From: an uncultured cyanobacterium
GTDB lineage: Bacteria; Cyanobacteriota; Cyanobacteriia; Cyanobacteriales; Nostocaceae
Length of the DNA stretch: 64,000 bases
Direction of reading: 5' to 3'
NCBI GenBank assembly: GCA_963706595.1
Contig: OY970166.1
Coordinates: 3,040,001-3,104,000 of the forward strand
Below, in pieces: positions 1-64,000 of this stretch. Numbering within the stretch: the first letter of the stretch is position 1; each line of letters opens with the position of its first letter. A model generated the notes under the pieces. That model saw only the letters and a program-made list of their open reading frames with translations. It did no database searches and had not been told where the DNA came from. The position numbers and the translations under genes were made by a program.

Positions 1-246
1 GTAAGGCCAGCCGCCTTCAGACTCAATATCTTTGAGTAAAGAGTAGAGTTTTTGGCGGTTATCAGGCAAACTCTCCTGAAAAGCACTATCCCGAATATCT
101 CGATGTAACTGTTCTAAATGCCGCAGCAAGCTCAAAAGAGCGATCGCATCTCCTTGAGAAACGCTAGCTACATCATGCACCGCCGTGGCGATCGCTTGCA
201 GTTGTTCAGATAAATTTCCTGATTCCAAACCTTTTTGGTTGCTCAT
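1..246 (-). CDS. Conserved hypothetical protein, 5' part (runs off the window)
   Basis: Manual translation from ATG at 246: MSNQKGLESG...LLRHLEQLHRDIRDSAFQESLPDNRQKLYSLLKDIESEGGWPY, open to base 1; GGAG RBS upstream. Confidence 0.75.
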   Translation of the reverse strand, partial: MSNQKGLESGNLSEQLQAIATAVHDVASVSQGDAIALLSLLRHLEQLHRDIRDSAFQESLPDNRQKLYSLLKDIESEGGWPY

Positions 247-692
247 GCAACTATCTCCGTGTAAATGAGGCCTACTCAAATTTACCGAAGATTCTTGGTT
301 TTTATTCGTGATCACAAATTTTCTAGCGCATGAATAGATAAATAAAGGAGAAAATCATAAATTTTCATCGCCTAGAAATGCCTCCAGACGAGGATTATAG
401 CTCCTACCTCCCTATTGAACACAAACAACCATCATCTATTCTCAAACACATTCATCACCTTTAGCACAGCCTGCCATCTGTGCTAAATACAAGCAAATAT
501 TTTTCGATCAGATGAGAGAGCTTTGATCTTGAGTTAAAAAAAATCGTATGATCTGGCTAATTTCCCCATAAAGCAATGGACTGTATTTGTATCTGGTGAC
601 AACACATAACATAATACAGAAACATTTGGGCAACACCGAAAATGCCATAGGCATTAGTTTTACAATATTAATTTTTGAGATTGAGGTTGACC

Positions 693-1532
693 ATGAGGTA
701 TCGCGCTTTAATTGTTGCATTCTTGGCTGTATGTCTGGGGCTATTAACTGCTTGCAGTGATGCTCCCTCTTCTGCTTCTAGTGGTAGGGATTTACTTACT
801 TACGAACAAATCCGAAACACTGGCTTGGCTAACAAATGCCCCCAACTGACAGAAACCAGCCGAGGTTCCATTCCCATTCAATCCAGCCAGTCTTATGCCA
901 TCAAAGAACTTTGTTTAGAACCAACCAATTTCTTTGTCAAAGAAGAACCTGCTAATAAACGGCAAGTAGCAGAATTTGTACCTGGTAAATTGTTGACCAG
1001 ATACACTTCTACCATTGACCAAGTACAAGGTGACTTGAACGTTAACCCAGATAATAGCTTGACCTTTCTCGAATCTGATGGTTTGGACTTCCAAGCGATC
1101 ACCGTCAAACTTCCTGGTGGTGAATCCGTTCCTTTTCTGTTCACCATCAAAGATTTAGTTGCTCAAACCCAACCTGGTTTGACCAGTATCAACACCTCTA
1201 CGGACTTTGAAGGTACTTTCAAAGTTCCCTCCTACCGTGGTGCTTCTTTCCTCGATCCTAAAGGTCGTGGTGTCGTCAGTGGCTATGATAATGCCGTAGC
1301 TCTTCCAGCCCAAGCTGATGACGAGGAACTCACCCGCGCCAATGTTAAGAGTGTTAAAACTCTAGATGGCAAAATTTCACTGCAAGTAGCCAAAGTAGAT
1401 AGCGTTAGTGGTGAAATTGCTGGTACTTTCGAGAGCGAACAGCCATCTGATACTGATTTGGGTGCTGGCGAACCTAAAGAAGTTAAGATTCGGGGTCTGT
1501 TTTATGCGCGAGTTGAACCAAATCGCGGCTAA
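693..1532 (+). CDS. psbO: Photosystem II manganese-stabilising protein PsbO
   Basis: MRYRALIVAFLA signal, GLANKCP, FLDPKGRG and GYDNAVALPA motifs; GAGG RBS before ATG 693. Confidence 0.98.
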   Translation: MRYRALIVAFLAVCLGLLTACSDAPSSASSGRDLLTYEQIRNTGLANKCPQLTETSRGSIPIQSSQSYAIKELCLEPTNFFVKEEPANKRQVAEFVPGKLLTRYTSTIDQVQGDLNVNPDNSLTFLESDGLDFQAITVKLPGGESVPFLFTIKDLVAQTQPGLTSINTSTDFEGTFKVPSYRGASFLDPKGRGVVSGYDNAVALPAQADDEELTRANVKSVKTLDGKISLQVAKVDSVSGEIAGTFESEQPSDTDLGAGEPKEVKIRGLFYARVEPNRG

Positions 1533-1578
1533 GTTCTCTGGAATAATTCTGTAATCATTAACTTGATCGCAAAACTTT

Positions 1579-1619
1579 ACCCATTTGTTTCCTTTGGTCT
1601 GGAAGCAAATGGGTTTTTT
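1579..1619 (+). terminator. Intrinsic terminator of psbO
   Basis: acccatttgtttcc...ggaagcaaatgggt stem followed by a T run. Confidence 0.75.
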
Positions 1620-1683
1620 CAGTCAGTTTTCCCTCATATTTCCTGCCATAACAACAGACAGGGCAGTTAGGACATGACCAGAA

Positions 1684-1720
1684 GAGGCAGGGGAGCAGGG
1701 AGCGGGGAGCAAGGGAGAAG
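1684..1720. repeat. STRR-type short tandem repeat (GGGAGCA-like)
   Basis: ggcaggggagcagggagcggggagcaaggg. Confidence 0.7.
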
Positions 1721-2404
1721 GATTTTTAATTCCCCTGCCAAAAGGGATACAAGCCTCTGCATTTATGTATGCCAAACATAAAAATATTTATTATGCCTAC
1801 GGCACGCTGCGCGAACGAGACGCGCAAGTGCGAAAAATAATGCGTCCTTTTCCCAAGCCCCTGTATTTATGCATGGGGTTCTCCCCCCGGCACCCCGCCC
1901 CTTGTCCTCTTGCTTGACAAAATTCCCAAACCAATTCATGGGCATATTGCAATATGCCCCTCCTGATGAACTGATATAAAATTTGTATCAGTCACTGCAT
2001 AAATGTAAAGTTTAGATAAATTAAATTGATTCACAATAGTATTTTTACTGAAAAAGAATGTAAAGGAATCATAAAGTTTAATTCATTAAGCTTTATGACT
2101 AATTAATTAATTAATTGAATTCAGTAAAATTTCGGTTTTGAAAGTAAGCAATAATTTTATACACTGCCTAGTGTGTAGCTTAAATATCTACGCAAATTAA
2201 AAAATCCAACCAAAAATAAAAATACCAATCGCGCTTATTTGAATTTGGCTCGATTGTCCATTTAATCAGGTGTTTAGCCGTATTTTTGTGGCTTACACCA
2301 AATTTTGCTGGAAAAATCAACAAAGTTTTTCCGGAAATGTTTTGCAATCGCAAATTTTTTAAGCGGGTATTCACTGTTTTTTTAAATAAAATAAATGCGG
2401 TGCT

Positions 2405-3181
2405 ATGCCTACTACAGCCAGCAACGAACTGAAGCATGAGATTTGGCAGTTATTGCGAGAATATCAGCAATGTCGCTCTGAAACCATTCGCAATAAACTG
2501 GTAAAAATAAATTTTGGACTTGTACGAAAAGAAGCCCACTACTGGATGAATCAATGTCATGAAAATTATGATGATTTGATCCAAGTTGGTTGTTTGGGTT
2601 TAATTCGGGCTATTGAAAAATTTGAAGTTTCCAAGGGACACGCCTTCAGCTCCTTTGCTATTCCCTATATTCGGGGTGAAATTCAACATCATCTTCGAGA
2701 TAAAGGCGTTACAGTCCGGATTCCTCGGCGCTACTTAGCATTGCAACAGCAGGCCATAGGAGTCTCACGCTCTTTGCGCGAAAAATATAATCGTCAACCT
2801 ACCGACTCAGAATTAGCCGCAGCATTAGCAATTTCTCTCAACGAATGGCAAGAAATTAAACTCGCATGGGTCAATCGTTCCCCTCTCAGCTTGGATGTTC
2901 CTATTTTGGACTCAGAAGATGGAACCACCAGCCTGGGAGAATTAGTTCCAGATCCCCGTTATCGCAGCTTTCAACTGGCGCAAGAAGATCAAATTCGCCT
3001 GCAACAAGCACTATTTCAGTTAGAGAAATGTACTCGGGAAGTTTTGGAATGTGTATTTTTGCAGGATTTGACCCAAAAACAAGTCGCAGAACATCTGGGA
3101 ATTAGCGTAGTTACAGTTTCCCGCAAAGTCAAAAAAGGGCTGGGTTTGTTAAAGCAGCTGATGGGTGTTACAGAAGATTAA
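2405..3181 (+). CDS. sigF: Group 3 RNA polymerase sigma factor, SigF type
   Basis: DDLIQVGCLGLIRAIEKF, FSSFAIPYIRGEIQHHLRD, region-4 HTH TQKQVAEHLGISVVTVSR. Confidence 0.85.
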   Translation: MPTTASNELKHEIWQLLREYQQCRSETIRNKLVKINFGLVRKEAHYWMNQCHENYDDLIQVGCLGLIRAIEKFEVSKGHAFSSFAIPYIRGEIQHHLRDKGVTVRIPRRYLALQQQAIGVSRSLREKYNRQPTDSELAAALAISLNEWQEIKLAWVNRSPLSLDVPILDSEDGTTSLGELVPDPRYRSFQLAQEDQIRLQQALFQLEKCTREVLECVFLQDLTQKQVAEHLGISVVTVSRKVKKGLGLLKQLMGVTED

Positions 3182-3347
3182 TTAAGAGCAAGGTTAAGCT
3201 GCATTTGCTCTAGGCTGGTGGTGTTAAAAATAACCTTCAAAACTGCCAAAATTAGGTTATAAAGGTAACATAGTTTGCCTGAATACAAAATAGGCAATGT
3301 TGATTTCCACAAGTCGCAACGTTTCCTAGAGCTTTTGAGAACAGCTA

Positions 3348-4148
3348 ATGGACAAAAATTTCCCCATCGCATTTGTAGCTATTTCAATGTTAGCGATCGC
3401 TGGATGTACTATAGGAGGTACACCAGAGGCTACCGCTCCTACGCCCACTGAAACGCCAACAGCACAGTCGCCACCAGCAGCTGAATCCTTTAATAATCCT
3501 GTGGTGTCTACCAACGAAACCACAACAAATGCCTCTTCAACTCCTAACTTGATTCAACTCACTAATCCCACAGAACGGGAGCGGATAGTTTCAAAAGGAA
3601 GAAATGATCCATTTGCGGGAATTATTGGGCTGCCAACTCCTGTAGCGGCTACTACTACTACTACCAGGACGATTCCCGTCATACCTCCCCTACCTACTCC
3701 TAGAGTACAAAAACCCCCAACATCCAGCGCGGCGCTTTCCACCAGAACTACTACGGGAGCAAATCCACAAGCCAAGACACCGAAGCCTGATAATCGTCAG
3801 GCCTCAGTTATCCCAAAATTGATGCCCGGAGTCCTTTTAACTCCGACTCTAGGATCTGTCCTACCACCACCACCACAACCTGAGTTAGCTGAGGGAGTGA
3901 TGGTGACTGGTGTGGTGCTAATTGGTCAAAACCCCCAAGCAATTATTAAAGTACCCAATGAAAGCACAAGTCGCTACGTACAGGTAGGACAACAGCTGGC
4001 TGGTGGTTTGCTAATTAAACGTATTGAAATGAATGAAGGTTCCAATCCGATCGTCATTCTGGAACAATATGGTATTGAAGTTGCCAGAATGGTAGGTGAA
4101 GAACCTGTCAATTCAGCATCATCAGCGACTAATGTTGAAGCTTCATAA
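3348..4148 (+). CDS. Pro/Thr-rich lipoprotein, PilP/GspC-like C-terminal domain
   Basis: Lipobox IAGC, RNDPF motif, low-complexity linker, C-terminal VTGVVLIG..QAIIKVP..RYVQVGQ beta domain. Confidence 0.65.
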   Translation: MDKNFPIAFVAISMLAIAGCTIGGTPEATAPTPTETPTAQSPPAAESFNNPVVSTNETTTNASSTPNLIQLTNPTERERIVSKGRNDPFAGIIGLPTPVAATTTTTRTIPVIPPLPTPRVQKPPTSSAALSTRTTTGANPQAKTPKPDNRQASVIPKLMPGVLLTPTLGSVLPPPPQPELAEGVMVTGVVLIGQNPQAIIKVPNESTSRYVQVGQQLAGGLLIKRIEMNEGSNPIVILEQYGIEVARMVGEEPVNSASSATNVEAS

Positions 4149-4150
4149 AA

Positions 4151-4399
4151 ATGGAAACTCAAGAAAAAATTGAATTCCCTGGTTTACCTCTGGCTGTCTA
4201 TCGAGAAATAGCAGCTCATTTGCGTCAAGTGGAAGGAATAGAAGTGGGCTTAATTCGCCAATCATCTTCAGAGTTTAATTACAATCAAAGTCAAATTGCT
4301 GGCTTATGGATTTCTGGACTACCCAATTCCGGATTAGAAAGTCAGCAACGCGTACAGCAAATTTTGGCTTACTATCAAAACCGCTACGGTGTTTCATAG
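4151..4399 (+). CDS. Small conserved hypothetical protein
   Basis: 82-aa ORF starting 2 nt after the previous stop; LPLAVYREIAAHLRQV resembles a cyanobacterial family. Confidence 0.75.
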   Translation: METQEKIEFPGLPLAVYREIAAHLRQVEGIEVGLIRQSSSEFNYNQSQIAGLWISGLPNSGLESQQRVQQILAYYQNRYGVS

Positions 4400-4628
4400 G
4401 CTGAATTTATCATTGCCCAATTTTCTGGAACTTGTAGATAACATTAGGCTTTTTTTGTTCACAGTGACCTTGTTAAACAGGTCTATTTTTTTTCTCCAAG
4501 TTGTTCACAAGTAAGTCTGTGCTAATATTTCCAGCTATACTAAGAAATTTTTATGTCGTCGGTTTTGTCGCCTAGCACTAACCACCTTCCACAATTCAAG
4601 GTACGTTATACTACCGCATAACAGATCG

Positions 4629-4801
4629 TAGTGGCGTGGCAAGCTTAAAATAGTGCATTAGGGAAAAAGCAGAAAACATTGATTTATCAAAATTTTCTCA
4701 AAAATCTATTGTGGGGTGGGCATTCTGCCCGCCCAGAACAGGCAAGATGCCTGTTCCACAAGAGAAACATAATGCAACATTTTAGGCTTGCCACACCAGT
4801 A
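4629..4801. mobile_element. MITE with TA-bounded terminal inverted repeats (IS630-like)
   Basis: tagtggcgtggcaagcttaaaa (4629-4650) versus ttttaggcttgccacaccagta (4780-4801); internal REP-like hairpins. Confidence 0.7.
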
Positions 4802-4909
4802 GAAATAATTGATATTTCTTCAGATACAGGGAATTATTCTCGCCGACTTACTTACTATTATTTTCTACTTACTAGTAACAACACTAAAATATCCGCATAT
4901 ACTAAACTA

Positions 4910-5089
<180 letters not shown>

Positions 5090-5189
5090 TTATGTTACCG
5101 ATACTTTTCGCTAATATTTGCTAACAAATACACTCACAAAGTGAAGGCGTATCAACCAATGCACGAAGGAAAATCCCTCGCGCACCATT

Positions 5190-5280
5190 TATAGCAACCG
5201 CCAAGGTAGTTAGGAGATGGCAAAAGTCTAAAACCCATCCACACCAAGCATTTCAATTTTGACTTTTGACTTTTGCTATA
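5190..5280. repeat. TATAGC...GCTATA-bounded dispersed repeat / MITE
   Basis: tatagcaaccgccaagg start shared with copies near 24011 and 35764; ends ttttgctata. Confidence 0.55.
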
Positions 5281-5835
5281 GATCCCTCGGCATCCCTCGC
5301 CCATCAGTTGGTGACTTGATGAATTTAGTATTAGCTTTAGTAATTTTATAAATCAGTTTATCTAGTCGAAAGCAAAGCTTTTGAATTTGGATATTAGCTA
5401 ACGCTCCAATTTTCCCATACCGTCCTCGGTGCAATATCCGTGTATAGAGAAAATTCTGGGATGGGCTACGCCCCGCCGGAGGCGATCGCAATTTACTATT
5501 GACCAGAAATATACAAGTTTTCTGAAAGTAAAAGAAAAACTTATGATTTGAATTGGAAATTACTTAGCAGATCCATGTATAGCGATCGCAAATTTGTGCA
5601 GATTTAAGGATAGACTTAAGCACATAGAAATTTTGTTCTTAATAGGTCTTGGTCTTGGTCTAGTAATTAATCCGGGAAAGCCACACCTTCGGGGCCAGTT
5701 CAGAGAGTGAACACCCTGTCGGCAGGTATTCGCGTAACACTTGTGCTGTAGGGATGAAGCGCTTCATCCTTACTTTTTAAAGCTAATTAGTTCACAATAA
5801 TCGCTCTTCGTTAGAGGAGTCATAAGGAGGTATGC

Positions 5836-7360
<1,525 letters not shown>

Positions 7361-7379
7361 ATCGAAACGACGCAGACCT

Positions 7380-7407
7380 AAAAACCGGGGCATGACCCCG
7401 GCTTTTT
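7380..7407 (+). terminator. Intrinsic terminator of sbtAB
   Basis: ccgggg-catga-ccccgg followed by cttttt. Confidence 0.85.
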
Positions 7408-7418
7408 AGCTTAAACAG

Positions 7419-7880
7419 CAAGAAGCCTCTCACTTAACACGATAGCGGAAGTGATGAGATGAATTGCGCGTGAATTGACGACAGTCTCCCGACCAATGCG
7501 ACAGCGAGGAAGGGAGACACGGAGGAAACGAGCAAAATATTTTAAATTTGGTATAATCGATTTGGTTGACTTCACCCATATTGGTGTCTGATAAGCCTCT
7601 GTCCAATAGCATTACGATTATTGGTAAGCGACTCCGTTGCACAGCATAGAAGCAAGTAGGCACATCTTGATTAATACAGATCACCTCCGGGTTTGTCCTA
7701 TAGCGCGAATCAGCCAGCATCTCATCCAGGACAGTAAAATTTGTAGGGTACAAGGTAAGAAATTGCATAGTCTGCGGAGGGGCTTCTCGTGGACTTAAAA
7801 CAAAGCTCAGTCAATGTCTTCATAGAAGAGTCGCTGAGAAGCCTACACTGTATGCTTGCATCAGTGTAGGAGTATGTCAC
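7419..7880 (+). mobile_element. Non-autonomous IS200/IS605-like element (no transposase or TnpB ORF)
   Basis: Subterminal hairpins at both ends (ctctcact..agtgatgag; cctacactg..cagtgtagg), right end ...gagtatgTCAC; left boundary approximate. Confidence 0.55.
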
Positions 7881-7913
7881 TAGCCGTATTTCTTGCCTGT
7901 GGGACTTGGGTCT

Positions 7914-8003
7914 CAGTTGCAGCCCCTAACGCTCTGCTTTCTGATTGGTGGTCTGGTCATTGCCGCCCTCGGTAGCCAACTGCAAATTCCAGATGCGATC
8001 TAT
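7914..8003 (+). pseudogene. sbtA: Fragment of a second sbtA paralog
   Basis: QLQPLTLCFLIGGLVIAALGSQLQIPDAIY matches 21 of 30 aa of the N-terminal region of the intact SbtA. Confidence 0.85.
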
Positions 8004-8006
8004 CCA

Positions 8007-8153
8007 TCGGCGGCGCAGTTAATATTACCCAGTGGGGGATTTGCGGCGATCGCCTCTGGCGGGGCTTTGCCCATCACACGTCTTGAAGATCAGACACGGC
8101 GCAGAATTGAAATCCGCTTTACCCGGTTGGGGAAAGCGCAAGAAGTAAAGTAG
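8007..8153 (+). pseudogene. C-terminal remnant of an OmpA/MotB-like protein
   Basis: SAAQLILPSG...DQTRRRIEIRFTR resembles the RRVEI-type end of OmpA-C/MotB domains; no N-terminus. Confidence 0.45.
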
Positions 8154-8284
8154 TGATTAATCTTGCCGAACTGGGAAGCAAATAGTAACATTGGGTGATG
8201 CAATTGCTAGTTGCTGAAGTAAACTTGCTAGCAAGTTAATGGACAATCTTACTCAGCTGCTCTTCGGTCTGGGCGTAACTCATA

Positions 8285-10867
8285 ATGGAACACTGGCAAT
8301 TTCTAATACAGAAACAGGGCGATCGCTCTTGGCATAACCTGGAATCGCCAAACTTAGAAATTTCGGAAGGTCGGTACAGAGTCTTGGCTCGTTGTCATCT
8401 ACGTAATACTGACGTAGAAATACGGGTAACTCACTCCTCAACCCAAGAAATTCCCCCCAAGCGGCAAACTCAGAAGCGATCGCGGCGTACTAATGCCGAA
8501 GGTTTAATGGCGGTAATTCCTTTTACCCACCTCAAACCGGGAATTTGGGAGTTGCAATGCTCTGGGGATTTGATGTCAGATTTGCTGGGTCAATCTTGGC
8601 ACTACGTTATCCGTCTACAAGTACCCTCTGAGGAATCTCCCAGAGTATGGGGACAACCGCACAGGGGGGAGAATGTCGCGTCAAATTTACCCCCTTCTCC
8701 AGATATTATTGCTGATAGCAACCTGAAATCGACCATTGCACCGTCACCTCAACCAACTGTCAAAAACGATCCAGTTCTCACCAATTTACCAACAGCAACA
8801 GACAGCACAATTATTGATCAGCCTGTTAGCCCAGCCTGGCTCGAAGGTGAAACGACTGAAGAGCTTTTACAAAATTTAATGGCTTTAGCTTTACCCATGT
8901 CTGAAACTTTGTTAGAAGATGGCAAAGTTGAGGATATTTCAGAGCCAAAACCACCGCCACCGCTATCGTTGACTTTAGATCGGGATACCCATATTGCTCA
9001 TTGGGGAGAAATTGCCGTCATTCATGGGCGAGTGGAGCGACAAAACCAGACAAATCAAAAAGGTGAACCAACAAACCCAGAAACTTTTTATGCCTTGGAA
9101 CTGGTAATTGAGATGCGATCGCCTTTAGGCTCAGAAATTTTCACCCAAGTTCGACAGCCTTTACCAAATAGCTCGTTGCCGATGACAATTAGCTCTGCAA
9201 TTGATATTCCCGTGGATTGTGAATCGAAGCTGATTTTGGCAGATATCAATTTATATGGCGCATTTACTGAATTTGGTGAAGTAGTAATATTAGCTAGTAA
9301 AACTTTTACAATTACAGCAGATGTGACAGAATTGCTAGCAATTACAGCCGCAACTAGATTTCATGAACAAAATTTATTAAATCACCCCATAACACCAGCA
9401 ACAGAGCCAGAACCATCTATTGGCATCGACTTAGGACTTTTCAACCTGGCTAAAACTGCAAAAACCGGCCATCCTCAGTTTATTCAAACTTCCCTAAACA
9501 AGTCACTACCTCCGCAATTTAACCTTAAAGAACTAGAAATAACCTCTCTACGAGACGCTACGCCAACGCTGCGACTGTCTGAGCTAAATAAATTAGCCGA
9601 TTCTCGTTTACCGCAACTACCAAGGCTACCTGAAAACCAAATAACTGCCAAAGCTGCGCTTACCGAAGGTGTAACCAGTGCTGATGTAGATATAGAATCC
9701 TCTAGAGATGAAGAGTTTGTAGAGAAAAAAGAGACTATAGCCCCGATCAATTTAGAGCAACTCGTGATTAGCCATCATCGAGTGCGGATGCTCCACAGCA
9801 CTTTTCCCTACTTGAAACGCCTGAAAGCGTTACCTGAGAAAACAGAAGAACTAAAAAACGATACATCAGATGCGTTGTCACTTGCAACTGGTGATGATTT
9901 CTCGCAGATGGATACAGCTATATCTGAACCTGAAAATATACCTGAATTAGTTATTAGTGATGCAGAGTCACAGGATGAATCAGTGGCAGAAATTTCTCTC
10001 CTACCCAATTTAGAATTAAGTCCAGAGGCTAATCTCAATTCATCAGCCCTGCTGAGAAAGTGGACACAAAGCCAAGGATATTCTTTGCCGAAATCGATTA
10101 TTGAGGTTTTAGAACAGCAAAAATTATTTGATGAACAGGTTCCAGTTTCAACTCCAACTGAGGAAATTAACTCATTATCACACCTAGAATCGGAAACGGA
10201 TATTCCAGAAAATGCTACAGAAACAGAGAATCCTACCTGTGCGGTGGAAATAGAGGAGATAGAAACATTAGAACAGGTAGAAGAACCAGATATATCAGCA
10301 GAAATCTCTGTAACCTCTCCAGATTCAGAATTAATAGCTGCGGATGATCTCGCAACACCTCCGCCTTGGTTGATCCAAGAATTTGTTGTAGAAGATACAA
10401 CTGAACCAGCGATGGATGTGATAGACAGCCATTTCTCTGAACAGCAAGAGGAACCAAGCTCAGATTTATCCCATACTCCACTCATGGAAGGGAGAATTGT
10501 TGAGCCTTTGCCAATTCCTCTATTACACGTTCCAGATGGTGAACTAATCGCTGGTACTTCTGTGAGAGTCAGGGTAGAATTGCCGACTGTATCCCCGCAA
10601 ATCGTGGTCAAGTTATGGGTGGAAGATTGCCAAACTCGCGGGCTGCTAGATGGTCTACATTTGCTGACAGACTTGCTACCTAACCATTTGGGGGGTTTAG
10701 AAGTGATGACGCAATTAAATATTCCCTTCGGTTGTTTGGAAATTAGCTTAGAGGCGATCGCTTTTAATCAAGCTACTGAACAAGAAAGTCACAAAGTCAC
10801 AGTGCTGCGGAATGTGATTCCTCCAGACTTACCGAATTTGCAGCTAGACGAATTACTGGGGATTTGA
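8285..10867 (+). CDS. Large conserved hypothetical protein with acidic low-complexity middle
   Basis: 860-aa ORF; globular-looking N-terminus (MEHWQFLIQKQGDRSW) and C-terminus. Confidence 0.85.
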   Translation: MEHWQFLIQKQGDRSWHNLESPNLEISEGRYRVLARCHLRNTDVEIRVTHSSTQEIPPKRQTQKRSRRTNAEGLMAVIPFTHLKPGIWELQCSGDLMSDLLGQSWHYVIRLQVPSEESPRVWGQPHRGENVASNLPPSPDIIADSNLKSTIAPSPQPTVKNDPVLTNLPTATDSTIIDQPVSPAWLEGETTEELLQNLMALALPMSETLLEDGKVEDISEPKPPPPLSLTLDRDTHIAHWGEIAVIHGRVERQNQTNQKGEPTNPETFYALELVIEMRSPLGSEIFTQVRQPLPNSSLPMTISSAIDIPVDCESKLILADINLYGAFTEFGEVVILASKTFTITADVTELLAITAATRFHEQNLLNHPITPATEPEPSIGIDLGLFNLAKTAKTGHPQFIQTSLNKSLPPQFNLKELEITSLRDATPTLRLSELNKLADSRLPQLPRLPENQITAKAALTEGVTSADVDIESSRDEEFVEKKETIAPINLEQLVISHHRVRMLHSTFPYLKRLKALPEKTEELKNDTSDALSLATGDDFSQMDTAISEPENIPELVISDAESQDESVAEISLLPNLELSPEANLNSSALLRKWTQSQGYSLPKSIIEVLEQQKLFDEQVPVSTPTEEINSLSHLESETDIPENATETENPTCAVEIEEIETLEQVEEPDISAEISVTSPDSELIAADDLATPPPWLIQEFVVEDTTEPAMDVIDSHFSEQQEEPSSDLSHTPLMEGRIVEPLPIPLLHVPDGELIAGTSVRVRVELPTVSPQIVVKLWVEDCQTRGLLDGLHLLTDLLPNHLGGLEVMTQLNIPFGCLEISLEAIAFNQATEQESHKVTVLRNVIPPDLPNLQLDELLGI

Positions 10868-10979
10868 ACATCTATCACTCAGGGTTGTGTTAATAATTTT
10901 GAGAATTTCAAAAATCGGGTGAATTTTGCAGTAAGCTCGTTTTCGAGGATTGTCTAATTATTCAATAGGAAAGTTAACT

Positions 10980-11090
10980 ATGGCAGCTTCATTTTTGCCT
11001 TCGATCTTGGTTCCTCTGACTGGTCTAGTTTTTCCAGCAGTGACAATGGCGTTTTTGCTGTTATACATCGAACGCGATGATATCAGCTAA
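10980..11090 (+). CDS. psaI: Photosystem I subunit VIII PsaI
   Basis: Manual translation [36 protein letters not shown]. Confidence 0.95.
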
Positions 11091-11102
11091 TTAGTTGATA
11101 AT

Positions 11103-11127
11103 ATCCCACGTCTTCAAGGCGTGGGAT
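11103..11127 (+). terminator. Hairpin after psaI
   Basis: atcccacgtc-ttcaa-ggcgtgggat. Confidence 0.55.
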
Positions 11128-11330
11128 TCGCGTTTAATATCATGTCTGCTTGATTACTTATTAAAACCTCAGAACCCCACTCCGCCAAGGAAGTTAAGAC
11201 ATAAACGGATAATCAAACTTGGAGGATGTTTGAAAATTATTGTTTATTACTCAAAAATTTTAGAAACCTAACCCCCCTACCCCCCTTCCCTAGAAGGGAA
11301 TGGGGGTTTCAAAGCCTCTCTCCTTATAGG

Positions 11331-12951
11331 CTATCCATTACCCACATCTTTCTTAACATGGCTGTAAAGCAGACTGTGTGGGGATGACATAGCTTCCATG
11401 AGAGGGGATGGTTGACAAACTAGACAAAACATGAAAATGAATATATCTATATTGGGATGCGATCGTTAACCAGAAACATCAGATGGGGAGTGGGAATGGA
11501 GAAGTTTCCAGGTAGCGGCGATATCGTGTAATCGCCGTAAACCCCGCCAAATAGTTTTAACTCCCGGCTCACCATCTCCCTTGCGAGCCAGAAAGCCGCC
11601 GAGAGTGGCAATCATTCGCACCGCTTCTCGTAAAGATGGAGGTTTTTTTGGTGGGGTGGGATTTTTGTTGACAGTGGCACATAAAGATTGCCATTCATCA
11701 GTTTCTAAAACAGCATCAGAGGATAAATCAGGGTGAACTCGTGAGGAGTAAGTTAGCCATAATAAACGCCAAGCGACAACAGAATAAGTGGCTAGTGCCA
11801 TATTGATGCGGTCAGCAGTGGACAATTGTAATTGTTCAATTCTACACCCACTCTTTAGAGTGTAATGATAGCGTTCTATCAACCAACGATAGGTGTACCA
11901 TTGCACACAACGCGCGGCATCTTCTAAGTTATGAATCTCAAGGCTGGTGAGCAATAACCAACTAATAGGATTGACTCCGGGTGGTGGATGATCTTCTGAT
12001 GCCAGAATTACTTGTAACTTGACAGGTTTTAGCTGTGAACGCCCGATGTGATGTAATGGGACTTGGATATCAACACTAGTGAATCGAATTGTAAGTATCG
12101 CTTTTCTAGCACTATGTTCTGGACTGCGTTTGACCTCTGCTGTCAGTGTTCCATTGGGTTCAATTTGGCGGATTGCAAGATGTAGATATTTCGCACAATG
12201 GTCAACTTTGCGGTTGTGAGTCCCACGAATTAACAAATGGGAATTTTCTGAACGTTTGAGATTAAATAAGTCAAATATGTCTGCTTCTGAGTCACCTATT
12301 GTCACCACTTGAATCTCTGATGGGACTGAGCTTTGTGTGACTTCTAATCCATCTAACCAGCGCTGACTTTCTTTTAAAAGTGTTTCCCTTTGACGACGTT
12401 TTTTCGCTATGCCCAAATTTTCAGGTGGTCTAGCCCATACCTGCTGTTCAATAATTCCTAACGGCACTCCATTACTTGTGGCAGCAAATGTTGAATGTAC
12501 TTTCAATCCTGATGATTGACGATGGTCAAGATAACCCACACCTTTAGTTTTGGGGTGGTCTGTTAAATCTATGTTTGTTGTGTCTTGAATCGCTAAGACT
12601 ATTTGATGTTCTTTGATTCTTTCGATTGTGCTATTTATATGCCCTTGACGAATTTCACTGGCGGGAAAATATGGTGATTTCCAAAAGTTATATGCCGCTT
12701 TGGTTGCTGCCATATTTCCGCTCGCTTGTGGTACGCTGCTATCCGGCTGTGCGGCTAAGTCCTCTACTATCTTGATTAACCGCTTGTTTCGACGAAGGTC
12801 TCCTAGGTCTACCCCAGACAGTTCCTTGGCTGCCCACTTTTCCATGATTCCATTACCCGATTCTGTTCTCTCCACACTATACTTAGCAAGCTTTTTCCCT
12901 TTATATTAAGTATCTTGTTGGATTGTTAAGAAAGATGCGGGTAATGGATAG
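11331..12951 (-). mobile_element. Complete IS4-family insertion sequence
   Basis: 28-bp TIRs ctatccattacccacatctttcttaaca / tgttaagaaagatgcgggtaatggatag (1 mismatch); 9-bp target duplication ccttatagg at 11322-11330 and 12952-12960. Confidence 0.95.
11466..12875 (-). CDS. IS4-family (Tn5/IS50-like) DDE transposase
   Basis: LGDLRRNKRL, IQDTT, GDSEAD, YTYRWLIERYHYTLKSG (YREK), LGGFLARKGDGEPG. Confidence 0.96.
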   Translation of the reverse strand: MERTESGNGIMEKWAAKELSGVDLGDLRRNKRLIKIVEDLAAQPDSSVPQASGNMAATKAAYNFWKSPYFPASEIRQGHINSTIERIKEHQIVLAIQDTTNIDLTDHPKTKGVGYLDHRQSSGLKVHSTFAATSNGVPLGIIEQQVWARPPENLGIAKKRRQRETLLKESQRWLDGLEVTQSSVPSEIQVVTIGDSEADIFDLFNLKRSENSHLLIRGTHNRKVDHCAKYLHLAIRQIEPNGTLTAEVKRSPEHSARKAILTIRFTSVDIQVPLHHIGRSQLKPVKLQVILASEDHPPPGVNPISWLLLTSLEIHNLEDAARCVQWYTYRWLIERYHYTLKSGCRIEQLQLSTADRINMALATYSVVAWRLLWLTYSSRVHPDLSSDAVLETDEWQSLCATVNKNPTPPKKPPSLREAVRMIATLGGFLARKGDGEPGVKTIWRGLRRLHDIAATWKLLHSHSPSDVSG

Positions 12952-13164
12952 CCTTATAGGGGAGAGGTTTGAAGAGAGGTTTTTAGTATACTTTACGACT
13001 TTACAAACATCCTCTTAGACACCATTCGGGTTTTAAACCACTCCCCAGAAGAAGCAGGGGAGCAGGGCGCACCGGAGTAAGGGGGAGTAAGAAATTATTT
13101 TAAACTTCCGGTTACTTAACAAGCATTCTTCTTCTCCCCTGCCCCCTGCCCCTTTTCCTCTTCT

Positions 13165-13205
13165 CCCTACTCCCCACTCCCCACTCCCCACTCCCCACTC
13201 CCCAC
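13165..13205. repeat. STRR heptamer tract (CCCCACT)n
   Basis: Tandem CCCCACT/CCCTACT units. Confidence 0.85.
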
Positions 13206-13219
13206 CCATAACTAAAATT

Positions 13220-13254
13220 ACAAACCGCCTGTCTCTAGGAAACAAGCGGTTTGT
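13220..13254 (-). terminator. Hairpin downstream of psbJ
   Basis: acaaaccgc...gcggtttgt inverted repeat. Confidence 0.6.
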
Positions 13255-13318
13255 TAATGCTAATTTTTAAACAACTGCCCGAAAATCCAGACTAAATTGT
13301 TTTCTGATCAAACTATTC

Positions 13319-13441
13319 TTACATTGAAGAACCGACTCCAGCGTAGGCTCCATAAAAGAAAATGCCTACAACTGTAATTACACCTAAACCTGCGATTGTA
13401 GCGACAACCCACAGGGGAATTCTTCCACTTCCAGCAGACAC
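13319..13441 (-). CDS. psbJ: Photosystem II PsbJ
   Basis: Manual translation (GTG start) [40 protein letters not shown]. Confidence 0.96.
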
Positions 13442-13512
13442 AGCTTTTCTCCTCCCTTAATAACAAATCAACGCTGATTTCATGAACAAAGATTTACAAC
13501 ACTTGCTCTGTG

Positions 13513-13632
13513 TTAGTTAAAGAAGTAACTAGAGAACAGAATTCCTAGAACAAAGACTAAAAGTAGTCCCAGGTATAGTGAAGTCCGGTTTAGTTCAACC
13601 GGTTGATTATTCGGATTAGGCGATCTATCCAT
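13513..13632 (-). CDS. psbL: Photosystem II PsbL
   Basis: Manual translation [39 protein letters not shown]. Confidence 0.97.
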
Positions 13633-13641
13633 AATTTCCTC

Positions 13642-13779
13642 CTAGCGTTGAATAAACTGCATGGCGGCGATCGCGCCTAAAAAGAAGACCGAAGGTACAC
13701 CCAAAGTATGAATTGCCAGCCATCTCACTGTAAAAATGGGATAGGTAATTGGCTGATTTATGTCATTTCCGCTAGTCAT
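13642..13779 (-). CDS. psbF: Cytochrome b559 beta subunit
   Basis: Manual translation [45 protein letters not shown]. Confidence 0.97.
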
Positions 13780-13788
13780 AATTTCAAA

Positions 13789-14037
13789 CTACTTACCGAT
13801 AAATTGTTCAACTTGCTGTTTAGCGCCAAAACGATCCTTCACAATGGGCAATTCCTGCCGTGTTTGTGTGTAGTATTCGTTAGGACGGGGAGTGCCGAAA
13901 GCATCATAAGCCAATCCGGTTTGGACAAAGAGCCATCCAGCAATAAATAATGCGGGAATGGTGATGCTGTGAATTACCCAGTAACGAACGCTGGTAATAA
14001 TGTCCGAAAACGGACGTTCTCCAGTGGTACCTGACAT
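13789..14037 (-). CDS. psbE: Cytochrome b559 alpha subunit
   Basis: [28 protein letters not shown]. Confidence 0.98.
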
Positions 14038-14155
14038 TTAGATTCCTACCTTCACAAAGATTGTTATTGTCTATTATCCTACAAAGTTTAGAAAGAGTTA
14101 CAAGTTGCAACGACCTTCTCAGAAATCAGAGCGAATACTGAAGCCTATCATCCCA

Positions 14156-15184
14156 CTAAGCTGCCTCTGGTGAGGAAGTTTTAGCAATGTTTGGTTGGTA
14201 TTTTAACAAAACGCCGCGATCGCCGATCACAAATCCCTGATTAGGATTGAAGAAAACAACTTTGTACAAATTAGCCGCTACTCCCTCCACATCACGGTCT
14301 TTTTCCCAAGTTTGACCACCATCAGGGCTTAAAAGTAAATTACCGCTACCGCCACCTATCCAAAGTTCATCGGGAGTGCGATAAGCCAAATCCAATAAAC
14401 CCCAACTGGTAGCCAACTCAGGATTTTGCGCTTCTTGCCATTCTTCAGGATTATTGAGATCGCTGAACTGCACCTGACCCCCACGGGCCAGCAGCCACAA
14501 CTGCCCATTCTCAGCAAAACCCATATTTTCTAAGCGGCGAGAATTATTGCGGTTATGGGGTTCCCAGCTAGTTTGTCCTGGTTCCCAAGTAGAGTAGAAA
14601 CTACCCTTAGCCGAAACAGCAACATATTTACCATCAGGCGATCGCTCAATATTACGCACCACACCAACGGCTCCCTCTACCTGGGCTTTCCAGTTGATAC
14701 CACCGTCTTGAGTTCTATATATTGCTCCCACATCGGTAGCCATTTCCGCCGAATTTTCTCCCAAAGCATAAATAGCGATGGGACTACCGGGTAGCTTTTC
14801 GCTCAGAGCAATGCGCGACCAAGAACTACCTTCGTCAGTGGTATGCAACAGTAGAGAAGGTTCACCCAAAATCCAGCCTTCTTTGCCAGCAAAACTTACT
14901 GAGTCAAAGCGAGACTTCGGATCATCCAATTCCAACGTTAGCGGTTGCCAAGTATCACCACCATCATTGGTTTCCAAAAGAGTAGCATTGCCACCCACCA
15001 GAAAACCATGCTGAGAGTTATCAGTAAAGGCGATATCCAGCAGCTTAGAATCTGTTGGCACAGAAATTATCGCCCAAGGGTTAGAGACGGTAGAGGGAAC
15101 TTTGCTACAACCTATACACAAGAAAACTACTATCAACAAGGCAAATAATCTTTGCCAATTTTTCATAATACCCATTGAATGCAT
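14156..15184 (-). CDS. ycf48: PSII assembly factor Ycf48/HCF136
   Basis: BNR-like repeats (TNDGGDTW, TQDGGINW), RNNSRRL motif, located between rubA and psbE; true start may be a few codons downstream. Confidence 0.95.
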   Translation of the reverse strand: MHSMGIMKNWQRLFALLIVVFLCIGCSKVPSTVSNPWAIISVPTDSKLLDIAFTDNSQHGFLVGGNATLLETNDGGDTWQPLTLELDDPKSRFDSVSFAGKEGWILGEPSLLLHTTDEGSSWSRIALSEKLPGSPIAIYALGENSAEMATDVGAIYRTQDGGINWKAQVEGAVGVVRNIERSPDGKYVAVSAKGSFYSTWEPGQTSWEPHNRNNSRRLENMGFAENGQLWLLARGGQVQFSDLNNPEEWQEAQNPELATSWGLLDLAYRTPDELWIGGGSGNLLLSPDGGQTWEKDRDVEGVAANLYKVVFFNPNQGFVIGDRGVLLKYQPNIAKTSSPEAA

Positions 15185-15265
15185 CAGTATTTTTTACTTT
15201 TTTCTAAATTCTTGATCTGAGTGGCGATCGCCGCCCTCTAAAACTTGCTAAAAAGATAACGGGTC

Positions 15266-15613
15266 TTATTGTAAGCCGTAGAGACTGATAAAAAACAAAA
15301 ACCCCAGCGCCAAAGCCCCAAAAATCAGGAGATTTTTCTGCCCTGGTGTCATTCTGTTAACACCCAAACCATAACCAAGATTTTCTTTAAAACCCGACAC
15401 AGTACCAGCAGGTCCAATATTGGCGAAAGCAATCTTCTTCGCCGTACATACCGGACAACGCCAAGTTATGGGCAGTTCAGCAAACAGAGTTCCTGGGTCA
15501 ATATTATGGCTATCGTCTCCCTTTTCAGGTTCGTAAACATAACCACAGGCACGGCATTCAAAGCGGTCTAATGCCGGAGTTTCAACAGCTTGTTCGTTAG
15601 CTTGTTCGCTCAT
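15266..15613 (-). CDS. rubA: Membrane-anchored rubredoxin RubA
   Basis: CRACGYVY and WRCPVC motifs, C-terminal TM helix, synteny with ycf48. Confidence 0.95.
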   Translation of the reverse strand: MSEQANEQAVETPALDRFECRACGYVYEPEKGDDSHNIDPGTLFAELPITWRCPVCTAKKIAFANIGPAGTVSGFKENLGYGLGVNRMTPGQKNLLIFGALALGFLFFISLYGLQ

Positions 15614-15806
15614 GGCTAAATCCTCGCAGAGGAGAAATATTAAATATACGTTACAAATTATGACATAACTGTGAGACTTTTCCATCATCTGCAAAAACGA
15701 TTAATACCTGAAATCGTTCTGTTTCACAGATTTCATCAAAAGCAACCAGATATAATGTAAAAGAAAGTAACAGCCTTATTTACACCATTAGCGGTAGATA
15801 TTCATT

Positions 15807-16169
15807 GTGTTTGTCCTTAGCGGTTACGAGTACCTTCTAGGCTTCTTCATCATCTGTAGCCTAGTTCCAGCCCTTGCACTTTCAGCCTCCAAGCTCCTGC
15901 GACCCAGTGGTAACAGCCTAGAACGGCGCACTACTTATGAATCCGGCATGGAACCCATTGGCGGAGCCTGGATTCAGTTCAACATTCGCTACTATATGTT
16001 TGCCCTCGTCTTCGTCGTCTTTGACGTAGAAACCGTATTCCTGTACCCTTGGGCGGTTGCCTTCCACCGTTTGGGGCTTTTGGCATTCATTGAAGCCTTA
16101 GTTTTTATCTCAATTCTAGTAGTTGCCCTAGTCTACGCATGGCGTAAAGGAGCGTTGGAATGGTCTTAA
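15807..16169 (+). CDS. ndhC: NDH-1 subunit 3
   Basis: [30 protein letters not shown]. Confidence 0.97.
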
Positions 16170-16897
16170 ACTCAAAATTAACCACCCCAGACAAAGAGCA
16201 AATCATCAACCCGGTTGAACGTCCCGCAATCACCCAGGATTTGTCAGAAAACGTCATTCTCACCACAGTTGATGACCTTTATAACTGGGCAAGGCTTTCG
16301 AGTCTGTGGCCTTTGCTATTTGGTACAGCTTGCTGCTTCATTGAGTTTGCAGCTTTAATTGGCTCCCGGTTTGACTTTGACCGTTTCGGTCTCATTCCCC
16401 GTTCCAGCCCCCGTCAAGCCGATTTAATTATTACAGCAGGCACAATTACCATGAAGATGGCACCCCAATTGGTGCGTCTTTATGAACAAATGCCCGAACC
16501 CAAGTATGTGATCGCTATGGGTGCTTGTACAATTACTGGCGGGATGTTCAGCATGGACTCTCCCACAGCTGTACGTGGAGTTGATAAACTCATTCCTGTA
16601 GATGTTTACTTGCCTGGTTGTCCCCCTCGTCCCGAAGCGATTATTGACGCAATTATTAAATTGCGGAAAAAAATAGCTAACGATTCCATGCAGGAACGAG
16701 GACAACTGAAGCAAACCCACCGTTTCTACAGCACAACTCACAATCTCAAGCCCACAGAGCAAATTTTAACTGGTAAATATTTGCAGTCAGAAACTCGCTA
16801 CACACCACCGAAGGAATTGACAGAAGCTATTGGTTTGCCAGTTCCACCTGCGCTGCTGACAGCAAAGACACAAGAGAAGGAGCAAAACCGTGGCTGA
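16160..16897 (+). CDS. ndhK: NDH-1 subunit K
   Basis: [22 protein letters not shown]. Confidence 0.97.
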
Positions 16898-17417
16898 AGA
16901 AGAATCCAAACCAGTACCAGCAGCAGAAGAGTCTCTAGTTAAAGCCGGTCAAATTTCCCAATGGTTAACGGAAAATGGTTTTGATCATGAGGCTTTGGAA
17001 CCTGATAAGCTTGGGGTAGAAATAATTAAGGTAGAGGCAGATTTTCTGCTCCCTATTTCTACAGCCCTTTATGCTTACGGGTTTAATTACCTTCAGTTTC
17101 AATCTGGTATTGACCTTGGTCCAGGTCAGGATTTAGTCAGTGTCTATCACTTAATTAAAGTTGGTGATGATGCTGTTAAACCTGAAGAAATCCGGGTGAA
17201 AGTGTTTCTACCGCGTGAAAATCCCAGTGTGCCTTCAGTTTACTGGATCTGGAAAACCGCAGACTGGCAAGAGCGCGAAACTTACGATATGTTCGGCATT
17301 GTCTATGAAGGTCATCCGAATCTGAAGCGGATTTTGATGCCGGAAGATTGGGTGGGTTGGCCTTTGCGGAAGGATTACATCTCGCCTGATTTCTACGAGT
17401 TGCAAGATGCTTATTAG
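16890..17417 (+). CDS. ndhJ: NDH-1 subunit J
   Basis: [22 protein letters not shown]. Confidence 0.97.
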
Positions 17418-17617
17418 GTAGCGCTGATTTTCAGCAGTGAGAATTTTGTTCAACTCACCTTAGCCCCTTTCCGGTCGCGGAGAGGGGTAATGTTTTTTAA
17501 CGCAAAGGGGCGCGGAGGTTAGCGCAAAGGTACGCGGAGAATGAGGAGTTTACTGACTGGCTAGAGCTGATTAGTTCAGTTAAGTTGGCTTCGCATCCTA
17601 TGTAAGATACTATTATC

Positions 17618-17719
17618 TATAGCCATCCTATTTGATTTATGAATTTATCGAACCGCCAAGTCGCCAAGGTCGCCAAGTGAAGAAGTAAAGAGGTTCAGAA
17701 ATAATTTAGGACTGCTATA
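17618..17719. mobile_element. Short IS630-like MITE
   Basis: tatagccatccta ... taggactgctata terminal inverted repeats. Confidence 0.6.
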
Positions 17720-17746
17720 GTTGTAAATTACGTTATCCCTAGTTTT

Positions 17747-18205
17747 TCACATAAAATAATTTTGAAGTTCTTTTCTTTTTTTTATTATTTCATTATCAAT
17801 AATTATACTGATCGATTTAAAAATATTTATTAAAATATCTAATTCGGAAGTTTGAATATCACTCATACTATTAATTGGTTTTAAATGTTTTTCTATATCT
17901 TCATAAATACCCCATTCTTTTAAAATAACTTCGTTAGACTCAACTTCTTTTAACCCATCAAAAATAATATTAACTATATTAGTATTATTTAGTGGGTATA
18001 TGCCACGTTTAATAGTTATTAATTTAACAAAACCATCAGTAATGTTAGTTTTAATTTTAATTAAAGTTAAAATATCAGATTCCAAAAACTTTATAGATAA
18101 AGTTTGATTTTTTATTTTTATATTTGTACGCCAATTTACCATACTTAAAATCAATGAAAATAAAGAAATAATTACTGTAATTAAACTTTTGAAATCGAAA
18201 TCCAT
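17747..18205 (-). CDS. Very AT-rich hypothetical protein with one N-terminal TM helix
   Basis: 152-codon ORF in about 20% GC DNA (sample lines counted), where stops would be frequent by chance. Confidence 0.7.
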   Translation of the reverse strand: MDFDFKSLITVIISLFSLILSMVNWRTNIKIKNQTLSIKFLESDILTLIKIKTNITDGFVKLITIKRGIYPLNNTNIVNIIFDGLKEVESNEVILKEWGIYEDIEKHLKPINSMSDIQTSELDILINIFKSISIIIDNEIIKKRKELQNYFM

Positions 18206-18419
18206 AATAATTATTTTTAAATTTAAAGACTATTGAATCTTATAATATTAGGTTCTTGCGTCTCTTTTATGCTGATTGAGGATTGATTATAACAAAACCC
18301 TTATGGGGCAAGGGTTATAAAGAATCATGGCATGATTTTGAATGAAATGCCCACGGAATAAGGATTTTAACGATTTTGAAGATGGTTTTCCATAAAAAGT
18401 ACCGAAGAACCGCAAATAT

Positions 18420-18821
18420 TTATATTTCTGCTGAAACGTTGCACAACCCAAGATGTTCCACAAATGGTAAAAAATCTTTGTCACTGAATAAAAGTGAGTT
18501 TTGGGTTTCGATACAGAAAGTTGCGATAATAACATCAGCCGTCTTCCGAATCGTGATACCACGCTTTCTGAGAAACCTATAGTTATCAACACTTTTGAGA
18601 GCAAAATTAACACCCAACATTTCAAAAATTGTCAGAGAAGTTAACAATTTATTTGCTGTTCTATAATCGGTATCTGAGCGAAATCCTTGTAAAACTTCAG
18701 TCAAAATCAGGTCGCCAATTGCAAGCGGTTCTACTCCCAGAAGACCATCTAGTTTATTTGTTTCTGGAGTTTCCCTGCCATTGAAATAGTCTATCCACAC
18801 GCTTGAATCTACAAGAATCAT
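18420..18821 (-). CDS. vapC: VapC-family PIN-domain toxin
   Basis: ILVDSSVWID, EVLQG, DVIIA, DKDF acidic PIN residues. Confidence 0.93.
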   Translation of the reverse strand: MILVDSSVWIDYFNGRETPETNKLDGLLGVEPLAIGDLILTEVLQGFRSDTDYRTANKLLTSLTIFEMLGVNFALKSVDNYRFLRKRGITIRKTADVIIATFCIETQNSLLFSDKDFLPFVEHLGLCNVSAEI

Positions 18822-19012
18822 TGATTTGTTCTTATTTCTTCAAGGTCGCCTTCCCATTTTAGATTGCCTCTATAAGTTTTAATTGTTTCTTGTTGTTTTA
18901 GTTTAATCAGTGTTTTCAGCCCAAGTTCTATCACTTCTCTTTGAGTTTTAATTCCAGTTGCTTTAATAGCATCATCTATAAGTTTTTCATCAATAACAAT
19001 GTTGTTAATCAT
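18818..19012 (-). CDS. vapB: VapB-family antitoxin
   Basis: NIVIDEKLIDDA...WEGDLEEIR; 4-nt overlap with vapC. Confidence 0.88.
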   Translation of the reverse strand: MINNIVIDEKLIDDAIKATGIKTQREVIELGLKTLIKLKQQETIKTYRGNLKWEGDLEEIRTNQ

Positions 19013-19217
19013 GACAGGGTTATATGGATACTCTGGATAGGATATTTTGGTAATCAATTAAACTTGACTTGAGGCGATTTGCAAGTGTGAATTAGCCTTT
19101 AATTGAATGTTAAAGCGTATTCGTTGAGGTTGTCAACTAACTTATGAAAACACTTGTACTCATTTTGGTATAAAGTGTGAATCTTGATTTAGTATTTATG
19201 TACTATAGCAATTATAA

Positions 19218-19772
19218 CTAAAGCGTTAGCCAGCTAAAAACTTGCTCAACAGTTAGGGATAAATCTATGTTGCTGAGAACGGGTAACGAGTCTGCACCTG
19301 TGAGCATTTCAACTCGTTGATTTGGGAATATGGTTAAAATGCTGGTTTCTTCTGGAAAAATTAACCAGCCTAGTTCTGTGCCATTTTGGGAACAGTGTAG
19401 CAGGTTACGGAGAACTTTGGCTTGGCTTTGGCCTGAAGAAAGAATTTCTATTGCCCAGTCTGGATGAGTTTGAAAACGGTTGGCAATTCTGCCGCTTGGT
19501 TCACGGGGAATGCGTTCCCAACGAAATACGGCAATATCAGGAATTATCGCAGCACCGCCAAAAACACAACGCAGTTCGGGGAAAGCAAAGGCAGTTTTTG
19601 GAGTTTCCGCAACTTCATTAATAGTAGCGACCAGTTTACCTTGCAAACGGCTATGTTCTCCTTGAGGCATGGGTTTTTGGCTAATTTTTCCGTCAATATA
19701 TTCGGAAGCGGGTTTGGTTTCGGGAAATTGCAGGAATTCTTCTAAGCTGATTGATTTGACTAGCGTACTCAT
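19218..19772 (-). CDS. Uma2-family (DUF820) endonuclease-fold protein
   Basis: PETKPASEYIDG, PELRC, PDIAV, PDWAIEILS. Confidence 0.92.
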   Translation of the reverse strand: MSTLVKSISLEEFLQFPETKPASEYIDGKISQKPMPQGEHSRLQGKLVATINEVAETPKTAFAFPELRCVFGGAAIIPDIAVFRWERIPREPSGRIANRFQTHPDWAIEILSSGQSQAKVLRNLLHCSQNGTELGWLIFPEETSILTIFPNQRVEMLTGADSLPVLSNIDLSLTVEQVFSWLTL

Positions 19773-19955
19773 CGTTTTTCCTCGCCAAATTCTCTTACTT
19801 GTATTTTACTTTTTTAATTTGTTGATCCTGGATATTTTTTTTAATATGTATATGAAATCACATAAGTTTTTATACTGAAGATACAACTGTAGGGGGAGAA
19901 TTAGAGATAGCGATCGCCAATAGCCTAGACATAACCAACTAAAAGAGGTTAAGTT

Positions 19956-20147
19956 ATGGCAGTATCAGCAATTGACATTTCCAGAAGTCTCAGTGGTATA
20001 GACTTTCCGGTAAACAAAGAAGGTTTAGTTAACCATGCTAGACAGAAAAAAGCCAACCAGGAGATAATCGACACCCTGCAACAAATGCCAGAACGGGAAT
20101 ATGGCAACATGGCAGATGTAGAACACGCCTTTGGTGAAGTGAAATAA
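19956..20147 (+). CDS. DUF2795-like small protein
   Basis: LSGIDFPVNKEGLVNHAR...MPEREY; GAGG RBS. Confidence 0.8.
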   Translation: MAVSAIDISRSLSGIDFPVNKEGLVNHARQKKANQEIIDTLQQMPEREYGNMADVEHAFGEVK

Positions 20148-20268
20148 TTCCTGAAGTTCTACGGGCGGGTTTACAGATATCATTCATCATTAACGGGCTG
20201 ATGAGTAAACCCGCTCCTACTTTAAAAAAGCGATCGCTCTAAAAATGGGGCGATCGCTTCTAAAATGA

Positions 20269-22212
20269 TTAAACCAGCAGTGATTGCATCAATGGTCTGT
20301 CTTCAGATAACTTCCCAGTCCGTAACCACTCACCCAGTTCATCTGGTGCTTGCACTTGGTTGAGACGTTCGCGCAACTTAGCACCTTCGAGAATTTCTTT
20401 CTCCAATAACGCCTGTGCAGTCTCCTCTAGCAACTCGCGGTTATAATGCAAAATACTTAAAGCGATGTGATGAGCATTATCCAGCGTCAGCTTCACTTCC
20501 CGGTCAATTTCCTCAGCCACTTTGGGGCTAATACTACGGCGAGGATTACCATAACCTTCGAGGAACTGCTGTTGTTGAATCTTCTCAAAAGCTACAGGAC
20601 CCAATTTTTCACTCATACCATAGATAGTAATGGCTCGTTCCGCTAAATCAGTAGCCTTCTGGATATCATCAGCCGCACCAGTGGAAACCTTGCCAAATAC
20701 AGTTTCTTCCGCCGAACGTCCACCCAACAAAGTTGCAATGCGACCGCGAATTTCATCTTCTATCATCAAGAAGCGGTCTTCTTCGGGCATCTGAATTGTA
20801 TAACCCAAAGCACCCACACCACGGGGGACAACAGAGATTTTTTCCACCTTACCAGCCCCAGGCATTAACGCACCGATAATGGCGTGACCGACTTCGTGAT
20901 AAGCTACGGTGGTTTTTTCCAGTTCATTCAGCACACGAGAGCGTTTTTCTAACCCAGCTACCAAGCGTTCAATAGCTTCATTAAAATCTGCCATCATCAC
21001 CGCTTGCCGATTTTGCCGTGCTGCTAATAATGCCGCTTCATTCACCAAGTTAGCTAAATCTGCACCCGCAAAACCAGGAGTTCTCGCGGCAATAGTTGAC
21101 AAATTAACATCATTAGCTAATTTGACATTTTTCGCATGGACATTGAGAATAGCTTCCCTACCGCTTTTATCAGGACGGTCAACCACAACTTGACGGTCAA
21201 ATCGTCCAGGACGGCTTAAAGCGGGGTCAATGACTTCAGGACGGTTAGTAGCAGCGATAATTATCACCCCTGTGTTAGCGTCAAAACCATCCATTTCGCT
21301 GAGTAACTGGTTGAGAGTTTGTTCGCGTTCATCGTTCCCGCCCATCATTGGTCCAGCACCGCCACGAGACTTACCCAGTGCGTCTAACTCGTCAATAAAG
21401 ACAATACAGGGCGCTTGCTGTTTAGCTTGGTCGAACAAGTCCCGCACACGTGAAGCACCGACACCCACGAATAACTCAATAAATTCTGAACCAGAAATGC
21501 TGAAAAAGGGAACACCCGCTTCACCAGCCACAGCTTTAGCGAGCATGGTTTTACCTGTTCCTGGCGGTCCGACTAACAAGACACCTTTGGGAATTTTTGC
21601 CCCCAGTCTGGTGTATTTACCCGCATTTTTGAGAAAATCAATGATTTCTTCCAGTTCGGCTTTGGCTTCATCGACACCAGCCACATCACTAAATTTTACA
21701 CCTGTGATGCCTTCAGAATAGATGCGGGCTTTGCTTTTACCTACTGTTAAAGCCGCAGGTCCACCACCTTGACGATTGATTAAGAAAGCCCAAATTCCAA
21801 AGAAAATTAAAGGTGGGGCTACCCAGCTAAGTAAAGTCCCAATCCAGGCGTTCTCAGATGGGGGTGGGGCAGTAAATTGGACATCATGCTCACGGAGAAT
21901 TTTGGGCAAATCCAAATCCAGAGCTACTGGCGTAGTGGTAAATACTTTTTCTACAGTTTCGCCTTCAGGAGTTTGGGTTTTGATGGTATATTCAATGCGA
22001 TCGCTACCCACAACAGCTTGCTCAACTTGATTATTTTGCACCTGAGTAATAAACTCACTGTAAGGGACTTGCACTTGTCGCTGCCCAAACAAACTGGGAA
22101 CAATTAAGTTAAGCAGTAATAAAAAACTTAGCAAAATCAGTAAACTACCGCCAAACTGCCTAGTTTTCGGATCTTTATTTGGTTTATTGTGATTATTAGT
22201 TTCTACAGGCAT
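20269..22212 (-). CDS. ftsH: ATP-dependent zinc metalloprotease FtsH (probably FtsH4 clade)
   Basis: Two TM helices, [26 protein letters not shown]. Confidence 0.96.
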
Positions 22213-22375
22213 TTAATATACCCTCCAAATTCAGTTATCAATTTTTCTAACTATTGGGAGCGATTTTGTCAGTGTGGATGTAAAGGTTTGTGTCTGTATA
22301 GGTCTATTCTAGAAACTAAAGTCAGTATCCTAATATCGGGTATACCCCACAGAAAAATGTGTATTGCCGAACTGT

Positions 22376-22564
22376 ATGAAAAATAATTTCGGATTTGTAG
22401 TGAAATTGTTGGTACTGTCGGGTTTGCTGTCTGTATTGATTAAGTACGCAGGACCGCATTTATCCATAGCGGCAACAAATACTAATGCGTTAATTATAGT
22501 TTTGTTACCGATTGTAATCATTGCGATCGCTTTATGTTGGAGATTTCAGTCAGCACAGTCATAA
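22376..22564 (+). CDS. Small two-TM hypothetical protein
   Basis: Two hydrophobic segments; directly upstream of the permease. Confidence 0.65.
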   Translation: MKNNFGFVVKLLVLSGLLSVLIKYAGPHLSIAATNTNALIIVLLPIVIIAIALCWRFQSAQS

Positions 22565-22626
22565 AATGCGGATAAATTGCTAAAATCAGCTAGCCTAATC
22601 TCAATTACACAGATGGGGGGCAGCCT

Positions 22627-23775
22627 GTGAACCTTGGTCAATGGATCGGCTTAATCGCTATAGTTCTGTCTTTATATATTTTATGGCAAATTCGACAGGT
22701 ATTGTTGCTAATATTTGCCGCAGTTGTGTTAGCTGCTACTTTAAATCGGCTAGCGAAACGTATTCAAAGCTTAGGCTTGAAACGTGGGTTATCTGTTGTC
22801 CTCTCAGTGCTGATTTTCTTCGCAGGTGTAGCAGGTTTTTTCTGGCTAATTGTGCCGCCTTTTGCACAGCAGTTTCAAGAACTAACTTATCGGGTTCCGC
22901 AAGGATTTGCTCGCTTTAATAGTTGGGTACAACAACTAGAAACTCTCATTCCTGAGCAATTAGTTCCTTACATCCCTAATCTCAATAACCTGATTGCACA
23001 GGCGCAACCTTTTCTTAATCAAATATTAGGTAACTCTTTCGCTTTTGTTTCTAGCTCTTTAGAAGTGATACTCAAGATTTTATTAGTCTTAGTATTAACA
23101 GGAATGTTTTTAGCCGAGCCTCTAGCCTATCGCCGATTATTTATTCGCCTGTTTCCCTCATTTTATCGGACAAGAATCAATGGCATTTTAGATCAATGCG
23201 AACTTTCATTGAAGGGATGGATCGCAGGTGCTTTCATTGCTATGAGTGCAGTGGGCATATCAACTGTAATTGGCTTATCATTTTTGGGTGTGAAAGCAGC
23301 CCTAGCTTTAGGAGTTTTAGCAGGATTCCTCAACGTAATTCCTAATTTAGGTCCTACATTAAGTTTAGTACCAGCAATGGCGATCGCTTTATTGGATACT
23401 CCCTGGAAACCTCTGCTAGTATTGCTGCTTTATCTTGTCATTCAACAGATTGATGCCAACTTAGTGACTCCCACTGTGATGGCACATCGAGTTTCGCTGC
23501 TACCGGCTGTCACCTTAATTGCCCAACTATTTTTCGTGACTTTCTTTGGCTTTTTAGGATTATTTTTAGCCCTACCCTTAACTGTCGTTGCTAAAATTTG
23601 GCTGCAAGAAGTATTGATTAAAGATGTACTAGATGAATGGGGTCATAGTCACCGCAAAGAAACTGAATTAGTCATAATTTCTCCATCTTCCCTGTCAGAT
23701 ATTGATTGGAACACAGAAACTCCCAACGGTGAACAAGACAATAAAATTGATGATGTTTTGCCACAACAAGAGTAA
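22627..23775 (+). CDS. AI-2E (UPF0118) family transporter
   Basis: Multi-TM; LAGFLNVIPNLGP, IQQIDANLVTP, GFLGLFLALP. Confidence 0.9.
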   Translation: MNLGQWIGLIAIVLSLYILWQIRQVLLLIFAAVVLAATLNRLAKRIQSLGLKRGLSVVLSVLIFFAGVAGFFWLIVPPFAQQFQELTYRVPQGFARFNSWVQQLETLIPEQLVPYIPNLNNLIAQAQPFLNQILGNSFAFVSSSLEVILKILLVLVLTGMFLAEPLAYRRLFIRLFPSFYRTRINGILDQCELSLKGWIAGAFIAMSAVGISTVIGLSFLGVKAALALGVLAGFLNVIPNLGPTLSLVPAMAIALLDTPWKPLLVLLLYLVIQQIDANLVTPTVMAHRVSLLPAVTLIAQLFFVTFFGFLGLFLALPLTVVAKIWLQEVLIKDVLDEWGHSHRKETELVIISPSSLSDIDWNTETPNGEQDNKIDDVLPQQE

Positions 23776-23907
23776 TTACTTATTTATATCTTTTGTTGTA
23801 GCATCATTCTAGTCTACGTAAGTTGGGTTTCACCTCGTTCTACCCAACCTCAGATTTTCTGAAATCTAAAATAGTGAATTAGTCAAAAATTAGACTGGGA
23901 TATTATT

Positions 23908-24156
<249 letters not shown>

Positions 24157-24167
24157 AATTCAGATTC

Positions 24168-25553
24168 CTAAGTCAAATGGCTAAAGATAATTTTGTGTAA
24201 TTCCAAACGTGTAAAAGGTTTTGTCAAATACCCAGATGCTCCCACTAATCTTGCTTTTACCTTATCAACCACTCCCTTATAGCCTGTGACAAAAATCACT
24301 GGAGTATTTTTAAACATCGAATTATTTCGGATAATTCGGCACAATTCATAACCGTCAATTCCGGCCATATTCAGGTCAAGTAAAATCAAGTCTGGCTTGT
24401 GTCGAATAATCGACATTACAGCTTTTAGCGGGTCATTAATGGCAACGACAACAAAAGTTTCACTTTCTAAAAAACGGCTAATTTCTCGAAGAATTGTCGG
24501 ACTATCATCTACAGAAATAATTTTATAGGGTTTTAGAGTAGTAATGGTAGCAGTCGTTACTCTTTCAGAACTCAGATTTATGTTATTTGATATTGTTGAT
24601 TCCTGAATATTTTGTTTGACAACAGCAGAAATATCCTGAAATTGCTCAACAGGAATGTCTGCGTAAGATGAAATTGTATTGTTACTCGACTCCACTGGTA
24701 TGTCTACTACATTTGCTGTAAAGAATTTTGTTGTATAACTAGAAGATAATGAAAACTTTTTCACATTTGTGGGTAATTGATCAAAAGGTGGATCTGGTTC
24801 ATGTAATATAACTCCGCCTTTGATAATGTAAGGGTATATTGTTTTAGCTAGTTCAATTTCATCTTGATTAATCATCACAGCTAAATGACGAAGACTGAAA
24901 CCCTTCATCCAGTTAATTAATTTTGGCTGGAGAGATGGAAAAGCTTGACTGGGGATGACACTCCTCATCAACAGATATGGTCGCTGATAAGGTGAAGAAA
25001 TATGAGGTGCTAAAGACAGCCAATTATGTAATTGGATTTGGCAGCTTTCTATAAGTTTTTCTATATCCAATCTACATATCTCTGATACTATTAGCTGGGA
25101 ATCGCTTAAGGCAAAGTCGCCAGTGTTGATTAACAAAAATGATTCAACAACTTCTTTGACTAATTCTGAAATCAGCACAGTCGCTTGTTGAGTATTCAAA
25201 TATCCTTCATTAATCAGCCAATGAATAGCTTGATAATCAGCAGGTTCCATATTGGTATCACTATGATCTTTCCTGAACTGATGATGTAAGCCAGGGTCAA
25301 AAATTAAGCGTAACTGGACACGAATTTCACTAGTAAGCTGCGGAATGTCATAGCTAAGGCGACGCAGATGGCGTTCTAATCGATCAAAAGGCTCTACTGA
25401 ATGGGTAGCGTAGGTTATTGTTCCATGCTTGATGTAAATTGACCAAGTAACTGAGTTGCTAAAAGCTTGTAAACAAGTAGTGTCAGAACAACTAGATAAT
25501 TGCCTTAACAAACTTTGGGGAGGTAGTGTTGTGAAAGTGCCAAAAATATTCAT
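24168..25553 (-). CDS. PatA-family response regulator (PATAN + receiver)
   Basis: N-terminal PATAN-like region; C-terminal VDDSP..LILLDLNM..YLTKPF receiver. Confidence 0.88.
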   Translation of the reverse strand: MNIFGTFTTLPPQSLLRQLSSCSDTTCLQAFSNSVTWSIYIKHGTITYATHSVEPFDRLERHLRRLSYDIPQLTSEIRVQLRLIFDPGLHHQFRKDHSDTNMEPADYQAIHWLINEGYLNTQQATVLISELVKEVVESFLLINTGDFALSDSQLIVSEICRLDIEKLIESCQIQLHNWLSLAPHISSPYQRPYLLMRSVIPSQAFPSLQPKLINWMKGFSLRHLAVMINQDEIELAKTIYPYIIKGGVILHEPDPPFDQLPTNVKKFSLSSSYTTKFFTANVVDIPVESSNNTISSYADIPVEQFQDISAVVKQNIQESTISNNINLSSERVTTATITTLKPYKIISVDDSPTILREISRFLESETFVVVAINDPLKAVMSIIRHKPDLILLDLNMAGIDGYELCRIIRNNSMFKNTPVIFVTGYKGVVDKVKARLVGASGYLTKPFTRLELHKIIFSHLT

Positions 25554-26407
25554 ATTCTGGAATATTTGTTCGATATATTATACAGAATATACTAACTCAC
25601 ATCTTGCACCTAGCCCTGGCAATGAGAAATTGCGACTATACAAACTAAGTCCACCTGCGCGGATTAACAGAAAATCAAGGTTTTCAACCCGCGTAGGCGG
25701 CCTTCCCGACCGGATGACGCTTTGCGTCACGCCTGTGTAGCAGTGAATTGCAGTCGCCTGATGCAAGATATGAGCGCCCCAGGGGGGAAGTCAAAAATCA
25801 AAAGTATTAAATCCCCTCGCAACGAATGAAACAAATACATTTCTCTTGTTTGGCTAAAAGCCTTGCTATATAAGGGTTATAAAGTGTGTTAGTTAGGAGC
25901 TAGCATCACACAATCGCTATGTATAATTTTGTCGTACTTCATATTTGGCTAAAAAATATAAATTTTTAACTAAAATAACGCATAAAATTTCGTTGCAGCT
26001 ACTATTAAATAATCCGGCTCAGGCAACTTTGATTTCAAATACTTATGCTTAAAGCCGTGAAATATTCAGCCAATAGTTGGGATTTTGCAGATTAAAAAAA
26101 CCTGTTTTTTTATAAACATTTTATGAAGTAAGTATGTATACCAATTTTATAGAAGCTTGTGCTTTATTCAACCACAAAAAGTAATACCACAGGCTCACAA
26201 ACAAAGCCGTATTTAGCTGGATGATTAGGAACATTTTTCTCAAAAAATTTATCTATGGGAATAATTTTGTTAAAACTATCTGTTTCATAAAGATTGCACT
26301 AATTAGTGTTAAACATCTATGTTTACTCTTGTAGACTCCGGAAACTCAACTATATACTTTGAAAAAAGGAAAATAAAGCCTTGGACAATAACATAACAAA
26401 AAAAGTT

Positions 26408-27082
26408 ATGCACGATACCTTTAAACTCGATGAAATAGTAGAATTTGCTGAAAATCCTGAACCACGTTGTCCTTGTGTGCTATTGCTAGACACATCTGGC
26501 TCAATGCAAGGAGATCCCATAGAGGCGTTAAATCAGGGCTTGTTGAGTTTGAAGGATGAATTAGTCAAAAATTCCTTGGCAGCCAGAAGAGTTGAAGTGG
26601 CGATCATTACTTTTGATAGTAATGTGAATATAGTCCAAGATTTTGTGACAGCCGATCAATTTAACCCACCAATCTTGACAGCACAGGGACTAACCACGAT
26701 GGGGGCGGGAATTCATAAAGCATTAGACATGGTGCAAGAGCGTAAATCCCTATATCGTGCCAATGGTATTGCTTACTATCGTCCTTGGGTATTCATGATT
26801 ACAGATGGAGAACCACAAGGTGAATTAGACCAACTCATAGAACAAGCAGCCCAACGCCTGCAAGGAGATGAAGCCAATAAACGAGTCGCATTCTTCACAG
26901 TCGGTGTAGAAAACGCTAACATGATGCGCTTAAATCAATTAGCGGTGCGGACTCCGCTCAAACTGAAAGGACTTAACTTCATAGAGATGTTTGTGTGGTT
27001 GTCAGCTAGTATGTCAGCAGTTTCCCATTCCCAAGTAGATGAACAGGTTGCACTACCTCCCATTGGCTGGGGGACACTTTAA
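26408..27082 (+). CDS. vWA-domain protein, TerY/YegL-like
   Basis: MIDAS LLLDTSGSM, YYRPWVFMITDG, WLSASM. Confidence 0.92.
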   Translation: MHDTFKLDEIVEFAENPEPRCPCVLLLDTSGSMQGDPIEALNQGLLSLKDELVKNSLAARRVEVAIITFDSNVNIVQDFVTADQFNPPILTAQGLTTMGAGIHKALDMVQERKSLYRANGIAYYRPWVFMITDGEPQGELDQLIEQAAQRLQGDEANKRVAFFTVGVENANMMRLNQLAVRTPLKLKGLNFIEMFVWLSASMSAVSHSQVDEQVALPPIGWGTL

Positions 27083-27116
27083 TGGCGAAGCGAAGCTAGC
27101 TGCTTTGAAAAAATCT

Positions 27117-27893
27117 ATGAACACAACATCAAAACTATCTCATTGGCGAGTAGTCGCCGCATCTGTATGTGGTACAAGCCACGTCAGAAACAAACAGCTG
27201 TGTCAAGATGCTCACCATTGGCGGCTATTACCAGGTAATGTGTTGGTGACTGCGGCTGCTGATGGTGCAGGTTCTGCCAGCCAGGGAAAAGTGGGAGCAA
27301 TGGTGGCTGTAGAAACAGCAATAGAAACCCTTGCGATCAAAGAAATTACTCGAGACTCCCTTGCAGATGACGCAATTGTGCAATCACTCTTAAATGAGGC
27401 CTTGGTAGCTGCTAAAAAAGCGGTAGAAGAGGAAGCAGTAGCTTGTAGCAAACAGCCTCAAGATTTAGCCACCACCTTAATTATTATGGTTGCTACACCA
27501 GATATGGTGGCAGTTGTACAAATTGGCGATGGTTTAGCAGTAGCTAAGGATCATAAGGGTAACTTACTGGCACTGACAACACCCGACAATGGCGAATACA
27601 TCAACCAGACAACTTTTTTAACTTCGCCTGATGCCTTAGATACAGCCCAAATGAGATTATGGCGTGAAACCATAGTTAATGTTGGTGTCCTCACCGATGG
27701 ACTACAAATGCTGGCTTTAAACATGGTTGTGGGTGAGCCTCACAAGCCATTCTTTTTTCCCTTATTCGACTTTGTAGAGAATGCCGAAGATAAAACAGTC
27801 GCAAAAGAACAGTTAGTGCGGTTTTTAGGTTCTGAGCGGATTACGCAACGTACTGATGATGATCTGACGCTGATTTTAGCTGGCTTCATTTAG
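27117..27893 (+). CDS. PP2C-like Ser/Thr phosphatase, YegK-like
   Basis: GTSH..CQDA, ADGAGSA, IGDG, TDGLQ, TDDDLT. Confidence 0.92.
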   Translation: MNTTSKLSHWRVVAASVCGTSHVRNKQLCQDAHHWRLLPGNVLVTAAADGAGSASQGKVGAMVAVETAIETLAIKEITRDSLADDAIVQSLLNEALVAAKKAVEEEAVACSKQPQDLATTLIIMVATPDMVAVVQIGDGLAVAKDHKGNLLALTTPDNGEYINQTTFLTSPDALDTAQMRLWRETIVNVGVLTDGLQMLALNMVVGEPHKPFFFPLFDFVENAEDKTVAKEQLVRFLGSERITQRTDDDLTLILAGFI

Positions 27894-27995
27894 CGATTGA
27901 TCGCGTCTAATTGCTCATTATCTTTTTTCTGTGCAGTGTTGTGGTGATTTTGCGATATCGGTCTTTTACATAACCCCATTCACAGTAATTTTATC

Positions 27996-30176
27996 ATGCA
28001 GGTCTTACGTTGTCTTCCCAAACCAGAAATTATCAACCTCAGCGTTAGTTTGGGGCGTGGCGGTGAAGCTTGCATCTATGCAGTGCCGGACTGTGGCGAT
28101 TTAGTAGCCAAGGTTTATCACAAGCCCACAGTTGCTCACGCCCACAAACTCCAGGCGATGCTTGCCAACCCTCCAGAAAACCCTACCGCTAGCTTGGGGC
28201 ATATTTCCATTGCTTGGCCAGAGGATTTATTATGGGCGACAGATCGCCGCAAGGGCATCATCGGCTTTTTGATGCCGCGAATTCGCGGGATGCGCCCCAT
28301 CATCGACTTTTATAATCCCAGAACTCGTCGCGAACACTGTCCCTTATTCAATTATCAGTATCTGCTTCGCACGGCGCGTAATTTAGCAGCAGCTTTTGCG
28401 GCTTTGCATCACAGTGGATATTGTGTTGGTGACGTGAATGAGTCAAATATTTTGGTCAGCGATAGCGCATTGGTGACTTTGGTAGATACTGACTCTTTCC
28501 AAGTGTCTGATCCTGATCAAAAGATTGTTTATCGTTGTTCAGTTGGTAAACCAGAGTTTACTCCACCAGAACTACAGAATAAAATTTTTGCTCAACACGA
28601 CCGGAAAATTTCCCATGACTTGTTCGGCTTGGCGGTGTTGATTTTTCAACTCCTCATGGAAGGTACTCACCCATTTTCGGGAATCTTTCAAGGTATTCCT
28701 GAGCCACCAACTTACGAAGCCCGGATTGCGGCGGGACATTTTACTTACAGTCAAAAGCACCAAGTCCCTTATCGTCCTACCCCCATCGCACCGGCTTGGG
28801 AAGTGCTTCATCCTCAGTTGCAAGAATTATTTTTACGTTGTTTTGAGGATGGTCACAATGACCCAAATCTGCGTCCCAGCGCCCAAACTTGGCTATCAGC
28901 TTTAGCTGAAGCCGAAGATAGTCTGATTACTTGTACTGCGAATCCCCAACATCGCTACAACAACCATTTAGATAGTTGTCCTTGGTGTGAACGTGCTTTA
29001 CGCTTAGGTGGACGTGATCCATTTCCATCACCTAGAGCAGTTGAAAATCGCGAACATCTGCGTCCGCGAGTTGTACCAAAAAGGCGTTACGCCCAGCGTC
29101 CCCGTTCTCCACAACCAGTTAGAAACCAGTCCCCAGTTAATTATTGGCAACCTGTAGCTACTTCTAGCTATTCGCCTTATCAACCTCAAAAGAAAACTAA
29201 GTTTTATCCGGCTGTGTTGGGTTTAATAGGTCTTGGTGTGTTGGGGTATTTGGACGTAGCAATTAAATTTACTCGTCCTTATGTTTCTCAAAATGCCTAC
29301 ACTCAACAAACGTTGATGGCTCGTCCTCAACCCCAGGAAGATACTTTAACTTTCGCCGATTACTATAGCGCTGGTCATGCTGCTTACCAAATCCAAGATT
29401 ATGAGCAAGCAGTAGAAAAGTTTAGTCAAGCCATAGAACAGGAACCGACAAATGCTAGAGCTTTTGTTAACCGAGGTAATTCCCGCTACAATTTGAAAGA
29501 TTATGAAGGGGCTTTGGAAGATTATAACCAAGCTTTGCAGATTAACCCCAAAGAAGTGAAGGCTTTTGTCCACCGAGGCAATGCCCGTTATATGCTAGCT
29601 GAATTTAGCCATGATCCTGATCGAGAATATAATCTCGCGATCGCAGATTTTGATCAAGCACTGGGAATCAATAATCAGGAAACTGAAGCCTATATTAGAC
29701 GAGGTGTTGTCCGCTCTCAAATGGCTAGATATAGTAGCGAATCTGTGCAGGACTATCAACAGGCGATCGTTGATTTTACCCACGCTATTCGACTCAATGC
29801 CTCCAGAGCCGAAGCTTATTTTCAGCGCGGTGAAGTTCGCTATAAATTGGCACAATTTAGCAGTAACTTTATTCCAGAATATCACCAAGTCATCGCTGAC
29901 TTTAACCAAGCGCTACAAATTAATGGCAACTTGGCAAAAGTCTATCTCAAACGAGGGATGATTCGCTATGAACTTACACAATATACTGGCAAAGAATCTG
30001 ATCCCAATAATCTGAAGGCTATTGAAGATTTACGAACAGCAGCCAAACTTTCCTTAGAACAAGAGGATACAGAAAGCTACCAGCAAGCACTAAGCAGTAT
30101 CTGTGTAATTATAGAAAGCCAATGTACTGCTTTATTACAAAGCTCTGCCATGTGGAAATATACAGGAACAAATTAA
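27996..30176 (+). CDS. YegI-like Ser/Thr kinase with TM helix and C-terminal TPRs
   Basis: LGRGGEA, AKVY, GDVNESN, VDTDSFQ, CPWC, TM segment, TPR units (AFVNRGNSRYNLKDYEGALEDYNQAL). Confidence 0.92.
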   Translation: MQVLRCLPKPEIINLSVSLGRGGEACIYAVPDCGDLVAKVYHKPTVAHAHKLQAMLANPPENPTASLGHISIAWPEDLLWATDRRKGIIGFLMPRIRGMRPIIDFYNPRTRREHCPLFNYQYLLRTARNLAAAFAALHHSGYCVGDVNESNILVSDSALVTLVDTDSFQVSDPDQKIVYRCSVGKPEFTPPELQNKIFAQHDRKISHDLFGLAVLIFQLLMEGTHPFSGIFQGIPEPPTYEARIAAGHFTYSQKHQVPYRPTPIAPAWEVLHPQLQELFLRCFEDGHNDPNLRPSAQTWLSALAEAEDSLITCTANPQHRYNNHLDSCPWCERALRLGGRDPFPSPRAVENREHLRPRVVPKRRYAQRPRSPQPVRNQSPVNYWQPVATSSYSPYQPQKKTKFYPAVLGLIGLGVLGYLDVAIKFTRPYVSQNAYTQQTLMARPQPQEDTLTFADYYSAGHAAYQIQDYEQAVEKFSQAIEQEPTNARAFVNRGNSRYNLKDYEGALEDYNQALQINPKEVKAFVHRGNARYMLAEFSHDPDREYNLAIADFDQALGINNQETEAYIRRGVVRSQMARYSSESVQDYQQAIVDFTHAIRLNASRAEAYFQRGEVRYKLAQFSSNFIPEYHQVIADFNQALQINGNLAKVYLKRGMIRYELTQYTGKESDPNNLKAIEDLRTAAKLSLEQEDTESYQQALSSICVIIESQCTALLQSSAMWKYTGTN

Positions 30177-30513
30177 TTAAAAAACTAGTTAAATTACAGC
30201 TAGTTTTTCCCTAAACAATTTGTGTTGAAGGAAACATAAACATGATAAGTATTAGCATGATACTAATCTTATCATGTTTAGCTATTTTTAATATAGTTAA
30301 CTAATTCAATTACCATCATATAAGTATTCATATATATTTTATATATAAAAGAAAATCATTTACACCCTCTTCATCAATTTCCTCCAAATAATAGTTATAT
30401 TATGTACGGAAAGAAAGACATTATCCCAGCATTTTTTTCGCTGACACGTGCATCCTCTTTATCTGAAAAAATTTAAATAATAATCTACCTGCAAATCTTC
30501 AAAAGGTAATTGT

Positions 30514-31287
30514 ATGAAAGCGGTAATTCTGGCTGGAGGACTTGGTACACGACTCAGTGAAGAAACTAGTATCAGACCAAAGCCCATGGTTGAAGTTGGT
30601 GGTAAACCAATTCTTTGGCACATCATGAAGACTTACTCTGCTCACGGTATTAATGACTTCATTATTTGTTGTGGATATAAAGGTTACATCATTAAAGAGT
30701 ATTTTGCTAATTACTTTTTACACATGTCAGATGTTACCTTTGATATGCGATTTAACCAAATGAACGTGCATTCTGGTTATGCTGAACCCTGGCGCGTCAC
30801 CTTAGTTAATACGGGGGATGACACAATGACAGGTGGACGCTTAAAGCGCATCAGCGAGCATCTTGGTAATAGCACATTTTGCTTCACTTATGGTGATGGT
30901 GTCAGTAACATCAATATCACAGAATTAATTAAATTCCATCAAGAACAAAAAACTTTAGCGACACTCAGCGCCGTCCAACCCGCAGGACGGTTCGGTGCTA
31001 TTTCTTTAGGACAAGAGCAAACTAAAATTAGCAGCTTTCACGAAAAGCCTGAAGGCGATGGTGCATGGATTAATGGCGGTTACTTTGTTTTAGAACCGGA
31101 AGTAATTAACTTAATTGCTGATGACTCTACAGTTTGGGAGAAAGAACCATTAGAAAAACTGGCACAGATGGATCAGCTATCGGCTTTTAAACATAATGAT
31201 TTTTGGCAGCCAATGGATACTTTACGCGATAAAAATTACCTGGAAGAGCTATGGAAAAGTGGCCATGCTCCTTGGAAGGTGTGGTGA
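30514..31287 (+). CDS. rfbF: Glucose-1-phosphate cytidylyltransferase
   Basis: LAGGLGTRLSEET, MTGGRLKR, WQPMDTLRD. Confidence 0.95.
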   Translation: MKAVILAGGLGTRLSEETSIRPKPMVEVGGKPILWHIMKTYSAHGINDFIICCGYKGYIIKEYFANYFLHMSDVTFDMRFNQMNVHSGYAEPWRVTLVNTGDDTMTGGRLKRISEHLGNSTFCFTYGDGVSNINITELIKFHQEQKTLATLSAVQPAGRFGAISLGQEQTKISSFHEKPEGDGAWINGGYFVLEPEVINLIADDSTVWEKEPLEKLAQMDQLSAFKHNDFWQPMDTLRDKNYLEELWKSGHAPWKVW

Positions 31288-31377
31288 TTCGTAATAGGGT
31301 TTACCGCAGGCTACGCCAAGGTAAATACCATATCTAAAGCTTTATTTACACCGTGCTGCAATAGGAGAAATTATCTA

Positions 31378-32526
31378 ATGGAATCAAAATTTTGGGCGGG
31401 AAAAAAAGTTTTTGTCACGGGACATACAGGCTTTAAAGGTAGTTGGTTATCTCTGTGGTTACAAATGTTAGGGGCTGAGGTGTGTGGTTACGCTTTAACT
31501 CCTCCCACAACTTTGAATTTGTTTGAATTAGCTCATGTTGCTGATGGGATGACATCGGTAGTAGGAGACATCAAAGATTTAGATTTTCTCAAAGAAGTGA
31601 TGCAAAGCTACCAACCAGATATTGTCATCCATCTGGCAGCGCAGGCGTTGGTACGGGAATCTTACTACAACCCAGTAGATACCTATGCCGTGAATATCAT
31701 GGGAACAGTCAACTTATTGGAAGCAGTCCGAAATGTACCCAGCGTCAGAGCTGTAGTTTCGGTTACTTCTGATAAGTGTTATGAAAATCGGGAATGGGTT
31801 TGGGGCTACCGGGAAACTGATGCTATGGGGGGATATGACCCTTATAGCAGTAGTAAAGGATGTGCTGAATTAGTTACTACAGCTTATCGTCAATCATTTT
31901 TCAATCCTGCTGATTACGCACAACATGGGGTAGCTATAGCCAGTGTTCGAGCCGGAAATGTGATTGGCGGCGGAGATTGGGCTAAAGACCGACTGGTTCC
32001 TGATATTCTTAATGCTTGGCTTGCAGGCAAAGAAGTTGTGATTAGAAATCCTCAAGCAGTGCGCCCTTGGCAACACGTTTTGGAACCTCTGAATGGTTAC
32101 TTAATGTTGGCTGAAAAGCTATTTACTCAGGGTTCAATTTATTGTGGAGGCTGGAATTTTGGTCCGAATGAATCAGGAGTAAAAACTGTAGCTTGGGTAG
32201 TTGACCAGCTTCAGCAGTTTTGGGGAGAAGATGCCTATTGGATTCAGGATGATGGAGTTCAACCTCATGAGGCTAATCTTTTAACCTTGGATTGTTCTAA
32301 AGCCCGGACTCAAATTAACTGGGAACCAAAATTAGATTTACCAACAGCTTTAGCTTGGATTGTGGATTGGACTAAAGCCTGGCAACAAGACCATGATATG
32401 CGGCAAAAAAGCCAATCTCAAATTCAGCAGTTTATGCAACATACAGATTTTCAGCACCGCAAAATTTCTCTGTTAGAAGTTGAAGCCGGGGAAAATATGG
32501 CTCAAGTAGCTCAATTGAGACATTAA
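31378..32526 (+). CDS. rfbG: CDP-glucose 4,6-dehydratase
   Basis: TGHTGFKGSWL, TSDKCY, YSSSK, RPWQHVLEPL. Confidence 0.95.
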   Translation: MESKFWAGKKVFVTGHTGFKGSWLSLWLQMLGAEVCGYALTPPTTLNLFELAHVADGMTSVVGDIKDLDFLKEVMQSYQPDIVIHLAAQALVRESYYNPVDTYAVNIMGTVNLLEAVRNVPSVRAVVSVTSDKCYENREWVWGYRETDAMGGYDPYSSSKGCAELVTTAYRQSFFNPADYAQHGVAIASVRAGNVIGGGDWAKDRLVPDILNAWLAGKEVVIRNPQAVRPWQHVLEPLNGYLMLAEKLFTQGSIYCGGWNFGPNESGVKTVAWVVDQLQQFWGEDAYWIQDDGVQPHEANLLTLDCSKARTQINWEPKLDLPTALAWIVDWTKAWQQDHDMRQKSQSQIQQFMQHTDFQHRKISLLEVEAGENMAQVAQLRH

Positions 32527-32563
32527 ACAAATCGTTTTATTAAATTCAAAAGTCCAAAATACC

Positions 32564-33430
32564 ATGTTTACCACTGTTGCACAAAAAATTGTATCCCTGA
32601 AATCGGAGTTAACTTATAGGTCATCACGTTGGCAATATCTAAACAAGTTACCTATACTAACAAACAAAGAACGCATAATTGTTGACTCCATTAAACGTGA
32701 TGGGATTTATATGACAAATCTCACAGAATTAGGATTAACATCTACCTCATTACTACTGAATTCTGCTTATAGTCTATTACCAAGTATGGAAAGAAAGAAC
32801 TACAGTAGTTCTAACAAAAATCCCCCAGAAATTTACATAGTTACGGATTTACCCTCATTTTATGACTGGGGAAAAGAAGAAAAGATTCTGAATGTTATCG
32901 AGAATTACATAGGTCTGCCCGTTGCCTATCATGGTGTACATTTACGCAAAGATTTTCCTAATAAAGATCAATTTGAGACATTACTGTGGCATAGAGATAT
33001 AGAAGACCGCCGAGTTCTCAAAGTTATCATCTACTTAAATGATGTAGAAGAAAAACATGGGCCTTTTGAATATGTGCCAATATCTTTTACTTCCAAATCA
33101 CACCCTAATTATTATCGAATTCAAAACAAAATTAAAACATTAGGCGGAATCGATGATCAAACGTTAAATAAAATTGTCCCTAAAGCGGCTTGGAAATCTT
33201 GCCCAGGTCCAGCAGGCACAGTTATTTTTGCTGATACAAGACGAATTTTACATCATGGCACTCTCCGGACTGAAGAACGGTCAACACTATTTTTTGTCTA
33301 TACTGCCAATCCCCCTAAGCGTCCAGAACTTTGCGCTCATTACTGGAATAATCATTATCCTAGACCAAATTTAGAGCAAGAAGTTGATGAAGTGAAGGAT
33401 GAAGCAAAAGTGGAACAATTAACTGTATAA
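32564..33430 (+). CDS. PhyH-like 2OG-Fe(II) oxygenase
   Basis: WHRD, IIYLNDV...GPFEY, DT..LHHG. Confidence 0.75.
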   Translation: MFTTVAQKIVSLKSELTYRSSRWQYLNKLPILTNKERIIVDSIKRDGIYMTNLTELGLTSTSLLLNSAYSLLPSMERKNYSSSNKNPPEIYIVTDLPSFYDWGKEEKILNVIENYIGLPVAYHGVHLRKDFPNKDQFETLLWHRDIEDRRVLKVIIYLNDVEEKHGPFEYVPISFTSKSHPNYYRIQNKIKTLGGIDDQTLNKIVPKAAWKSCPGPAGTVIFADTRRILHHGTLRTEERSTLFFVYTANPPKRPELCAHYWNNHYPRPNLEQEVDEVKDEAKVEQLTV

Positions 33431-33592
33431 ATACTATTAATGTGGTAGAAGGACAACACCATGTTATATAGTTATTCCCTCATAAAGGCTAAAAAATTTA
33501 CACTCAATACCCGAATAGTATTGTCGCCATATCAGTGTGAATTTAATCAAAAAATCTGGCTCTTTCCCTAAAAAATTATCTTGACACACTCT

Positions 33593-34150
33593 ATGCTATT
33601 TACTAGAACTGCACTCAAAGATGCATTCATTGTAGACGCTGAAAAAAAGCCAGATCATCGGGGATTTTTTGCCCGTGGTTTCTGCGCCCAAGAATTTATC
33701 GCACATGGTTTAAAGCCGACAGTTGCCCAATGCAATATATCTTTTAACCACAAAAAGGGTACAGTGCGGGGAATGCACTATCAAGTTTCCCCGGCTACAG
33801 AAACAAAATTAGTGCGTTGTACTAAAGGGGCTATCTATGACGTAATTATTGATATGCGTCCTGAGTCGCCCACTTTTTTATCACATATTGGTGTGGAATT
33901 AACCGCAGAAAACCACCGGGCTTTGTATGTACCGGAAATGTTTGCTCACGGTTATCAAACCCTCACAGATGAGACTGAGGTTGTCTATCAAGTGGGTGAG
34001 TTTTATACCCCAGGTTATGAACGAGGATTACGTTATAACGATCCATTTTTTAATATTGAATGGCCTTTAAAAGTAACTGAAATTTCTGCGAAAGACTTAA
34101 ATTGGACTTTACTGGAAATGATTCCTGTTGGTAGTGCAGATCCGAGATAA
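33593..34150 (+). CDS. rfbC: NDP-4-keto-6-deoxyglucose 3,5-epimerase (RmlC family)
   Basis: DHRGFFAR, RGMHYQ, KLVRC, FAHGYQTL. Confidence 0.9.
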   Translation: MLFTRTALKDAFIVDAEKKPDHRGFFARGFCAQEFIAHGLKPTVAQCNISFNHKKGTVRGMHYQVSPATETKLVRCTKGAIYDVIIDMRPESPTFLSHIGVELTAENHRALYVPEMFAHGYQTLTDETEVVYQVGEFYTPGYERGLRYNDPFFNIEWPLKVTEISAKDLNWTLLEMIPVGSADPR

Positions 34151-34219
34151 ATAGTTATCAGTCTATGGACTGTTTTAACGATGACTTTGAGTAAACAATT
34201 AACAATAGGAGTTGAGCTA

Positions 34220-35532
34220 ATGATTATTATTGATCGTGCCTTAGAAGCCCGCGCTGCATCTGGAAATCCGGTGAAAGTGGGGATGATTGGTGCTGGTTTT
34301 ATGGGTCGGGGGATTGCTAATCAAATTATCAATTCAGTTCCGGGAATGGAGTTAGTGGCTATTTTTAGCCGTCAGGTTGATGCTGCTAAACGAGCTTATA
34401 CAGAAGCGGGACTAGAAAATGTTCAAGTTGTGACGAATGTAACTGAATTAGAAGCGGCGATCGCTCAGGATAAATATGCAGTTACCGAAGATGCTTCCTT
34501 ACTCTGCCAAGCTGAAGGAATTGATGCCATCATCGAAGTCACTGGTGCAGTAGAATTTGGCGCTGGGATCGTCATGCAAGCGATCGCCCATGGCAAACAC
34601 GTAATTATGATGAATGCCGAACTAGACGCGACTATCGGCCCCATCCTCAACGTGTACGCTAAAAAAGCTGGAGTCATCCTCAGCGCCTGTGATGGTGATC
34701 AGCCAGGGGTAGAAATGAATCTCTACCGATTTGTGAAAAGTATTGGTCTGACTCCGTTATTGTGCGGTAATATTAAAGGACTTCAAGACCCCTATCGCAA
34801 TCCCACAACTCAAGCCGGATTTGCTCAACGTTGGGGTCAAAAAGCCCAGATGGTGACTAGTTTTGCGGATGGAACCAAAATTTCCTTCGAGCAAGCGATC
34901 GTTGCTAACGCCACAGGAATGAAAGTCGCCCAGCGCGGAATGCTCGGCTACAACTTCACTGGTCATATTGATGAAATGACCAAAATGTACGACGTTGATC
35001 AACTTAAAGAATTGGGTGGCATCGTTGATTATGTCGTTGGAGCTAAACCCAGCCCTGGTGTGTTTGTATTTGCCAGTCACGACGACCCCAAACAACGCCA
35101 TTATCTCGATTTGTACAAGTTAGGTGAAGGTCCTTTATATAGCTTCTACACTCCTTATCACCTCTGTCATTTTGAAGTCCCATTATCTGTAGCCCGCGCT
35201 GTCTTGTTTCAAGATGCTGTCTTATCGCCACTAGCAGGCCCCTGGTCGATGTAATTACCACTGCCAAAATTAATCTCCAAGCCGGCGAAACCCTAGATGG
35301 TATTGGCTATTATATGACCTACGGTCAATGTGAAAATTCTGCCATTGTTCAAGAGCAGAAACTACTACCAATCGGGTTAGCCGAAGGATGTCGCCTCAAA
35401 CGAGATATTCCCCAAGATCAAGTCCTCACTTACGATGATGTCGAGTTGCCTGAAGGCAGACTTTGCGACCAACTACGCGCTGAACAAAACGCTTATTTTG
35501 CATCAGAAAAAGTTCTAGCAACCATTGGATAA
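34220..35532 (+). pseudogene. NAD(P)-dependent oxidoreductase with C-terminal SAF domain; one frameshift near 35240 (real or assembly error)
   Basis: GAGFMGRG Rossmann motif; reading continues in the -1 frame as LVDVITTAKINLQAGETLDGIGYYMTYG. Confidence 0.8.
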
Positions 35533-35579
35533 AATCAGTATTTTCCGAAGAGGCAGAGGAGAAGAGGAGAAGAGGAACG

Positions 35580-35690
35580 GGGGCAGGGAGCAGGGGGCAG
35601 GGGAGAAGAATGGTTGTTAAGTAACCGGAAGTTTAAAATAATTTCTTACTCCCCCTTGCTCCCTGCTCCCCTGCCTCTTAACTCCCCTGC
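35580..35690. repeat. Dispersed STRR-flanked repeat, inverted copy of about 13050-13150
   Basis: ttgttaagtaaccggaagtttaaaataatttcttactcccc is the reverse complement of the 13082-13122 core. Confidence 0.8.
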
Positions 35691-35763
35691 CTCTTTTGAC
35701 CCTTAGTTAAGGCATGATCCCCTCAAGCTCCTTCATTAGTGGTTTGAGGGTATCTGCAACAGA

Positions 35764-35906
35764 TATAGCAACCGCCAAGGAGATTAAGACATAAACGGAT
35801 AATCAAAACTTAGACACCAAAAAGGTTTTAACCCACTCCCCACTCCCCACTCCCTACTCCCTACTCCCCACTCCCCACTCCCCACTCCCCACTCCCCACT
35901 TCCCAG
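35764..35906. repeat. TATAGC-type dispersed repeat with (CCCCACT)n tract
   Basis: ccgccaagg..ttaagacataaacggataatcaaa shared with 11182 and 24020. Confidence 0.8.
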
Positions 35907-36281
35907 CAAACTGGAGAAATAAAAGTTTATAGTCAAGACTTTAGTCCTAGCAACCTTGAGAATGAGCGCTAAAGGACTCACTAAAAACACATTTTTATCA
36001 GAAATCTTTGCAGCGGACAGTTCTTAATAAATGCTGACATCTTGCACCAATAAAAATTTGATGTTATTCAATCACCTAGTATTCAAACCAAACCCCTGGA
36101 TTTAGTGATAAAATACGAGATTAACAAAGAAAATCATCGCGGATATTTTTATGTTGTCTGGGTTTTTACGTAGAAGTGCAAGAGATGACAATGGGCATTT
36201 ATAATCCTCAACACTCCAGTTGTTAAGAGCAACTTGCTGTCAAGTTTTCCCACAAACTTCAGAAGAAAATTAGATAACACT

Positions 36282-37370
36282 ATGAAAATTGCTCTAGTTC
36301 ATGATTACTTAACCCAGCGCGGTGGAGCAGAGCGCGTATTTGAATTACTTTGTAAGCGTTATCCTCAAGCGGATGTTTTTACCTCTTTGTACAATCCGCA
36401 AAAAACCATTGATATGGGTGAGCGGATAGTCAAAACTACTTTTTTACAAAAAATTCCCGGCGCAGTCAAGTATTTTAGATTGATGGCTCCTTTGTACTTT
36501 CCTGCCTTTCGGGCGTTGGATTTACAAGATTACGATTTGATTATTAGTAGTAGTACTAGCTTTGCCAAAGCAGTCCGCAAACGTCCAGATGCCAAACATA
36601 TTTGTTTTTGCCATAATGTGACTCGTTTCTTGTGGGATACAGAAACTTATTTAAGGGAGTATGGGGACTATCGATATTTTGCGCCGTTAATTGAACAAGT
36701 ATTTCAATTAATGAGAAATGTAGACCTGAAATATGCTCAAGAACCTGACCTTTATATTGCCAACTCTAGCGTAGTTGCCCGTCGCATTCAAAAAATTTAC
36801 AACAAACAAGCAATTGCCATTAATTATCCAATCGATACAAATAATTTTCTGTTTTCAGATATAAAAGATGAATACTATCTAGCCTCGGCGCGGATGATCA
36901 GCTATAAGCGACTAGATATAATCATTGAGGCTTTTAATTGGTTAGGTTGGCAATTATTAATCTCAGGTGATGGGCCAGAACAAGAACGTCTCAAAGCTAA
37001 AGCCTTAGATAATATTAAGTTTTTAGGACACGTCAGTGATGCTCAACGCAAAGAATTATTTTCTAAAGCCAAGTTTGTCATAGTTGCCGCTTTAGAAGAC
37101 TATGGATTAGTTCCCGTCGAGGCCAATGCTAGTGGTACTCCAGTTATTGCCTATGGAGCCGGGGGAGTATTAGATACACAAATACACGGTAAAACCGGAG
37201 TATTTTTTAAAAGACAAACGCCCGAATCCATCCAAGCTGCGTTGCTAGAGTCCGGAGGAATCATTTGGAATTATGAAAATATTCGTAATCATGCAGTGAA
37301 CAATTTTTCAGAACCCGTGTTTTTTCGCAAGGTTGAGCAACTTATTGCCCAAACTTGTAATATCAATTAG
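36282..37370 (+). CDS. GT4 glycosyltransferase
   Basis: MKIALVHDYL..GGAERV, EDYGLVPVEANASG. Confidence 0.93.
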   Translation: MKIALVHDYLTQRGGAERVFELLCKRYPQADVFTSLYNPQKTIDMGERIVKTTFLQKIPGAVKYFRLMAPLYFPAFRALDLQDYDLIISSSTSFAKAVRKRPDAKHICFCHNVTRFLWDTETYLREYGDYRYFAPLIEQVFQLMRNVDLKYAQEPDLYIANSSVVARRIQKIYNKQAIAINYPIDTNNFLFSDIKDEYYLASARMISYKRLDIIIEAFNWLGWQLLISGDGPEQERLKAKALDNIKFLGHVSDAQRKELFSKAKFVIVAALEDYGLVPVEANASGTPVIAYGAGGVLDTQIHGKTGVFFKRQTPESIQAALLESGGIIWNYENIRNHAVNNFSEPVFFRKVEQLIAQTCNIN

Positions 37371-37612
37371 CTATTTGTGCAGTTTTTATGTCAATTATAA
37401 AAGAGAGGTGACATTTATAGACCTGAAACAAAGATGAAGTTGAATTTGCTCCCTTTGGAATTAGAATGACGTAAAGTCTATGGCTACGGCACTCTAATCA
37501 TTGGCATAGCCGCGCCCAAAGCGTAGTTCCAGGGCAATTACGAATTGATATTAACTCTATCCCTCCGGGGAAGTAAGCTACGCGTAGCGTCTCTCAGATA
37601 AGGATAATAAAC

Positions 37613-39857
37613 ATGAATCAAGCTAGTCTTAGTCCCGGTATAAATCAGGTTAATAACTCTAATACAGAACCAAGTTATGGACAGCTGTTTAAAATATTTA
37701 TTCGCAGATTGCCTTGGTTTTTAGCAGTATTCATTACTTCAATCGCAATGGCAGCTGTAGTAACTGCTAGAACAAAACCTACCTATAAAAGCTCAATGCA
37801 GACTGCTTGTCGAACCTAATTATCAAGGTAGGCAAGAAGGCGCTGGGGCAGACAGTCCATTTATCGAGCCTAATATTCAGATAGATACAGCAACTCAGCT
37901 GAATCTCATGCAAAGTTCAGGACTCATCCAACAGGCAGTTGACAAACTGAAATCTGATTATCCTGATATCACTGTCAACGAAATTAAAGCCTCTTTAGTT
38001 CTGACTCAACTCAGAAGTGCAGAAGATAATCTGGCAACAAAAATTTTCCAAGTAGACTATACTGCCCAAGATCCAGCCAAAACACAAAATGTTCTGGCGA
38101 CAATTCAGCAAGTTTATGTGGAATATAACAAACAACAACAGGATTCGCGGTTACAAAAAGGTTTACAAGTGATTCGGGAACAGTTGAGTAAAGCCAGCGA
38201 GGAAGTGAATGCCTCGGAAACTAATCTTCAACGATTTCGCAGAAACCAAAATTTAATCAATCCTGAGTCACAAGCTAAAGCTTTAGAAGACTCTTTAAAC
38301 ACTATTGAACAAGAACGCCGTGTTACCCGTTCTGAGTATCAAGAGGCTATAGCACGGCAACAATCTTTGCAAGAACAACTCAAGCGTTCTCCACAAAACG
38401 CTCTGGTGGCTTCTCGTCTGAGTCAGTCTACTCGCTACCAAGGATTACTCAACGAAATTCAAAAAACTGAACTAGCACTAGCTCAAGAACGTTTGCGCTT
38501 TACGGATGAGACTCCTGGCGTGAAACAAATGCAAGAACAACTGGAAAGCCAGAAGAGATTATTGCAACAAGAGGTGGGCAGAGCTTTAGGCGTACAGTCT
38601 AATGGTGTAATTTCCTCCCAAGCACCTCTTTTGGAACAAGGACAATTTGGTGAAATTGACCTCAACCTGGCTAGTCAGTTAGTGGAGACGCAAACAACTA
38701 TAGTTGCTTTAAGCGCCCGCGATCAAACTTTGGCGGAGAAAGAAAATCAATTGCGTTTTGAAATTAAACGCTTTCCGCCTTTGTTGGCTTATTACAATCG
38801 CATTATGCCACAGCTACAATTTAGCCGTGAAAGATTAGAGGAGCTATTGCGAGCCGAGCAGAAATTGCGCCAAGAATTGGCCAAGGGTGGGTTTAATTGG
38901 GAAGTTGTGGAAAAACCGCAATTAGGGATGCACTTAGGCCCAATCTCCAGCAAAATCTCTTGTTGGGTGGAGTTGTGGGGTTGATGTTGGGAGGTATTGC
39001 AGCTTTTATTCGCGAAGCATCTGATGATGCTGTGCATACAACTGCTGAATTGGAAAAGCAGGTTCCTTTACCGTTGTTGGGAACTACTCCCAAACTGCCA
39101 ACTACCAAAAACCGAGAATCAATCATCAAGTTGCCTTTTGGTAAACCAGAAGTTCTGGCTCCTTGGACAATTCAGGTGTTGCAATCACCACCACGTTGGG
39201 AATCGCTGGATTTGATTTTCAAAAATATTGAACTTTTAAATTCTGTTCCTAATTTGAAGTCTCTGATGATTACCTCGGCTTTGCGAGATGAGAGTAAGTC
39301 CGCTTTGGCGTTGGGTTTGGCAATGAGTGCGGCTCGTTTACACAAACGGGTACTATTGATTGATGCCAACTTACGAGAGCCTAGTCTCCACCAACAGACT
39401 CAATCTTCCCAATGAGCAAGGGTTATCGACTCTCTTGGCTAGTGATGTCACTATCCCCGACCAAATTGGTGTTCAATCTTTAGGTTCAGCTTATATTGAT
39501 ATTTTGACGGCTGGACCGATACCTGTTGACCCAGCACATCTTTTGAGTTCACCACGCATGATTCAATTGATGAATGCATTTGAGGCTAATTATGATTTGG
39601 TACTCATAGATGCGCCGCCAGTTCTCGGTTTGGTGGATGCCATGCTGACAGCTTCATCTTGTCGGAGTGTGGTGCTGGCGGCCAGTATGAGTAAGGTAAC
39701 TCGCAGCCAATTAGCCCAAGCTACAGCGATGTTGAGCAAATTAAATCTGATTGGGGTTGTGGCTAATGGTGTCTCCAACTCTGGTAGTACTTATGTAAAA
39801 TATCCCCAACCGTCTGAGTCGTCTCAATTGGCGCTGCAACAAGTGATAGAAAAATAA
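37613..39857 (+). pseudogene. Wzc/GumC polysaccharide co-polymerase; three frameshifts (about 37801, 38939, 39398)
   Basis: Four frame segments join into TM - coiled coil - TM - ATPase-like domain (LLIDANLR, LIDAPP). Confidence 0.85.
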
Positions 39858-40619
39858 AGCCTATTTTGGAGAGAAGGGAGAGACGCGATTGATTGCGTTC
39901 AAGGGAATAGAAAGTTTCTATTTGGATCTGTGTGCAAATTTACTAATTTAAAGGTTTTATATGATGTGCGATCGCACCGTTTGGTATGCGATCGCACATA
40001 TCTTTTTTTTGAGCCTTTGCTGCAAATTAGCAGCCGCGATCGCGCTGATTTTTGGGAAATTTCCAATTTTGATGGGATTACTAATACTTCCAACTAAGTA
40101 TATTTATAGCATCTTTATAATTAACTAGAAAAATCACTGCCTGTTTAAAGACTAAATAAAGAATCAATCCCAGCACATAGTCTTTCTACAAAGTCTTATA
40201 TCCTAGATATTAACGCTCCTGCTAAACAGCTAAAAGACAAAGGTAAACTGGTTTTGTGAGCTTGAGTAAAAAATAAGTAGTCGCAACTAAACGTAAATAT
40301 GAAGTTGTGGGGTACTTGAGGAACGGGGGAATTTCCCTCTACACTTCCCCATCGTCCGTAATTATCAGAGAGAAACCCGCGTTTCCCAATTAACTTTTCC
40401 CCTGTGTTTACTGCTACTTATTTAATTAGTTTCTCCATCTTCACACCAGCAGAATTTCCCAAGATGTGGACTCGTCTGAAGTGCAAGTTAAAAGAGCATA
40501 TTTCTGCACGCAATTACTAACATATTTTTGGAGCAAAACAAAATTCTGTTCGGAGTCTTTGGCATTAATAGCCTGCAATACTAACTCAGCCATTCACGAT
40601 TTTATAGATCCAAAGATAT

Positions 40620-41363
40620 ATGACAAGTTCATTAATTCCTGCTCTTCAAAACTCTTCTGTCGAAACCCAGCACCACCAAAATAATCAATTTTCATACTGT
40701 ACGCTCCAATGGCGGCGGGGTCAATTATTGGTCAAATCTCCCGGACTCACTAAACAGCTTCATCTACCTGCTTTGCATGACGAGCAATTCTTAGTAAATT
40801 GCTTAAAAAAAACGCCAGTAAATTTGGTCAGTATAGACCCAAATATTGGGGAAGATTATCTAAAACTTTGGGTTGAAGCCTGTGAGCAAGCTGGTAAGCC
40901 CATATTTCTCCGCCTACCCTCCAGCAATAAACCGGTTAAACAAGGTAACTGGTGGCAAAAAGTAATTGATGGGATTGTCGCTTTCTTCTTACTAATACTG
41001 ATGAGTCCAGTTATGCTGGCATTATTTGTGATGTTACAGCTTGACTCACCAGGATCAGTTTTTAGCAGTGAGTGGCAGGTTGGAGAACGAGGTAAAGTCT
41101 TTCGGGCGATCAAGTTTTGTACAACCGCTAATTTGAATATGACACCTCTAGGTCGTTTGATGCGTAAATACGATTTAGATTATCTACCGCAGTTGTGGAA
41201 TGTGCTACGCGGTGAAATGACTTTGATGGGATCTCGTAGTTGCACTTTAGAAAATGCGGTGCGGCTAACTTTGGCGGGACAACAGCAAATCAAGCAAGTA
41301 TCCGAAATGACGGGTACATGGGAAGAATCTAATCTGCTACATTTGGATAGCCAAACACTATAG
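40620..41363 (+). CDS. hepC: Heterocyst envelope polysaccharide protein HepC (degenerate sugar-transferase domain)
   Basis: CTLQWRRGQLLV N-terminus, TM helix, LPQLWNVLRGEM; directly upstream of hepA. Confidence 0.85.
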   Translation: MTSSLIPALQNSSVETQHHQNNQFSYCTLQWRRGQLLVKSPGLTKQLHLPALHDEQFLVNCLKKTPVNLVSIDPNIGEDYLKLWVEACEQAGKPIFLRLPSSNKPVKQGNWWQKVIDGIVAFFLLILMSPVMLALFVMLQLDSPGSVFSSEWQVGERGKVFRAIKFCTTANLNMTPLGRLMRKYDLDYLPQLWNVLRGEMTLMGSRSCTLENAVRLTLAGQQQIKQVSEMTGTWEESNLLHLDSQTL

Positions 41364-41528
41364 TTTTCTGGTGAACTAAACACATTTAGTTACTCAAGTG
41401 CGTTAAGCAAAGTGCGATAACGCACCCTAAATCAAAGAGCAGCAATTTTTTGTCTTCTCTAAAAAGAAAAGGTTTTTTAGCATCTATATAACTTATTTAA
41501 GTGTTCACATTTTTGTTCCCAAACACTC

Positions 41529-43379
41529 ATGTATATTAAAGCTTCTCAAATACTAGGCGATCGCTTCAAACAAACGAAGTTTTGGCAAAGCAATTATTTA
41601 ATAATCCGAGAATTTAAAAGTTTTCGCAAAGTTGCTATTTTCGCTTTATTCTTTTCATTCTTAGCCGCAACCTTTGAAGGTGTTAGTATTGGTTTTTTGC
41701 TGTCATTTCTGCAAAATTTGACTACTCCAGATGCAGAACCAATTCAAACTGGAATTGCTTGGTTTGATACCTGGATTTTAGCATCTCAGGCATCGGCAAT
41801 TAATCGACTATATCGCATCTCTTTACTAATTTTATTCAGTACATGGATACGTGCTGGTTTCAATTATCTATCACACGTCTATATAGAAATATCTCAACTA
41901 TTTCTAGCTGACCGCTTGCGAAAACAAATTTTTGAGCAGTTGCAAGGATTGCCGTTAAGTTACTTTGCTAAAACTCGCTCTGGTGAACTGATTAATACTA
42001 TCACCACTGAAATTGAAAGAATGAAACAGTGGTTTAGTGGCGCAGCCTTTTTGACAACTCGAGGGATTACGGCTTTTGTCTACTTTATCTCGATGTGTTT
42101 ATTATCGTGGCAACTGACTATTATTTCGTTTTTCTTATTTACCTTGGTAGGAGTCGGATTATCAACACTCAATGCTCGCGCCAGAGAAACGAGTTTTAGT
42201 ACTTCCATCGCTAATGGAAACTTTACTTCAATCGCAATAGAATTTATTAATGCCATTCGTACAGTTCAGGCATTTTCTACTCAAGAGTTTGAGCGCCAAC
42301 GTTTCTATCAAGCCAGCAATAATGTAGTTACCACTTCCACTAAAGTTGTATTAACTTGGGCGCTGGTGAGACCTTTAGCTGAAGCTATAGCTAGTACGAT
42401 TCTCATTGGGATGATTATTTTTGCCTTTACTGTGTTTGTTGTCAATGGAACTCTACAAGTTGCTTCTTTACTGACGTTCTTCTTTGTGCTGTTCCGGGTT
42501 GTGCCAATTGTGCAAGATATTAATGGCACTAGAGCGCATCTCAGCACACTGGCAGGAGCGGCAGATAATATTAAGGAGTTGATTAGGATTGACAATAAAA
42601 CTTATTTGCAAAATGGCTATATCAAGTTTAATGGGTTGCAACATTCTATTGATATAGTCTCTGCTGACTTTGGTTATGATGCTAATAGTTTAGTGCTAAA
42701 TAATATTACTCTGAGCATTGAGAAGGGTAAAACTACAGCTTTAGTGGGTGGAACTGGTGCTGGTAAAAGTACATTAATTGATTTAATTCCCCGATTTTAT
42801 GATCCCACAGAAGGAGATGTACTGATTGATGGCATGAATATCCGTCAATTTGACATTAGCTCTTTAAGACAGAAAATTGCTGTTGTCAGTCAGGATACAT
42901 TTATTTTCAATACTACTGTGGGGAATAATATTTCCTACGGTACAGAAGGGGCGACTGAAGCTGAAATTCGTGAAGTTGCTCGATTAGCAAATGCACTGGA
43001 ATTTATTGATGAAATGCCTGAAGGTTTGAATACTCAATTGGGAGATCGGGGTGTGCGGTTATCGGGAGGACAACGCCAGCGAATTGCGATCGCTCGCGCT
43101 TTGCTGCGTGATCCACAAATTCTGATTTTGGACGAAGCCACTAGCGCTCTAGATTCCATGACTGAGCGTTTGATTCAAGAATCTATTGAAAAGTTATCTG
43201 TAGGTAGAACAGTGATTGCGATCGCTCACCGTCTTTCCACCATCGCCCAAGCCGATAAAGTTGTGGTATTAGAACAAGGACGGATCATTGAGCAAGGTAA
43301 TTATCAAGAATTACTAGAACTCAAAGGCAAATTATGGGAATACCATAAAACTCAATATCAAATAGGTCAAATTGGATAA
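41529..43379 (+). CDS. hepA: ABC exporter HepA
   Basis: TMD plus NBD (GGTGAGKS, LSGGQRQR, ILDEATS); position in the HEP island. Confidence 0.88.
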   Translation: MYIKASQILGDRFKQTKFWQSNYLIIREFKSFRKVAIFALFFSFLAATFEGVSIGFLLSFLQNLTTPDAEPIQTGIAWFDTWILASQASAINRLYRISLLILFSTWIRAGFNYLSHVYIEISQLFLADRLRKQIFEQLQGLPLSYFAKTRSGELINTITTEIERMKQWFSGAAFLTTRGITAFVYFISMCLLSWQLTIISFFLFTLVGVGLSTLNARARETSFSTSIANGNFTSIAIEFINAIRTVQAFSTQEFERQRFYQASNNVVTTSTKVVLTWALVRPLAEAIASTILIGMIIFAFTVFVVNGTLQVASLLTFFFVLFRVVPIVQDINGTRAHLSTLAGAADNIKELIRIDNKTYLQNGYIKFNGLQHSIDIVSADFGYDANSLVLNNITLSIEKGKTTALVGGTGAGKSTLIDLIPRFYDPTEGDVLIDGMNIRQFDISSLRQKIAVVSQDTFIFNTTVGNNISYGTEGATEAEIREVARLANALEFIDEMPEGLNTQLGDRGVRLSGGQRQRIAIARALLRDPQILILDEATSALDSMTERLIQESIEKLSVGRTVIAIAHRLSTIAQADKVVVLEQGRIIEQGNYQELLELKGKLWEYHKTQYQIGQIG

Positions 43380-43487
43380 ATTATGCAAATTAATTTCTGT
43401 AATATTATCTAAATTAACCGGATTCAAGGGACGCTAGTTTGCAAATTTAATTGAGAGCAAAATTAGGATTTTCACGAGGTCAAATAA

Positions 43488-44327
43488 ATGGTAAATATTG
43501 GTTATCATTCTGCTCGTATCCAAGGAAAAGTTAACCGCTATCTCTATAAATCAAAAATTGCTCGAACGGTTAAAGTTACCATTGACAAAACTCAAAAAGT
43601 TCCCCTGAGCGTCTATGCTTTATCTTGTGAGCGTGACTTAGCGGAACAAGTGGCAAGTATTCGTTCATTTATCACTAATGTTGGTATTCCTGAGAAATTT
43701 ACTGTAATTTCTGATGGTAGCTACACTGATTTGAGTTGTCAGTTATTACGCAGTATTCATCCCTGTGTTGAGGTTGTACCCATTGACAAATTTATCAAAC
43801 CAGATTTGCCCCAATGTGTATCTGATTATGCCCAAGTGCATCCAATGGGTAAGAAATTATCAGCATTAATGTCAATTCCTGTGGATGGTGCAACTATCTA
43901 TACAGACTCAGATATTTTATTCTTCCCTGGGGGAATTGACTTGGTTGAGTTAGCGCAGTTAGATAGTCAAGTCTGCCATTATTTACCTGATTGCTCAAAT
44001 TCACTGGATAGCAGAATCCTTTATGAGGATACAGAAAAAGTCAATCCGGTAAATGCGGGATTTATTTTATTTAAGCATGAATTAGATTGGAGCTTTGCAA
44101 TTAAACGTTTAGCAAATATACCTGGAACACCGAGCTATTTTACTGAACAAACAATTGTCCATTTGACAATTCACCATCATCATGGTGTTCCCCTATGCTC
44201 AGAAAAGTATGTGATGAATGTGATGGATCAATTTATCTATCCAGATAAATTTTCTAGTCAAGAAATTGCTTTACGGCATTATGTCAGTGATGTGAGACAT
44301 AAGTTTTGGATGAATGTTTACAACTAA
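43488..44327 (+). CDS. Putative GT-A fold glycosyltransferase
   Basis: YTDSDILF DxD motif, VNAGF, EQT. Confidence 0.65.
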   Translation: MVNIGYHSARIQGKVNRYLYKSKIARTVKVTIDKTQKVPLSVYALSCERDLAEQVASIRSFITNVGIPEKFTVISDGSYTDLSCQLLRSIHPCVEVVPIDKFIKPDLPQCVSDYAQVHPMGKKLSALMSIPVDGATIYTDSDILFFPGGIDLVELAQLDSQVCHYLPDCSNSLDSRILYEDTEKVNPVNAGFILFKHELDWSFAIKRLANIPGTPSYFTEQTIVHLTIHHHHGVPLCSEKYVMNVMDQFIYPDKFSSQEIALRHYVSDVRHKFWMNVYN

Positions 44328-44376
44328 ATTTATCCCGAAACAATGAGGATTCTCGTGAGAAATAAGCCAAATCAAT

Positions 44377-45516
44377 ATGAGTTATACATTAGTTGATCAA
44401 AAAATGATTTATCACTGCTCCCAAGCTAATATCAAGGGCGGTGGTGGGATTGAAACTTATTTAGCGTCTTTGATAAATTCTCAAATTACTGGGGTGAGCG
44501 ATCGCACTCTTTCTTCTCTGAAAAATATAGATCAAAAACAGCCGCAATTGCTGCACGTCCACGATTTAGATATGCTAGACGAACTCCAAGAAGAATGTCC
44601 GGCTATCTTTACTCTGCATAATAACTCTAGCTACTGTCCTAGTGGCACAAAATATTTAACAAATCGGGACAAGGTGTGCGATCGCATTATGAACCCCTTG
44701 GGATGTACTTGGGGACATTTAGTAGACGGTTGTGGTAGTCGCCGCCCGCAAAATATTTGGCAGGACTGGAGGAATGCTAATCATCCTTTAGGAATCCTCA
44801 AAAAGCTGAAAATTCCGGTTATTGCTAACAGCGATTATGTCCGTCAGCAAATCGTCAGTAATGGTTTAGCACCTGAACGAGTGGTGACATTACGGTGTGG
44901 TGTACAACCGCCTCAAAGTGACAATGCACCTCTAAATCGGGAAATACACCAAAATCAGCGTATTTTGTTCGCTGGTCGCATTGTTCCTTATAAAGGTGTG
45001 GAATGGCTGATTAAAGCTTTGGCACTTTGCGATCAACCCATTCATCTTGACATTGCTGGTGATGGTTGGAGTCAGCCCAGTATGGAAAAGTTAGCACAGA
45101 AAATGGGGTTAGGCGATCGCATTACTTGGCATGGCTGGTGTAATAGCGAAAAACTCGAAACACTTTATCAACAGTGCTTTGCGGTGGTTTTTCCCAGTCT
45201 GTGGCCTGAACCTGCCGGTCTTATAACTCTTGAAGCCTATGCTCATTATCGACCAATCATCGCTAGTGCAGTGGGAGGTATTCCCGAACACGTGCGAGAT
45301 GGCGAAACAGGTATTTTGGTTCCACCTCACAACATTAAACAGTTAGCTGCTGCTATCAACGAACTAGGAAGCAACTTTTCCCAAAGTCAATTAATGGGTG
45401 AACAAGGTCAAGCTTGGTTCCAAGAAGAGTTCACAATTGATGTTCATATTCAACGGTTAAAAATAATTTACGAAAAAACTATTGCTGAGTTTCTTCCCGG
45501 AAATTCAGGTAATTAA
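44377..45516 (+). CDS. GT4 glycosyltransferase
   Basis: FAGRIVPYKG, PSLWPEPAGLITLEA. Confidence 0.92.
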   Translation: MSYTLVDQKMIYHCSQANIKGGGGIETYLASLINSQITGVSDRTLSSLKNIDQKQPQLLHVHDLDMLDELQEECPAIFTLHNNSSYCPSGTKYLTNRDKVCDRIMNPLGCTWGHLVDGCGSRRPQNIWQDWRNANHPLGILKKLKIPVIANSDYVRQQIVSNGLAPERVVTLRCGVQPPQSDNAPLNREIHQNQRILFAGRIVPYKGVEWLIKALALCDQPIHLDIAGDGWSQPSMEKLAQKMGLGDRITWHGWCNSEKLETLYQQCFAVVFPSLWPEPAGLITLEAYAHYRPIIASAVGGIPEHVRDGETGILVPPHNIKQLAAAINELGSNFSQSQLMGEQGQAWFQEEFTIDVHIQRLKIIYEKTIAEFLPGNSGN

Positions 45517-45568
45517 CTGTAAATTTTAGCAAAATCACCTTACTTTTAAATAAATCTCAAAATTAACA

Positions 45569-46591
45569 ATGGAAAACCCAAAACCGAAGATTGTAGTCAT
45601 TACCCCTGTAAAGAATGAAGCTTGGATTTTAGATCGCTTTTTAGCTGTCACAAGTGAATTTGCTGATCATATAATTATTGCCGACCAAAATTCCATTGAT
45701 GGTAGCCAGGATATTTGTCATAAATATCCTAAAGTTATACTGATTGAAAACAAATCAGAAAAATTCAACGAATCAGATCGGCAGTTATTATTGATTCAAG
45801 CAGCCAGAGATTTAGTGCCAGAACATAAAATCATTTTGGCTTTGGATGCTGATGAAATTCTAGCAGCTAATGCCATCCATACTCAAAGCTGGCAAGCAAT
45901 GCTCAAAGCCAAGCCAGGAACGGTGTTATTTTTTGAAAAACCAGATTTATTTGTCACAACTAATCAATGTTTAAGAACTGGTATTTTGACACCCTTGGGT
46001 TATGTCGATGATGGCGCAGAACATCAGCCACAAAAAATTCATAGTGTGAGAATTCCCATGCCTGAATATGCTACCAGATTACATATTCATGACATCAAGG
46101 TGATGCACTATGCTGTAACTCGTTTGGATGCTCATGCCTCGAAATTACGTCTTTATAGTGTAATCGAAAATGTCTTAGAAGTTGGTCATCCTTTAGGCAG
46201 GCGATCGCGCTATCCTTCCAAACCTGATTATTTAAGTCTAGGCAAATTAGAAACTGCTGCCCAGGAGTGGTTTACAGGTTGGGAAGAACGGGGAATTGAT
46301 ATGCATACAATTATCAAAGAAAAGTATTATCACTACGATTTTGAAGTGCTGCGTTATTTTCATAAATACGGGATTCAACGCTTTTGGATGGAAGATATTT
46401 GGGCTTATGACTGGGAAGCGTGCCGTCAATATGCTCAATCAATAGGTATGAGTAATATCCCTGATTATCAAATACCCAGAACATCTAAAAGCATAGATTT
46501 AATGAGAATTGTGGATGTCACAATGTCAATGAGTACTCAATCTTATAAATATCTGGCTTCAGTTCTCAAACCCTCAATGAAATTGGGTTAA
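45569..46591 (+). CDS. GT2 glycosyltransferase
   Basis: TPVKNEA, DQNSIDGS, LDADE. Confidence 0.88.
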   Translation: MENPKPKIVVITPVKNEAWILDRFLAVTSEFADHIIIADQNSIDGSQDICHKYPKVILIENKSEKFNESDRQLLLIQAARDLVPEHKIILALDADEILAANAIHTQSWQAMLKAKPGTVLFFEKPDLFVTTNQCLRTGILTPLGYVDDGAEHQPQKIHSVRIPMPEYATRLHIHDIKVMHYAVTRLDAHASKLRLYSVIENVLEVGHPLGRRSRYPSKPDYLSLGKLETAAQEWFTGWEERGIDMHTIIKEKYYHYDFEVLRYFHKYGIQRFWMEDIWAYDWEACRQYAQSIGMSNIPDYQIPRTSKSIDLMRIVDVTMSMSTQSYKYLASVLKPSMKLG

Positions 46592-46633
46592 AAACTTAAT
46601 TGCATACTCCTACCCAAAGATAAAGATTTGAAT

Positions 46634-47641
46634 ATGAATAACATCAATTCTGGTCGATTAGAGAACGAGCCTCTTGTCAGTGTGATTATCCCAACTTATA
46701 ATCGGGCGGAGTATCTTCAGCAGGCGATCGCCAGTGCAATTAATCAGACTTATCAAAATATTGAAATCATTGTTTCAGATAACTGTAGTCCAGAAAATCC
46801 CCAAGAAATTATCGAAGCTTTTAAAGATACACGCATTCGCTTTTGGCGACAACCGCAAAATCTAGGGATGATTGCCAATCAGATGCACGCCTTCAAAATG
46901 GCCAAAGGTAAATATGTTGCTAGTCTCCACGATGATGATATGTGGAATCAAGACTTTTTAGCCAAACTTGTACCACCATTAGAAGCAAATTCTGATTTAA
47001 TTCTGGCTTTTTGTGATCAATATATTATCGATGCAAATAGCAGAATTCAAGATGATAAAACCCAAATAAATACCCATAGTTACAAGCGAGATCAACTTGC
47101 CCCAGGAGTCCATCAACCTTTCTATCAAATTGGGTTAATAGATAAAAGTATCGCCACTGCTGCCGCTTGCGTGATTCGCAATAACTTAATTGATTGGGAT
47201 AGTATTCCCGCAGAAATTGGTGGTATGTGGGACTTGTATTTAACTTACCTCTGCTGTATGTCCGGTTATGGTGCTTACTATAGCCCAGAAAAACTGACAT
47301 TATATCGAGAACATGAGCAGACCGACACTCAGCTTAGTGGTAGTAGAAATGTGCAGGCAAAAATCCGCAAAGCCCAAAGTGAAATGTTCTGTTACAAAAT
47401 CTTTATCGAAGATTCTCGGATACAAGAATTCCAAACCCATTTTCAAAATAAATGGTTAGAATCTCAGACAACTTTAGGCATTGGTTTACTGCGAAATCAA
47501 CAGATAGTATCAGCCCGTTCTTATCTTTGGCAAGCCCTGAAAAAGCAAAAATTCAATCTCCGAACCATCGTAGCCCTTACTCTCAGCTTTACCCCCAAAA
47601 TTTTAGCTGAACAATTACTTAGAATCCCAAAATCAAGCTAA
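46634..47641 (+). CDS. GT2 glycosyltransferase
   Basis: VSVIIPTYNR, SDNCS, LHDDD. Confidence 0.92.
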   Translation: MNNINSGRLENEPLVSVIIPTYNRAEYLQQAIASAINQTYQNIEIIVSDNCSPENPQEIIEAFKDTRIRFWRQPQNLGMIANQMHAFKMAKGKYVASLHDDDMWNQDFLAKLVPPLEANSDLILAFCDQYIIDANSRIQDDKTQINTHSYKRDQLAPGVHQPFYQIGLIDKSIATAAACVIRNNLIDWDSIPAEIGGMWDLYLTYLCCMSGYGAYYSPEKLTLYREHEQTDTQLSGSRNVQAKIRKAQSEMFCYKIFIEDSRIQEFQTHFQNKWLESQTTLGIGLLRNQQIVSARSYLWQALKKQKFNLRTIVALTLSFTPKILAEQLLRIPKSS

Positions 47642-47697
47642 ATTATTGATTTTAATCAAGTTGGCGGGAATAAATCTAACTATATGAAACAATGCCA

Positions 47698-47904
47698 GAG
47701 GTTATTTTAAAAGTGTGTGGCTGTGATTTTAGGGACTTAATAATCCCCCCTAGCCCTCCTTGAAAAGGGGAGAATTAGAATCAAAGTCCCTCTTCATAAG
47801 GGGAGCCAGTGCGGTCTTGGGGGTTTCCCCCATGAGCAACTGGCGTGGATTTAGGGGAATCTAGAATGTTTTGCTACCAACAATAAGACTTTTCAAATAT
47901 TCTC
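47698..47904. mobile_element. MITE related to the 11222 element, with internal REP hairpins
   Basis: gaggttattttaaaagt ... acttttcaaatattctc termini. Confidence 0.6.
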
Positions 47905-47965
47905 TTAATTAAGGACTAAAGTCCTGAATACAAAACTTAAACACCATTAACAATAGAGGGAATAA

Positions 47966-49201
47966 ATGGAAATTTGCATTGTTACCCACACCGTACAAAA
48001 AGGCGATGGTCAGGGTAGAGTTAACTACGAAGTTGCCCAAGAAGCAATTCGTCGCGGTCATCACCTGACATTATTAGCTAGTCATGTAGCTTCAGAACTA
48101 CAGCAAAACCCCCAAGTGAACTGGGTTCCTATTTCTATTAAAGGATGGCCGACCGAATTTATTCGCAACCTGATATTTTCCTTTAAAAGTACAACTTGGT
48201 TGCGGAAACATCACGCTGAACTTGACATAGTAAAAGTAAATGGGGCAATTACCCATGCTTCTGGAGATGTGAATGCAGTACATTTTGTGCATAATTCTTG
48301 GCTGAAATTCACCTCTAGGAAAACTCAAACAAAGTCTCGGAAATTTGGCTATGACTTTTACCAGTGGCTATACACAACTTTAAATGCACACTGGGAAAAA
48401 CAAGCTTTTCAAAAAGCGCAAGTAGTAGTAGCAGTTTCTGATAAAGTTGCCCAGGATTTAAGAGAAATAGGTGTACCCCCAGAGTCAATCAAAGTAGTTT
48501 TAAACGGCGTTGATTTACAGGAATTCTCCCCAGGAATCAGCGACCGCCAAGAATGGCAACTTCCTGAAGGCGTACCCTTAGCACTGTTTGCAGGTGATAT
48601 CAGACTGGCGCGCAAAAACTTAGATACAGTTTTACAAGCTTTAGTAGAAGTTCCTGAGTTACATCTCGCCGTAGCCGGAAATACTCAAGGAAGTCCCTAT
48701 CTTCAACTAGCAGAATCATTGGGATTGCGTGAACGGGTACATTTTTTGGGACAGAGGTCCGATGTTCCAGAACTGATGAAAGCGGTAGATTTCTTGGTTT
48801 TTCCCTCACGTTACGAACCGTTTGGCTTAGTGGTGATTGAAGCGATGGCTTCTGGTTTACCTGTAATTACAGCTAGTTCCACTGGTGCAGCCGATTTGGT
48901 AACGCCAGAATCAGGAATAGTTTTGTCAGACTCTGACGATGCTGAGGCTTTGACACAAGCAATGCGGTTATTAACAAGCGATTGCGCGGAGCGCTGTGCC
49001 GGAGGCGATCGCACCTTGTGCCAACAAATGGGAAAAGCCGCGCGTTCAGTCGCCGAACAACATAGCTGGACGAAGATGGCACAAACTTATCTGGATTTAT
49101 TTGAGGAGTTAATTAATCATGAGGAATACAGTTCTCATCCCCACCTATCGTCGTCCTCTGGATCTATCACGCTGCCTTTTGGCACTGCAAGCCCAAACTA
49201 A
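47966..49201 (+). CDS. GT4 glycosyltransferase
   Basis: RKNLD, PSRYEPFGLVVIEAMASG. Confidence 0.92.
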   Translation: MEICIVTHTVQKGDGQGRVNYEVAQEAIRRGHHLTLLASHVASELQQNPQVNWVPISIKGWPTEFIRNLIFSFKSTTWLRKHHAELDIVKVNGAITHASGDVNAVHFVHNSWLKFTSRKTQTKSRKFGYDFYQWLYTTLNAHWEKQAFQKAQVVVAVSDKVAQDLREIGVPPESIKVVLNGVDLQEFSPGISDRQEWQLPEGVPLALFAGDIRLARKNLDTVLQALVEVPELHLAVAGNTQGSPYLQLAESLGLRERVHFLGQRSDVPELMKAVDFLVFPSRYEPFGLVVIEAMASGLPVITASSTGAADLVTPESGIVLSDSDDAEALTQAMRLLTSDCAERCAGGDRTLCQQMGKAARSVAEQHSWTKMAQTYLDLFEELINHEEYSSHPHLSSSSGSITLPFGTASPN

Positions 49202-50048
49202 ACCCGTTGATCAAGTAATTTTGGTAGTTCGGGATACGGATACAGAAACTTGGGAATTTCTCGCTGAATTCAATTCCCAAAACTTACCACTGCAAACTGT
49301 GCAGGTAACACAAACGGGTGTAGTAGCAGCACTCAATGCCGGATTAGCAGCAGTAGAAGGAGACATTTTTTCTATTACTGATGATGATGCTGCACCTCAT
49401 CCTGATTGGTTAGAAAAAATCAATGCACACTTTATTGCTGATAGTTGTATTGGTGGTGTTGGTGGTCGTGATTGGGTACATTACGGCGACAAAATCGAGG
49501 ACGGTCAAGAGCCGATAGTTGGTAAGTTGCAGTGGTTCGGGCGGGTAATTGGTAATCATCATCTCGGAGTTGGAAAACCCCGTGAAGTTGATGTTCTCAA
49601 AGGTGTAAACATGAGTTTTCGGACTCAAGCAATCGGGCAGTTACAATTTGATCAAAGAATGCGGGGTACGGGAGCGCAGGTACATTTTGAAATGGCATTT
49701 ACTCTAAGTTTAAAACGGGCTGGTTGGAAGATGATTTATGATCCACAGGTGGCGGTAGACCACTATCCAGCCCAACGTTTTGATGAAGACCAACGCCATA
49801 ATTTTAATGAAATTGCTTTTATTAATTTAGTTCATAATGAAACTTTGGTTTTATTAGAACATTTGCCGCGATCGCGCCATATTGTATTTTGGCTTTGGGC
49901 AGTATTAGTCGGAACACGAGAAAATTTAGGTTTAATACAATGGCTAAGACTTTTACCAAGTCAAGGTAAACTTGCCGGACAAAAATTCCTAGTCTCCTGG
50001 CGTGGACGTGGGCAAGCACGGAAAGAATTCGTAATTCGTAATTCGTAG
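49119..50048 (+). CDS. GT2 glycosyltransferase
   Basis: VLIPTYRR, TDDDA, GVNMSFR; GAGGAG RBS. Confidence 0.92.
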   Translation: MRNTVLIPTYRRPLDLSRCLLALQAQTKPVDQVILVVRDTDTETWEFLAEFNSQNLPLQTVQVTQTGVVAALNAGLAAVEGDIFSITDDDAAPHPDWLEKINAHFIADSCIGGVGGRDWVHYGDKIEDGQEPIVGKLQWFGRVIGNHHLGVGKPREVDVLKGVNMSFRTQAIGQLQFDQRMRGTGAQVHFEMAFTLSLKRAGWKMIYDPQVAVDHYPAQRFDEDQRHNFNEIAFINLVHNETLVLLEHLPRSRHIVFWLWAVLVGTRENLGLIQWLRLLPSQGKLAGQKFLVSWRGRGQARKEFVIRNS

Positions 50049-50071
50049 TTCGTAGTTCGTAATTCGTAATT
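50028..50071. repeat. STRR heptamer tract (TTCGTAA/G)x6
   Basis: ttcgtaattcgtaattcgtagttcgtagttcgtaattcgtaa. Confidence 0.85.
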
Positions 50072-50126
50072 AAGAAGGTTTTGTTTTCGGATCTCTCATT
50101 TAAAATATAGAGTTGGTAGATTCATA

Positions 50127-51588
50127 GTGATTTCTAAACAAATACATTTCAATGCTTTTTCAGAATCACAGTTTTTTCCCCAAGAGCGATCGCTACAGGG
50201 TTGGCTAGCTATTGTCGGCTTTTTATTACTGAACGTAGTTTGCTATTTTGCCGGTGCTGCTAGTTTATTGCGCTTAGTTTACCCGGTGACAGCTTTAGCG
50301 GTAGCGATATTTTTATACTTACGCCATCCCATTCTTTATATCGGCTTTACTTGGTGGATATGGTTCCTGACACCCTTAGCCACTCGCTTAGTTGACTATC
50401 GCATTGGCTGGGACCCCAGCCGTCAGATGCTTGTAGCACCCTATTTAGTAGTATTTGTGACAATAGGGACTTTTTTACGCCATTCTCCTCGCGCTTCCAC
50501 CCAGGGAGGATTACCGTTTATTTTGGCGTTTATTGGCGTGTTTTATGGTTTTTTAGTGGGTCTAGTTTACAATGCGCCGCTTCCTGTCGCCAGGGGTTTT
50601 TTGGATTGGCTGAGTCCCATTATCTTCGCTTTTCACTTATTTAGAAACTGGCGAGACTATCCCAGCTACCGCCAGAATCTGCAACGTATATTTCTCTGGG
50701 CTGTGTTGATTTTAGGCATTTATGGCATTTATCAATTCGTGGTAGCACCAGAGTGGGATAGATACTGGCTGATAGAATCCAAAATGTTTACGAGTTCGGG
50801 AGATCCTGAACCTTTTGGAATGCGGGTGTGGAGTACTTTACACTCGCCCGGACCTTTTGCCTATGTGATGCAAACAGGTTTATTACTATTATTTACAAGT
50901 TCGGGAACGTTAATTTTTCCCGCCTCAGCAGTTGGTTACGTGTCGTTTTTGTTGACACAAGTACGCACTAGTTGGTTGGGTTGGTTGCTAGGAGTAGTAA
51001 TGATTTTTGGCTCCGTGAAGGAGCATATTCAAATGCGGTTAATTGCCATCATTTTAATCATGTTAATGTGTGTTGTGCCATTGGCAACCATTGAGCCGAT
51101 TTCTGATGTTGTTACCGAGCGTTTGGAAAGTTTTACTAATTTAGAAAAAGATACTAGCTTTAAAGATAGATCGGGAAGCTATGACAGAAATTTAAGTTTA
51201 GCCCTTTCTAATGTTTTAGGTAATGGGTTAGGAAATATTTGGAAAGTCAATGAAAAAACTGGTCAATTAGAAGTTTTTGTGCTTGATAGCGGCATTTTAG
51301 ATATGTTTTTTACCCTGGGCTGGTTGGGTGCAATACCTTATCTTGGTGGGTTAATTTTAGTGATAGTCAGCGTACTTAAATATAGTGAAGCCCATTTTGA
51401 TAGTTTTGTCAGCGCCGCCCGCGCAATTGGTCTGAGGTACTTGTGTGCAGTTAGTTGGCAATAGTGCGATGCTGAGTATACCAGGTATGATTCTTTGGGG
51501 ATTTTTAGCTATGGCTATGGCCGCCCACAAGTACTATGAGCATCAAAGAATCAATACCTTTGTTGAAGAAGTAATGAACCACCGATAA
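50127..51588 (+). pseudogene. O-antigen ligase/Wzy-like membrane protein; frameshift near 51436
   Basis: Multi-TM, RVWSTLHSPG, LTQVRTSW; +1 frame continues TCVQLVGNSAMLSIPGMILWGFLAMAMAAHKYY to a stop at 51588. Confidence 0.8.
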
Positions 51589-51966
51589 GGGACTAAAAAA
51601 TCAAATAATTATTTGTAGGGTGGGTTAGGAGGCTAGTCCGTAACCCACAATTATCCTGAAGTTTATGGTGGATTAAGCGATCGCTTTCCCCGACTACAAT
51701 TTTTGGGTAATTTATTTTTTGGTGTTCCCTAAACGCCGATAAATGCTTAGTGTTCAGCCACCAATTGGCCTTTAAATCCCGGAGATTTGAGTGATGAATT
51801 GCAAATTTATCTGATAAATGTGTCGGTGGAACGTTTCTCGAAGAACCCCACCCCCAACCCCCTCCCCGCAAGCGAGGAGGGGGCTATGATCGCGATCGCT
51901 ATTTGGAATTTGGAATTGAGTTTATTATTTGGTAGAATTGCTTCCAGCCGGGCGTAGGCGATCGCC

Positions 51967-52167
51967 TTATTTCTCTTCATCCTCTCGGCGGCTAATCTGT
52001 TGCAGTACGGGAATGCACTGGTTAATTAGCCAAATCAGCGTTTCTGTCACCGAGTCACCTTGTTGAATGCGGTCTGTAGCTTGGATACCAGCTAGTAGAA
52101 CTTTTAAACTTAGCAACACAGCTATTAATTTTTGATTGCGGCGGGAAGTAGATTTCTTAGCTGACAT
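51967..52167 (-). CDS. Small hypothetical protein divergent from the NACHT gene
   Basis: 66 aa, basic N-terminus plus hydrophobic helix; AGGTG RBS before ATG 52167. Confidence 0.6.
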   Translation of the reverse strand: MSAKKSTSRRNQKLIAVLLSLKVLLAGIQATDRIQQGDSVTETLIWLINQCIPVLQQISRREDEEK

Positions 52168-52326
52168 TTGATTCACCTATGTGGTTGACTAGGTGAATTA
52201 TTTTTTTGGGTGTTTCCCCAGACACGTTACCCATGCAATGTCTATAATGCTTGTATCACTTAGGTTTGCAGCTTGGGGAAACTTATTTGTTTGGGTAATG
52301 CTAGTTTCTTAAGATTGTCTTTATAA

Positions 52327-55300
52327 ATGCCAAGGAATATTTGTTGGGATGAATCGGTTTTAGAGAATGTGCTGATTTTGGTAGAAGCTTTAATGCAACT
52401 GTCTGAACTGCAACCTGAAAACTTACAACCAAAACCTCCACTTTATGTTCAGTGGGAAGCTGATAATAAACTGCGCGTTACAGGATACGAAACCAAACCG
52501 ACACGAGGAAAAATAGCTAGAACAGTTGAAGTTGGCACAAAGAAGGAACACTTACTCAAGCTTGTGACAACGGTAGGTAAAACCTTAAAACTGCGTCAGC
52601 GCCGAAAAGGACCTGTTAGAAGTCAGCTAGAAAGAGAATTGGAAGAAGTGCAATATTTTTTCGACAGTCTCAGAGAATTGAAACTGATAGATAAATTCAT
52701 ACAGAAGCAAGGTTATTGGAAATTTACGCTGACGCTGAAACATCAAACTGCATCAAAGCAAGAGAATTTGCAGGTGGTGAAGCAGAAGTGGAACGAACAC
52801 CCCAAGACAAAAGCAACTTCTCAGATTATCCTAACCACTGATACAAGCATTGACTGGCGCGATATTTGCCACAAAAGGCTGGAAAAGCAGCAAGAAGATG
52901 CACAACTCAGACACAAAGCCACAGAGAAAGGTTTTGAAGTCAATGTTTATGTTCCTTTAGGACTGGTGGAACGCAAACAGCAGCAACGCCGAGGTGAACA
53001 CGAACAGCGAGAACAAGAAAATCCCTATGCATTAGATAAAGAAGTCATTGTCAAAACTTATGAACGTGGCGACTTTCTTCTACAAGTGATTGGACAAAAA
53101 CCAGCCGGAAATCACAAGCATATTGCCATCATCGGAGAACCAGGTGCAGGTAAGACAACTTTATTAACTAATATCGCCTCTTTTATTAAAGACACATCTG
53201 AAGATTTACCTATCTTTATATCTCTTGCTAACTTGCAAGGAAAGACTATTGAAGACTATTTACTCAAAATCTGGCTGACTGAAGCCATGAGATTAGTTAA
53301 AGTTGTCGTCACTCCAGAAATTGAAGATCAGTTAATCGAACGCTTTAGGAAAGGAGGGGTTTGGCTGCTGTTAGATGGTGTAGATGAAATGGGTGAGAAT
53401 TCTCCCATCCAAGCATTAAGCAAAATTAATCAAGCACTCAAACAATTGCCGATAGAGGTGCGGGTGGTGCTGACTTGTCGGTTAAATGTTTGGGATGCCA
53501 ATGTTAATAATACACTTACAGGTTTTGACATCTATAAAACCCAAGAATTTAAACCAGAGCAAATTGACGACTTCATTCAGCAATGGTTTACTTGTGCCGA
53601 AAAGCAACAGCGCGGTGAAGAACTTAAGGCGAAATTAAAAGCACCTAAATATGAAAAAATCTGTAAATTGGTAACAAATCCTTTGCGTTTGGCGCTGTTG
53701 TGTCAAACTTTCTATCTGGATAAGCAAGGAGAATTACCAGAAACTAAAGCCGCCCTTTATCAGAGATTTACCCGCTATTTCTATGAGTGGAAACCTGAAC
53801 AATTTTGTGAGTTGATTAACTCTGATGATGTGAAGGATGAATTACACAAAGCTTTAAGTAAATTAGCTTTTGCAGGTATTAACAGTGCGGCTAGATTTCG
53901 CTTGAAGCGGAGTTTAGCACGGCAACAAATGGGTGAAAAGCTGTTTAAATTAGCTTGTGATGTCGGTTGGTTGAATTTAGTAGACAGGTTAGCGGGAACA
54001 GATGAAGAAGTTTATGCTTTCTTTCATCCCAACTTTCAGGAATACTTTGCAGCGTTAAAGGTTAAGGATTGGCGCGAGTTTTTTAAACCTATTCCCAAAA
54101 AACCTACGCCAGATGTTTACCGCATTTTTGAACCGCAGTGGAAGGAAGTAATTTTGCTGTGGTTGGGAAGAGAAGATGTAGAGCCGAGAGAGAAAGAGGC
54201 GTTTATTAAAGCGTTGGTGGAATTTGATGACCAATGTGGAGATTGGAGCAATATTCATCAAGTAAGACATGGATATTATGAATTTAGAGCTTATTTTCTT
54301 GCTGCTGCGGGTATTACAGAGTTTAAATATTTCCAAGCAAAGGAAATAGTTGAACAAATCCTTAGATGGGGATTTGGTAAGTTCGATATTGCGAAACAGC
54401 AATGGGTGACATTTCTTTACCCAATTGCAAACGGAATAAAAGCAGCACTCCTACAAACAGAACGCGCAACAGCCATTGATGCCTTGGTGAAGTTAATCAC
54501 CGACTCCAATGTGGATGACTCTACCAAATACTACGCGGCATCTAGCTTAGGGCAAATTGGCTCTGGCAACCAAACAGCCATTGATGCCTTGGTGAAGTTA
54601 ATCGCCGACTCCAATGTGGATAATAATACCAAACACCAAGCGGCATCTAGCTTAGGGCAAATTGGCTCTGGCAACCAAACAGCCATTGATGCCTTGGTGA
54701 AGTTAATCGCCGACTCCAATGTGGATAATAATACCAAATACTACGCGGCATCTAGCTTAGGGCAAATTGGCTCTGGCAACCAAACAGCCATTGATGCCTT
54801 GGTGAAGTTAATCACCGACTCCAATGTGGGTAACTATACCAAATACTACGCGGCATCTAGCTTAGGACAGATTCACCCAGGCAACCAAACAGCCATTGAT
54901 GCCTTGGAGAAGTTAATTGCCAACTCCAATGTGGATAACTATACCAAATACTACGCGGCATCTAGCTTAGGGCAAATTGACCCACGCAACCAAACAGCCA
55001 TTGATGCCTTGGTGAACTTCATCGCCGACTCCAATGTGGATAACTATACCAAATACTACGCGGCATCTAGCTTAGGGCAAATTGGCTCTGGCAACCAAAC
55101 AGCCATTGATGCCTTGGTGAAGTTACTCGCCGACTCCAATGTAGATAACTATACCAAACACAAAGCGGCATTTAGCTTAGGGCAAATTGGCTCTGGCAAC
55201 CAAACAGCCATTGATGCCTTAGTGAAGTTAATCGCCGACTCCAATGTGGATAACTATACCAAATACTACGCGGCATCTAGCTTAGGGCAGATTGATCCAC

Positions 55301-56610
55301 GCAAGCAAACAGCCATTGATGCCTTGGTGAAGTTAATCACCGACTCTAATGTGGATAACTATACCAAATACTACGCGGCATCTAGCTTAGGGCAGATTGA
55401 TCCACGCAAGCAAACAGCCATTGATGCCTTGGTGAAGTTAATCACCGACTCCAATGTGAATAACTATATTAAAAGCGTAGCAGCATCTAGCTTAGGGCAA
55501 ATTGGCTCTGGCAATCAAACAGCCATTGATGCCTTGGTGAAGTTAATCGCCGACTCCAATGTGGATAATAATACCAAATACTACGCGGCATCTAGCTTAG
55601 GGCAAATTGACCCATGCAAGCAAACAGCCATTGATGCCTTGGTGAAGTTAATCGCCGACTCCAATGTGGATAATAATACCAAACACCAAGCGGCATCTAG
55701 CTTAGGGCAAATTGGCTCTGGCAATCAAACAGCCATTGATGCCTTGGTGAAGTTAATCGCCGACTCCAATGTGGATAACTATACCAAATACTACGCGGCA
55801 TCTAGCTTAGGGCAAATTGGCTCTGGCAACCAAACAGCCATTGATGCCTTGGTGAACTTCATCGACGACTCCAATGTGAATAACTATATTAAAAGCGTAG
55901 CGGTATCTAGCTTAGGGGAAATTGGCTCTGGCAACCAAACAGCCATTGATGCCTTGGTGAACTTCATCGCCGACTCCAATGTGGATGACGATACCAAACA
56001 CCGTGCGGTATCTAGCTTAGGGAAAATTTTGACAAAAGAACACATGGCGAGTGTTGTCACTGTGTTGAAGAATTGTTTATCAGATGAAATTTATAAGAGT
56101 GATTTTGACATCTTCAAGGAATGTTACTCCCTCTTCTGGGACTGCGCCCAAAATCTAACCTACCCAGATTTTTATCAAGCATGGCACGCTGGGGAAGACT
56201 CAGAAAATTTAGATTCTCCTAGCGAGACTTTTACACCCCAAAACCTGCAAGCTGCCATTAACAGCGATCGCCTACTCAGTCAAACCATCCACCTCATCTG
56301 CATTGACACTAGCAAATTTATTGACCCCAATCACCCAGCATCTAAAATTTACACTGAAATCGTCAAAGCTGGCTGTCCCAAGTGCGAAGATGGTACACCA
56401 AAGACAATGACGGAACTTAAAACTTATTGGGACTTGCTAGAAACTGACAAACGTGTGGTTTTAGTGTTTTATCAAGGTATGGGTTCACAATCACAACAAT
56501 TAAGCGATCTCATCCTCAACCACCTCAGCAAATTTAACAATACCATTTGTGTCATCGGCGACCAAACAAGCGATGATATTTTAAATCGGCTGCGGAGTCT
56601 GCAAAGTTAA
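52327..56610 (+). CDS. NACHT (STAND) NTPase with HEAT-repeat array (NLR-like)
   Basis: Walker A GEPGAGKT, Walker B LLLDGVDE, NPLRL, FFHPNFQEYFAA, 15 x 35-aa HEAT repeats. Confidence 0.93.
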   Translation: MPRNICWDESVLENVLILVEALMQLSELQPENLQPKPPLYVQWEADNKLRVTGYETKPTRGKIARTVEVGTKKEHLLKLVTTVGKTLKLRQRRKGPVRSQLERELEEVQYFFDSLRELKLIDKFIQKQGYWKFTLTLKHQTASKQENLQVVKQKWNEHPKTKATSQIILTTDTSIDWRDICHKRLEKQQEDAQLRHKATEKGFEVNVYVPLGLVERKQQQRRGEHEQREQENPYALDKEVIVKTYERGDFLLQVIGQKPAGNHKHIAIIGEPGAGKTTLLTNIASFIKDTSEDLPIFISLANLQGKTIEDYLLKIWLTEAMRLVKVVVTPEIEDQLIERFRKGGVWLLLDGVDEMGENSPIQALSKINQALKQLPIEVRVVLTCRLNVWDANVNNTLTGFDIYKTQEFKPEQIDDFIQQWFTCAEKQQRGEELKAKLKAPKYEKICKLVTNPLRLALLCQTFYLDKQGELPETKAALYQRFTRYFYEWKPEQFCELINSDDVKDELHKALSKLAFAGINSAARFRLKRSLARQQMGEKLFKLACDVGWLNLVDRLAGTDEEVYAFFHPNFQEYFAALKVKDWREFFKPIPKKPTPDVYRIFEPQWKEVILLWLGREDVEPREKEAFIKALVEFDDQCGDWSNIHQVRHGYYEFRAYFLAAAGITEFKYFQAKEIVEQILRWGFGKFDIAKQQWVTFLYPIANGIKAALLQTERATAIDALVKLITDSNVDDSTKYYAASSLGQIGSGNQTAIDALVKLIADSNVDNNTKHQAASSLGQIGSGNQTAIDALVKLIADSNVDNNTKYYAASSLGQIGSGNQTAIDALVKLITDSNVGNYTKYYAASSLGQIHPGNQTAIDALEKLIANSNVDNYTKYYAASSLGQIDPRNQTAIDALVNFIADSNVDNYTKYYAASSLGQIGSGNQTAIDALVKLLADSNVDNYTKHKAAFSLGQIGSGNQTAIDALVKLIADSNVDNYTKYYAASSLGQIDPRKQTAIDALVKLITDSNVDNYTKYYAASSLGQIDPRKQTAIDALVKLITDSNVNNYIKSVAASSLGQIGSGNQTAIDALVKLIADSNVDNNTKYYAASSLGQIDPCKQTAIDALVKLIADSNVDNNTKHQAASSLGQIGSGNQTAIDALVKLIADSNVDNYTKYYAASSLGQIGSGNQTAIDALVNFIDDSNVNNYIKSVAVSSLGEIGSGNQTAIDALVNFIADSNVDDDTKHRAVSSLGKILTKEHMASVVTVLKNCLSDEIYKSDFDIFKECYSLFWDCAQNLTYPDFYQAWHAGEDSENLDSPSETFTPQNLQAAINSDRLLSQTIHLICIDTSKFIDPNHPASKIYTEIVKAGCPKCEDGTPKTMTELKTYWDLLETDKRVVLVFYQGMGSQSQQLSDLILNHLSKFNNTICVIGDQTSDDILNRLRSLQS
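54469..56028 (+). repeat. Coding tandem array, 15 x 105 bp
   Basis: acagccattgatgcctt recurs every 105 nt from 54469 to 55939. Confidence 0.97.
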
Positions 56611-56768
56611 TTCAGCGTTAGCCAAGAGAGATGCCAAGTTTCTCCATTGATCGCGATCGCATCATATCTGCAACTCGGTAGTGCAGTGAACTTACTCCAG
56701 GCTTTTTTTAGTTCAGTTGAACTCCCTTCTATTTGGTAAAATCTAGGGTGAGCCAGAGGAGAACAGAC

Positions 56769-57503
56769 ATGGTAGCCGCCCAAACGAATTTAAATATTTC
56801 TGCCTTAGAAGGAGAATATAGTCAAAGAACACCCAGAGAAATTATCAAATTTGCCTTAGAGACTTATCACAATCTCTCGATTTCTTTTAGTGGTGCTGAG
56901 GATGTTGTTCTGATTGATATCGCCTCAAAAATTACCAAAGATTTCCGTGTTTTTACACTCGATACCGGACGCTTGCACCCAGAAACTTATCAGTTATTGG
57001 ATCAGGTTCGAGAACATTATGGGATTAAATTAGAAGTTCAATTCCCGGATGCTGCGGAAGTACAAGCTTTAGTCGAAGAAAAGGGATTGTTTAGTTTCTA
57101 TCAAGATGGTCACAAAGAATGCTGCGGAGTTCGCAAAGTTAGACCATTACGCCGCAAACTCAATACCCTTGATGCTTGGATTACCGGACAACGCAAAGAC
57201 CAAAGTCCTAGTACCCGCAATCATATTCCTGTAATTGAAGTTGATACTGCTTTCTCTACCCCAGACCATCAGTTAATTAAATTTAACCCTTTAGCAAACT
57301 GGTCTTCCACACGGGTGTGGGAATACATTCGCGCTTTCAATGTGCCTTATAATAAGTTGCACGAACGCGGTTTTATCAGCATCGGTTGCGAACCTTGCAC
57401 TCGACCTGTGTTACCTAGCCAGCATGAACGCGAAGGTCGCTGGTGGTGGGAAGAATCCACAATGAAAGAGTGCGGTTTACACGCTGGGAATTTAGAAAAA
57501 TAG
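56769..57503 (+). CDS. cysH: APS/PAPS reductase, Fe-S-containing type
   Basis: [33 protein letters not shown]. Confidence 0.93.
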
Positions 57504-57542
57504 TTAGATAGGCGATCGCCTTCGGTACGGTTTTGGCGATCG

Positions 57543-57812
57543 CTATCCTTTACGGCTTTTCCAGTATCCAGGTTCTCGACTGCAATTTTCTAGAAGCCGT
57601 CTTACTTGTGCTAAAGCCTCATCACCTGATATCGGCTCAACAGCACCGCTACGAATTTCATCTCGCCGTCGCTTTGCTTCAGTCGTCCAAGCAGCCTCAA
57701 AAATTGGATCAATATCAAATTCTAGGCTTTCGACGAGTTTTTCTGCTAAAAAAGCTCTAGATTCGTTTGGTAAAGATAATGCTTCTTGCATCAGTTGTTC
57801 AATAGACAACAT
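57543..57812 (-). CDS. Addiction-module antitoxin (TIGR02574-like) with a toxin-derived tail
   Basis: ALSLPNESRAFLAEKLVESL..AWTTEAKRR; tail CSREPGYWKSR. Confidence 0.8.
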   Translation of the reverse strand: MLSIEQLMQEALSLPNESRAFLAEKLVESLEFDIDPIFEAAWTTEAKRRRDEIRSGAVEPISGDEALAQVRRLLENCSREPGYWKSRKG

Positions 57813-57842
57813 AATCACACAAGTGGGGTTTAACTTCTGCTT

Positions 57843-58412
57843 TCAGTGTATCTCACCAATGGGAAACAGCCCTGACAACTCAATCATAAAACTATCTCGC
57901 AGATGAAAATCAGCCTCTACTCCTCGATGAACTAACGCCCAATAAATAATATTACTGTGTACATCTTCCACGACAGTAGTAATTGCAACTTCTATTTCTT
58001 GTTCTATAGCTACGATTTTACTCAAATCCACATCCAAAACCAGTGTTAAACTATCCGATGCTTTCTGGACACTAAAGGGAAGAATATTAAAAGCTGTTTC
58101 CTCTTGCATTCCTTGACGGTAGCCATCAAAATGATAAACATTCCAATGTCCAGCAGGGGAAAGGTTAAACTCCCAATACTGGGCAGAATCTTTGATACCA
58201 ACAAAAAACTCAAAACAAGTACTTTCCCATAGTTCATGCGATCGCACTGGTGTATCTGATATCGGGGGAATAACGACTTGTTTTAAGTCACCGAAAAGCT
58301 GATAACGGAGGCTAAGTTTATTTGCACATCGAGCAATATTACCTGTAATTTGTAAATTAGGTAGAGATTCTTTTGAGGGAAAGGGTTGTAGAGAAAATGT
58401 CTGATTTTTCAT
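57843..58412 (-). CDS. DOMON-like domain protein
   Basis: LWESTCFEFF, YWEFNLSPAGHW, YWAL..ADFH. Confidence 0.8.
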   Translation of the reverse strand: MKNQTFSLQPFPSKESLPNLQITGNIARCANKLSLRYQLFGDLKQVVIPPISDTPVRSHELWESTCFEFFVGIKDSAQYWEFNLSPAGHWNVYHFDGYRQGMQEETAFNILPFSVQKASDSLTLVLDVDLSKIVAIEQEIEVAITTVVEDVHSNIIYWALVHRGVEADFHLRDSFMIELSGLFPIGEIH

Positions 58413-59509
58413 CTCAAATCTGCGATAATTTGGCGAATCTTGATTTCTTGAGCTTCGATACTTTCAGTCAGCTTAAACTGGACTAACGCCCTGGCTAAAT
58501 TATGTTCTGGATACTTAATTTTGAAGTAGACATTTCCCGCTAAATAGTCAGTAAAGAATCTCAGCCCTAACTCAAAGGTAATCAGACGAATAGCAGCGTA
58601 AATGTAGCTATAGTCATTCTCTGTGAGAAAAGCTTGAGCAACATCAAGATAACCCTGTAAAATTCCTTGACACAAGTCTGTATCAAAATAAACCTTTTCC
58701 CAATCTTCTGTTTCTTCTCCCACCGGATTGCAACCCGACCGCAAACAGTCGCCAATGTCGTAATGTATTAATCCCGGCTTTACGGTGTCGAGGTCAATAA
58801 TGCTAACTGCTTGCTGTGTAGTAGTATCAAACAATACGTTATTTATTTTGGGGTCGCCATGTATAAGGCGTAATGGTAGTTTGCCTGTAGCTTTGGCATC
58901 TTCTAAAATATTTGCAAAGCTGGTGCGACTGCTGACAAATTGTAAGCAATAATCAACCTCTGGGGATGTGTGCGGGGAATTTCTCCTCAGTATATCCTCG
59001 TACTGCTGAAGATAAACTGGTGTAATATGAAATCCTGGTAAAGTATCCGCCAGTTTTGCGGGGGGTAAATCACTGATCAGATTGTGGAACATTCCCAAGG
59101 CATAACCGATTTCTGAAGCGTATGAAATATCTGGCAAAGTGTCGAATGATTGGGCGTTTTTCACGAAGCTGATAGCCCGCCAGCAGCCATTATTCTGGTC
59201 TATCCAGAGGTTTTGAGTATCCTGAGTTAATAACACACGGGGAACCTCCCAGCGCCGGTTGGTTGGAGTAAGTTTTAGATTCTGGCTAACATGATCTGTT
59301 AAAATCTGCATATTCTGCATCACCAGTTTTGGCTGCCCAAACACCTGTGTATTGATGCGTTGCAGCACAAAATGCTTTTTCTCTGACGAATCCAAAGTTA
59401 CCAGAAAAGTGTCATTAATATTACCATTTCCCAACGATTGAATGCCCGTAACTTGACCTTGAGACGTGAATTTTTCGGCTATAGCAATTAAATTGATCTC
59501 TTTTGTCAT
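58409..59509 (-). CDS. APH-superfamily sugar kinase (N-acetylhexosamine 1-kinase-like)
   Basis: GNGNINDTF, LQRIN, HGDPKINN, IDLDT. Confidence 0.85.
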   Translation of the reverse strand: MTKEINLIAIAEKFTSQGQVTGIQSLGNGNINDTFLVTLDSSEKKHFVLQRINTQVFGQPKLVMQNMQILTDHVSQNLKLTPTNRRWEVPRVLLTQDTQNLWIDQNNGCWRAISFVKNAQSFDTLPDISYASEIGYALGMFHNLISDLPPAKLADTLPGFHITPVYLQQYEDILRRNSPHTSPEVDYCLQFVSSRTSFANILEDAKATGKLPLRLIHGDPKINNVLFDTTTQQAVSIIDLDTVKPGLIHYDIGDCLRSGCNPVGEETEDWEKVYFDTDLCQGILQGYLDVAQAFLTENDYSYIYAAIRLITFELGLRFFTDYLAGNVYFKIKYPEHNLARALVQFKLTESIEAQEIKIRQIIADLR

Positions 59510-59633
59510 GTTCTTTGACCTGCACTACTCCCCACATACACTGCACAACAGCTTAGGGGATATAGTAGCCTAAGTTTCACTTCAAGAGAATTACGGGCGA
59601 TACCTACGGTAAGCTACGCTAACGCACAAAGTT

Positions 59634-59969
59634 TTAAGCAACACCATAATCTGTGTACTGCCGTTTGAAAGGAGGTTGCAAACCCAAGATAATATCTTCT
59701 CGTGGTACTCCCATTTCAACTAATTCCTCAGCCGGATTCTGATCAGTTAAATTCTGCTGAAGCCAAATTTTGCCATTTTTAATGTCGAAATGCATAACAC
59801 ATCGATAAACCCGATTAAATTGCTGCCAACCCACATTCATCCACTGGTAATGGTTATGCTCAGTATCTAAGATGAGTTGAACTTCTACGTCCTGATCTGA
59901 GACATCATTACTAGCATAACGAGTCAGTAGTGTTTTAATACATTCCTGATATTTTGCTACTTTATCCAC
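59634..59969 (-). CDS. xisI: XisI-family protein
   Basis: HYQWMNVGW, HFDIKNGKIWLQ, GVPREDIILG. Confidence 0.92.
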   Translation of the reverse strand: MDKVAKYQECIKTLLTRYASNDVSDQDVEVQLILDTEHNHYQWMNVGWQQFNRVYRCVMHFDIKNGKIWLQQNLTDQNPAEELVEMGVPREDIILGLQPPFKRQYTDYGVA

Positions 59970-60382
59970 TGCACAATCACCTCATTTGCTGGATCATATA
60001 CAATTAGTGGTATTTGATATTGTTGTACCGCAATTTTGGTAAACTCAAGTTGAAAAAATGTTTGGTATGTATCCAAAGGAACCGCCAAGTATAATAATCT
60101 TTCTGGTTCAGTGGCTGCCAATGCCAGGCGATAACTGAGAAACTGTCCCAAGGCAGAGTAAAAATCTGTGATTGCAGAAGGATTTAGAAAGCTTTTGATC
60201 TCAATTGCTATTTTCTCTCCGGCTTTCTCAGCAGCAATCAATTTCTCCGCGCCCAGGTCAATCTGAAAATTGATATCGCCGAATTTAAACTTAAGTGGGT
60301 CGTTTGTAATTAACCACTGCTCTTTTTGAAGAGCTTGTTTTACCATTTCGTGAAAGATATCTTTGGCAGACACTTTATCCAC
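59957..60382 (-). CDS. xisH: XisH-family PD-(D/E)XK protein
   Basis: SAKDIFH, IDLGAE, EIKSF, ALGQF. Confidence 0.92.
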   Translation of the reverse strand: MDKVSAKDIFHEMVKQALQKEQWLITNDPLKFKFGDINFQIDLGAEKLIAAEKAGEKIAIEIKSFLNPSAITDFYSALGQFLSYRLALAATEPERLLYLAVPLDTYQTFFQLEFTKIAVQQYQIPLIVYDPANEVIVQWIK

Positions 60383-60416
60383 TCGTCCTTTTTTACTTTA
60401 GCTTCCCAGCAGAAAT

Positions 60417-61586
60417 TCAACCCAACGCTTCAAACTGCTGCCAGCAAAGATATAATGCACGGGGTACATGAAAACAGCCCTTCCATTTACCACCTTTAAG
60501 ATTTAACAATACTTCCCCCCGACGATTGAGATAGCCGAACCACTCGCCGTATTCTGGATCGGCAAAGTGTGACCAAGTATAATCGTGCATCTTTTGATAC
60601 CATTCCCCACACTCAGCACGCCCTGTCAAGCGATCGCCCATTGCTAACGCCACTAGAGACTCTAAATGCACCCACCACAACTTTTGATCCCATTCCAGTT
60701 GCTGGGGAGGATGACCGTCTGCATCCATAAAGTAATATAATCCGCCGTACTCATTATCCCAGGCAAAATTGAGGATATTTAGCACCACATCAACGGCTTG
60801 ATTAATCGTCTGAGTATCCTTTGTCCGGTTGGCGATATCCATAATAAACCACATGGCCTCGATACCGTGACCAGGATTAATTAACCGCCCTTCAAAGCAA
60901 TCAATGTGGGAACCATCAGGGGCGACATTTTCATACATCAGCCCCCGTTTCTGGTCGAGAAAATCCGTCATTACTTCTTGAACAGTGCTAGCCAGGACAT
61001 TTTCCAGGGTTTCACTGGGTAGCAGCCATTCCATTTCTAGAGTCAGATTGGCTAAAATCATCGGTACAGCCAAAGATTTCATCGGGCGTGTACCGGGATA
61101 GGTCTTGTTATATTTACCTTTAGGATTATCTTTGCGGCGCAACACATTATTATAAGCTTGCATTGCTACGTCCTTAGCCCAATCTTCCCCAGAAGCTAAA
61201 GCATATTGACTAAATGCCATTGCTGCAAAACAATCAGAAAATATATTGTAAGGTTCTACCAGTGGCTGACCTTCACGGGTGAGGGCAAAGTACCAATTAC
61301 CTTCAGCGTCTCTACCATGTTGGGCGAGAAAATCAGCCCCATTTTTGGCAATTTTTAACCAGTTTTCTCGCTTTTCTAGCTGGTTGTACAGCATAGAGAA
61401 AGTCCAAATTTGGCGATTTTGCAACCAGATAAATTTGTCTGTGTCGTAGACCTCACCCTGACGGTTTAGACAGGTAAAATAGCCGCCTTGCTGCCAATCG
61501 AGTGAGTTTTTTTCCCAAAATGGAAGTACGTTATTGAGGAGAGTGTTTTTATAAAGTGCAGCCAGGGTTTTAAAGTCGTACTCCAT
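60417..61586 (-). CDS. N-acyl-D-glucosamine 2-epimerase (AGE)
   Basis: [34 protein letters not shown]. Confidence 0.93.
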
Positions 61587-61665
61587 AGATTTCCTGCCAA
61601 AACTAATAACTTAATTATTATCAGTTACGACTAACGATTTAGGAATGCGGATTTAATAAAATATA

Positions 61666-61745
61666 GAACCTCACCCCCAACCCCTCTCCTTACTAAGGAG
61701 AGGGGAGTCTTGACTTTGAACAAAGTCAAAGGCGGGGTGAGGTTT
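61666..61745. repeat. REP-like multi-hairpin repeat
   Basis: cccctctcctta-c-taaggagagggg and tgactttg..caaagtca within aacctcaccc..gggtgaggtt. Confidence 0.7.
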
Positions 61746-61790
61746 CTTGACAATTATTATTAACCCGGTTAGGGAGTGGGAGATTAAGAA

Positions 61791-62108
61791 CTACTGCAAA
61801 GAACTACCCGTTTGAGACAGCATTTCTCCCAGTCGTTGCACCTTTGTGGCTACATCACCAGTAGCGTTAGCAGCTGCATTTTGAGTGTCTTCGCCCAAAT
61901 CGACCAGAATTTCTGCAATTGAGGAAGTATCGCCACTGGCGATCGCGTCTTTGAGTTCTCCCAAGTCTTCAGCCAGGTCAGTTCCTGATAGTTGTTGTTG
62001 CCACGTATTGATAATAGCCATCGCTTGATCGGTAGGGATGGATGTGAGGTCTCTTTGCAAAGCAGAGATGGTGCTGTCTATGTCAATGTTTTGGGTTGCA
62101 TCAGCCAT
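61791..62108 (-). CDS. Small acidic helical hypothetical protein
   Basis: MADATQNIDID...; AGGAG RBS before ATG 62108. Confidence 0.75.
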   Translation of the reverse strand: MADATQNIDIDSTISALQRDLTSIPTDQAMAIINTWQQQLSGTDLAEDLGELKDAIASGDTSSIAEILVDLGEDTQNAAANATGDVATKVQRLGEMLSQTGSSLQ

Positions 62109-62231
62109 AAGAAACTCCTGTGTTGAGTGGATCTCAATAATCCCCAATGGATTACTACCTGACCTCATTCTTCTCAAGATCAATACTTAAGTCCTCAGCC
62201 TAGAGTTATGTTCTCAAAGTTAGAGAATTTG

Positions 62232-62966
62232 TCAAAACTTGACTTTATATAAATCAAATAATTCTCCTGGTTGTCTCGCCACTACTTTTGCGCCATTAGC
62301 TTTGAGCATTTTTTCCCACTCAGCCACAGGTTCTAGAAAGACTTCAGCGCCTAAATATGTTTCCAAAACAGCCCAATCTTCGGCTAAAGGGTGTTCGGGA
62401 TTGAGGATGTCAAACACAAAATGTCCGTCTGGTTTCAAGACGCGCTTAACTTCTGCTAAGACGGCACTCCAATATTTTAGGGGAAAATAGCAGCTAAATC
62501 CTGTGGCGATCGCCAGATCAAATTGGTCTGCGGAGTAGTTTAATTGATGGGCTGGCCCCAACTCCACACCTTTGAACAGCTTAGAATTCAATTGCGGTCC
62601 ACGAGAAGTGAGGGTATCCCGTGCCACTGTGCTAATTTCTTGACCATAAAAGTATGCTAACCAATCCCGCCAAGGATAGATTAAAAAGCTGACACCACAG
62701 CCAATATCCAAACAGTGCTGGTTTTTTTTCGGTTGAGCAATTTCCCAAAAAGGAGAGGCAATTTTCCCAGACAACAGACCAGTCACCCATTCTTGATAGA
62801 TGGGCATTTCCTGTACTTCTGCTGGTAATTCCAAATCTTGCTTTTGATACTGTCGGTTAAAGCGATACCCCACCTGCGCCACTCTCTCCTGCCAGTTTTC
62901 TGAGTTATGGGGAGTTTGGGAGGGAAAAAGCTCAATTGGGTCTGGTGAATTCCGCTTTTTAGACAT
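62232..62966 (-). CDS. Class I SAM-dependent methyltransferase
   Basis: CLDIGCG, FDLAIA, RVLKPDG. Confidence 0.9.
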   Translation of the reverse strand: MSKKRNSPDPIELFPSQTPHNSENWQERVAQVGYRFNRQYQKQDLELPAEVQEMPIYQEWVTGLLSGKIASPFWEIAQPKKNQHCLDIGCGVSFLIYPWRDWLAYFYGQEISTVARDTLTSRGPQLNSKLFKGVELGPAHQLNYSADQFDLAIATGFSCYFPLKYWSAVLAEVKRVLKPDGHFVFDILNPEHPLAEDWAVLETYLGAEVFLEPVAEWEKMLKANGAKVVARQPGELFDLYKVKF

Positions 62967-63122
62967 TCTGTCTCTGCTGCTCCTAGATTATTTTTAGGTT
63001 AAGTTCTAGTGTAGCTAAATGGAGTCTGGGGACTGGTAACGAAAAATCAAGCCTTTTTAAGGTATCTTGCAGGTTTTTACATTTATAGCAATCTTATTCT
63101 TATTTGATTTGCAAACACGCTC

Positions 63123-63155
63123 AGATCCCCGACTTCTTGAAGAAGTCGGGGATCT
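63123..63155. repeat. REP-like palindrome
   Basis: agatccccgacttctt-g-aagaagtcggggatct. Confidence 0.75.
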
Positions 63156-63232
63156 TTTAGATTCGTAGGATCTGTTTTTTAGATGAAGGCTGAATATTTG
63201 ACAGTTGAGAAACTTGAGTAGATGGATTTGAT

Positions 63233-64000
63233 TTATGAGAGCAAACCTTCAGGAACATTCACGGCTGAATCTAATCCTTGCACATCTTTCCAGTTTGTAT
63301 CCTCATTCCAAATAATTGTGTTGAGGTCAGCGCCTGAAAGGTTAGCGCCATAGAGGTCAGCACCTGAAAGGTTAGCACCTAAGAGGTTAACGCCATAGAG
63401 GTAAGCGCCATAGAGGTTAGCTCCTATGAGGTTAGCGCCTGAGAGGTAAGCACCTATGAGGTTAGCGGTTGTGAGGTTAGCTCCTATGAGGTAAGCGCTA
63501 TAAAGTTTAGAGACGGAGAGGTTAGCTCCTATGAGGTTAGCTCCTATAAGGTTAGCGGTTGTGAGGTTACTGCCTGAGAGGTCAGTCCCTGAGAGGTTAG
63601 CGCCTGAGAGGTCAGCGCCTGAGAGGTAAGCACCTATGAGGTTAGCGCCTGAGAGGTTAACGCCATAGAGGTAAGAACCAACAGTTTTTAAGAAAGTATC
63701 TAAAATAACACTGTTGCTGTAACTAATAATCCGAAGTAATCGCTGGTCATCAAAATTATCACAGTCTTCTTTACCACATGGATAAAAAATAATCTGATCT
63801 TTTAATTCATTTTTAGCTTGAGCATACCGATTTACTTCTAAAAGTAAAATCATCACATTCAGCCCAGCATAAATATCTACCTCTCTCAAATCCAGCGATA
63901 TATTTTGTGCCTTGAATGTTTGCATTTGATTTAGAGGCAGATTATTCGGGTGTCCACTAATAAATTTCCCTTGACACCAATCAAGATAAAAATACTCCAA
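63233..64000 (-). CDS. Pentapeptide-repeat protein, 3' part (starts beyond the window)
   Basis: A(N/D/Y)L(S/I/Y)G repeats from 15-nt units, about 63324-63675; frame open to the window edge. Confidence 0.9.
   Translation of the reverse strand: MEYFYLDWCQGKFISGHPNNLPLNQMQTFKAQNISLDLREVDIYAGLNVMILLLEVNRYAQAKNELKDQIIFYPCGKEDCDNFDDQRLLRIISYSNSVILDTFLKTVGSYLYGVNLSGANLIGAYLSGADLSGANLSGTDLSGSNLTTANLIGANLIGANLSVSKLYSAYLIGANLTTANLIGAYLSGANLIGANLYGAYLYGVNLLGANLSGADLYGANLSGADLNTIIWNEDTNWKDVQGLDSAVNVPEGLLS

Follow-up and report, generated by a model that had tools for sequence, protein, structure and literature searches.

A two-gene cyanobacterial cassette pairing an EAD4-NACHT NLR-like gene with a divergent small gene whose ribosome-binding site lies in a hairpin

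Results

An NLR-like gene and a small divergent gene form a conserved unit

We analyzed a stretch of 64,000 nucleotides (hereafter the window) of contig OY970166.1 from an uncultured cyanobacterium of the Nostocaceae (GCA_963706595.1), whose genome is a single contig and 94% complete. The plus strand encodes an NLR-like protein of 1427 aa (52327..56610), for which the nearest named homologues are found in Nodularia (80–82% identity); on this basis the source is a heterocyst-forming cyanobacterium. Its domains follow the order EAD4-NACHT-HEAT-NCC-H-NCAB1, a tripartite arrangement of N-terminal output, NACHT, and C-terminal repeats. These consist of an EAD4 domain (Pfam PF19959; aa 9–156, 52351..52794; 65.3 bits against a cut-off of 27, E 1e-17), a NACHT domain (aa 266–422, 53122..53592; 49.3 bits against a Pfam cut-off of 26.7), a HEAT-repeat sensor region identified with Pfam and in which we counted 13 units of 35 aa (54475..55896), and the C-terminal NCC-H (aa 1259–1287) and NCAB1 (aa 1304–1415) domains (together 56101..56571). 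Walker A (GEPGAGKT, aa 270) and Walker B (LLLDGVDE, aa 347) are both intact, and the latter agrees with the D[GAS]hDE signature of bacterial NLR-related NACHT proteins. A match to the EruA model fell far under its cut-off (46 versus 1000 bits).

On the opposite strand, facing the NACHT gene with the two starts 159 nt apart, lies a small gene of 66 aa counted from its ATG (51967..52167, minus strand), at the coordinates given by an earlier, sequence-only reading of this DNA. An in-frame GTG is located 9 nt upstream of the ATG, within the ribosome-binding site (RBS). The protein has a basic N-terminus, a hydrophobic helix at approximately residues 13–32, a turn at G37, and an amphipathic helix at approximately residues 40–60. 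The earlier reading had noted the basic N-terminus and hydrophobic helix; this layout holds, with a hydrophobicity of helix 1 that is marginal (KD19 1.73; 50 of 79 sequences reach 1.6), so that on sequence grounds it would qualify marginally as a membrane span. Among 79 distinct coding sequences, median dN/dS is 0.31 (1974 pairs) and variation is greatest at third codon positions; to judge from these sequences, the ORF is a real gene. It is present in 167 of 389 genomes of its own family, and distant members occur in other families as well. The protein has no match in Pfam, NCBIfam, or PADLOC, a PHROGs scan returned a single row (E 0.039), and a comparison with phages gave no match. A defence library contained no match to either EAD4 or the small protein, and a protein atlas search yielded nothing usable for the small protein (0.75) or for EAD4. 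Secretion of the peptide after cleavage at a signal-peptidase site seems unlikely, the residue at −3 often being large.

The two genes are flanked by an O-antigen-ligase-like gene and a PAPS reductase gene. In a genome of the same genus (G010) these flanking genes lie only 5 bp apart, a comparison that delimits a two-gene cassette at 51686..56571. Among the ten other genomes of the genus, four carry both genes at this site and six carry neither; the NACHT gene and the small gene are thus gained or lost jointly within the genus. A 50-bp element at 51840–51890 was ruled out as part of the cassette because the repeat is found genome-wide.

How far this pairing extends is indicated by 80 loci, the best of 98, chosen solely for their small protein. 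The small gene faces a STAND gene across 149–190 bp in 74 of these 80 loci, as the earlier reading had anticipated in proposing a survey of neighborhoods for a divergent small ORF. The 74 partners comprise 73 EAD4 proteins, which fall into four subtypes, and one protein with an Xre-like HTH; their ATPase domains are NACHT (49), NB-ARC (18), or cut short (7). Of the remaining six loci, two are cut off by the edge of a contig, although EAD4 can still be seen, two have a broken partner with the spacer kept, and two are headless remnants. Genes flanking these loci differ widely. All 44 aligned N-termini match EAD4. The loci are kin, so these linkage counts, like the site counts below, are not formal tests. 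We conclude that this is a real, conserved two-gene unit with specific regulatory anatomy and apparently undescribed: our literature search, with most subscription journals outside its reach, found neither such a cassette nor EAD4 reported as a DNA-binding domain.

EAD4 is a predicted winged helix

In an AlphaFold model of the EAD4 domain of the window (pLDDT 89), the chain forms a winged helix into which a beta element is inserted; an EAD4 of the compact subtype was modelled as well (pLDDT 81). Fold searches against 48,161 chains gave a best Z of 5.9 for the former (rmsd 3.0, 79 residues aligned) and 7.3 for the latter (rmsd 2.4, 79 aligned), against a mark of 8. Nearly all of the top 50 rows in both searches are, judged by their titles, what we take to be winged-helix proteins, presumably including CRP/FNR/NtcA, CooA, Cdt1/ORC, ETS, Fur, IscR, and CodY. 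Foldseek returned no match at E 0.001 for the window model and none for the compact subtype (best 0.032), and a sequence search of EAD4 against solved structures produced two rows only (E 0.099 and 1). Based on the models, EAD4 likely adopts a winged-helix fold. The sequence-only reading had called this N-terminus winged-helix-like and free of recognizable enzyme motifs; the fold agrees with two models, and the domain, far from being unannotated, is Pfam EAD4. Some winged helices do not bind DNA.

EAD4 occurs in 163 of 401 genomes of the order (236 matches), and some genomes carry two to five matches. The genome of the window holds one copy, and no second copy fused to an effector was found adjacent to the gene or elsewhere in that genome. 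In the accessible portions of the published work, EAD4 is an alpha+beta, non-enzymatic, N-terminal adaptor of multicellular cyanobacteria (PMC7159879, PMC8195603) and belongs to the domains predicted to recruit effectors via a second copy (PMC7159879). Two supplementary files of PMC7159879 carry no mention of EAD4, and the figure source data are perhaps not among them; supplements of 10.1101/2022.07.19.500537 may annotate these proteins.

An operator-like site array occupies the shared spacer

The spacer between the two genes contains five copies of one asymmetric motif, TTGGG(G), each a candidate operator site identified by a matrix. Site A (TTTGGG core; 52203..52215, plus strand) lies within the −35/−10 spacer of the predicted promoter of the small gene and overlaps its inverted partner (TGGGG core; 52212..52224, minus strand). 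A third site is situated upstream of the −35 element of that promoter (52225..52237, minus strand). Site B (52270..52282, plus strand) is found 3' of the NACHT promoter, at a position suited to autorepression, and site C (52288..52300, plus strand) follows 18 bp after it. The earlier reading had described interleaved inverted pairs here (52212–52220/52274–52282 and 52227–52233/52292–52298). Both are present, and they are better read as four members of this five-site array. A 7-bp inverted repeat occurs in 44% of random 159-bp windows of the genome, which places the 7-bp pair on its own at chance level; for a perfect 9-bp repeat the rate is 2.6% with a loop of 3–15 and 6.1% with a loop of 3–70. 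The 9-bp pairs alone are therefore modestly beyond chance, and it is conservation that makes the case.

We trained the site matrix solely on spacers of the own family and, in a reverse test, scanned 180 bp upstream of EAD4 genes, sampling 110 of the 236 EAD4 matches (30 top-scoring and 80 down the listed ranking). Among EAD4 loci outside that family, 34 of 101 have at least three upstream sites. At the same 101 loci none passed further upstream and none in the coding start; in the genome of the window, the same test was passed by 0.3% of gene starts and by 0 of 180 divergent spacers. The array is also tied to EAD4 within STAND genes, being found at none of 22 Xre-HTH STAND loci. Relatives keep a fixed spacing, with a site near −138, the −10 box near −84, and further sites near −67 and −45. 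Repetition of sites at the promoter of a target, a trait of STAND activators of the AfsR/MalT type, is seen here as a five-site array with enrichment and fixed spacing in relatives. We had also used a regular expression for the sites, which was widened after the data had been seen and misses three of the five sites in the window, so that the matrix test is the one to weigh.

The array is not a universal companion of EAD4. At most one site was found at 41 of the 110 loci, some of them inside operons, and the array is absent from about half of EAD4 genes. Among 11 plasmid EAD4 loci, five have no site at the strict threshold and three have membrane cargo. The genome of the window has many loose clusters of sites (72 at a threshold of 8), but the full promoter signature occurs in it once, at this locus. 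The variable base of the motif co-changes across the sites of a locus (0.68 versus 0.40 when shuffled, the loci being kin and not independent). We consider it very likely that EAD4 binds the array sites.

The predicted start point falls inside a hairpin that covers the RBS

Alignment of relatives places a predicted promoter for the small gene at 52225–52190 (minus strand), with −35 GTGTCT (52225–52220), −10 AATAAT (52202–52197), and an expected +1 around 52190, where the 5' arm of a hairpin ends. Its 17-bp −35/−10 spacer holds the inverted site pair. The NACHT gene has a −10 box, TATAAT, at 52243..52248 (plus strand), and a −10-like hexamer lies at approximately −80 to −87 from the STAND start in most relatives.

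To establish this register, we anchored 92 distinct sequences on the site nearest the small gene, with five loci not anchored, and set aside eight out-of-register rows of a TTCGGG clade, leaving 84. A and T occupy −11 and −7, 5 nt beyond the anchor site, in 82 of the 84 (other offsets number 0–2, and one reaches 32). Outside EAD4 subtypes A and D, 44 of 53 rows have TTG spaced at 19 bp (0 at 18, 2 at 17); the 31 rows of subtypes A and D have GTGTCT or TTGTCT at a 17-bp spacing. A pyrimidine-purine step follows 7 nt further in 23 of 26 distant loci and in 55 of 84 overall, and the predicted +1 is a pyrimidine in many close relatives of the window locus. Three plasmid loci with membrane cargo also fit the register (one by script, two by eye). 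Our literature search found no published start-site data for a matching locus.

The hairpin itself spans 52171..52198, with perfect 9-bp arms (52171–52179 and 52190–52198) and an AGGTG RBS (52178–52174, minus strand) in its 3' arm, 6 nt before the ATG, in line with the earlier reading. Folding on the strand of the ORF gives z values of −3.0 to −4.5. On the plus strand the hairpin folds at −14.3 kcal/mol and has a T run after it, an arrangement that could act as a terminator. In close relatives, the stem retains 88.5% pairing and two-sided changes occur at 2 of 12 pairs, which is weak evidence alone.

Broader comparison is more telling. A hairpin covers the RBS in 28 of 29 loci of subtype A, 10 of 15 of B2, 4 of 5 of C, 1 of 2 of D, and 1 of 7 of B1, as well as in 4 of 5 distant homologues of the small gene. 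For other membrane proteins encoded at the same position, the counts are 12 of 20 in a 22-locus family, 5 of 7 in a 7-locus family, and 1 of 2 in a 2-locus family; they are 0 of 4 for the alr0857 family and 0 of 11 for other genes at this position. Controls gave 1 of 52 STAND starts and 8 of 250 genome starts. Hairpins of the different groups are unrelated in sequence and share their cover of the RBS, so the proposed conservation of this element extends to unrelated gene families.

In the 84-row register, the implied start of the small-gene transcript falls within the 5' arm of the hairpin. The RBS is paired (at least 0.6) in 79 of 84 long transcripts versus 9 of 84 short ones; at the window locus, the value is 0.84 for the long transcript (−11.6 kcal/mol) and still 0.65 for the short one (−4.4 kcal/mol). 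With its start inside the hairpin, only a correctly started mRNA would be translatable, and the lock seems to be opened by the position of the start site, not by an RNA or by refolding. The likeness to type I toxins drawn in the earlier reading does not carry over in one respect: no antitoxin RNA was found (no Rfam match), which argues against a type I toxin-antitoxin pair.

The divergent slot accepts unrelated small proteins

Across the 110 EAD4 loci, the divergent slot is occupied by at least four unrelated families of small hydrophobic proteins (22, 7, 6, and 2 loci), by alr0857-family proteins at four loci, and by others; we refer to these products as cargo. A recurring ORF fills the slot in 33 of 47 site-rich versus 7 of 41 site-poor loci. 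Library scans of the cargo families passed a cut-off for alr0857 alone, and literature on alr0857 revealed no link to STANDs. Some slots hold soluble cargo without a hairpin, as in the alr0857 family. At 7 of 22 Xre-HTH loci, the STAND gene faces, by eye, another small two-helix ORF. An identical 43-aa cargo core is paired with EAD4 subtypes A and B, whose domains are approximately 20% identical, and the layout of the spacer tracks the EAD4 subtype; the spacer therefore travels with EAD4, and the cargo does not.

A four-copy model of the 66-aa protein scored 0.51 versus 0.00 for the best control. Of solved homo-pairs, 20 of 30 attain this mark, as does 1 of 23 single chains; these frequencies are a rough guide for four copies modelled on our own alignment. 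Contacts agree at 94%, pLDDT is at least 77, and helix 1 of one copy packs against helix 2 of the next. The model supports oligomerization of the protein, not a pore.

Cargo, promoter, and hairpin are intact beside a STAND gene that is short or broken at 14 of the 75 loci that could be evaluated, and two of these loci are in genomes that have no intact EAD4 match. Assembly errors may lie behind some of the breaks. Survival of the cargo in this setting fits a default-off state or a harmless product, not a repressor of a lethal gene.

Discussion

The structure and regulation of this unit are well supported by computation. The sequence-only reading had proposed that the NLR-like protein switches on a small membrane-active effector through sites in the spacer; none of the findings that would speak against it and could be sought in silico turned up, and as an interpretation it is partly supported. 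EAD4-STAND proteins probably control the small gene. We lean toward activation as the form of that control; repression would be equally consistent with a site lying between −35 and −10.

To the following explanation, the best we have, we give an even chance: the two genes make up a sensor-effector unit gated at transcription. Through its repeats the NLR-like protein would sense a cue, which is probably an invader, and it would switch state by means of its NACHT ATPase, as its family suggests. Its modelled winged-helix EAD4 would bind the TTGGG(G) sites between the two genes, where those just 3' of the NACHT promoter may damp the NACHT gene itself and the site between −35 and −10 of the weak divergent promoter would let the switched-on protein fire it. 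By our folding calculations, the correct mRNA would start inside the hairpin with its RBS open, and longer, leaky transcripts would fold and stay silent. The product is modelled as a helical-hairpin protein that would form a head-to-tail oligomer in or on the membrane. Arrest or killing of the cell by the small protein would follow, the weakest step. That the cargo is a membrane-active defence effector we propose tentatively, at somewhat under an even chance.

The same regulator and sites could instead serve a small protein that is a signal or modulator and not a killer, either as a membrane-anchored feedback regulator or as a cue to neighboring cells of the filament in an AfsS-like relay. We consider this unlikely. 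Precedent exists in AfsS, which the accessible part of the source presents as the small regulatory product of a STAND transcription factor (10.64898/2026.09.02.748808), and the soluble, non-toxin-like cargo of some slots, the marginal hydrophobicity of the 66-aa protein, and the persistence of cargo after loss of its partner, as a harmless gene would persist, all point the same way. However, RBS hairpins are found on membrane and not on soluble cargo, as expected if leakage is costly, and the type of cargo does not track the EAD4 subtype or the class of ATPase, which makes direct feedback on the sensor unlikely.

Repression deserves separate consideration, since sites in the spacer of the cargo promoter and just 3' of the NACHT promoter occupy typical repressor positions. 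An EAD4-STAND could repress both promoters, with sensing de-repressing the cargo, or its sites could be purely autoregulatory, as suggested by array-bearing EAD4 genes that have no recognizable cargo (14 of 47 lack a clustered ORF). Cargo, promoter, and hairpin that remain intact beside a cut or lost EAD4 (loci L019, L027, L035, and L052) argue against this, as does the poor quality of the cargo promoter (a weak −10, and the 19-bp spacing of 44 of 53 rows). Activator-dependent promoters of the MerR type are poor in this way, and we find a repressor scheme quite unlikely.

It is improbable that EAD4 is a homotypic protein adaptor, that a host factor binds the array, and that the small gene is merely a co-regulated neighbor. 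This would accord with the placement of EAD4 among predicted effector-recruiting domains in the accessible text of PMC7159879, with the genomes that have two to five EAD4 matches, and with array-less EAD4 genes, some of them inside operons. A single EAD4 in the genome of the window, however, leaves a homotypic adaptor no partner there; the full promoter signature occurs once in that genome, unlike a host regulon; and the co-changing base of the sites (in loci that are kin) and the array-free Xre-HTH STANDs also count against it. Highly improbable, finally, is that the hairpin is mainly a plus-strand terminator, stopping read-through from polysaccharide genes or an antisense RNA, and that the small gene encodes a type I toxin countered by an antitoxin RNA antisense to it in cis: the stable plus-strand stem with its T run and the plus orientation of the upstream flanking genes would suit this, but the T run shares positions with site A and the −10 box and is missing, by eye, in subtypes B and C and in a C-terminal-TM family that keep the RBS pairing, a terminator scan made no call at the hairpin, Rfam gave no match, and the fixed link to the STAND gene would be left unexplained.

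Returning to the sensor-effector unit, a broader proposal, which we advance with real doubt, is that these loci represent a widespread class of cyanobacterial NLRs that, with no fused enzyme, switch on an exchangeable, divergently encoded, pore-forming peptide to kill or isolate the cell. EAD4 would bind DNA in this class, and an equivalent arrangement would have evolved around Xre-HTH domains with sites of their own. Safety would require two keys: an activator-dependent promoter and a hairpin escaped only by correctly started mRNA. If true, immune-type sensors would have an undescribed mode of action, via the locked gene of a neighboring membrane protein. Many cyanobacterial NLR-like genes have non-enzymatic N-termini, and EAD4 would gain a concrete output in the form of a site, a promoter, a start, and a target. 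Pfam EAD4 would then be reassigned, and several unannotated families of small membrane proteins would become NLR effectors; an NLR gene tested without its divergent gene and spacer could show nothing.

Parts of this anatomy are familiar from other systems. MalT is a STAND activator that uses an array of asymmetric boxes between divergent promoters; it differs in its C-terminal LuxR-type HTH and its metabolic targets. MerR binds inside a 19-bp −35/−10 spacer and is divergent from its own gene; it has no ATPase or repeats, and the subtype of the window locus has a 17-bp spacer, not 19. Type I toxins are small hydrophobic proteins with an RBS hidden in a hairpin, a likeness shared here by a small, marginally hydrophobic protein with a sequestered RBS. 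Unlike those systems, this locus has yielded no antitoxin RNA, has a fixed sensor partner of 1400 aa, and has a lock apparently bypassed by the position of the start site.

Among surveys of NACHT proteins, one names wHTH domains as possible transcriptional outputs, and the bacterial NLR-related proteins that it treats share the D[GAS]hDE Walker B, HEAT, NCC-H, and NCAB features with ours; its accessible text places EADs and wHTH in different classes and describes neither a target gene nor an operator or divergent cargo (10.1101/2022.07.19.500537). The role published for EAD4, as far as the available text of PMC7159879 goes, is homotypic effector recruitment, whereas here we find no second copy, a modelled winged helix, and a DNA array. 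The closest known system is AfsR-afsS of Streptomyces, in which, according to the accessible part of its description, the NLR-type AfsR has an N-terminal DNA-binding output, binds promoter repeats, and activates an adjacent small gene (10.64898/2026.09.02.748808). Both systems combine a tripartite NLR-type protein with a small adjacent gene whose promoter contains repeats, DNA binding being our inference for the present one. To the extent that the same description covers them, the differences are that AfsR is SARP-NB-ARC-TPR, whereas here EAD4 is joined to NACHT or NB-ARC, and that afsS lies downstream and regulates antibiotic synthesis, whereas here the target is divergent, exchangeable, and mostly a membrane peptide with an RBS hairpin.

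Repeats and insertions around the small gene

Directly beyond the 66-aa small gene, close to the edge of the variable two-gene cassette, lies a 50-bp repeat element (51840–51890) that is present in dozens of identical copies across the genome (G000) and is also found in same-genus genomes. A second dispersed repeat, about 120–150 bp in size (51610–51735), has copies throughout the genus. In seven relatives (L010, L011, L041, L045, L058, L064 and L075), the 5′ part of the small gene itself carries in-frame insertions of 7–23 codons, which separate helix 1 from the basic tip and resemble dispersed repeats; additions of this size are tolerated at this position. In 28 loci, mostly from Nostoc (L029, L031, L033 and 25 others), the region ~0.6 kb beyond the small gene holds a hypothetical gene of 130 aa together with a short tract of tandem repeats; neither occurs anywhere in the window.

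The large gene and its downstream neighbors

The large gene contains 13 HEAT units of 35 aa that are almost identical to each other (54475–55896), and the overall length of the protein differs widely between relatives, as would be expected for a fast-changing sensor. Located 1–4 kb downstream are a 91-aa gene (57543–57818), which we take to be addiction-module antitoxin-like, and a gene pair (59634–60382) that we assume to be XisH/XisI-like.

EAD4 variants and other STAND loci

One clade of EAD4 (L203, L206, L214, L218 and L222–L225) has an altered helix 3, and its sites carry the sequence TTCGGG; the clade is a putative specificity switch made by nature and usable for testing. Plasmid EAD4-WD40 genes (L262:3272–3817 and L264:3351–3896) lie immediately behind a Mov34/MPN/PAD-1 (JAB) gene and are without the site array, possibly representing another use of EAD4.

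The site array was not found at two further NACHT genes of G000 (C1:4317075 and 3818257, both minus strand), whose N-termini are unlike EAD4: one is HTH-like and faces a 125-aa ORF at 246 bp, and the other is presumably AlbA/Schlafen-like. At seven Xre-HTH STAND loci (L237, L238, L241, L242, L243, L246 and L257), a small unannotated two-helix membrane ORF, different from the small-gene family of the window, lies opposite the STAND gene at 235–300 bp, and these STAND genes share an upstream motif distinct from the EAD4 site array. Two loci, L024 and L007, combine an Xre-HTH STAND gene with the window's small-gene family, and the L024 spacer holds a 9-bp palindrome.

Follow-up and report, generated by a model that had tools for sequence, protein, structure and literature searches.

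A cyanobacterial NACHT gene with a homogenized, recombining HEAT-repeat array as a likely diversifying non-self sensor

Within the window, that is, the whole 64,000-nt stretch of DNA that was analyzed and to whose positions all coordinates refer, one gene couples a NACHT NTPase to a tandem array of HEAT repeats. This raises the question of why a receptor would carry so uniform an array and what it might recognize. Our analysis suggests that this NACHT protein with 15 shuffling HEAT repeats is likely an intracellular non-self sensor with a rewritten target specificity, re-coded under diversifying selection, because the units recombine and change fastest at the predicted binding face.

Domain architecture, genomic slot and N-terminal domain

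The gene (52327..56610, + strand) is an ORF of 1,427 amino acids which, based on domain profile matches, is organized as EAD4-NACHT-15 HEAT units-NCC-H-NCAB1, an already catalogued bacterial NLR architecture. An earlier sequence-only reading had proposed an NLR-like NACHT receptor, and both this domain order and the PF05729 (NACHT) match (49.3 bits against a cut-off of 26.7) bear this out. The EAD4 domain (aa 9-156; 52351..52794, + strand; PF19959, 58.6 bits) precedes the NACHT NTPase core (aa 266-422; 53122..53592, + strand), whose Walker A (aa 270) and Walker B (aa 347) motifs are intact. The NACHT-associated winged-helix motif with its conserved His, FFHPNF, is also intact (placed by motif position at aa 565-576; 54019..54054, + strand), and it probably acts in autoinhibition. 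The HEAT array (aa 715-1239; 54469..56043, + strand), the NCC-H motif (aa 1259-1287; 56101..56187, + strand; PF22730) and the NCAB1 domain (aa 1304-1415; 56236..56571, + strand; PF22724) complete the protein. This is the tripartite bNACHT layout of an N-terminal effector or adaptor, a NACHT domain, and a C-terminal repeat sensor with a small C-terminal domain, and the architecture and intact NTPase motifs fit the "hybrid" class of bNACHT sensors. The available part of the bNACHT account (10.1101/2022.07.19.500537) describes this class (HEAT, NCC-H and NCAB) with the same domain vocabulary and layout, reports bNACHT proteins as abundant in cyanobacteria, and assigns the winged-helix motif a role in NLR autoinhibition; unlike the present analysis, it does not cover repeat homogenization or site-level selection. 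PADLOC returned nothing for the gene beyond repeat-level or weak matches.

Genome comparison places the gene in a variable genomic slot (51465..56732) between an O-antigen-ligase-like gene (50127-51464), the last of a hepA glycosyltransferase cluster, and cysH (56733-57503), flanks that belong to polysaccharide and sulfur metabolism rather than to a defence island. Among 11 genomes of the genus the gene is present in 5, and the slot is empty or holds unrelated genes in the other 6. Relatives at E<=1e-60 are widespread, occurring in 206 of the 301 genomes sampled from the host's family; the distribution is patchy, non-syntenic across genera at ~90% identity, includes plasmid-borne members, and many copies are broken. 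Such a patchy, mobile and often-broken pattern is typical of conflict genes.

The AlphaFold2 model of EAD4 (pLDDT 84.7) predicts a winged-helix fold with a beta-hairpin insert and a recognition helix at aa 100-117. Most of the top VIA-align rows were winged-helix proteins at middling Z scores of 5-6, the best being NtcA (Z 6.0, rmsd 3.5 over 80 residues). Foldseek gave no match to the model at E<=0.001, and the ESM Atlas matches, all below 0.9, were left unused.

It is possible, though we consider it doubtful, that the protein senses as proposed but that its EAD4 domain, instead of binding DNA, serves as a protein-protein adaptor through which a separate effector is recruited. The available part of the EAD description (PMC7159879) presents EAD4 as an effector-recruiting adaptor, and winged-helix folds also make protein contacts, as in the ESCRT-II and Cdt1-containing complexes among the VIA-align rows. 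However, in EAD-coupled conflict systems the same EAD is expected to recur on a separate effector, and PF19959 was found once per genome in all five genomes carrying any, among the 11 of the genus. A profile of its own subfamily, run over the six frames of this genome, also found no second copy (next match, E=0.15). In addition, some close relatives carry a Cro/C1 HTH in place of EAD4, and one or the other forms the N-terminus in 41 of 53 relatives, a set in which the EAD4 share is inflated because the search query contained EAD4.

No partner copy of EAD4 was found and its predicted fold is a winged helix, so the output of the gene may be DNA binding and not one of the known killing effectors. 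STAND regulators of the MalT and AfsR/SARP type likewise combine a ligand-gated NTPase and a helical-repeat sensor with an HTH-type output. These regulators belong to other STAND clades and have conserved sensors, whereas the present gene has a NACHT domain and a rapidly diversified sensor, and its DNA binding is predicted.

The repeat array and its predicted binding face

The array consists of 15 in-frame units of 35 aa (105 bp) without indels, as delimited by Tandem Repeats Finder (period 105, 14.9 copies, 90% matches, score 2453) and unit alignment. Pairwise DNA identity between units averages 88.6% (range 78-104 of 105 positions) and no two units are identical, in agreement with the near-identity in DNA noted earlier; unit 15 has diverged and forms the end cap. 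At the amino acid level the units agree with the array consensus at 459 of 525 residues (mean identity 0.87, a hand sum rather than a T-REKS value), compared with a threshold of 0.7 or more for high-internal-conservation (HIC) NLRs in the available part of that literature. Helix A spans approximately positions 1-11 of the unit and helix B positions 17-27. Variation is concentrated at codons 17-18, 21-22 and 31-34, as first noticed, with lesser variation at 8-9, 11, 16, 24, 25 and 29. The recurrence of variant blocks in distant units was recovered for NNTKHQ in units 2 and 12, which are identical at 104 of 105 positions, and for NNYIKSV in units 10 and 14; DPRK does occur in units 8 and 9, but these are adjacent.

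The array has the features of an alphaRep-like HEAT solenoid, as judged by PF13646 and PF03130 matches, a structure model and Foldseek, and phmmer aligned it to an alphaRep-type fusion with an E-value of 1.7e-39. The D-x-x-V-R-x-x-A-A-x pattern originally ascribed to it reads D-x-x-T-K-x-x-A-A-x in the array, although it aligns as the alphaRep equivalent. Across 21 homogenized arrays, the six positions of highest within-array entropy (18, 21, 22, 25, 17 and 29) align to the randomized alphaRep positions 19, 22, 23, 26, 18 and 30, which sit on the concave binding face. The structure model places positions 17-25 on helix B and 29 just past it, and the suggestion of an alphaRep-like binding surface thus holds. 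AlphaRep proteins (PMC3754942; PDB 4xl5, 6bzx, 3ltj) are, in the available descriptions, artificial HEAT-like binders with the same two-helix repeat, and their six engineered positions are the six most variable natural positions in NACHT-HEAT arrays. Their units have 31 aa compared with 35 aa here (the alignment has two 2-residue loop insertions), and the present array occurs in nature, joined to a NACHT switch. The same source states that the six alphaRep positions were originally picked from natural variability (PMC3754942), and the positional match alone could therefore also come from tolerant surface sites.

Selection was assessed with a dN/dS-like ratio that is a parsimony count rather than a codon model. 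At codons 17, 18, 21, 22, 25 and 29, the 21 arrays, which are related and not independent, pooled 337 nonsynonymous and 35 synonymous changes (ratio ~2.4), and the ratio exceeded 1 in each of the 21, compared with 0.66 at framework codons. Neutral simulations with the same estimator gave median ratios of 0.5-0.9, and seven hand-chosen lineage representatives combined gave p=1.4e-5 against neutral simulation. The predicted binding face thus shows diversifying selection across the family by this estimator. The excess of amino acid change at these codons is seen family-wide, whereas this array by itself is marginal (six-codon ratio 1.9, p 0.058-0.067 against neutral simulations; pairwise pN 0.20 < pS 0.33). 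The 31-34 block, which had been counted among the diversifying specificity sites, proved otherwise: its ratio pooled over arrays is 0.8-0.9 and an xP/Gx two-state loop at unit positions 31-32 persists in 18 of 21 arrays. From its sequence pattern, the block is best read as an old two-state loop that is not diversifying.

It is unlikely that the array reflects neutral repeat churn, in which units expand, contract and homogenize mechanically, exposed positions are merely tolerant, and a variable target is needless. The marginal result for this array, the fairly high framework ratio, and the breakage of two of the five same-locus copies (G005 by a frameshift plus a stop, G003 by an IS) would fit such churn. 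Nevertheless, relaxed constraint predicts a ratio of ~1 rather than 2.4, synonymous change per site is not raised at the six codons (0.46 versus 0.45), and among nine simulated arrays p<0.05 was reached by six under a first neutral model and by seven under a second.

Recombination and exchange of arrays

Recombinational shuffling, also part of the initial proposal, was detected in this array by a PHI-like test (p=0.005), and 39 of 190 site pairs are four-gamete-incompatible; the same test gave p<0.05 in 15 of 21 arrays. The array of a related genome (G009) contains a four-unit block duplication, a 227-nt tract that 0 of 300 shuffles reached. No multi-unit block duplication was found in the present array, where the longest near-identical tract is 163 nt (shuffled-order mean, 166 nt) and adjacent units are no more similar than distant ones. 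All 14 inner units find their best match within their own array, and in the array comparison the unit consensus is lineage-specific. The array thus shows the recombinational shuffling and concerted evolution that characterize HIC NLRs.

Close relatives have NACHT DNA that is 93-95% identical and arrays of 11-14 units. The unit counts in six close relatives including this gene, each from a different species with one genome per species, are 15, 13, 14, 14, 11 and 14, a repeat-number polymorphism of the HIC NLR kind that is measured here between species. Position-by-position orthology of inner units was not found between close relatives, and none of the seven binding-face residue combinations of this array occurs in the five closest arrays, indicating that arrays differ between close relatives as predicted for a re-coded sensor. 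From these comparisons, the array is homogenized within a gene lineage and rewritten between close relatives.

Exchange between genomes is seen in two pairs of relatives. G005 and G182, which belong to different genera and whose NACHT regions differ by 3.7%, have three identical units in common and two more at 0-1 mismatches. G260 and G268 have NACHT DNA that is 96% identical and different sensors, and in relatives the swapped sensors join up again at the conserved NCC-H motif. As judged from these sequences, arrays are exchanged in tracts between genomes, and at times the whole array is replaced while NACHT and NCC-H flank it as before. In the regex-based comparison, sensors could be extracted from 27 of the 53 genes and from the G003 piece, and just its blastn pairs were used. 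The NACHT tree was built by a quick method and its "other" class mixes truncated ORFs with arrays of 34-aa units, and therefore individual sister pairs alone were used. On this tree the "HIC" label changes 14 times; 62 of 500 shuffles gave as low a count, and its clustering is not significant.

Putative function and relation to known systems

It is plausible that unequal crossover and short gene conversion produce a uniform scaffold with recombined surface cassettes, among which changing foreign ligands, most likely proteins of phages or other invaders, would select new combinations. A bound ligand would relieve the autoinhibition of NACHT and lead to oligomerization, and the clustered EAD4 domains, predicted winged helices, could then bind DNA and cause a transcription change or cell arrest.

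We regard it as improbable that the same diversified sensor lets filaments recognize self, non-self or partners, or detects a variable host or symbiont molecule, rather than acting in phage defence. Allorecognition is the role of the best-studied HIC NLRs in the available literature, such as fungal HET-E, the host cyanobacterium is multicellular and forms heterocysts (hepA), and the output is predicted to be DNA binding, not nuclease or NADase activity. However, no gene at the locus looked like a linked, polymorphic partner, the gene travels alone between genera, and, in the sources available in part, the bacterial STAND/NACHT proteins tested respond mostly to phage.

An assembly artefact, whether in the array itself or in the order of its units, is very improbable. 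Short-read assemblies do break within the array (G004), and no sequencing run of this strain was found: the read search returned no run with half of the query words and no RNA data set, and four runs with a small share are no test of the assembly because none of them spans the array. Nonetheless, the 15 distinct in-frame units lie in a genome of one contig without N, and the same kind of array recurs in other genomes that are independent and near-complete (G009, G137 and G101). We reject an origin of the variable codons by a diversity-generating retroelement (DGR), which hardly merits consideration: although several of these codons show differences in their first and second bases, the genome has five reverse-transcriptase matches (a motif scan for the RT pattern returned nothing), and DGRs diversify NACHT-linked sensors of other multicellular bacteria according to partial sources, no template repeat was found (no unit copies outside the array by blastn, and 0 array 18-mers elsewhere in the genome), and the same sources have DGRs targeting mostly C-type lectin folds.

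Returning to the non-self sensor, the gene represents, in bacteria and with HEAT repeats, a variant of the fungal HIC NLRs. In the available parts of the fungal accounts (PMC4986451; PMC13449251), the Podospora HET-E/HET-D/NWD WD40 proteins and the ANK, TPR and one HEAT type likewise combine NACHT with near-identical repeats, and share with this family repeat-number variation, concerted evolution, repeat exchange between genes and few diversifying positions on a concave face. The present family differs in being bacterial and HEAT-based, in having tracts common across genera, and in carrying at its N-terminus a predicted DNA-binding fold instead of a cell-death effector; it is not known to act in allorecognition. 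Bacterial NLRs with highly conserved WD, TPR, ANK or LRR repeats (10.1101/2020.01.06.895854; PMC13449251) have the same high internal conservation, and bacterial STAND sensors, including cyanobacterial ones, have been proposed to diversify by reshuffling. As far as the available parts of these surveys extend, they cover WD40, TPR, ANK and LRR but not HEAT repeats, and propose the mechanism without the orthologue comparisons and selection tests made here.

The protein class and the diversification principle are thus already known, with repeat-shuffling sensors established in fungi and proposed for bacteria. The NACHT-HEAT family adds a comparative signature of homogenization, recombination, binding-face selection, and tract and sensor exchange; we found no published study of homogenized HEAT arrays in cyanobacterial NACHT proteins, in a search that was thin on subscription papers and bioRxiv supplements. 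A tentative extension is that heterocyst-forming cyanobacteria might maintain a receptor repertoire that is free of retroelements and driven by recombination, a natural alphaRep library, in which cassettes would be shuffled within a gene, tracts traded between genera and whole sensors swapped between NACHT and NCC-H, with a winged-helix EAD4 reprogramming transcription instead of calling in an effector that kills. Six codons per unit define candidate specificity alleles, which makes both the targets of diversified NLRs in multicellular bacteria and a possible signalling route through transcription directly testable.

A NACHT gene with a HEAT array and its output domain

The NLR-like ORF at window 52327-56610 (+) encodes a 1,427 amino acid protein in which EAD4 (aa 9-156), NACHT (aa 266-422), NCC-H (aa 1259-1287) and NCAB1 (aa 1304-1415) domains, together with HEAT repeats between NACHT and NCC-H, all score above the Pfam cut-offs; the Walker A, Walker B and winged-helix His motifs of NACHT are intact. 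This architecture is a catalogued bNACHT type in the accessible text of 10.1101/2022.07.19.500537. The array (54469-56043) comprises 15 units of 105 bp with a mean DNA identity of 88.6%, all in frame and no two identical. The variable positions and recurrent blocks reported by the sequence-only reading are present in the units; the recurrence in units 8 and 9, which it had called distant, concerns adjacent units. The source genome also encodes four distant NACHT paralogues (21-27% identity).

It has been proposed that EADs recruit effectors via a second genomic copy (accessible text of PMC7159879). Searches of the five genus genomes having EAD4 yielded no further copy. Most structural alignments of the EAD4 model (pLDDT 84.7) are to winged-helix domains (NtcA, CooA, CRP, Fur, ETS; the best Z, 6.0, is middling), and Foldseek gave no match at E<=0.001. 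We collected 52 relatives, 12 via the genus search and 40 picked among the highest-ranked family matches. Counting this gene as well, the set of 53 genes has an N-terminal EAD4 in 26, a Cro/C1-type HTH in 15, other domains in 5 (a caspase and a Swt1-like HEPN domain among them) and none within the ORF in 7; the query biases this set towards EAD4. The absence of a second EAD4, the winged-helix alignments and the HTH N-termini of relatives therefore make a DNA-binding output the likelier reading, an adaptor-type output of EAD4 being a possible but rather doubtful alternative.

Genomic slot and mobility

The host is a heterocyst-forming cyanobacterium, as its upstream hepA scores above the NCBIfam cut-off. 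At window 41529-51464, this hepA ABC transporter gene is followed by glycosyltransferases and an O-antigen-ligase-like gene, kept in the congeners examined; the hepA match suggests a heterocyst envelope polysaccharide cluster. Between this cluster and cysH lies a slot of variable content (window 51465-56732; L116:3266-3967, L119:11398-12072, L120:11123-12058 and L121:11156-12091 in compared genomes), in which this gene is present in 5 of 11 congeneric genomes. In the other six it is empty (G007, G010) or contains an unrelated gene, either a lipoprotein-like ORF without Pfam match (G008, G006) or a SAM methyltransferase (G002, G001). The orthologues in the same slot are intact with 13 units in G009, disrupted by a frameshift and a stop in G005 (14 units), on contigs that end at both array edges in G004, and split by an IS, with a diverged, non-repetitive sensor, in G003.

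Copies about 90% identical in DNA lie in unrelated neighbourhoods of other genera (G182, 14 units; G137, 11; G101, 14), Nostoc plasmids hold more distant relatives, and relatives at E<=1e-60 occur in 206 of 301 sampled genomes of the family. The NLR-like gene with these arrays is mobile and often lost.

Several smaller observations concern this region. In G007, a match (L118:2572-3513 against window 56572-56733) takes in the final ~39 bases of the ORF and points to loss of the gene there through deletion. Related-organism contigs, one for each, show an empty-site join (X1, window 51829-56733), an internal deletion (X3, window 53006-56646) and an array swapped for 1,211 other bases (X4, window 54227-56135). 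The conjugative Nostoc plasmid NZ_CP040289.1 (L123:5498-12544) carries two NACHT genes near each other, adjoining pentapeptide-repeat genes, and one of the two NACHT genes has 76% similarity to parts of the gene studied here. Downstream in the window lie an addiction-module component (PF09720; 57543-57818), a XisI/XisH pair (59634-60382), whose slot content also differs between congeners, and a pentapeptide-repeat gene (63233-64000). Heptamer tandem repeats, typical of filamentous cyanobacteria, occur at window 13163-13205, 24078-24151, 35832-35905 and 50026-50071.

Homogenisation and exchange of the arrays

Homogenised arrays, defined by at least five inner 35-aa units with a mean DNA identity of at least 80%, are present in 21 of the 53 genes, 34-aa arrays and truncated ORFs being omitted. 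The NACHT DNA of this gene is 93-95% identical to that of the five closest arrays (G009, G005, G182, G137, G101). Inner units lack positional orthology in the compared array pairs, the end cap alone pairing up, and the unit consensus is specific to each lineage. All 14 inner units of this gene have their best match within their own array, as do 145 of 230 units family-wide, a figure that close relatives and ties depress. Compatibility between neighbouring sites exceeds that of permuted sites in this array (p=0.005), and 15 of 21 arrays show such a signal. Sub-unit mosaics occur in this array, where no excess multi-unit tract was detected, and a four-unit block is duplicated in that of G009. 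The arrays are homogenised, recombining and lineage-specific.

G005 and G182, of different genera, share identical units 8-10, and units 13-14 at 0-1 mismatches; between these, 6 and 13 bases separate units 11 and 12, and the NACHT regions diverge by 3.7%, a pattern best read as recent tract exchange, probably followed by local rewriting. Replacement also affects whole sensors: G260 and G268 are 96% identical across 1,535 bp of N-terminal/NACHT DNA and then unalignable up to NCC-H. G003 and G268 have non-repetitive sensors that are distant homologues of each other (27%). Paralogous HTH-NACHT genes with 34-aa HEAT units, outside the 35-aa analysis, were seen at L040:7846-11547 (G005) and L041:7479-10877 (G002), the units being near-identical in G005.

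In the accessible text of the sources, fungal HIC NLRs, one HEAT case among them, follow the same evolutionary regime as this array (PMC4986451, PMC13449251), and HIC repeats of bacterial NLRs, cyanobacteria included, are noted for WD40, TPR, ANK and LRR (10.1101/2020.01.06.895854, PMC13449251); that of PMC13581612, PMC10907252 and PMC8195603 holds nothing on HEAT homogenisation. We found no published study of homogenised cyanobacterial NACHT-HEAT arrays, although relevant material may exist in supplements or subscription papers. We take the array to be real and, on good comparative evidence, a HEAT-type bacterial form of this known regime with a predicted function.

Probable selection on the predicted binding face and a proposed mechanism

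Among solved structures, the units best match alphaRep proteins, and unit positions 17, 18, 21, 22, 25 and 29 align to the randomised alphaRep positions 18, 19, 22, 23, 26 and 30 (accessible text of PMC3754942), which constitute the concave binding face. Seven units modelled with AlphaFold2 (mean pLDDT 81, ~90 within repeats) have helix A at about unit positions 1-11 and helix B at 17-27, and Foldseek with the array model returned designed helical repeats as well as alphaRep. The six variable positions are probably solvent-exposed, judging by helix periodicity and by their alignment to alphaRep.

These six codons were set beforehand, and changes were counted per codon by parsimony. Pooled over the 21 related arrays, they show 337 nonsynonymous and 35 synonymous changes (ratio 2.4), and the ratio exceeds 1 in all 21, which are related to one another; the same count gave 0.66 for the framework and 0.84 for loop 31-34. 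The highest within-array entropy falls on the same six positions. As a neutral control, coalescent simulations with block recombination gave median ratios of only 0.5-0.9 and thus show no inflation of the estimator; p<0.05 was obtained in 6 of 9 tested arrays under a first neutral model and 7 of 9 under a second, and seven lineage representatives combined gave p=1.4e-5. This array by itself has a ratio of 1.9 (p ~0.06), with pairwise pN (0.20) below pS (0.33) at the six codons; none of its 7 six-residue surface strings occurs in the five closest arrays. Amino-acid change is in excess at the six binding-face-equivalent positions, and we regard neutral churn of the repeats as improbable.

At loop positions 31-32, 18 of the 21 homogenised arrays keep an xP/Gx dimorphism, for the most part encoded by the same codons, which spans NACHT domains only ~45% identical despite concerted evolution. 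It resembles a long-maintained structural switch, which perhaps tunes solenoid curvature and is possibly kept by balancing selection on solenoid geometry.

We propose that new binding surfaces would arise by unequal crossover and gene conversion and be selected by foreign proteins; ligand binding would turn NACHT into an oligomer, whose N-terminal winged helices would act on DNA. That the sensor instead serves allorecognition or partner sensing has little probability, and misassembly of the array is unlikely. A DGR writing the variable codons was rejected, as no copy of the 105-bp unit was found outside the array in the source genome. Five unclassified reverse-transcriptase matches were seen on its contig C1 (G000:C1 1214651, 2270679, 2968451, 4623989 and 5300742), two of them with identical scores and frame length.
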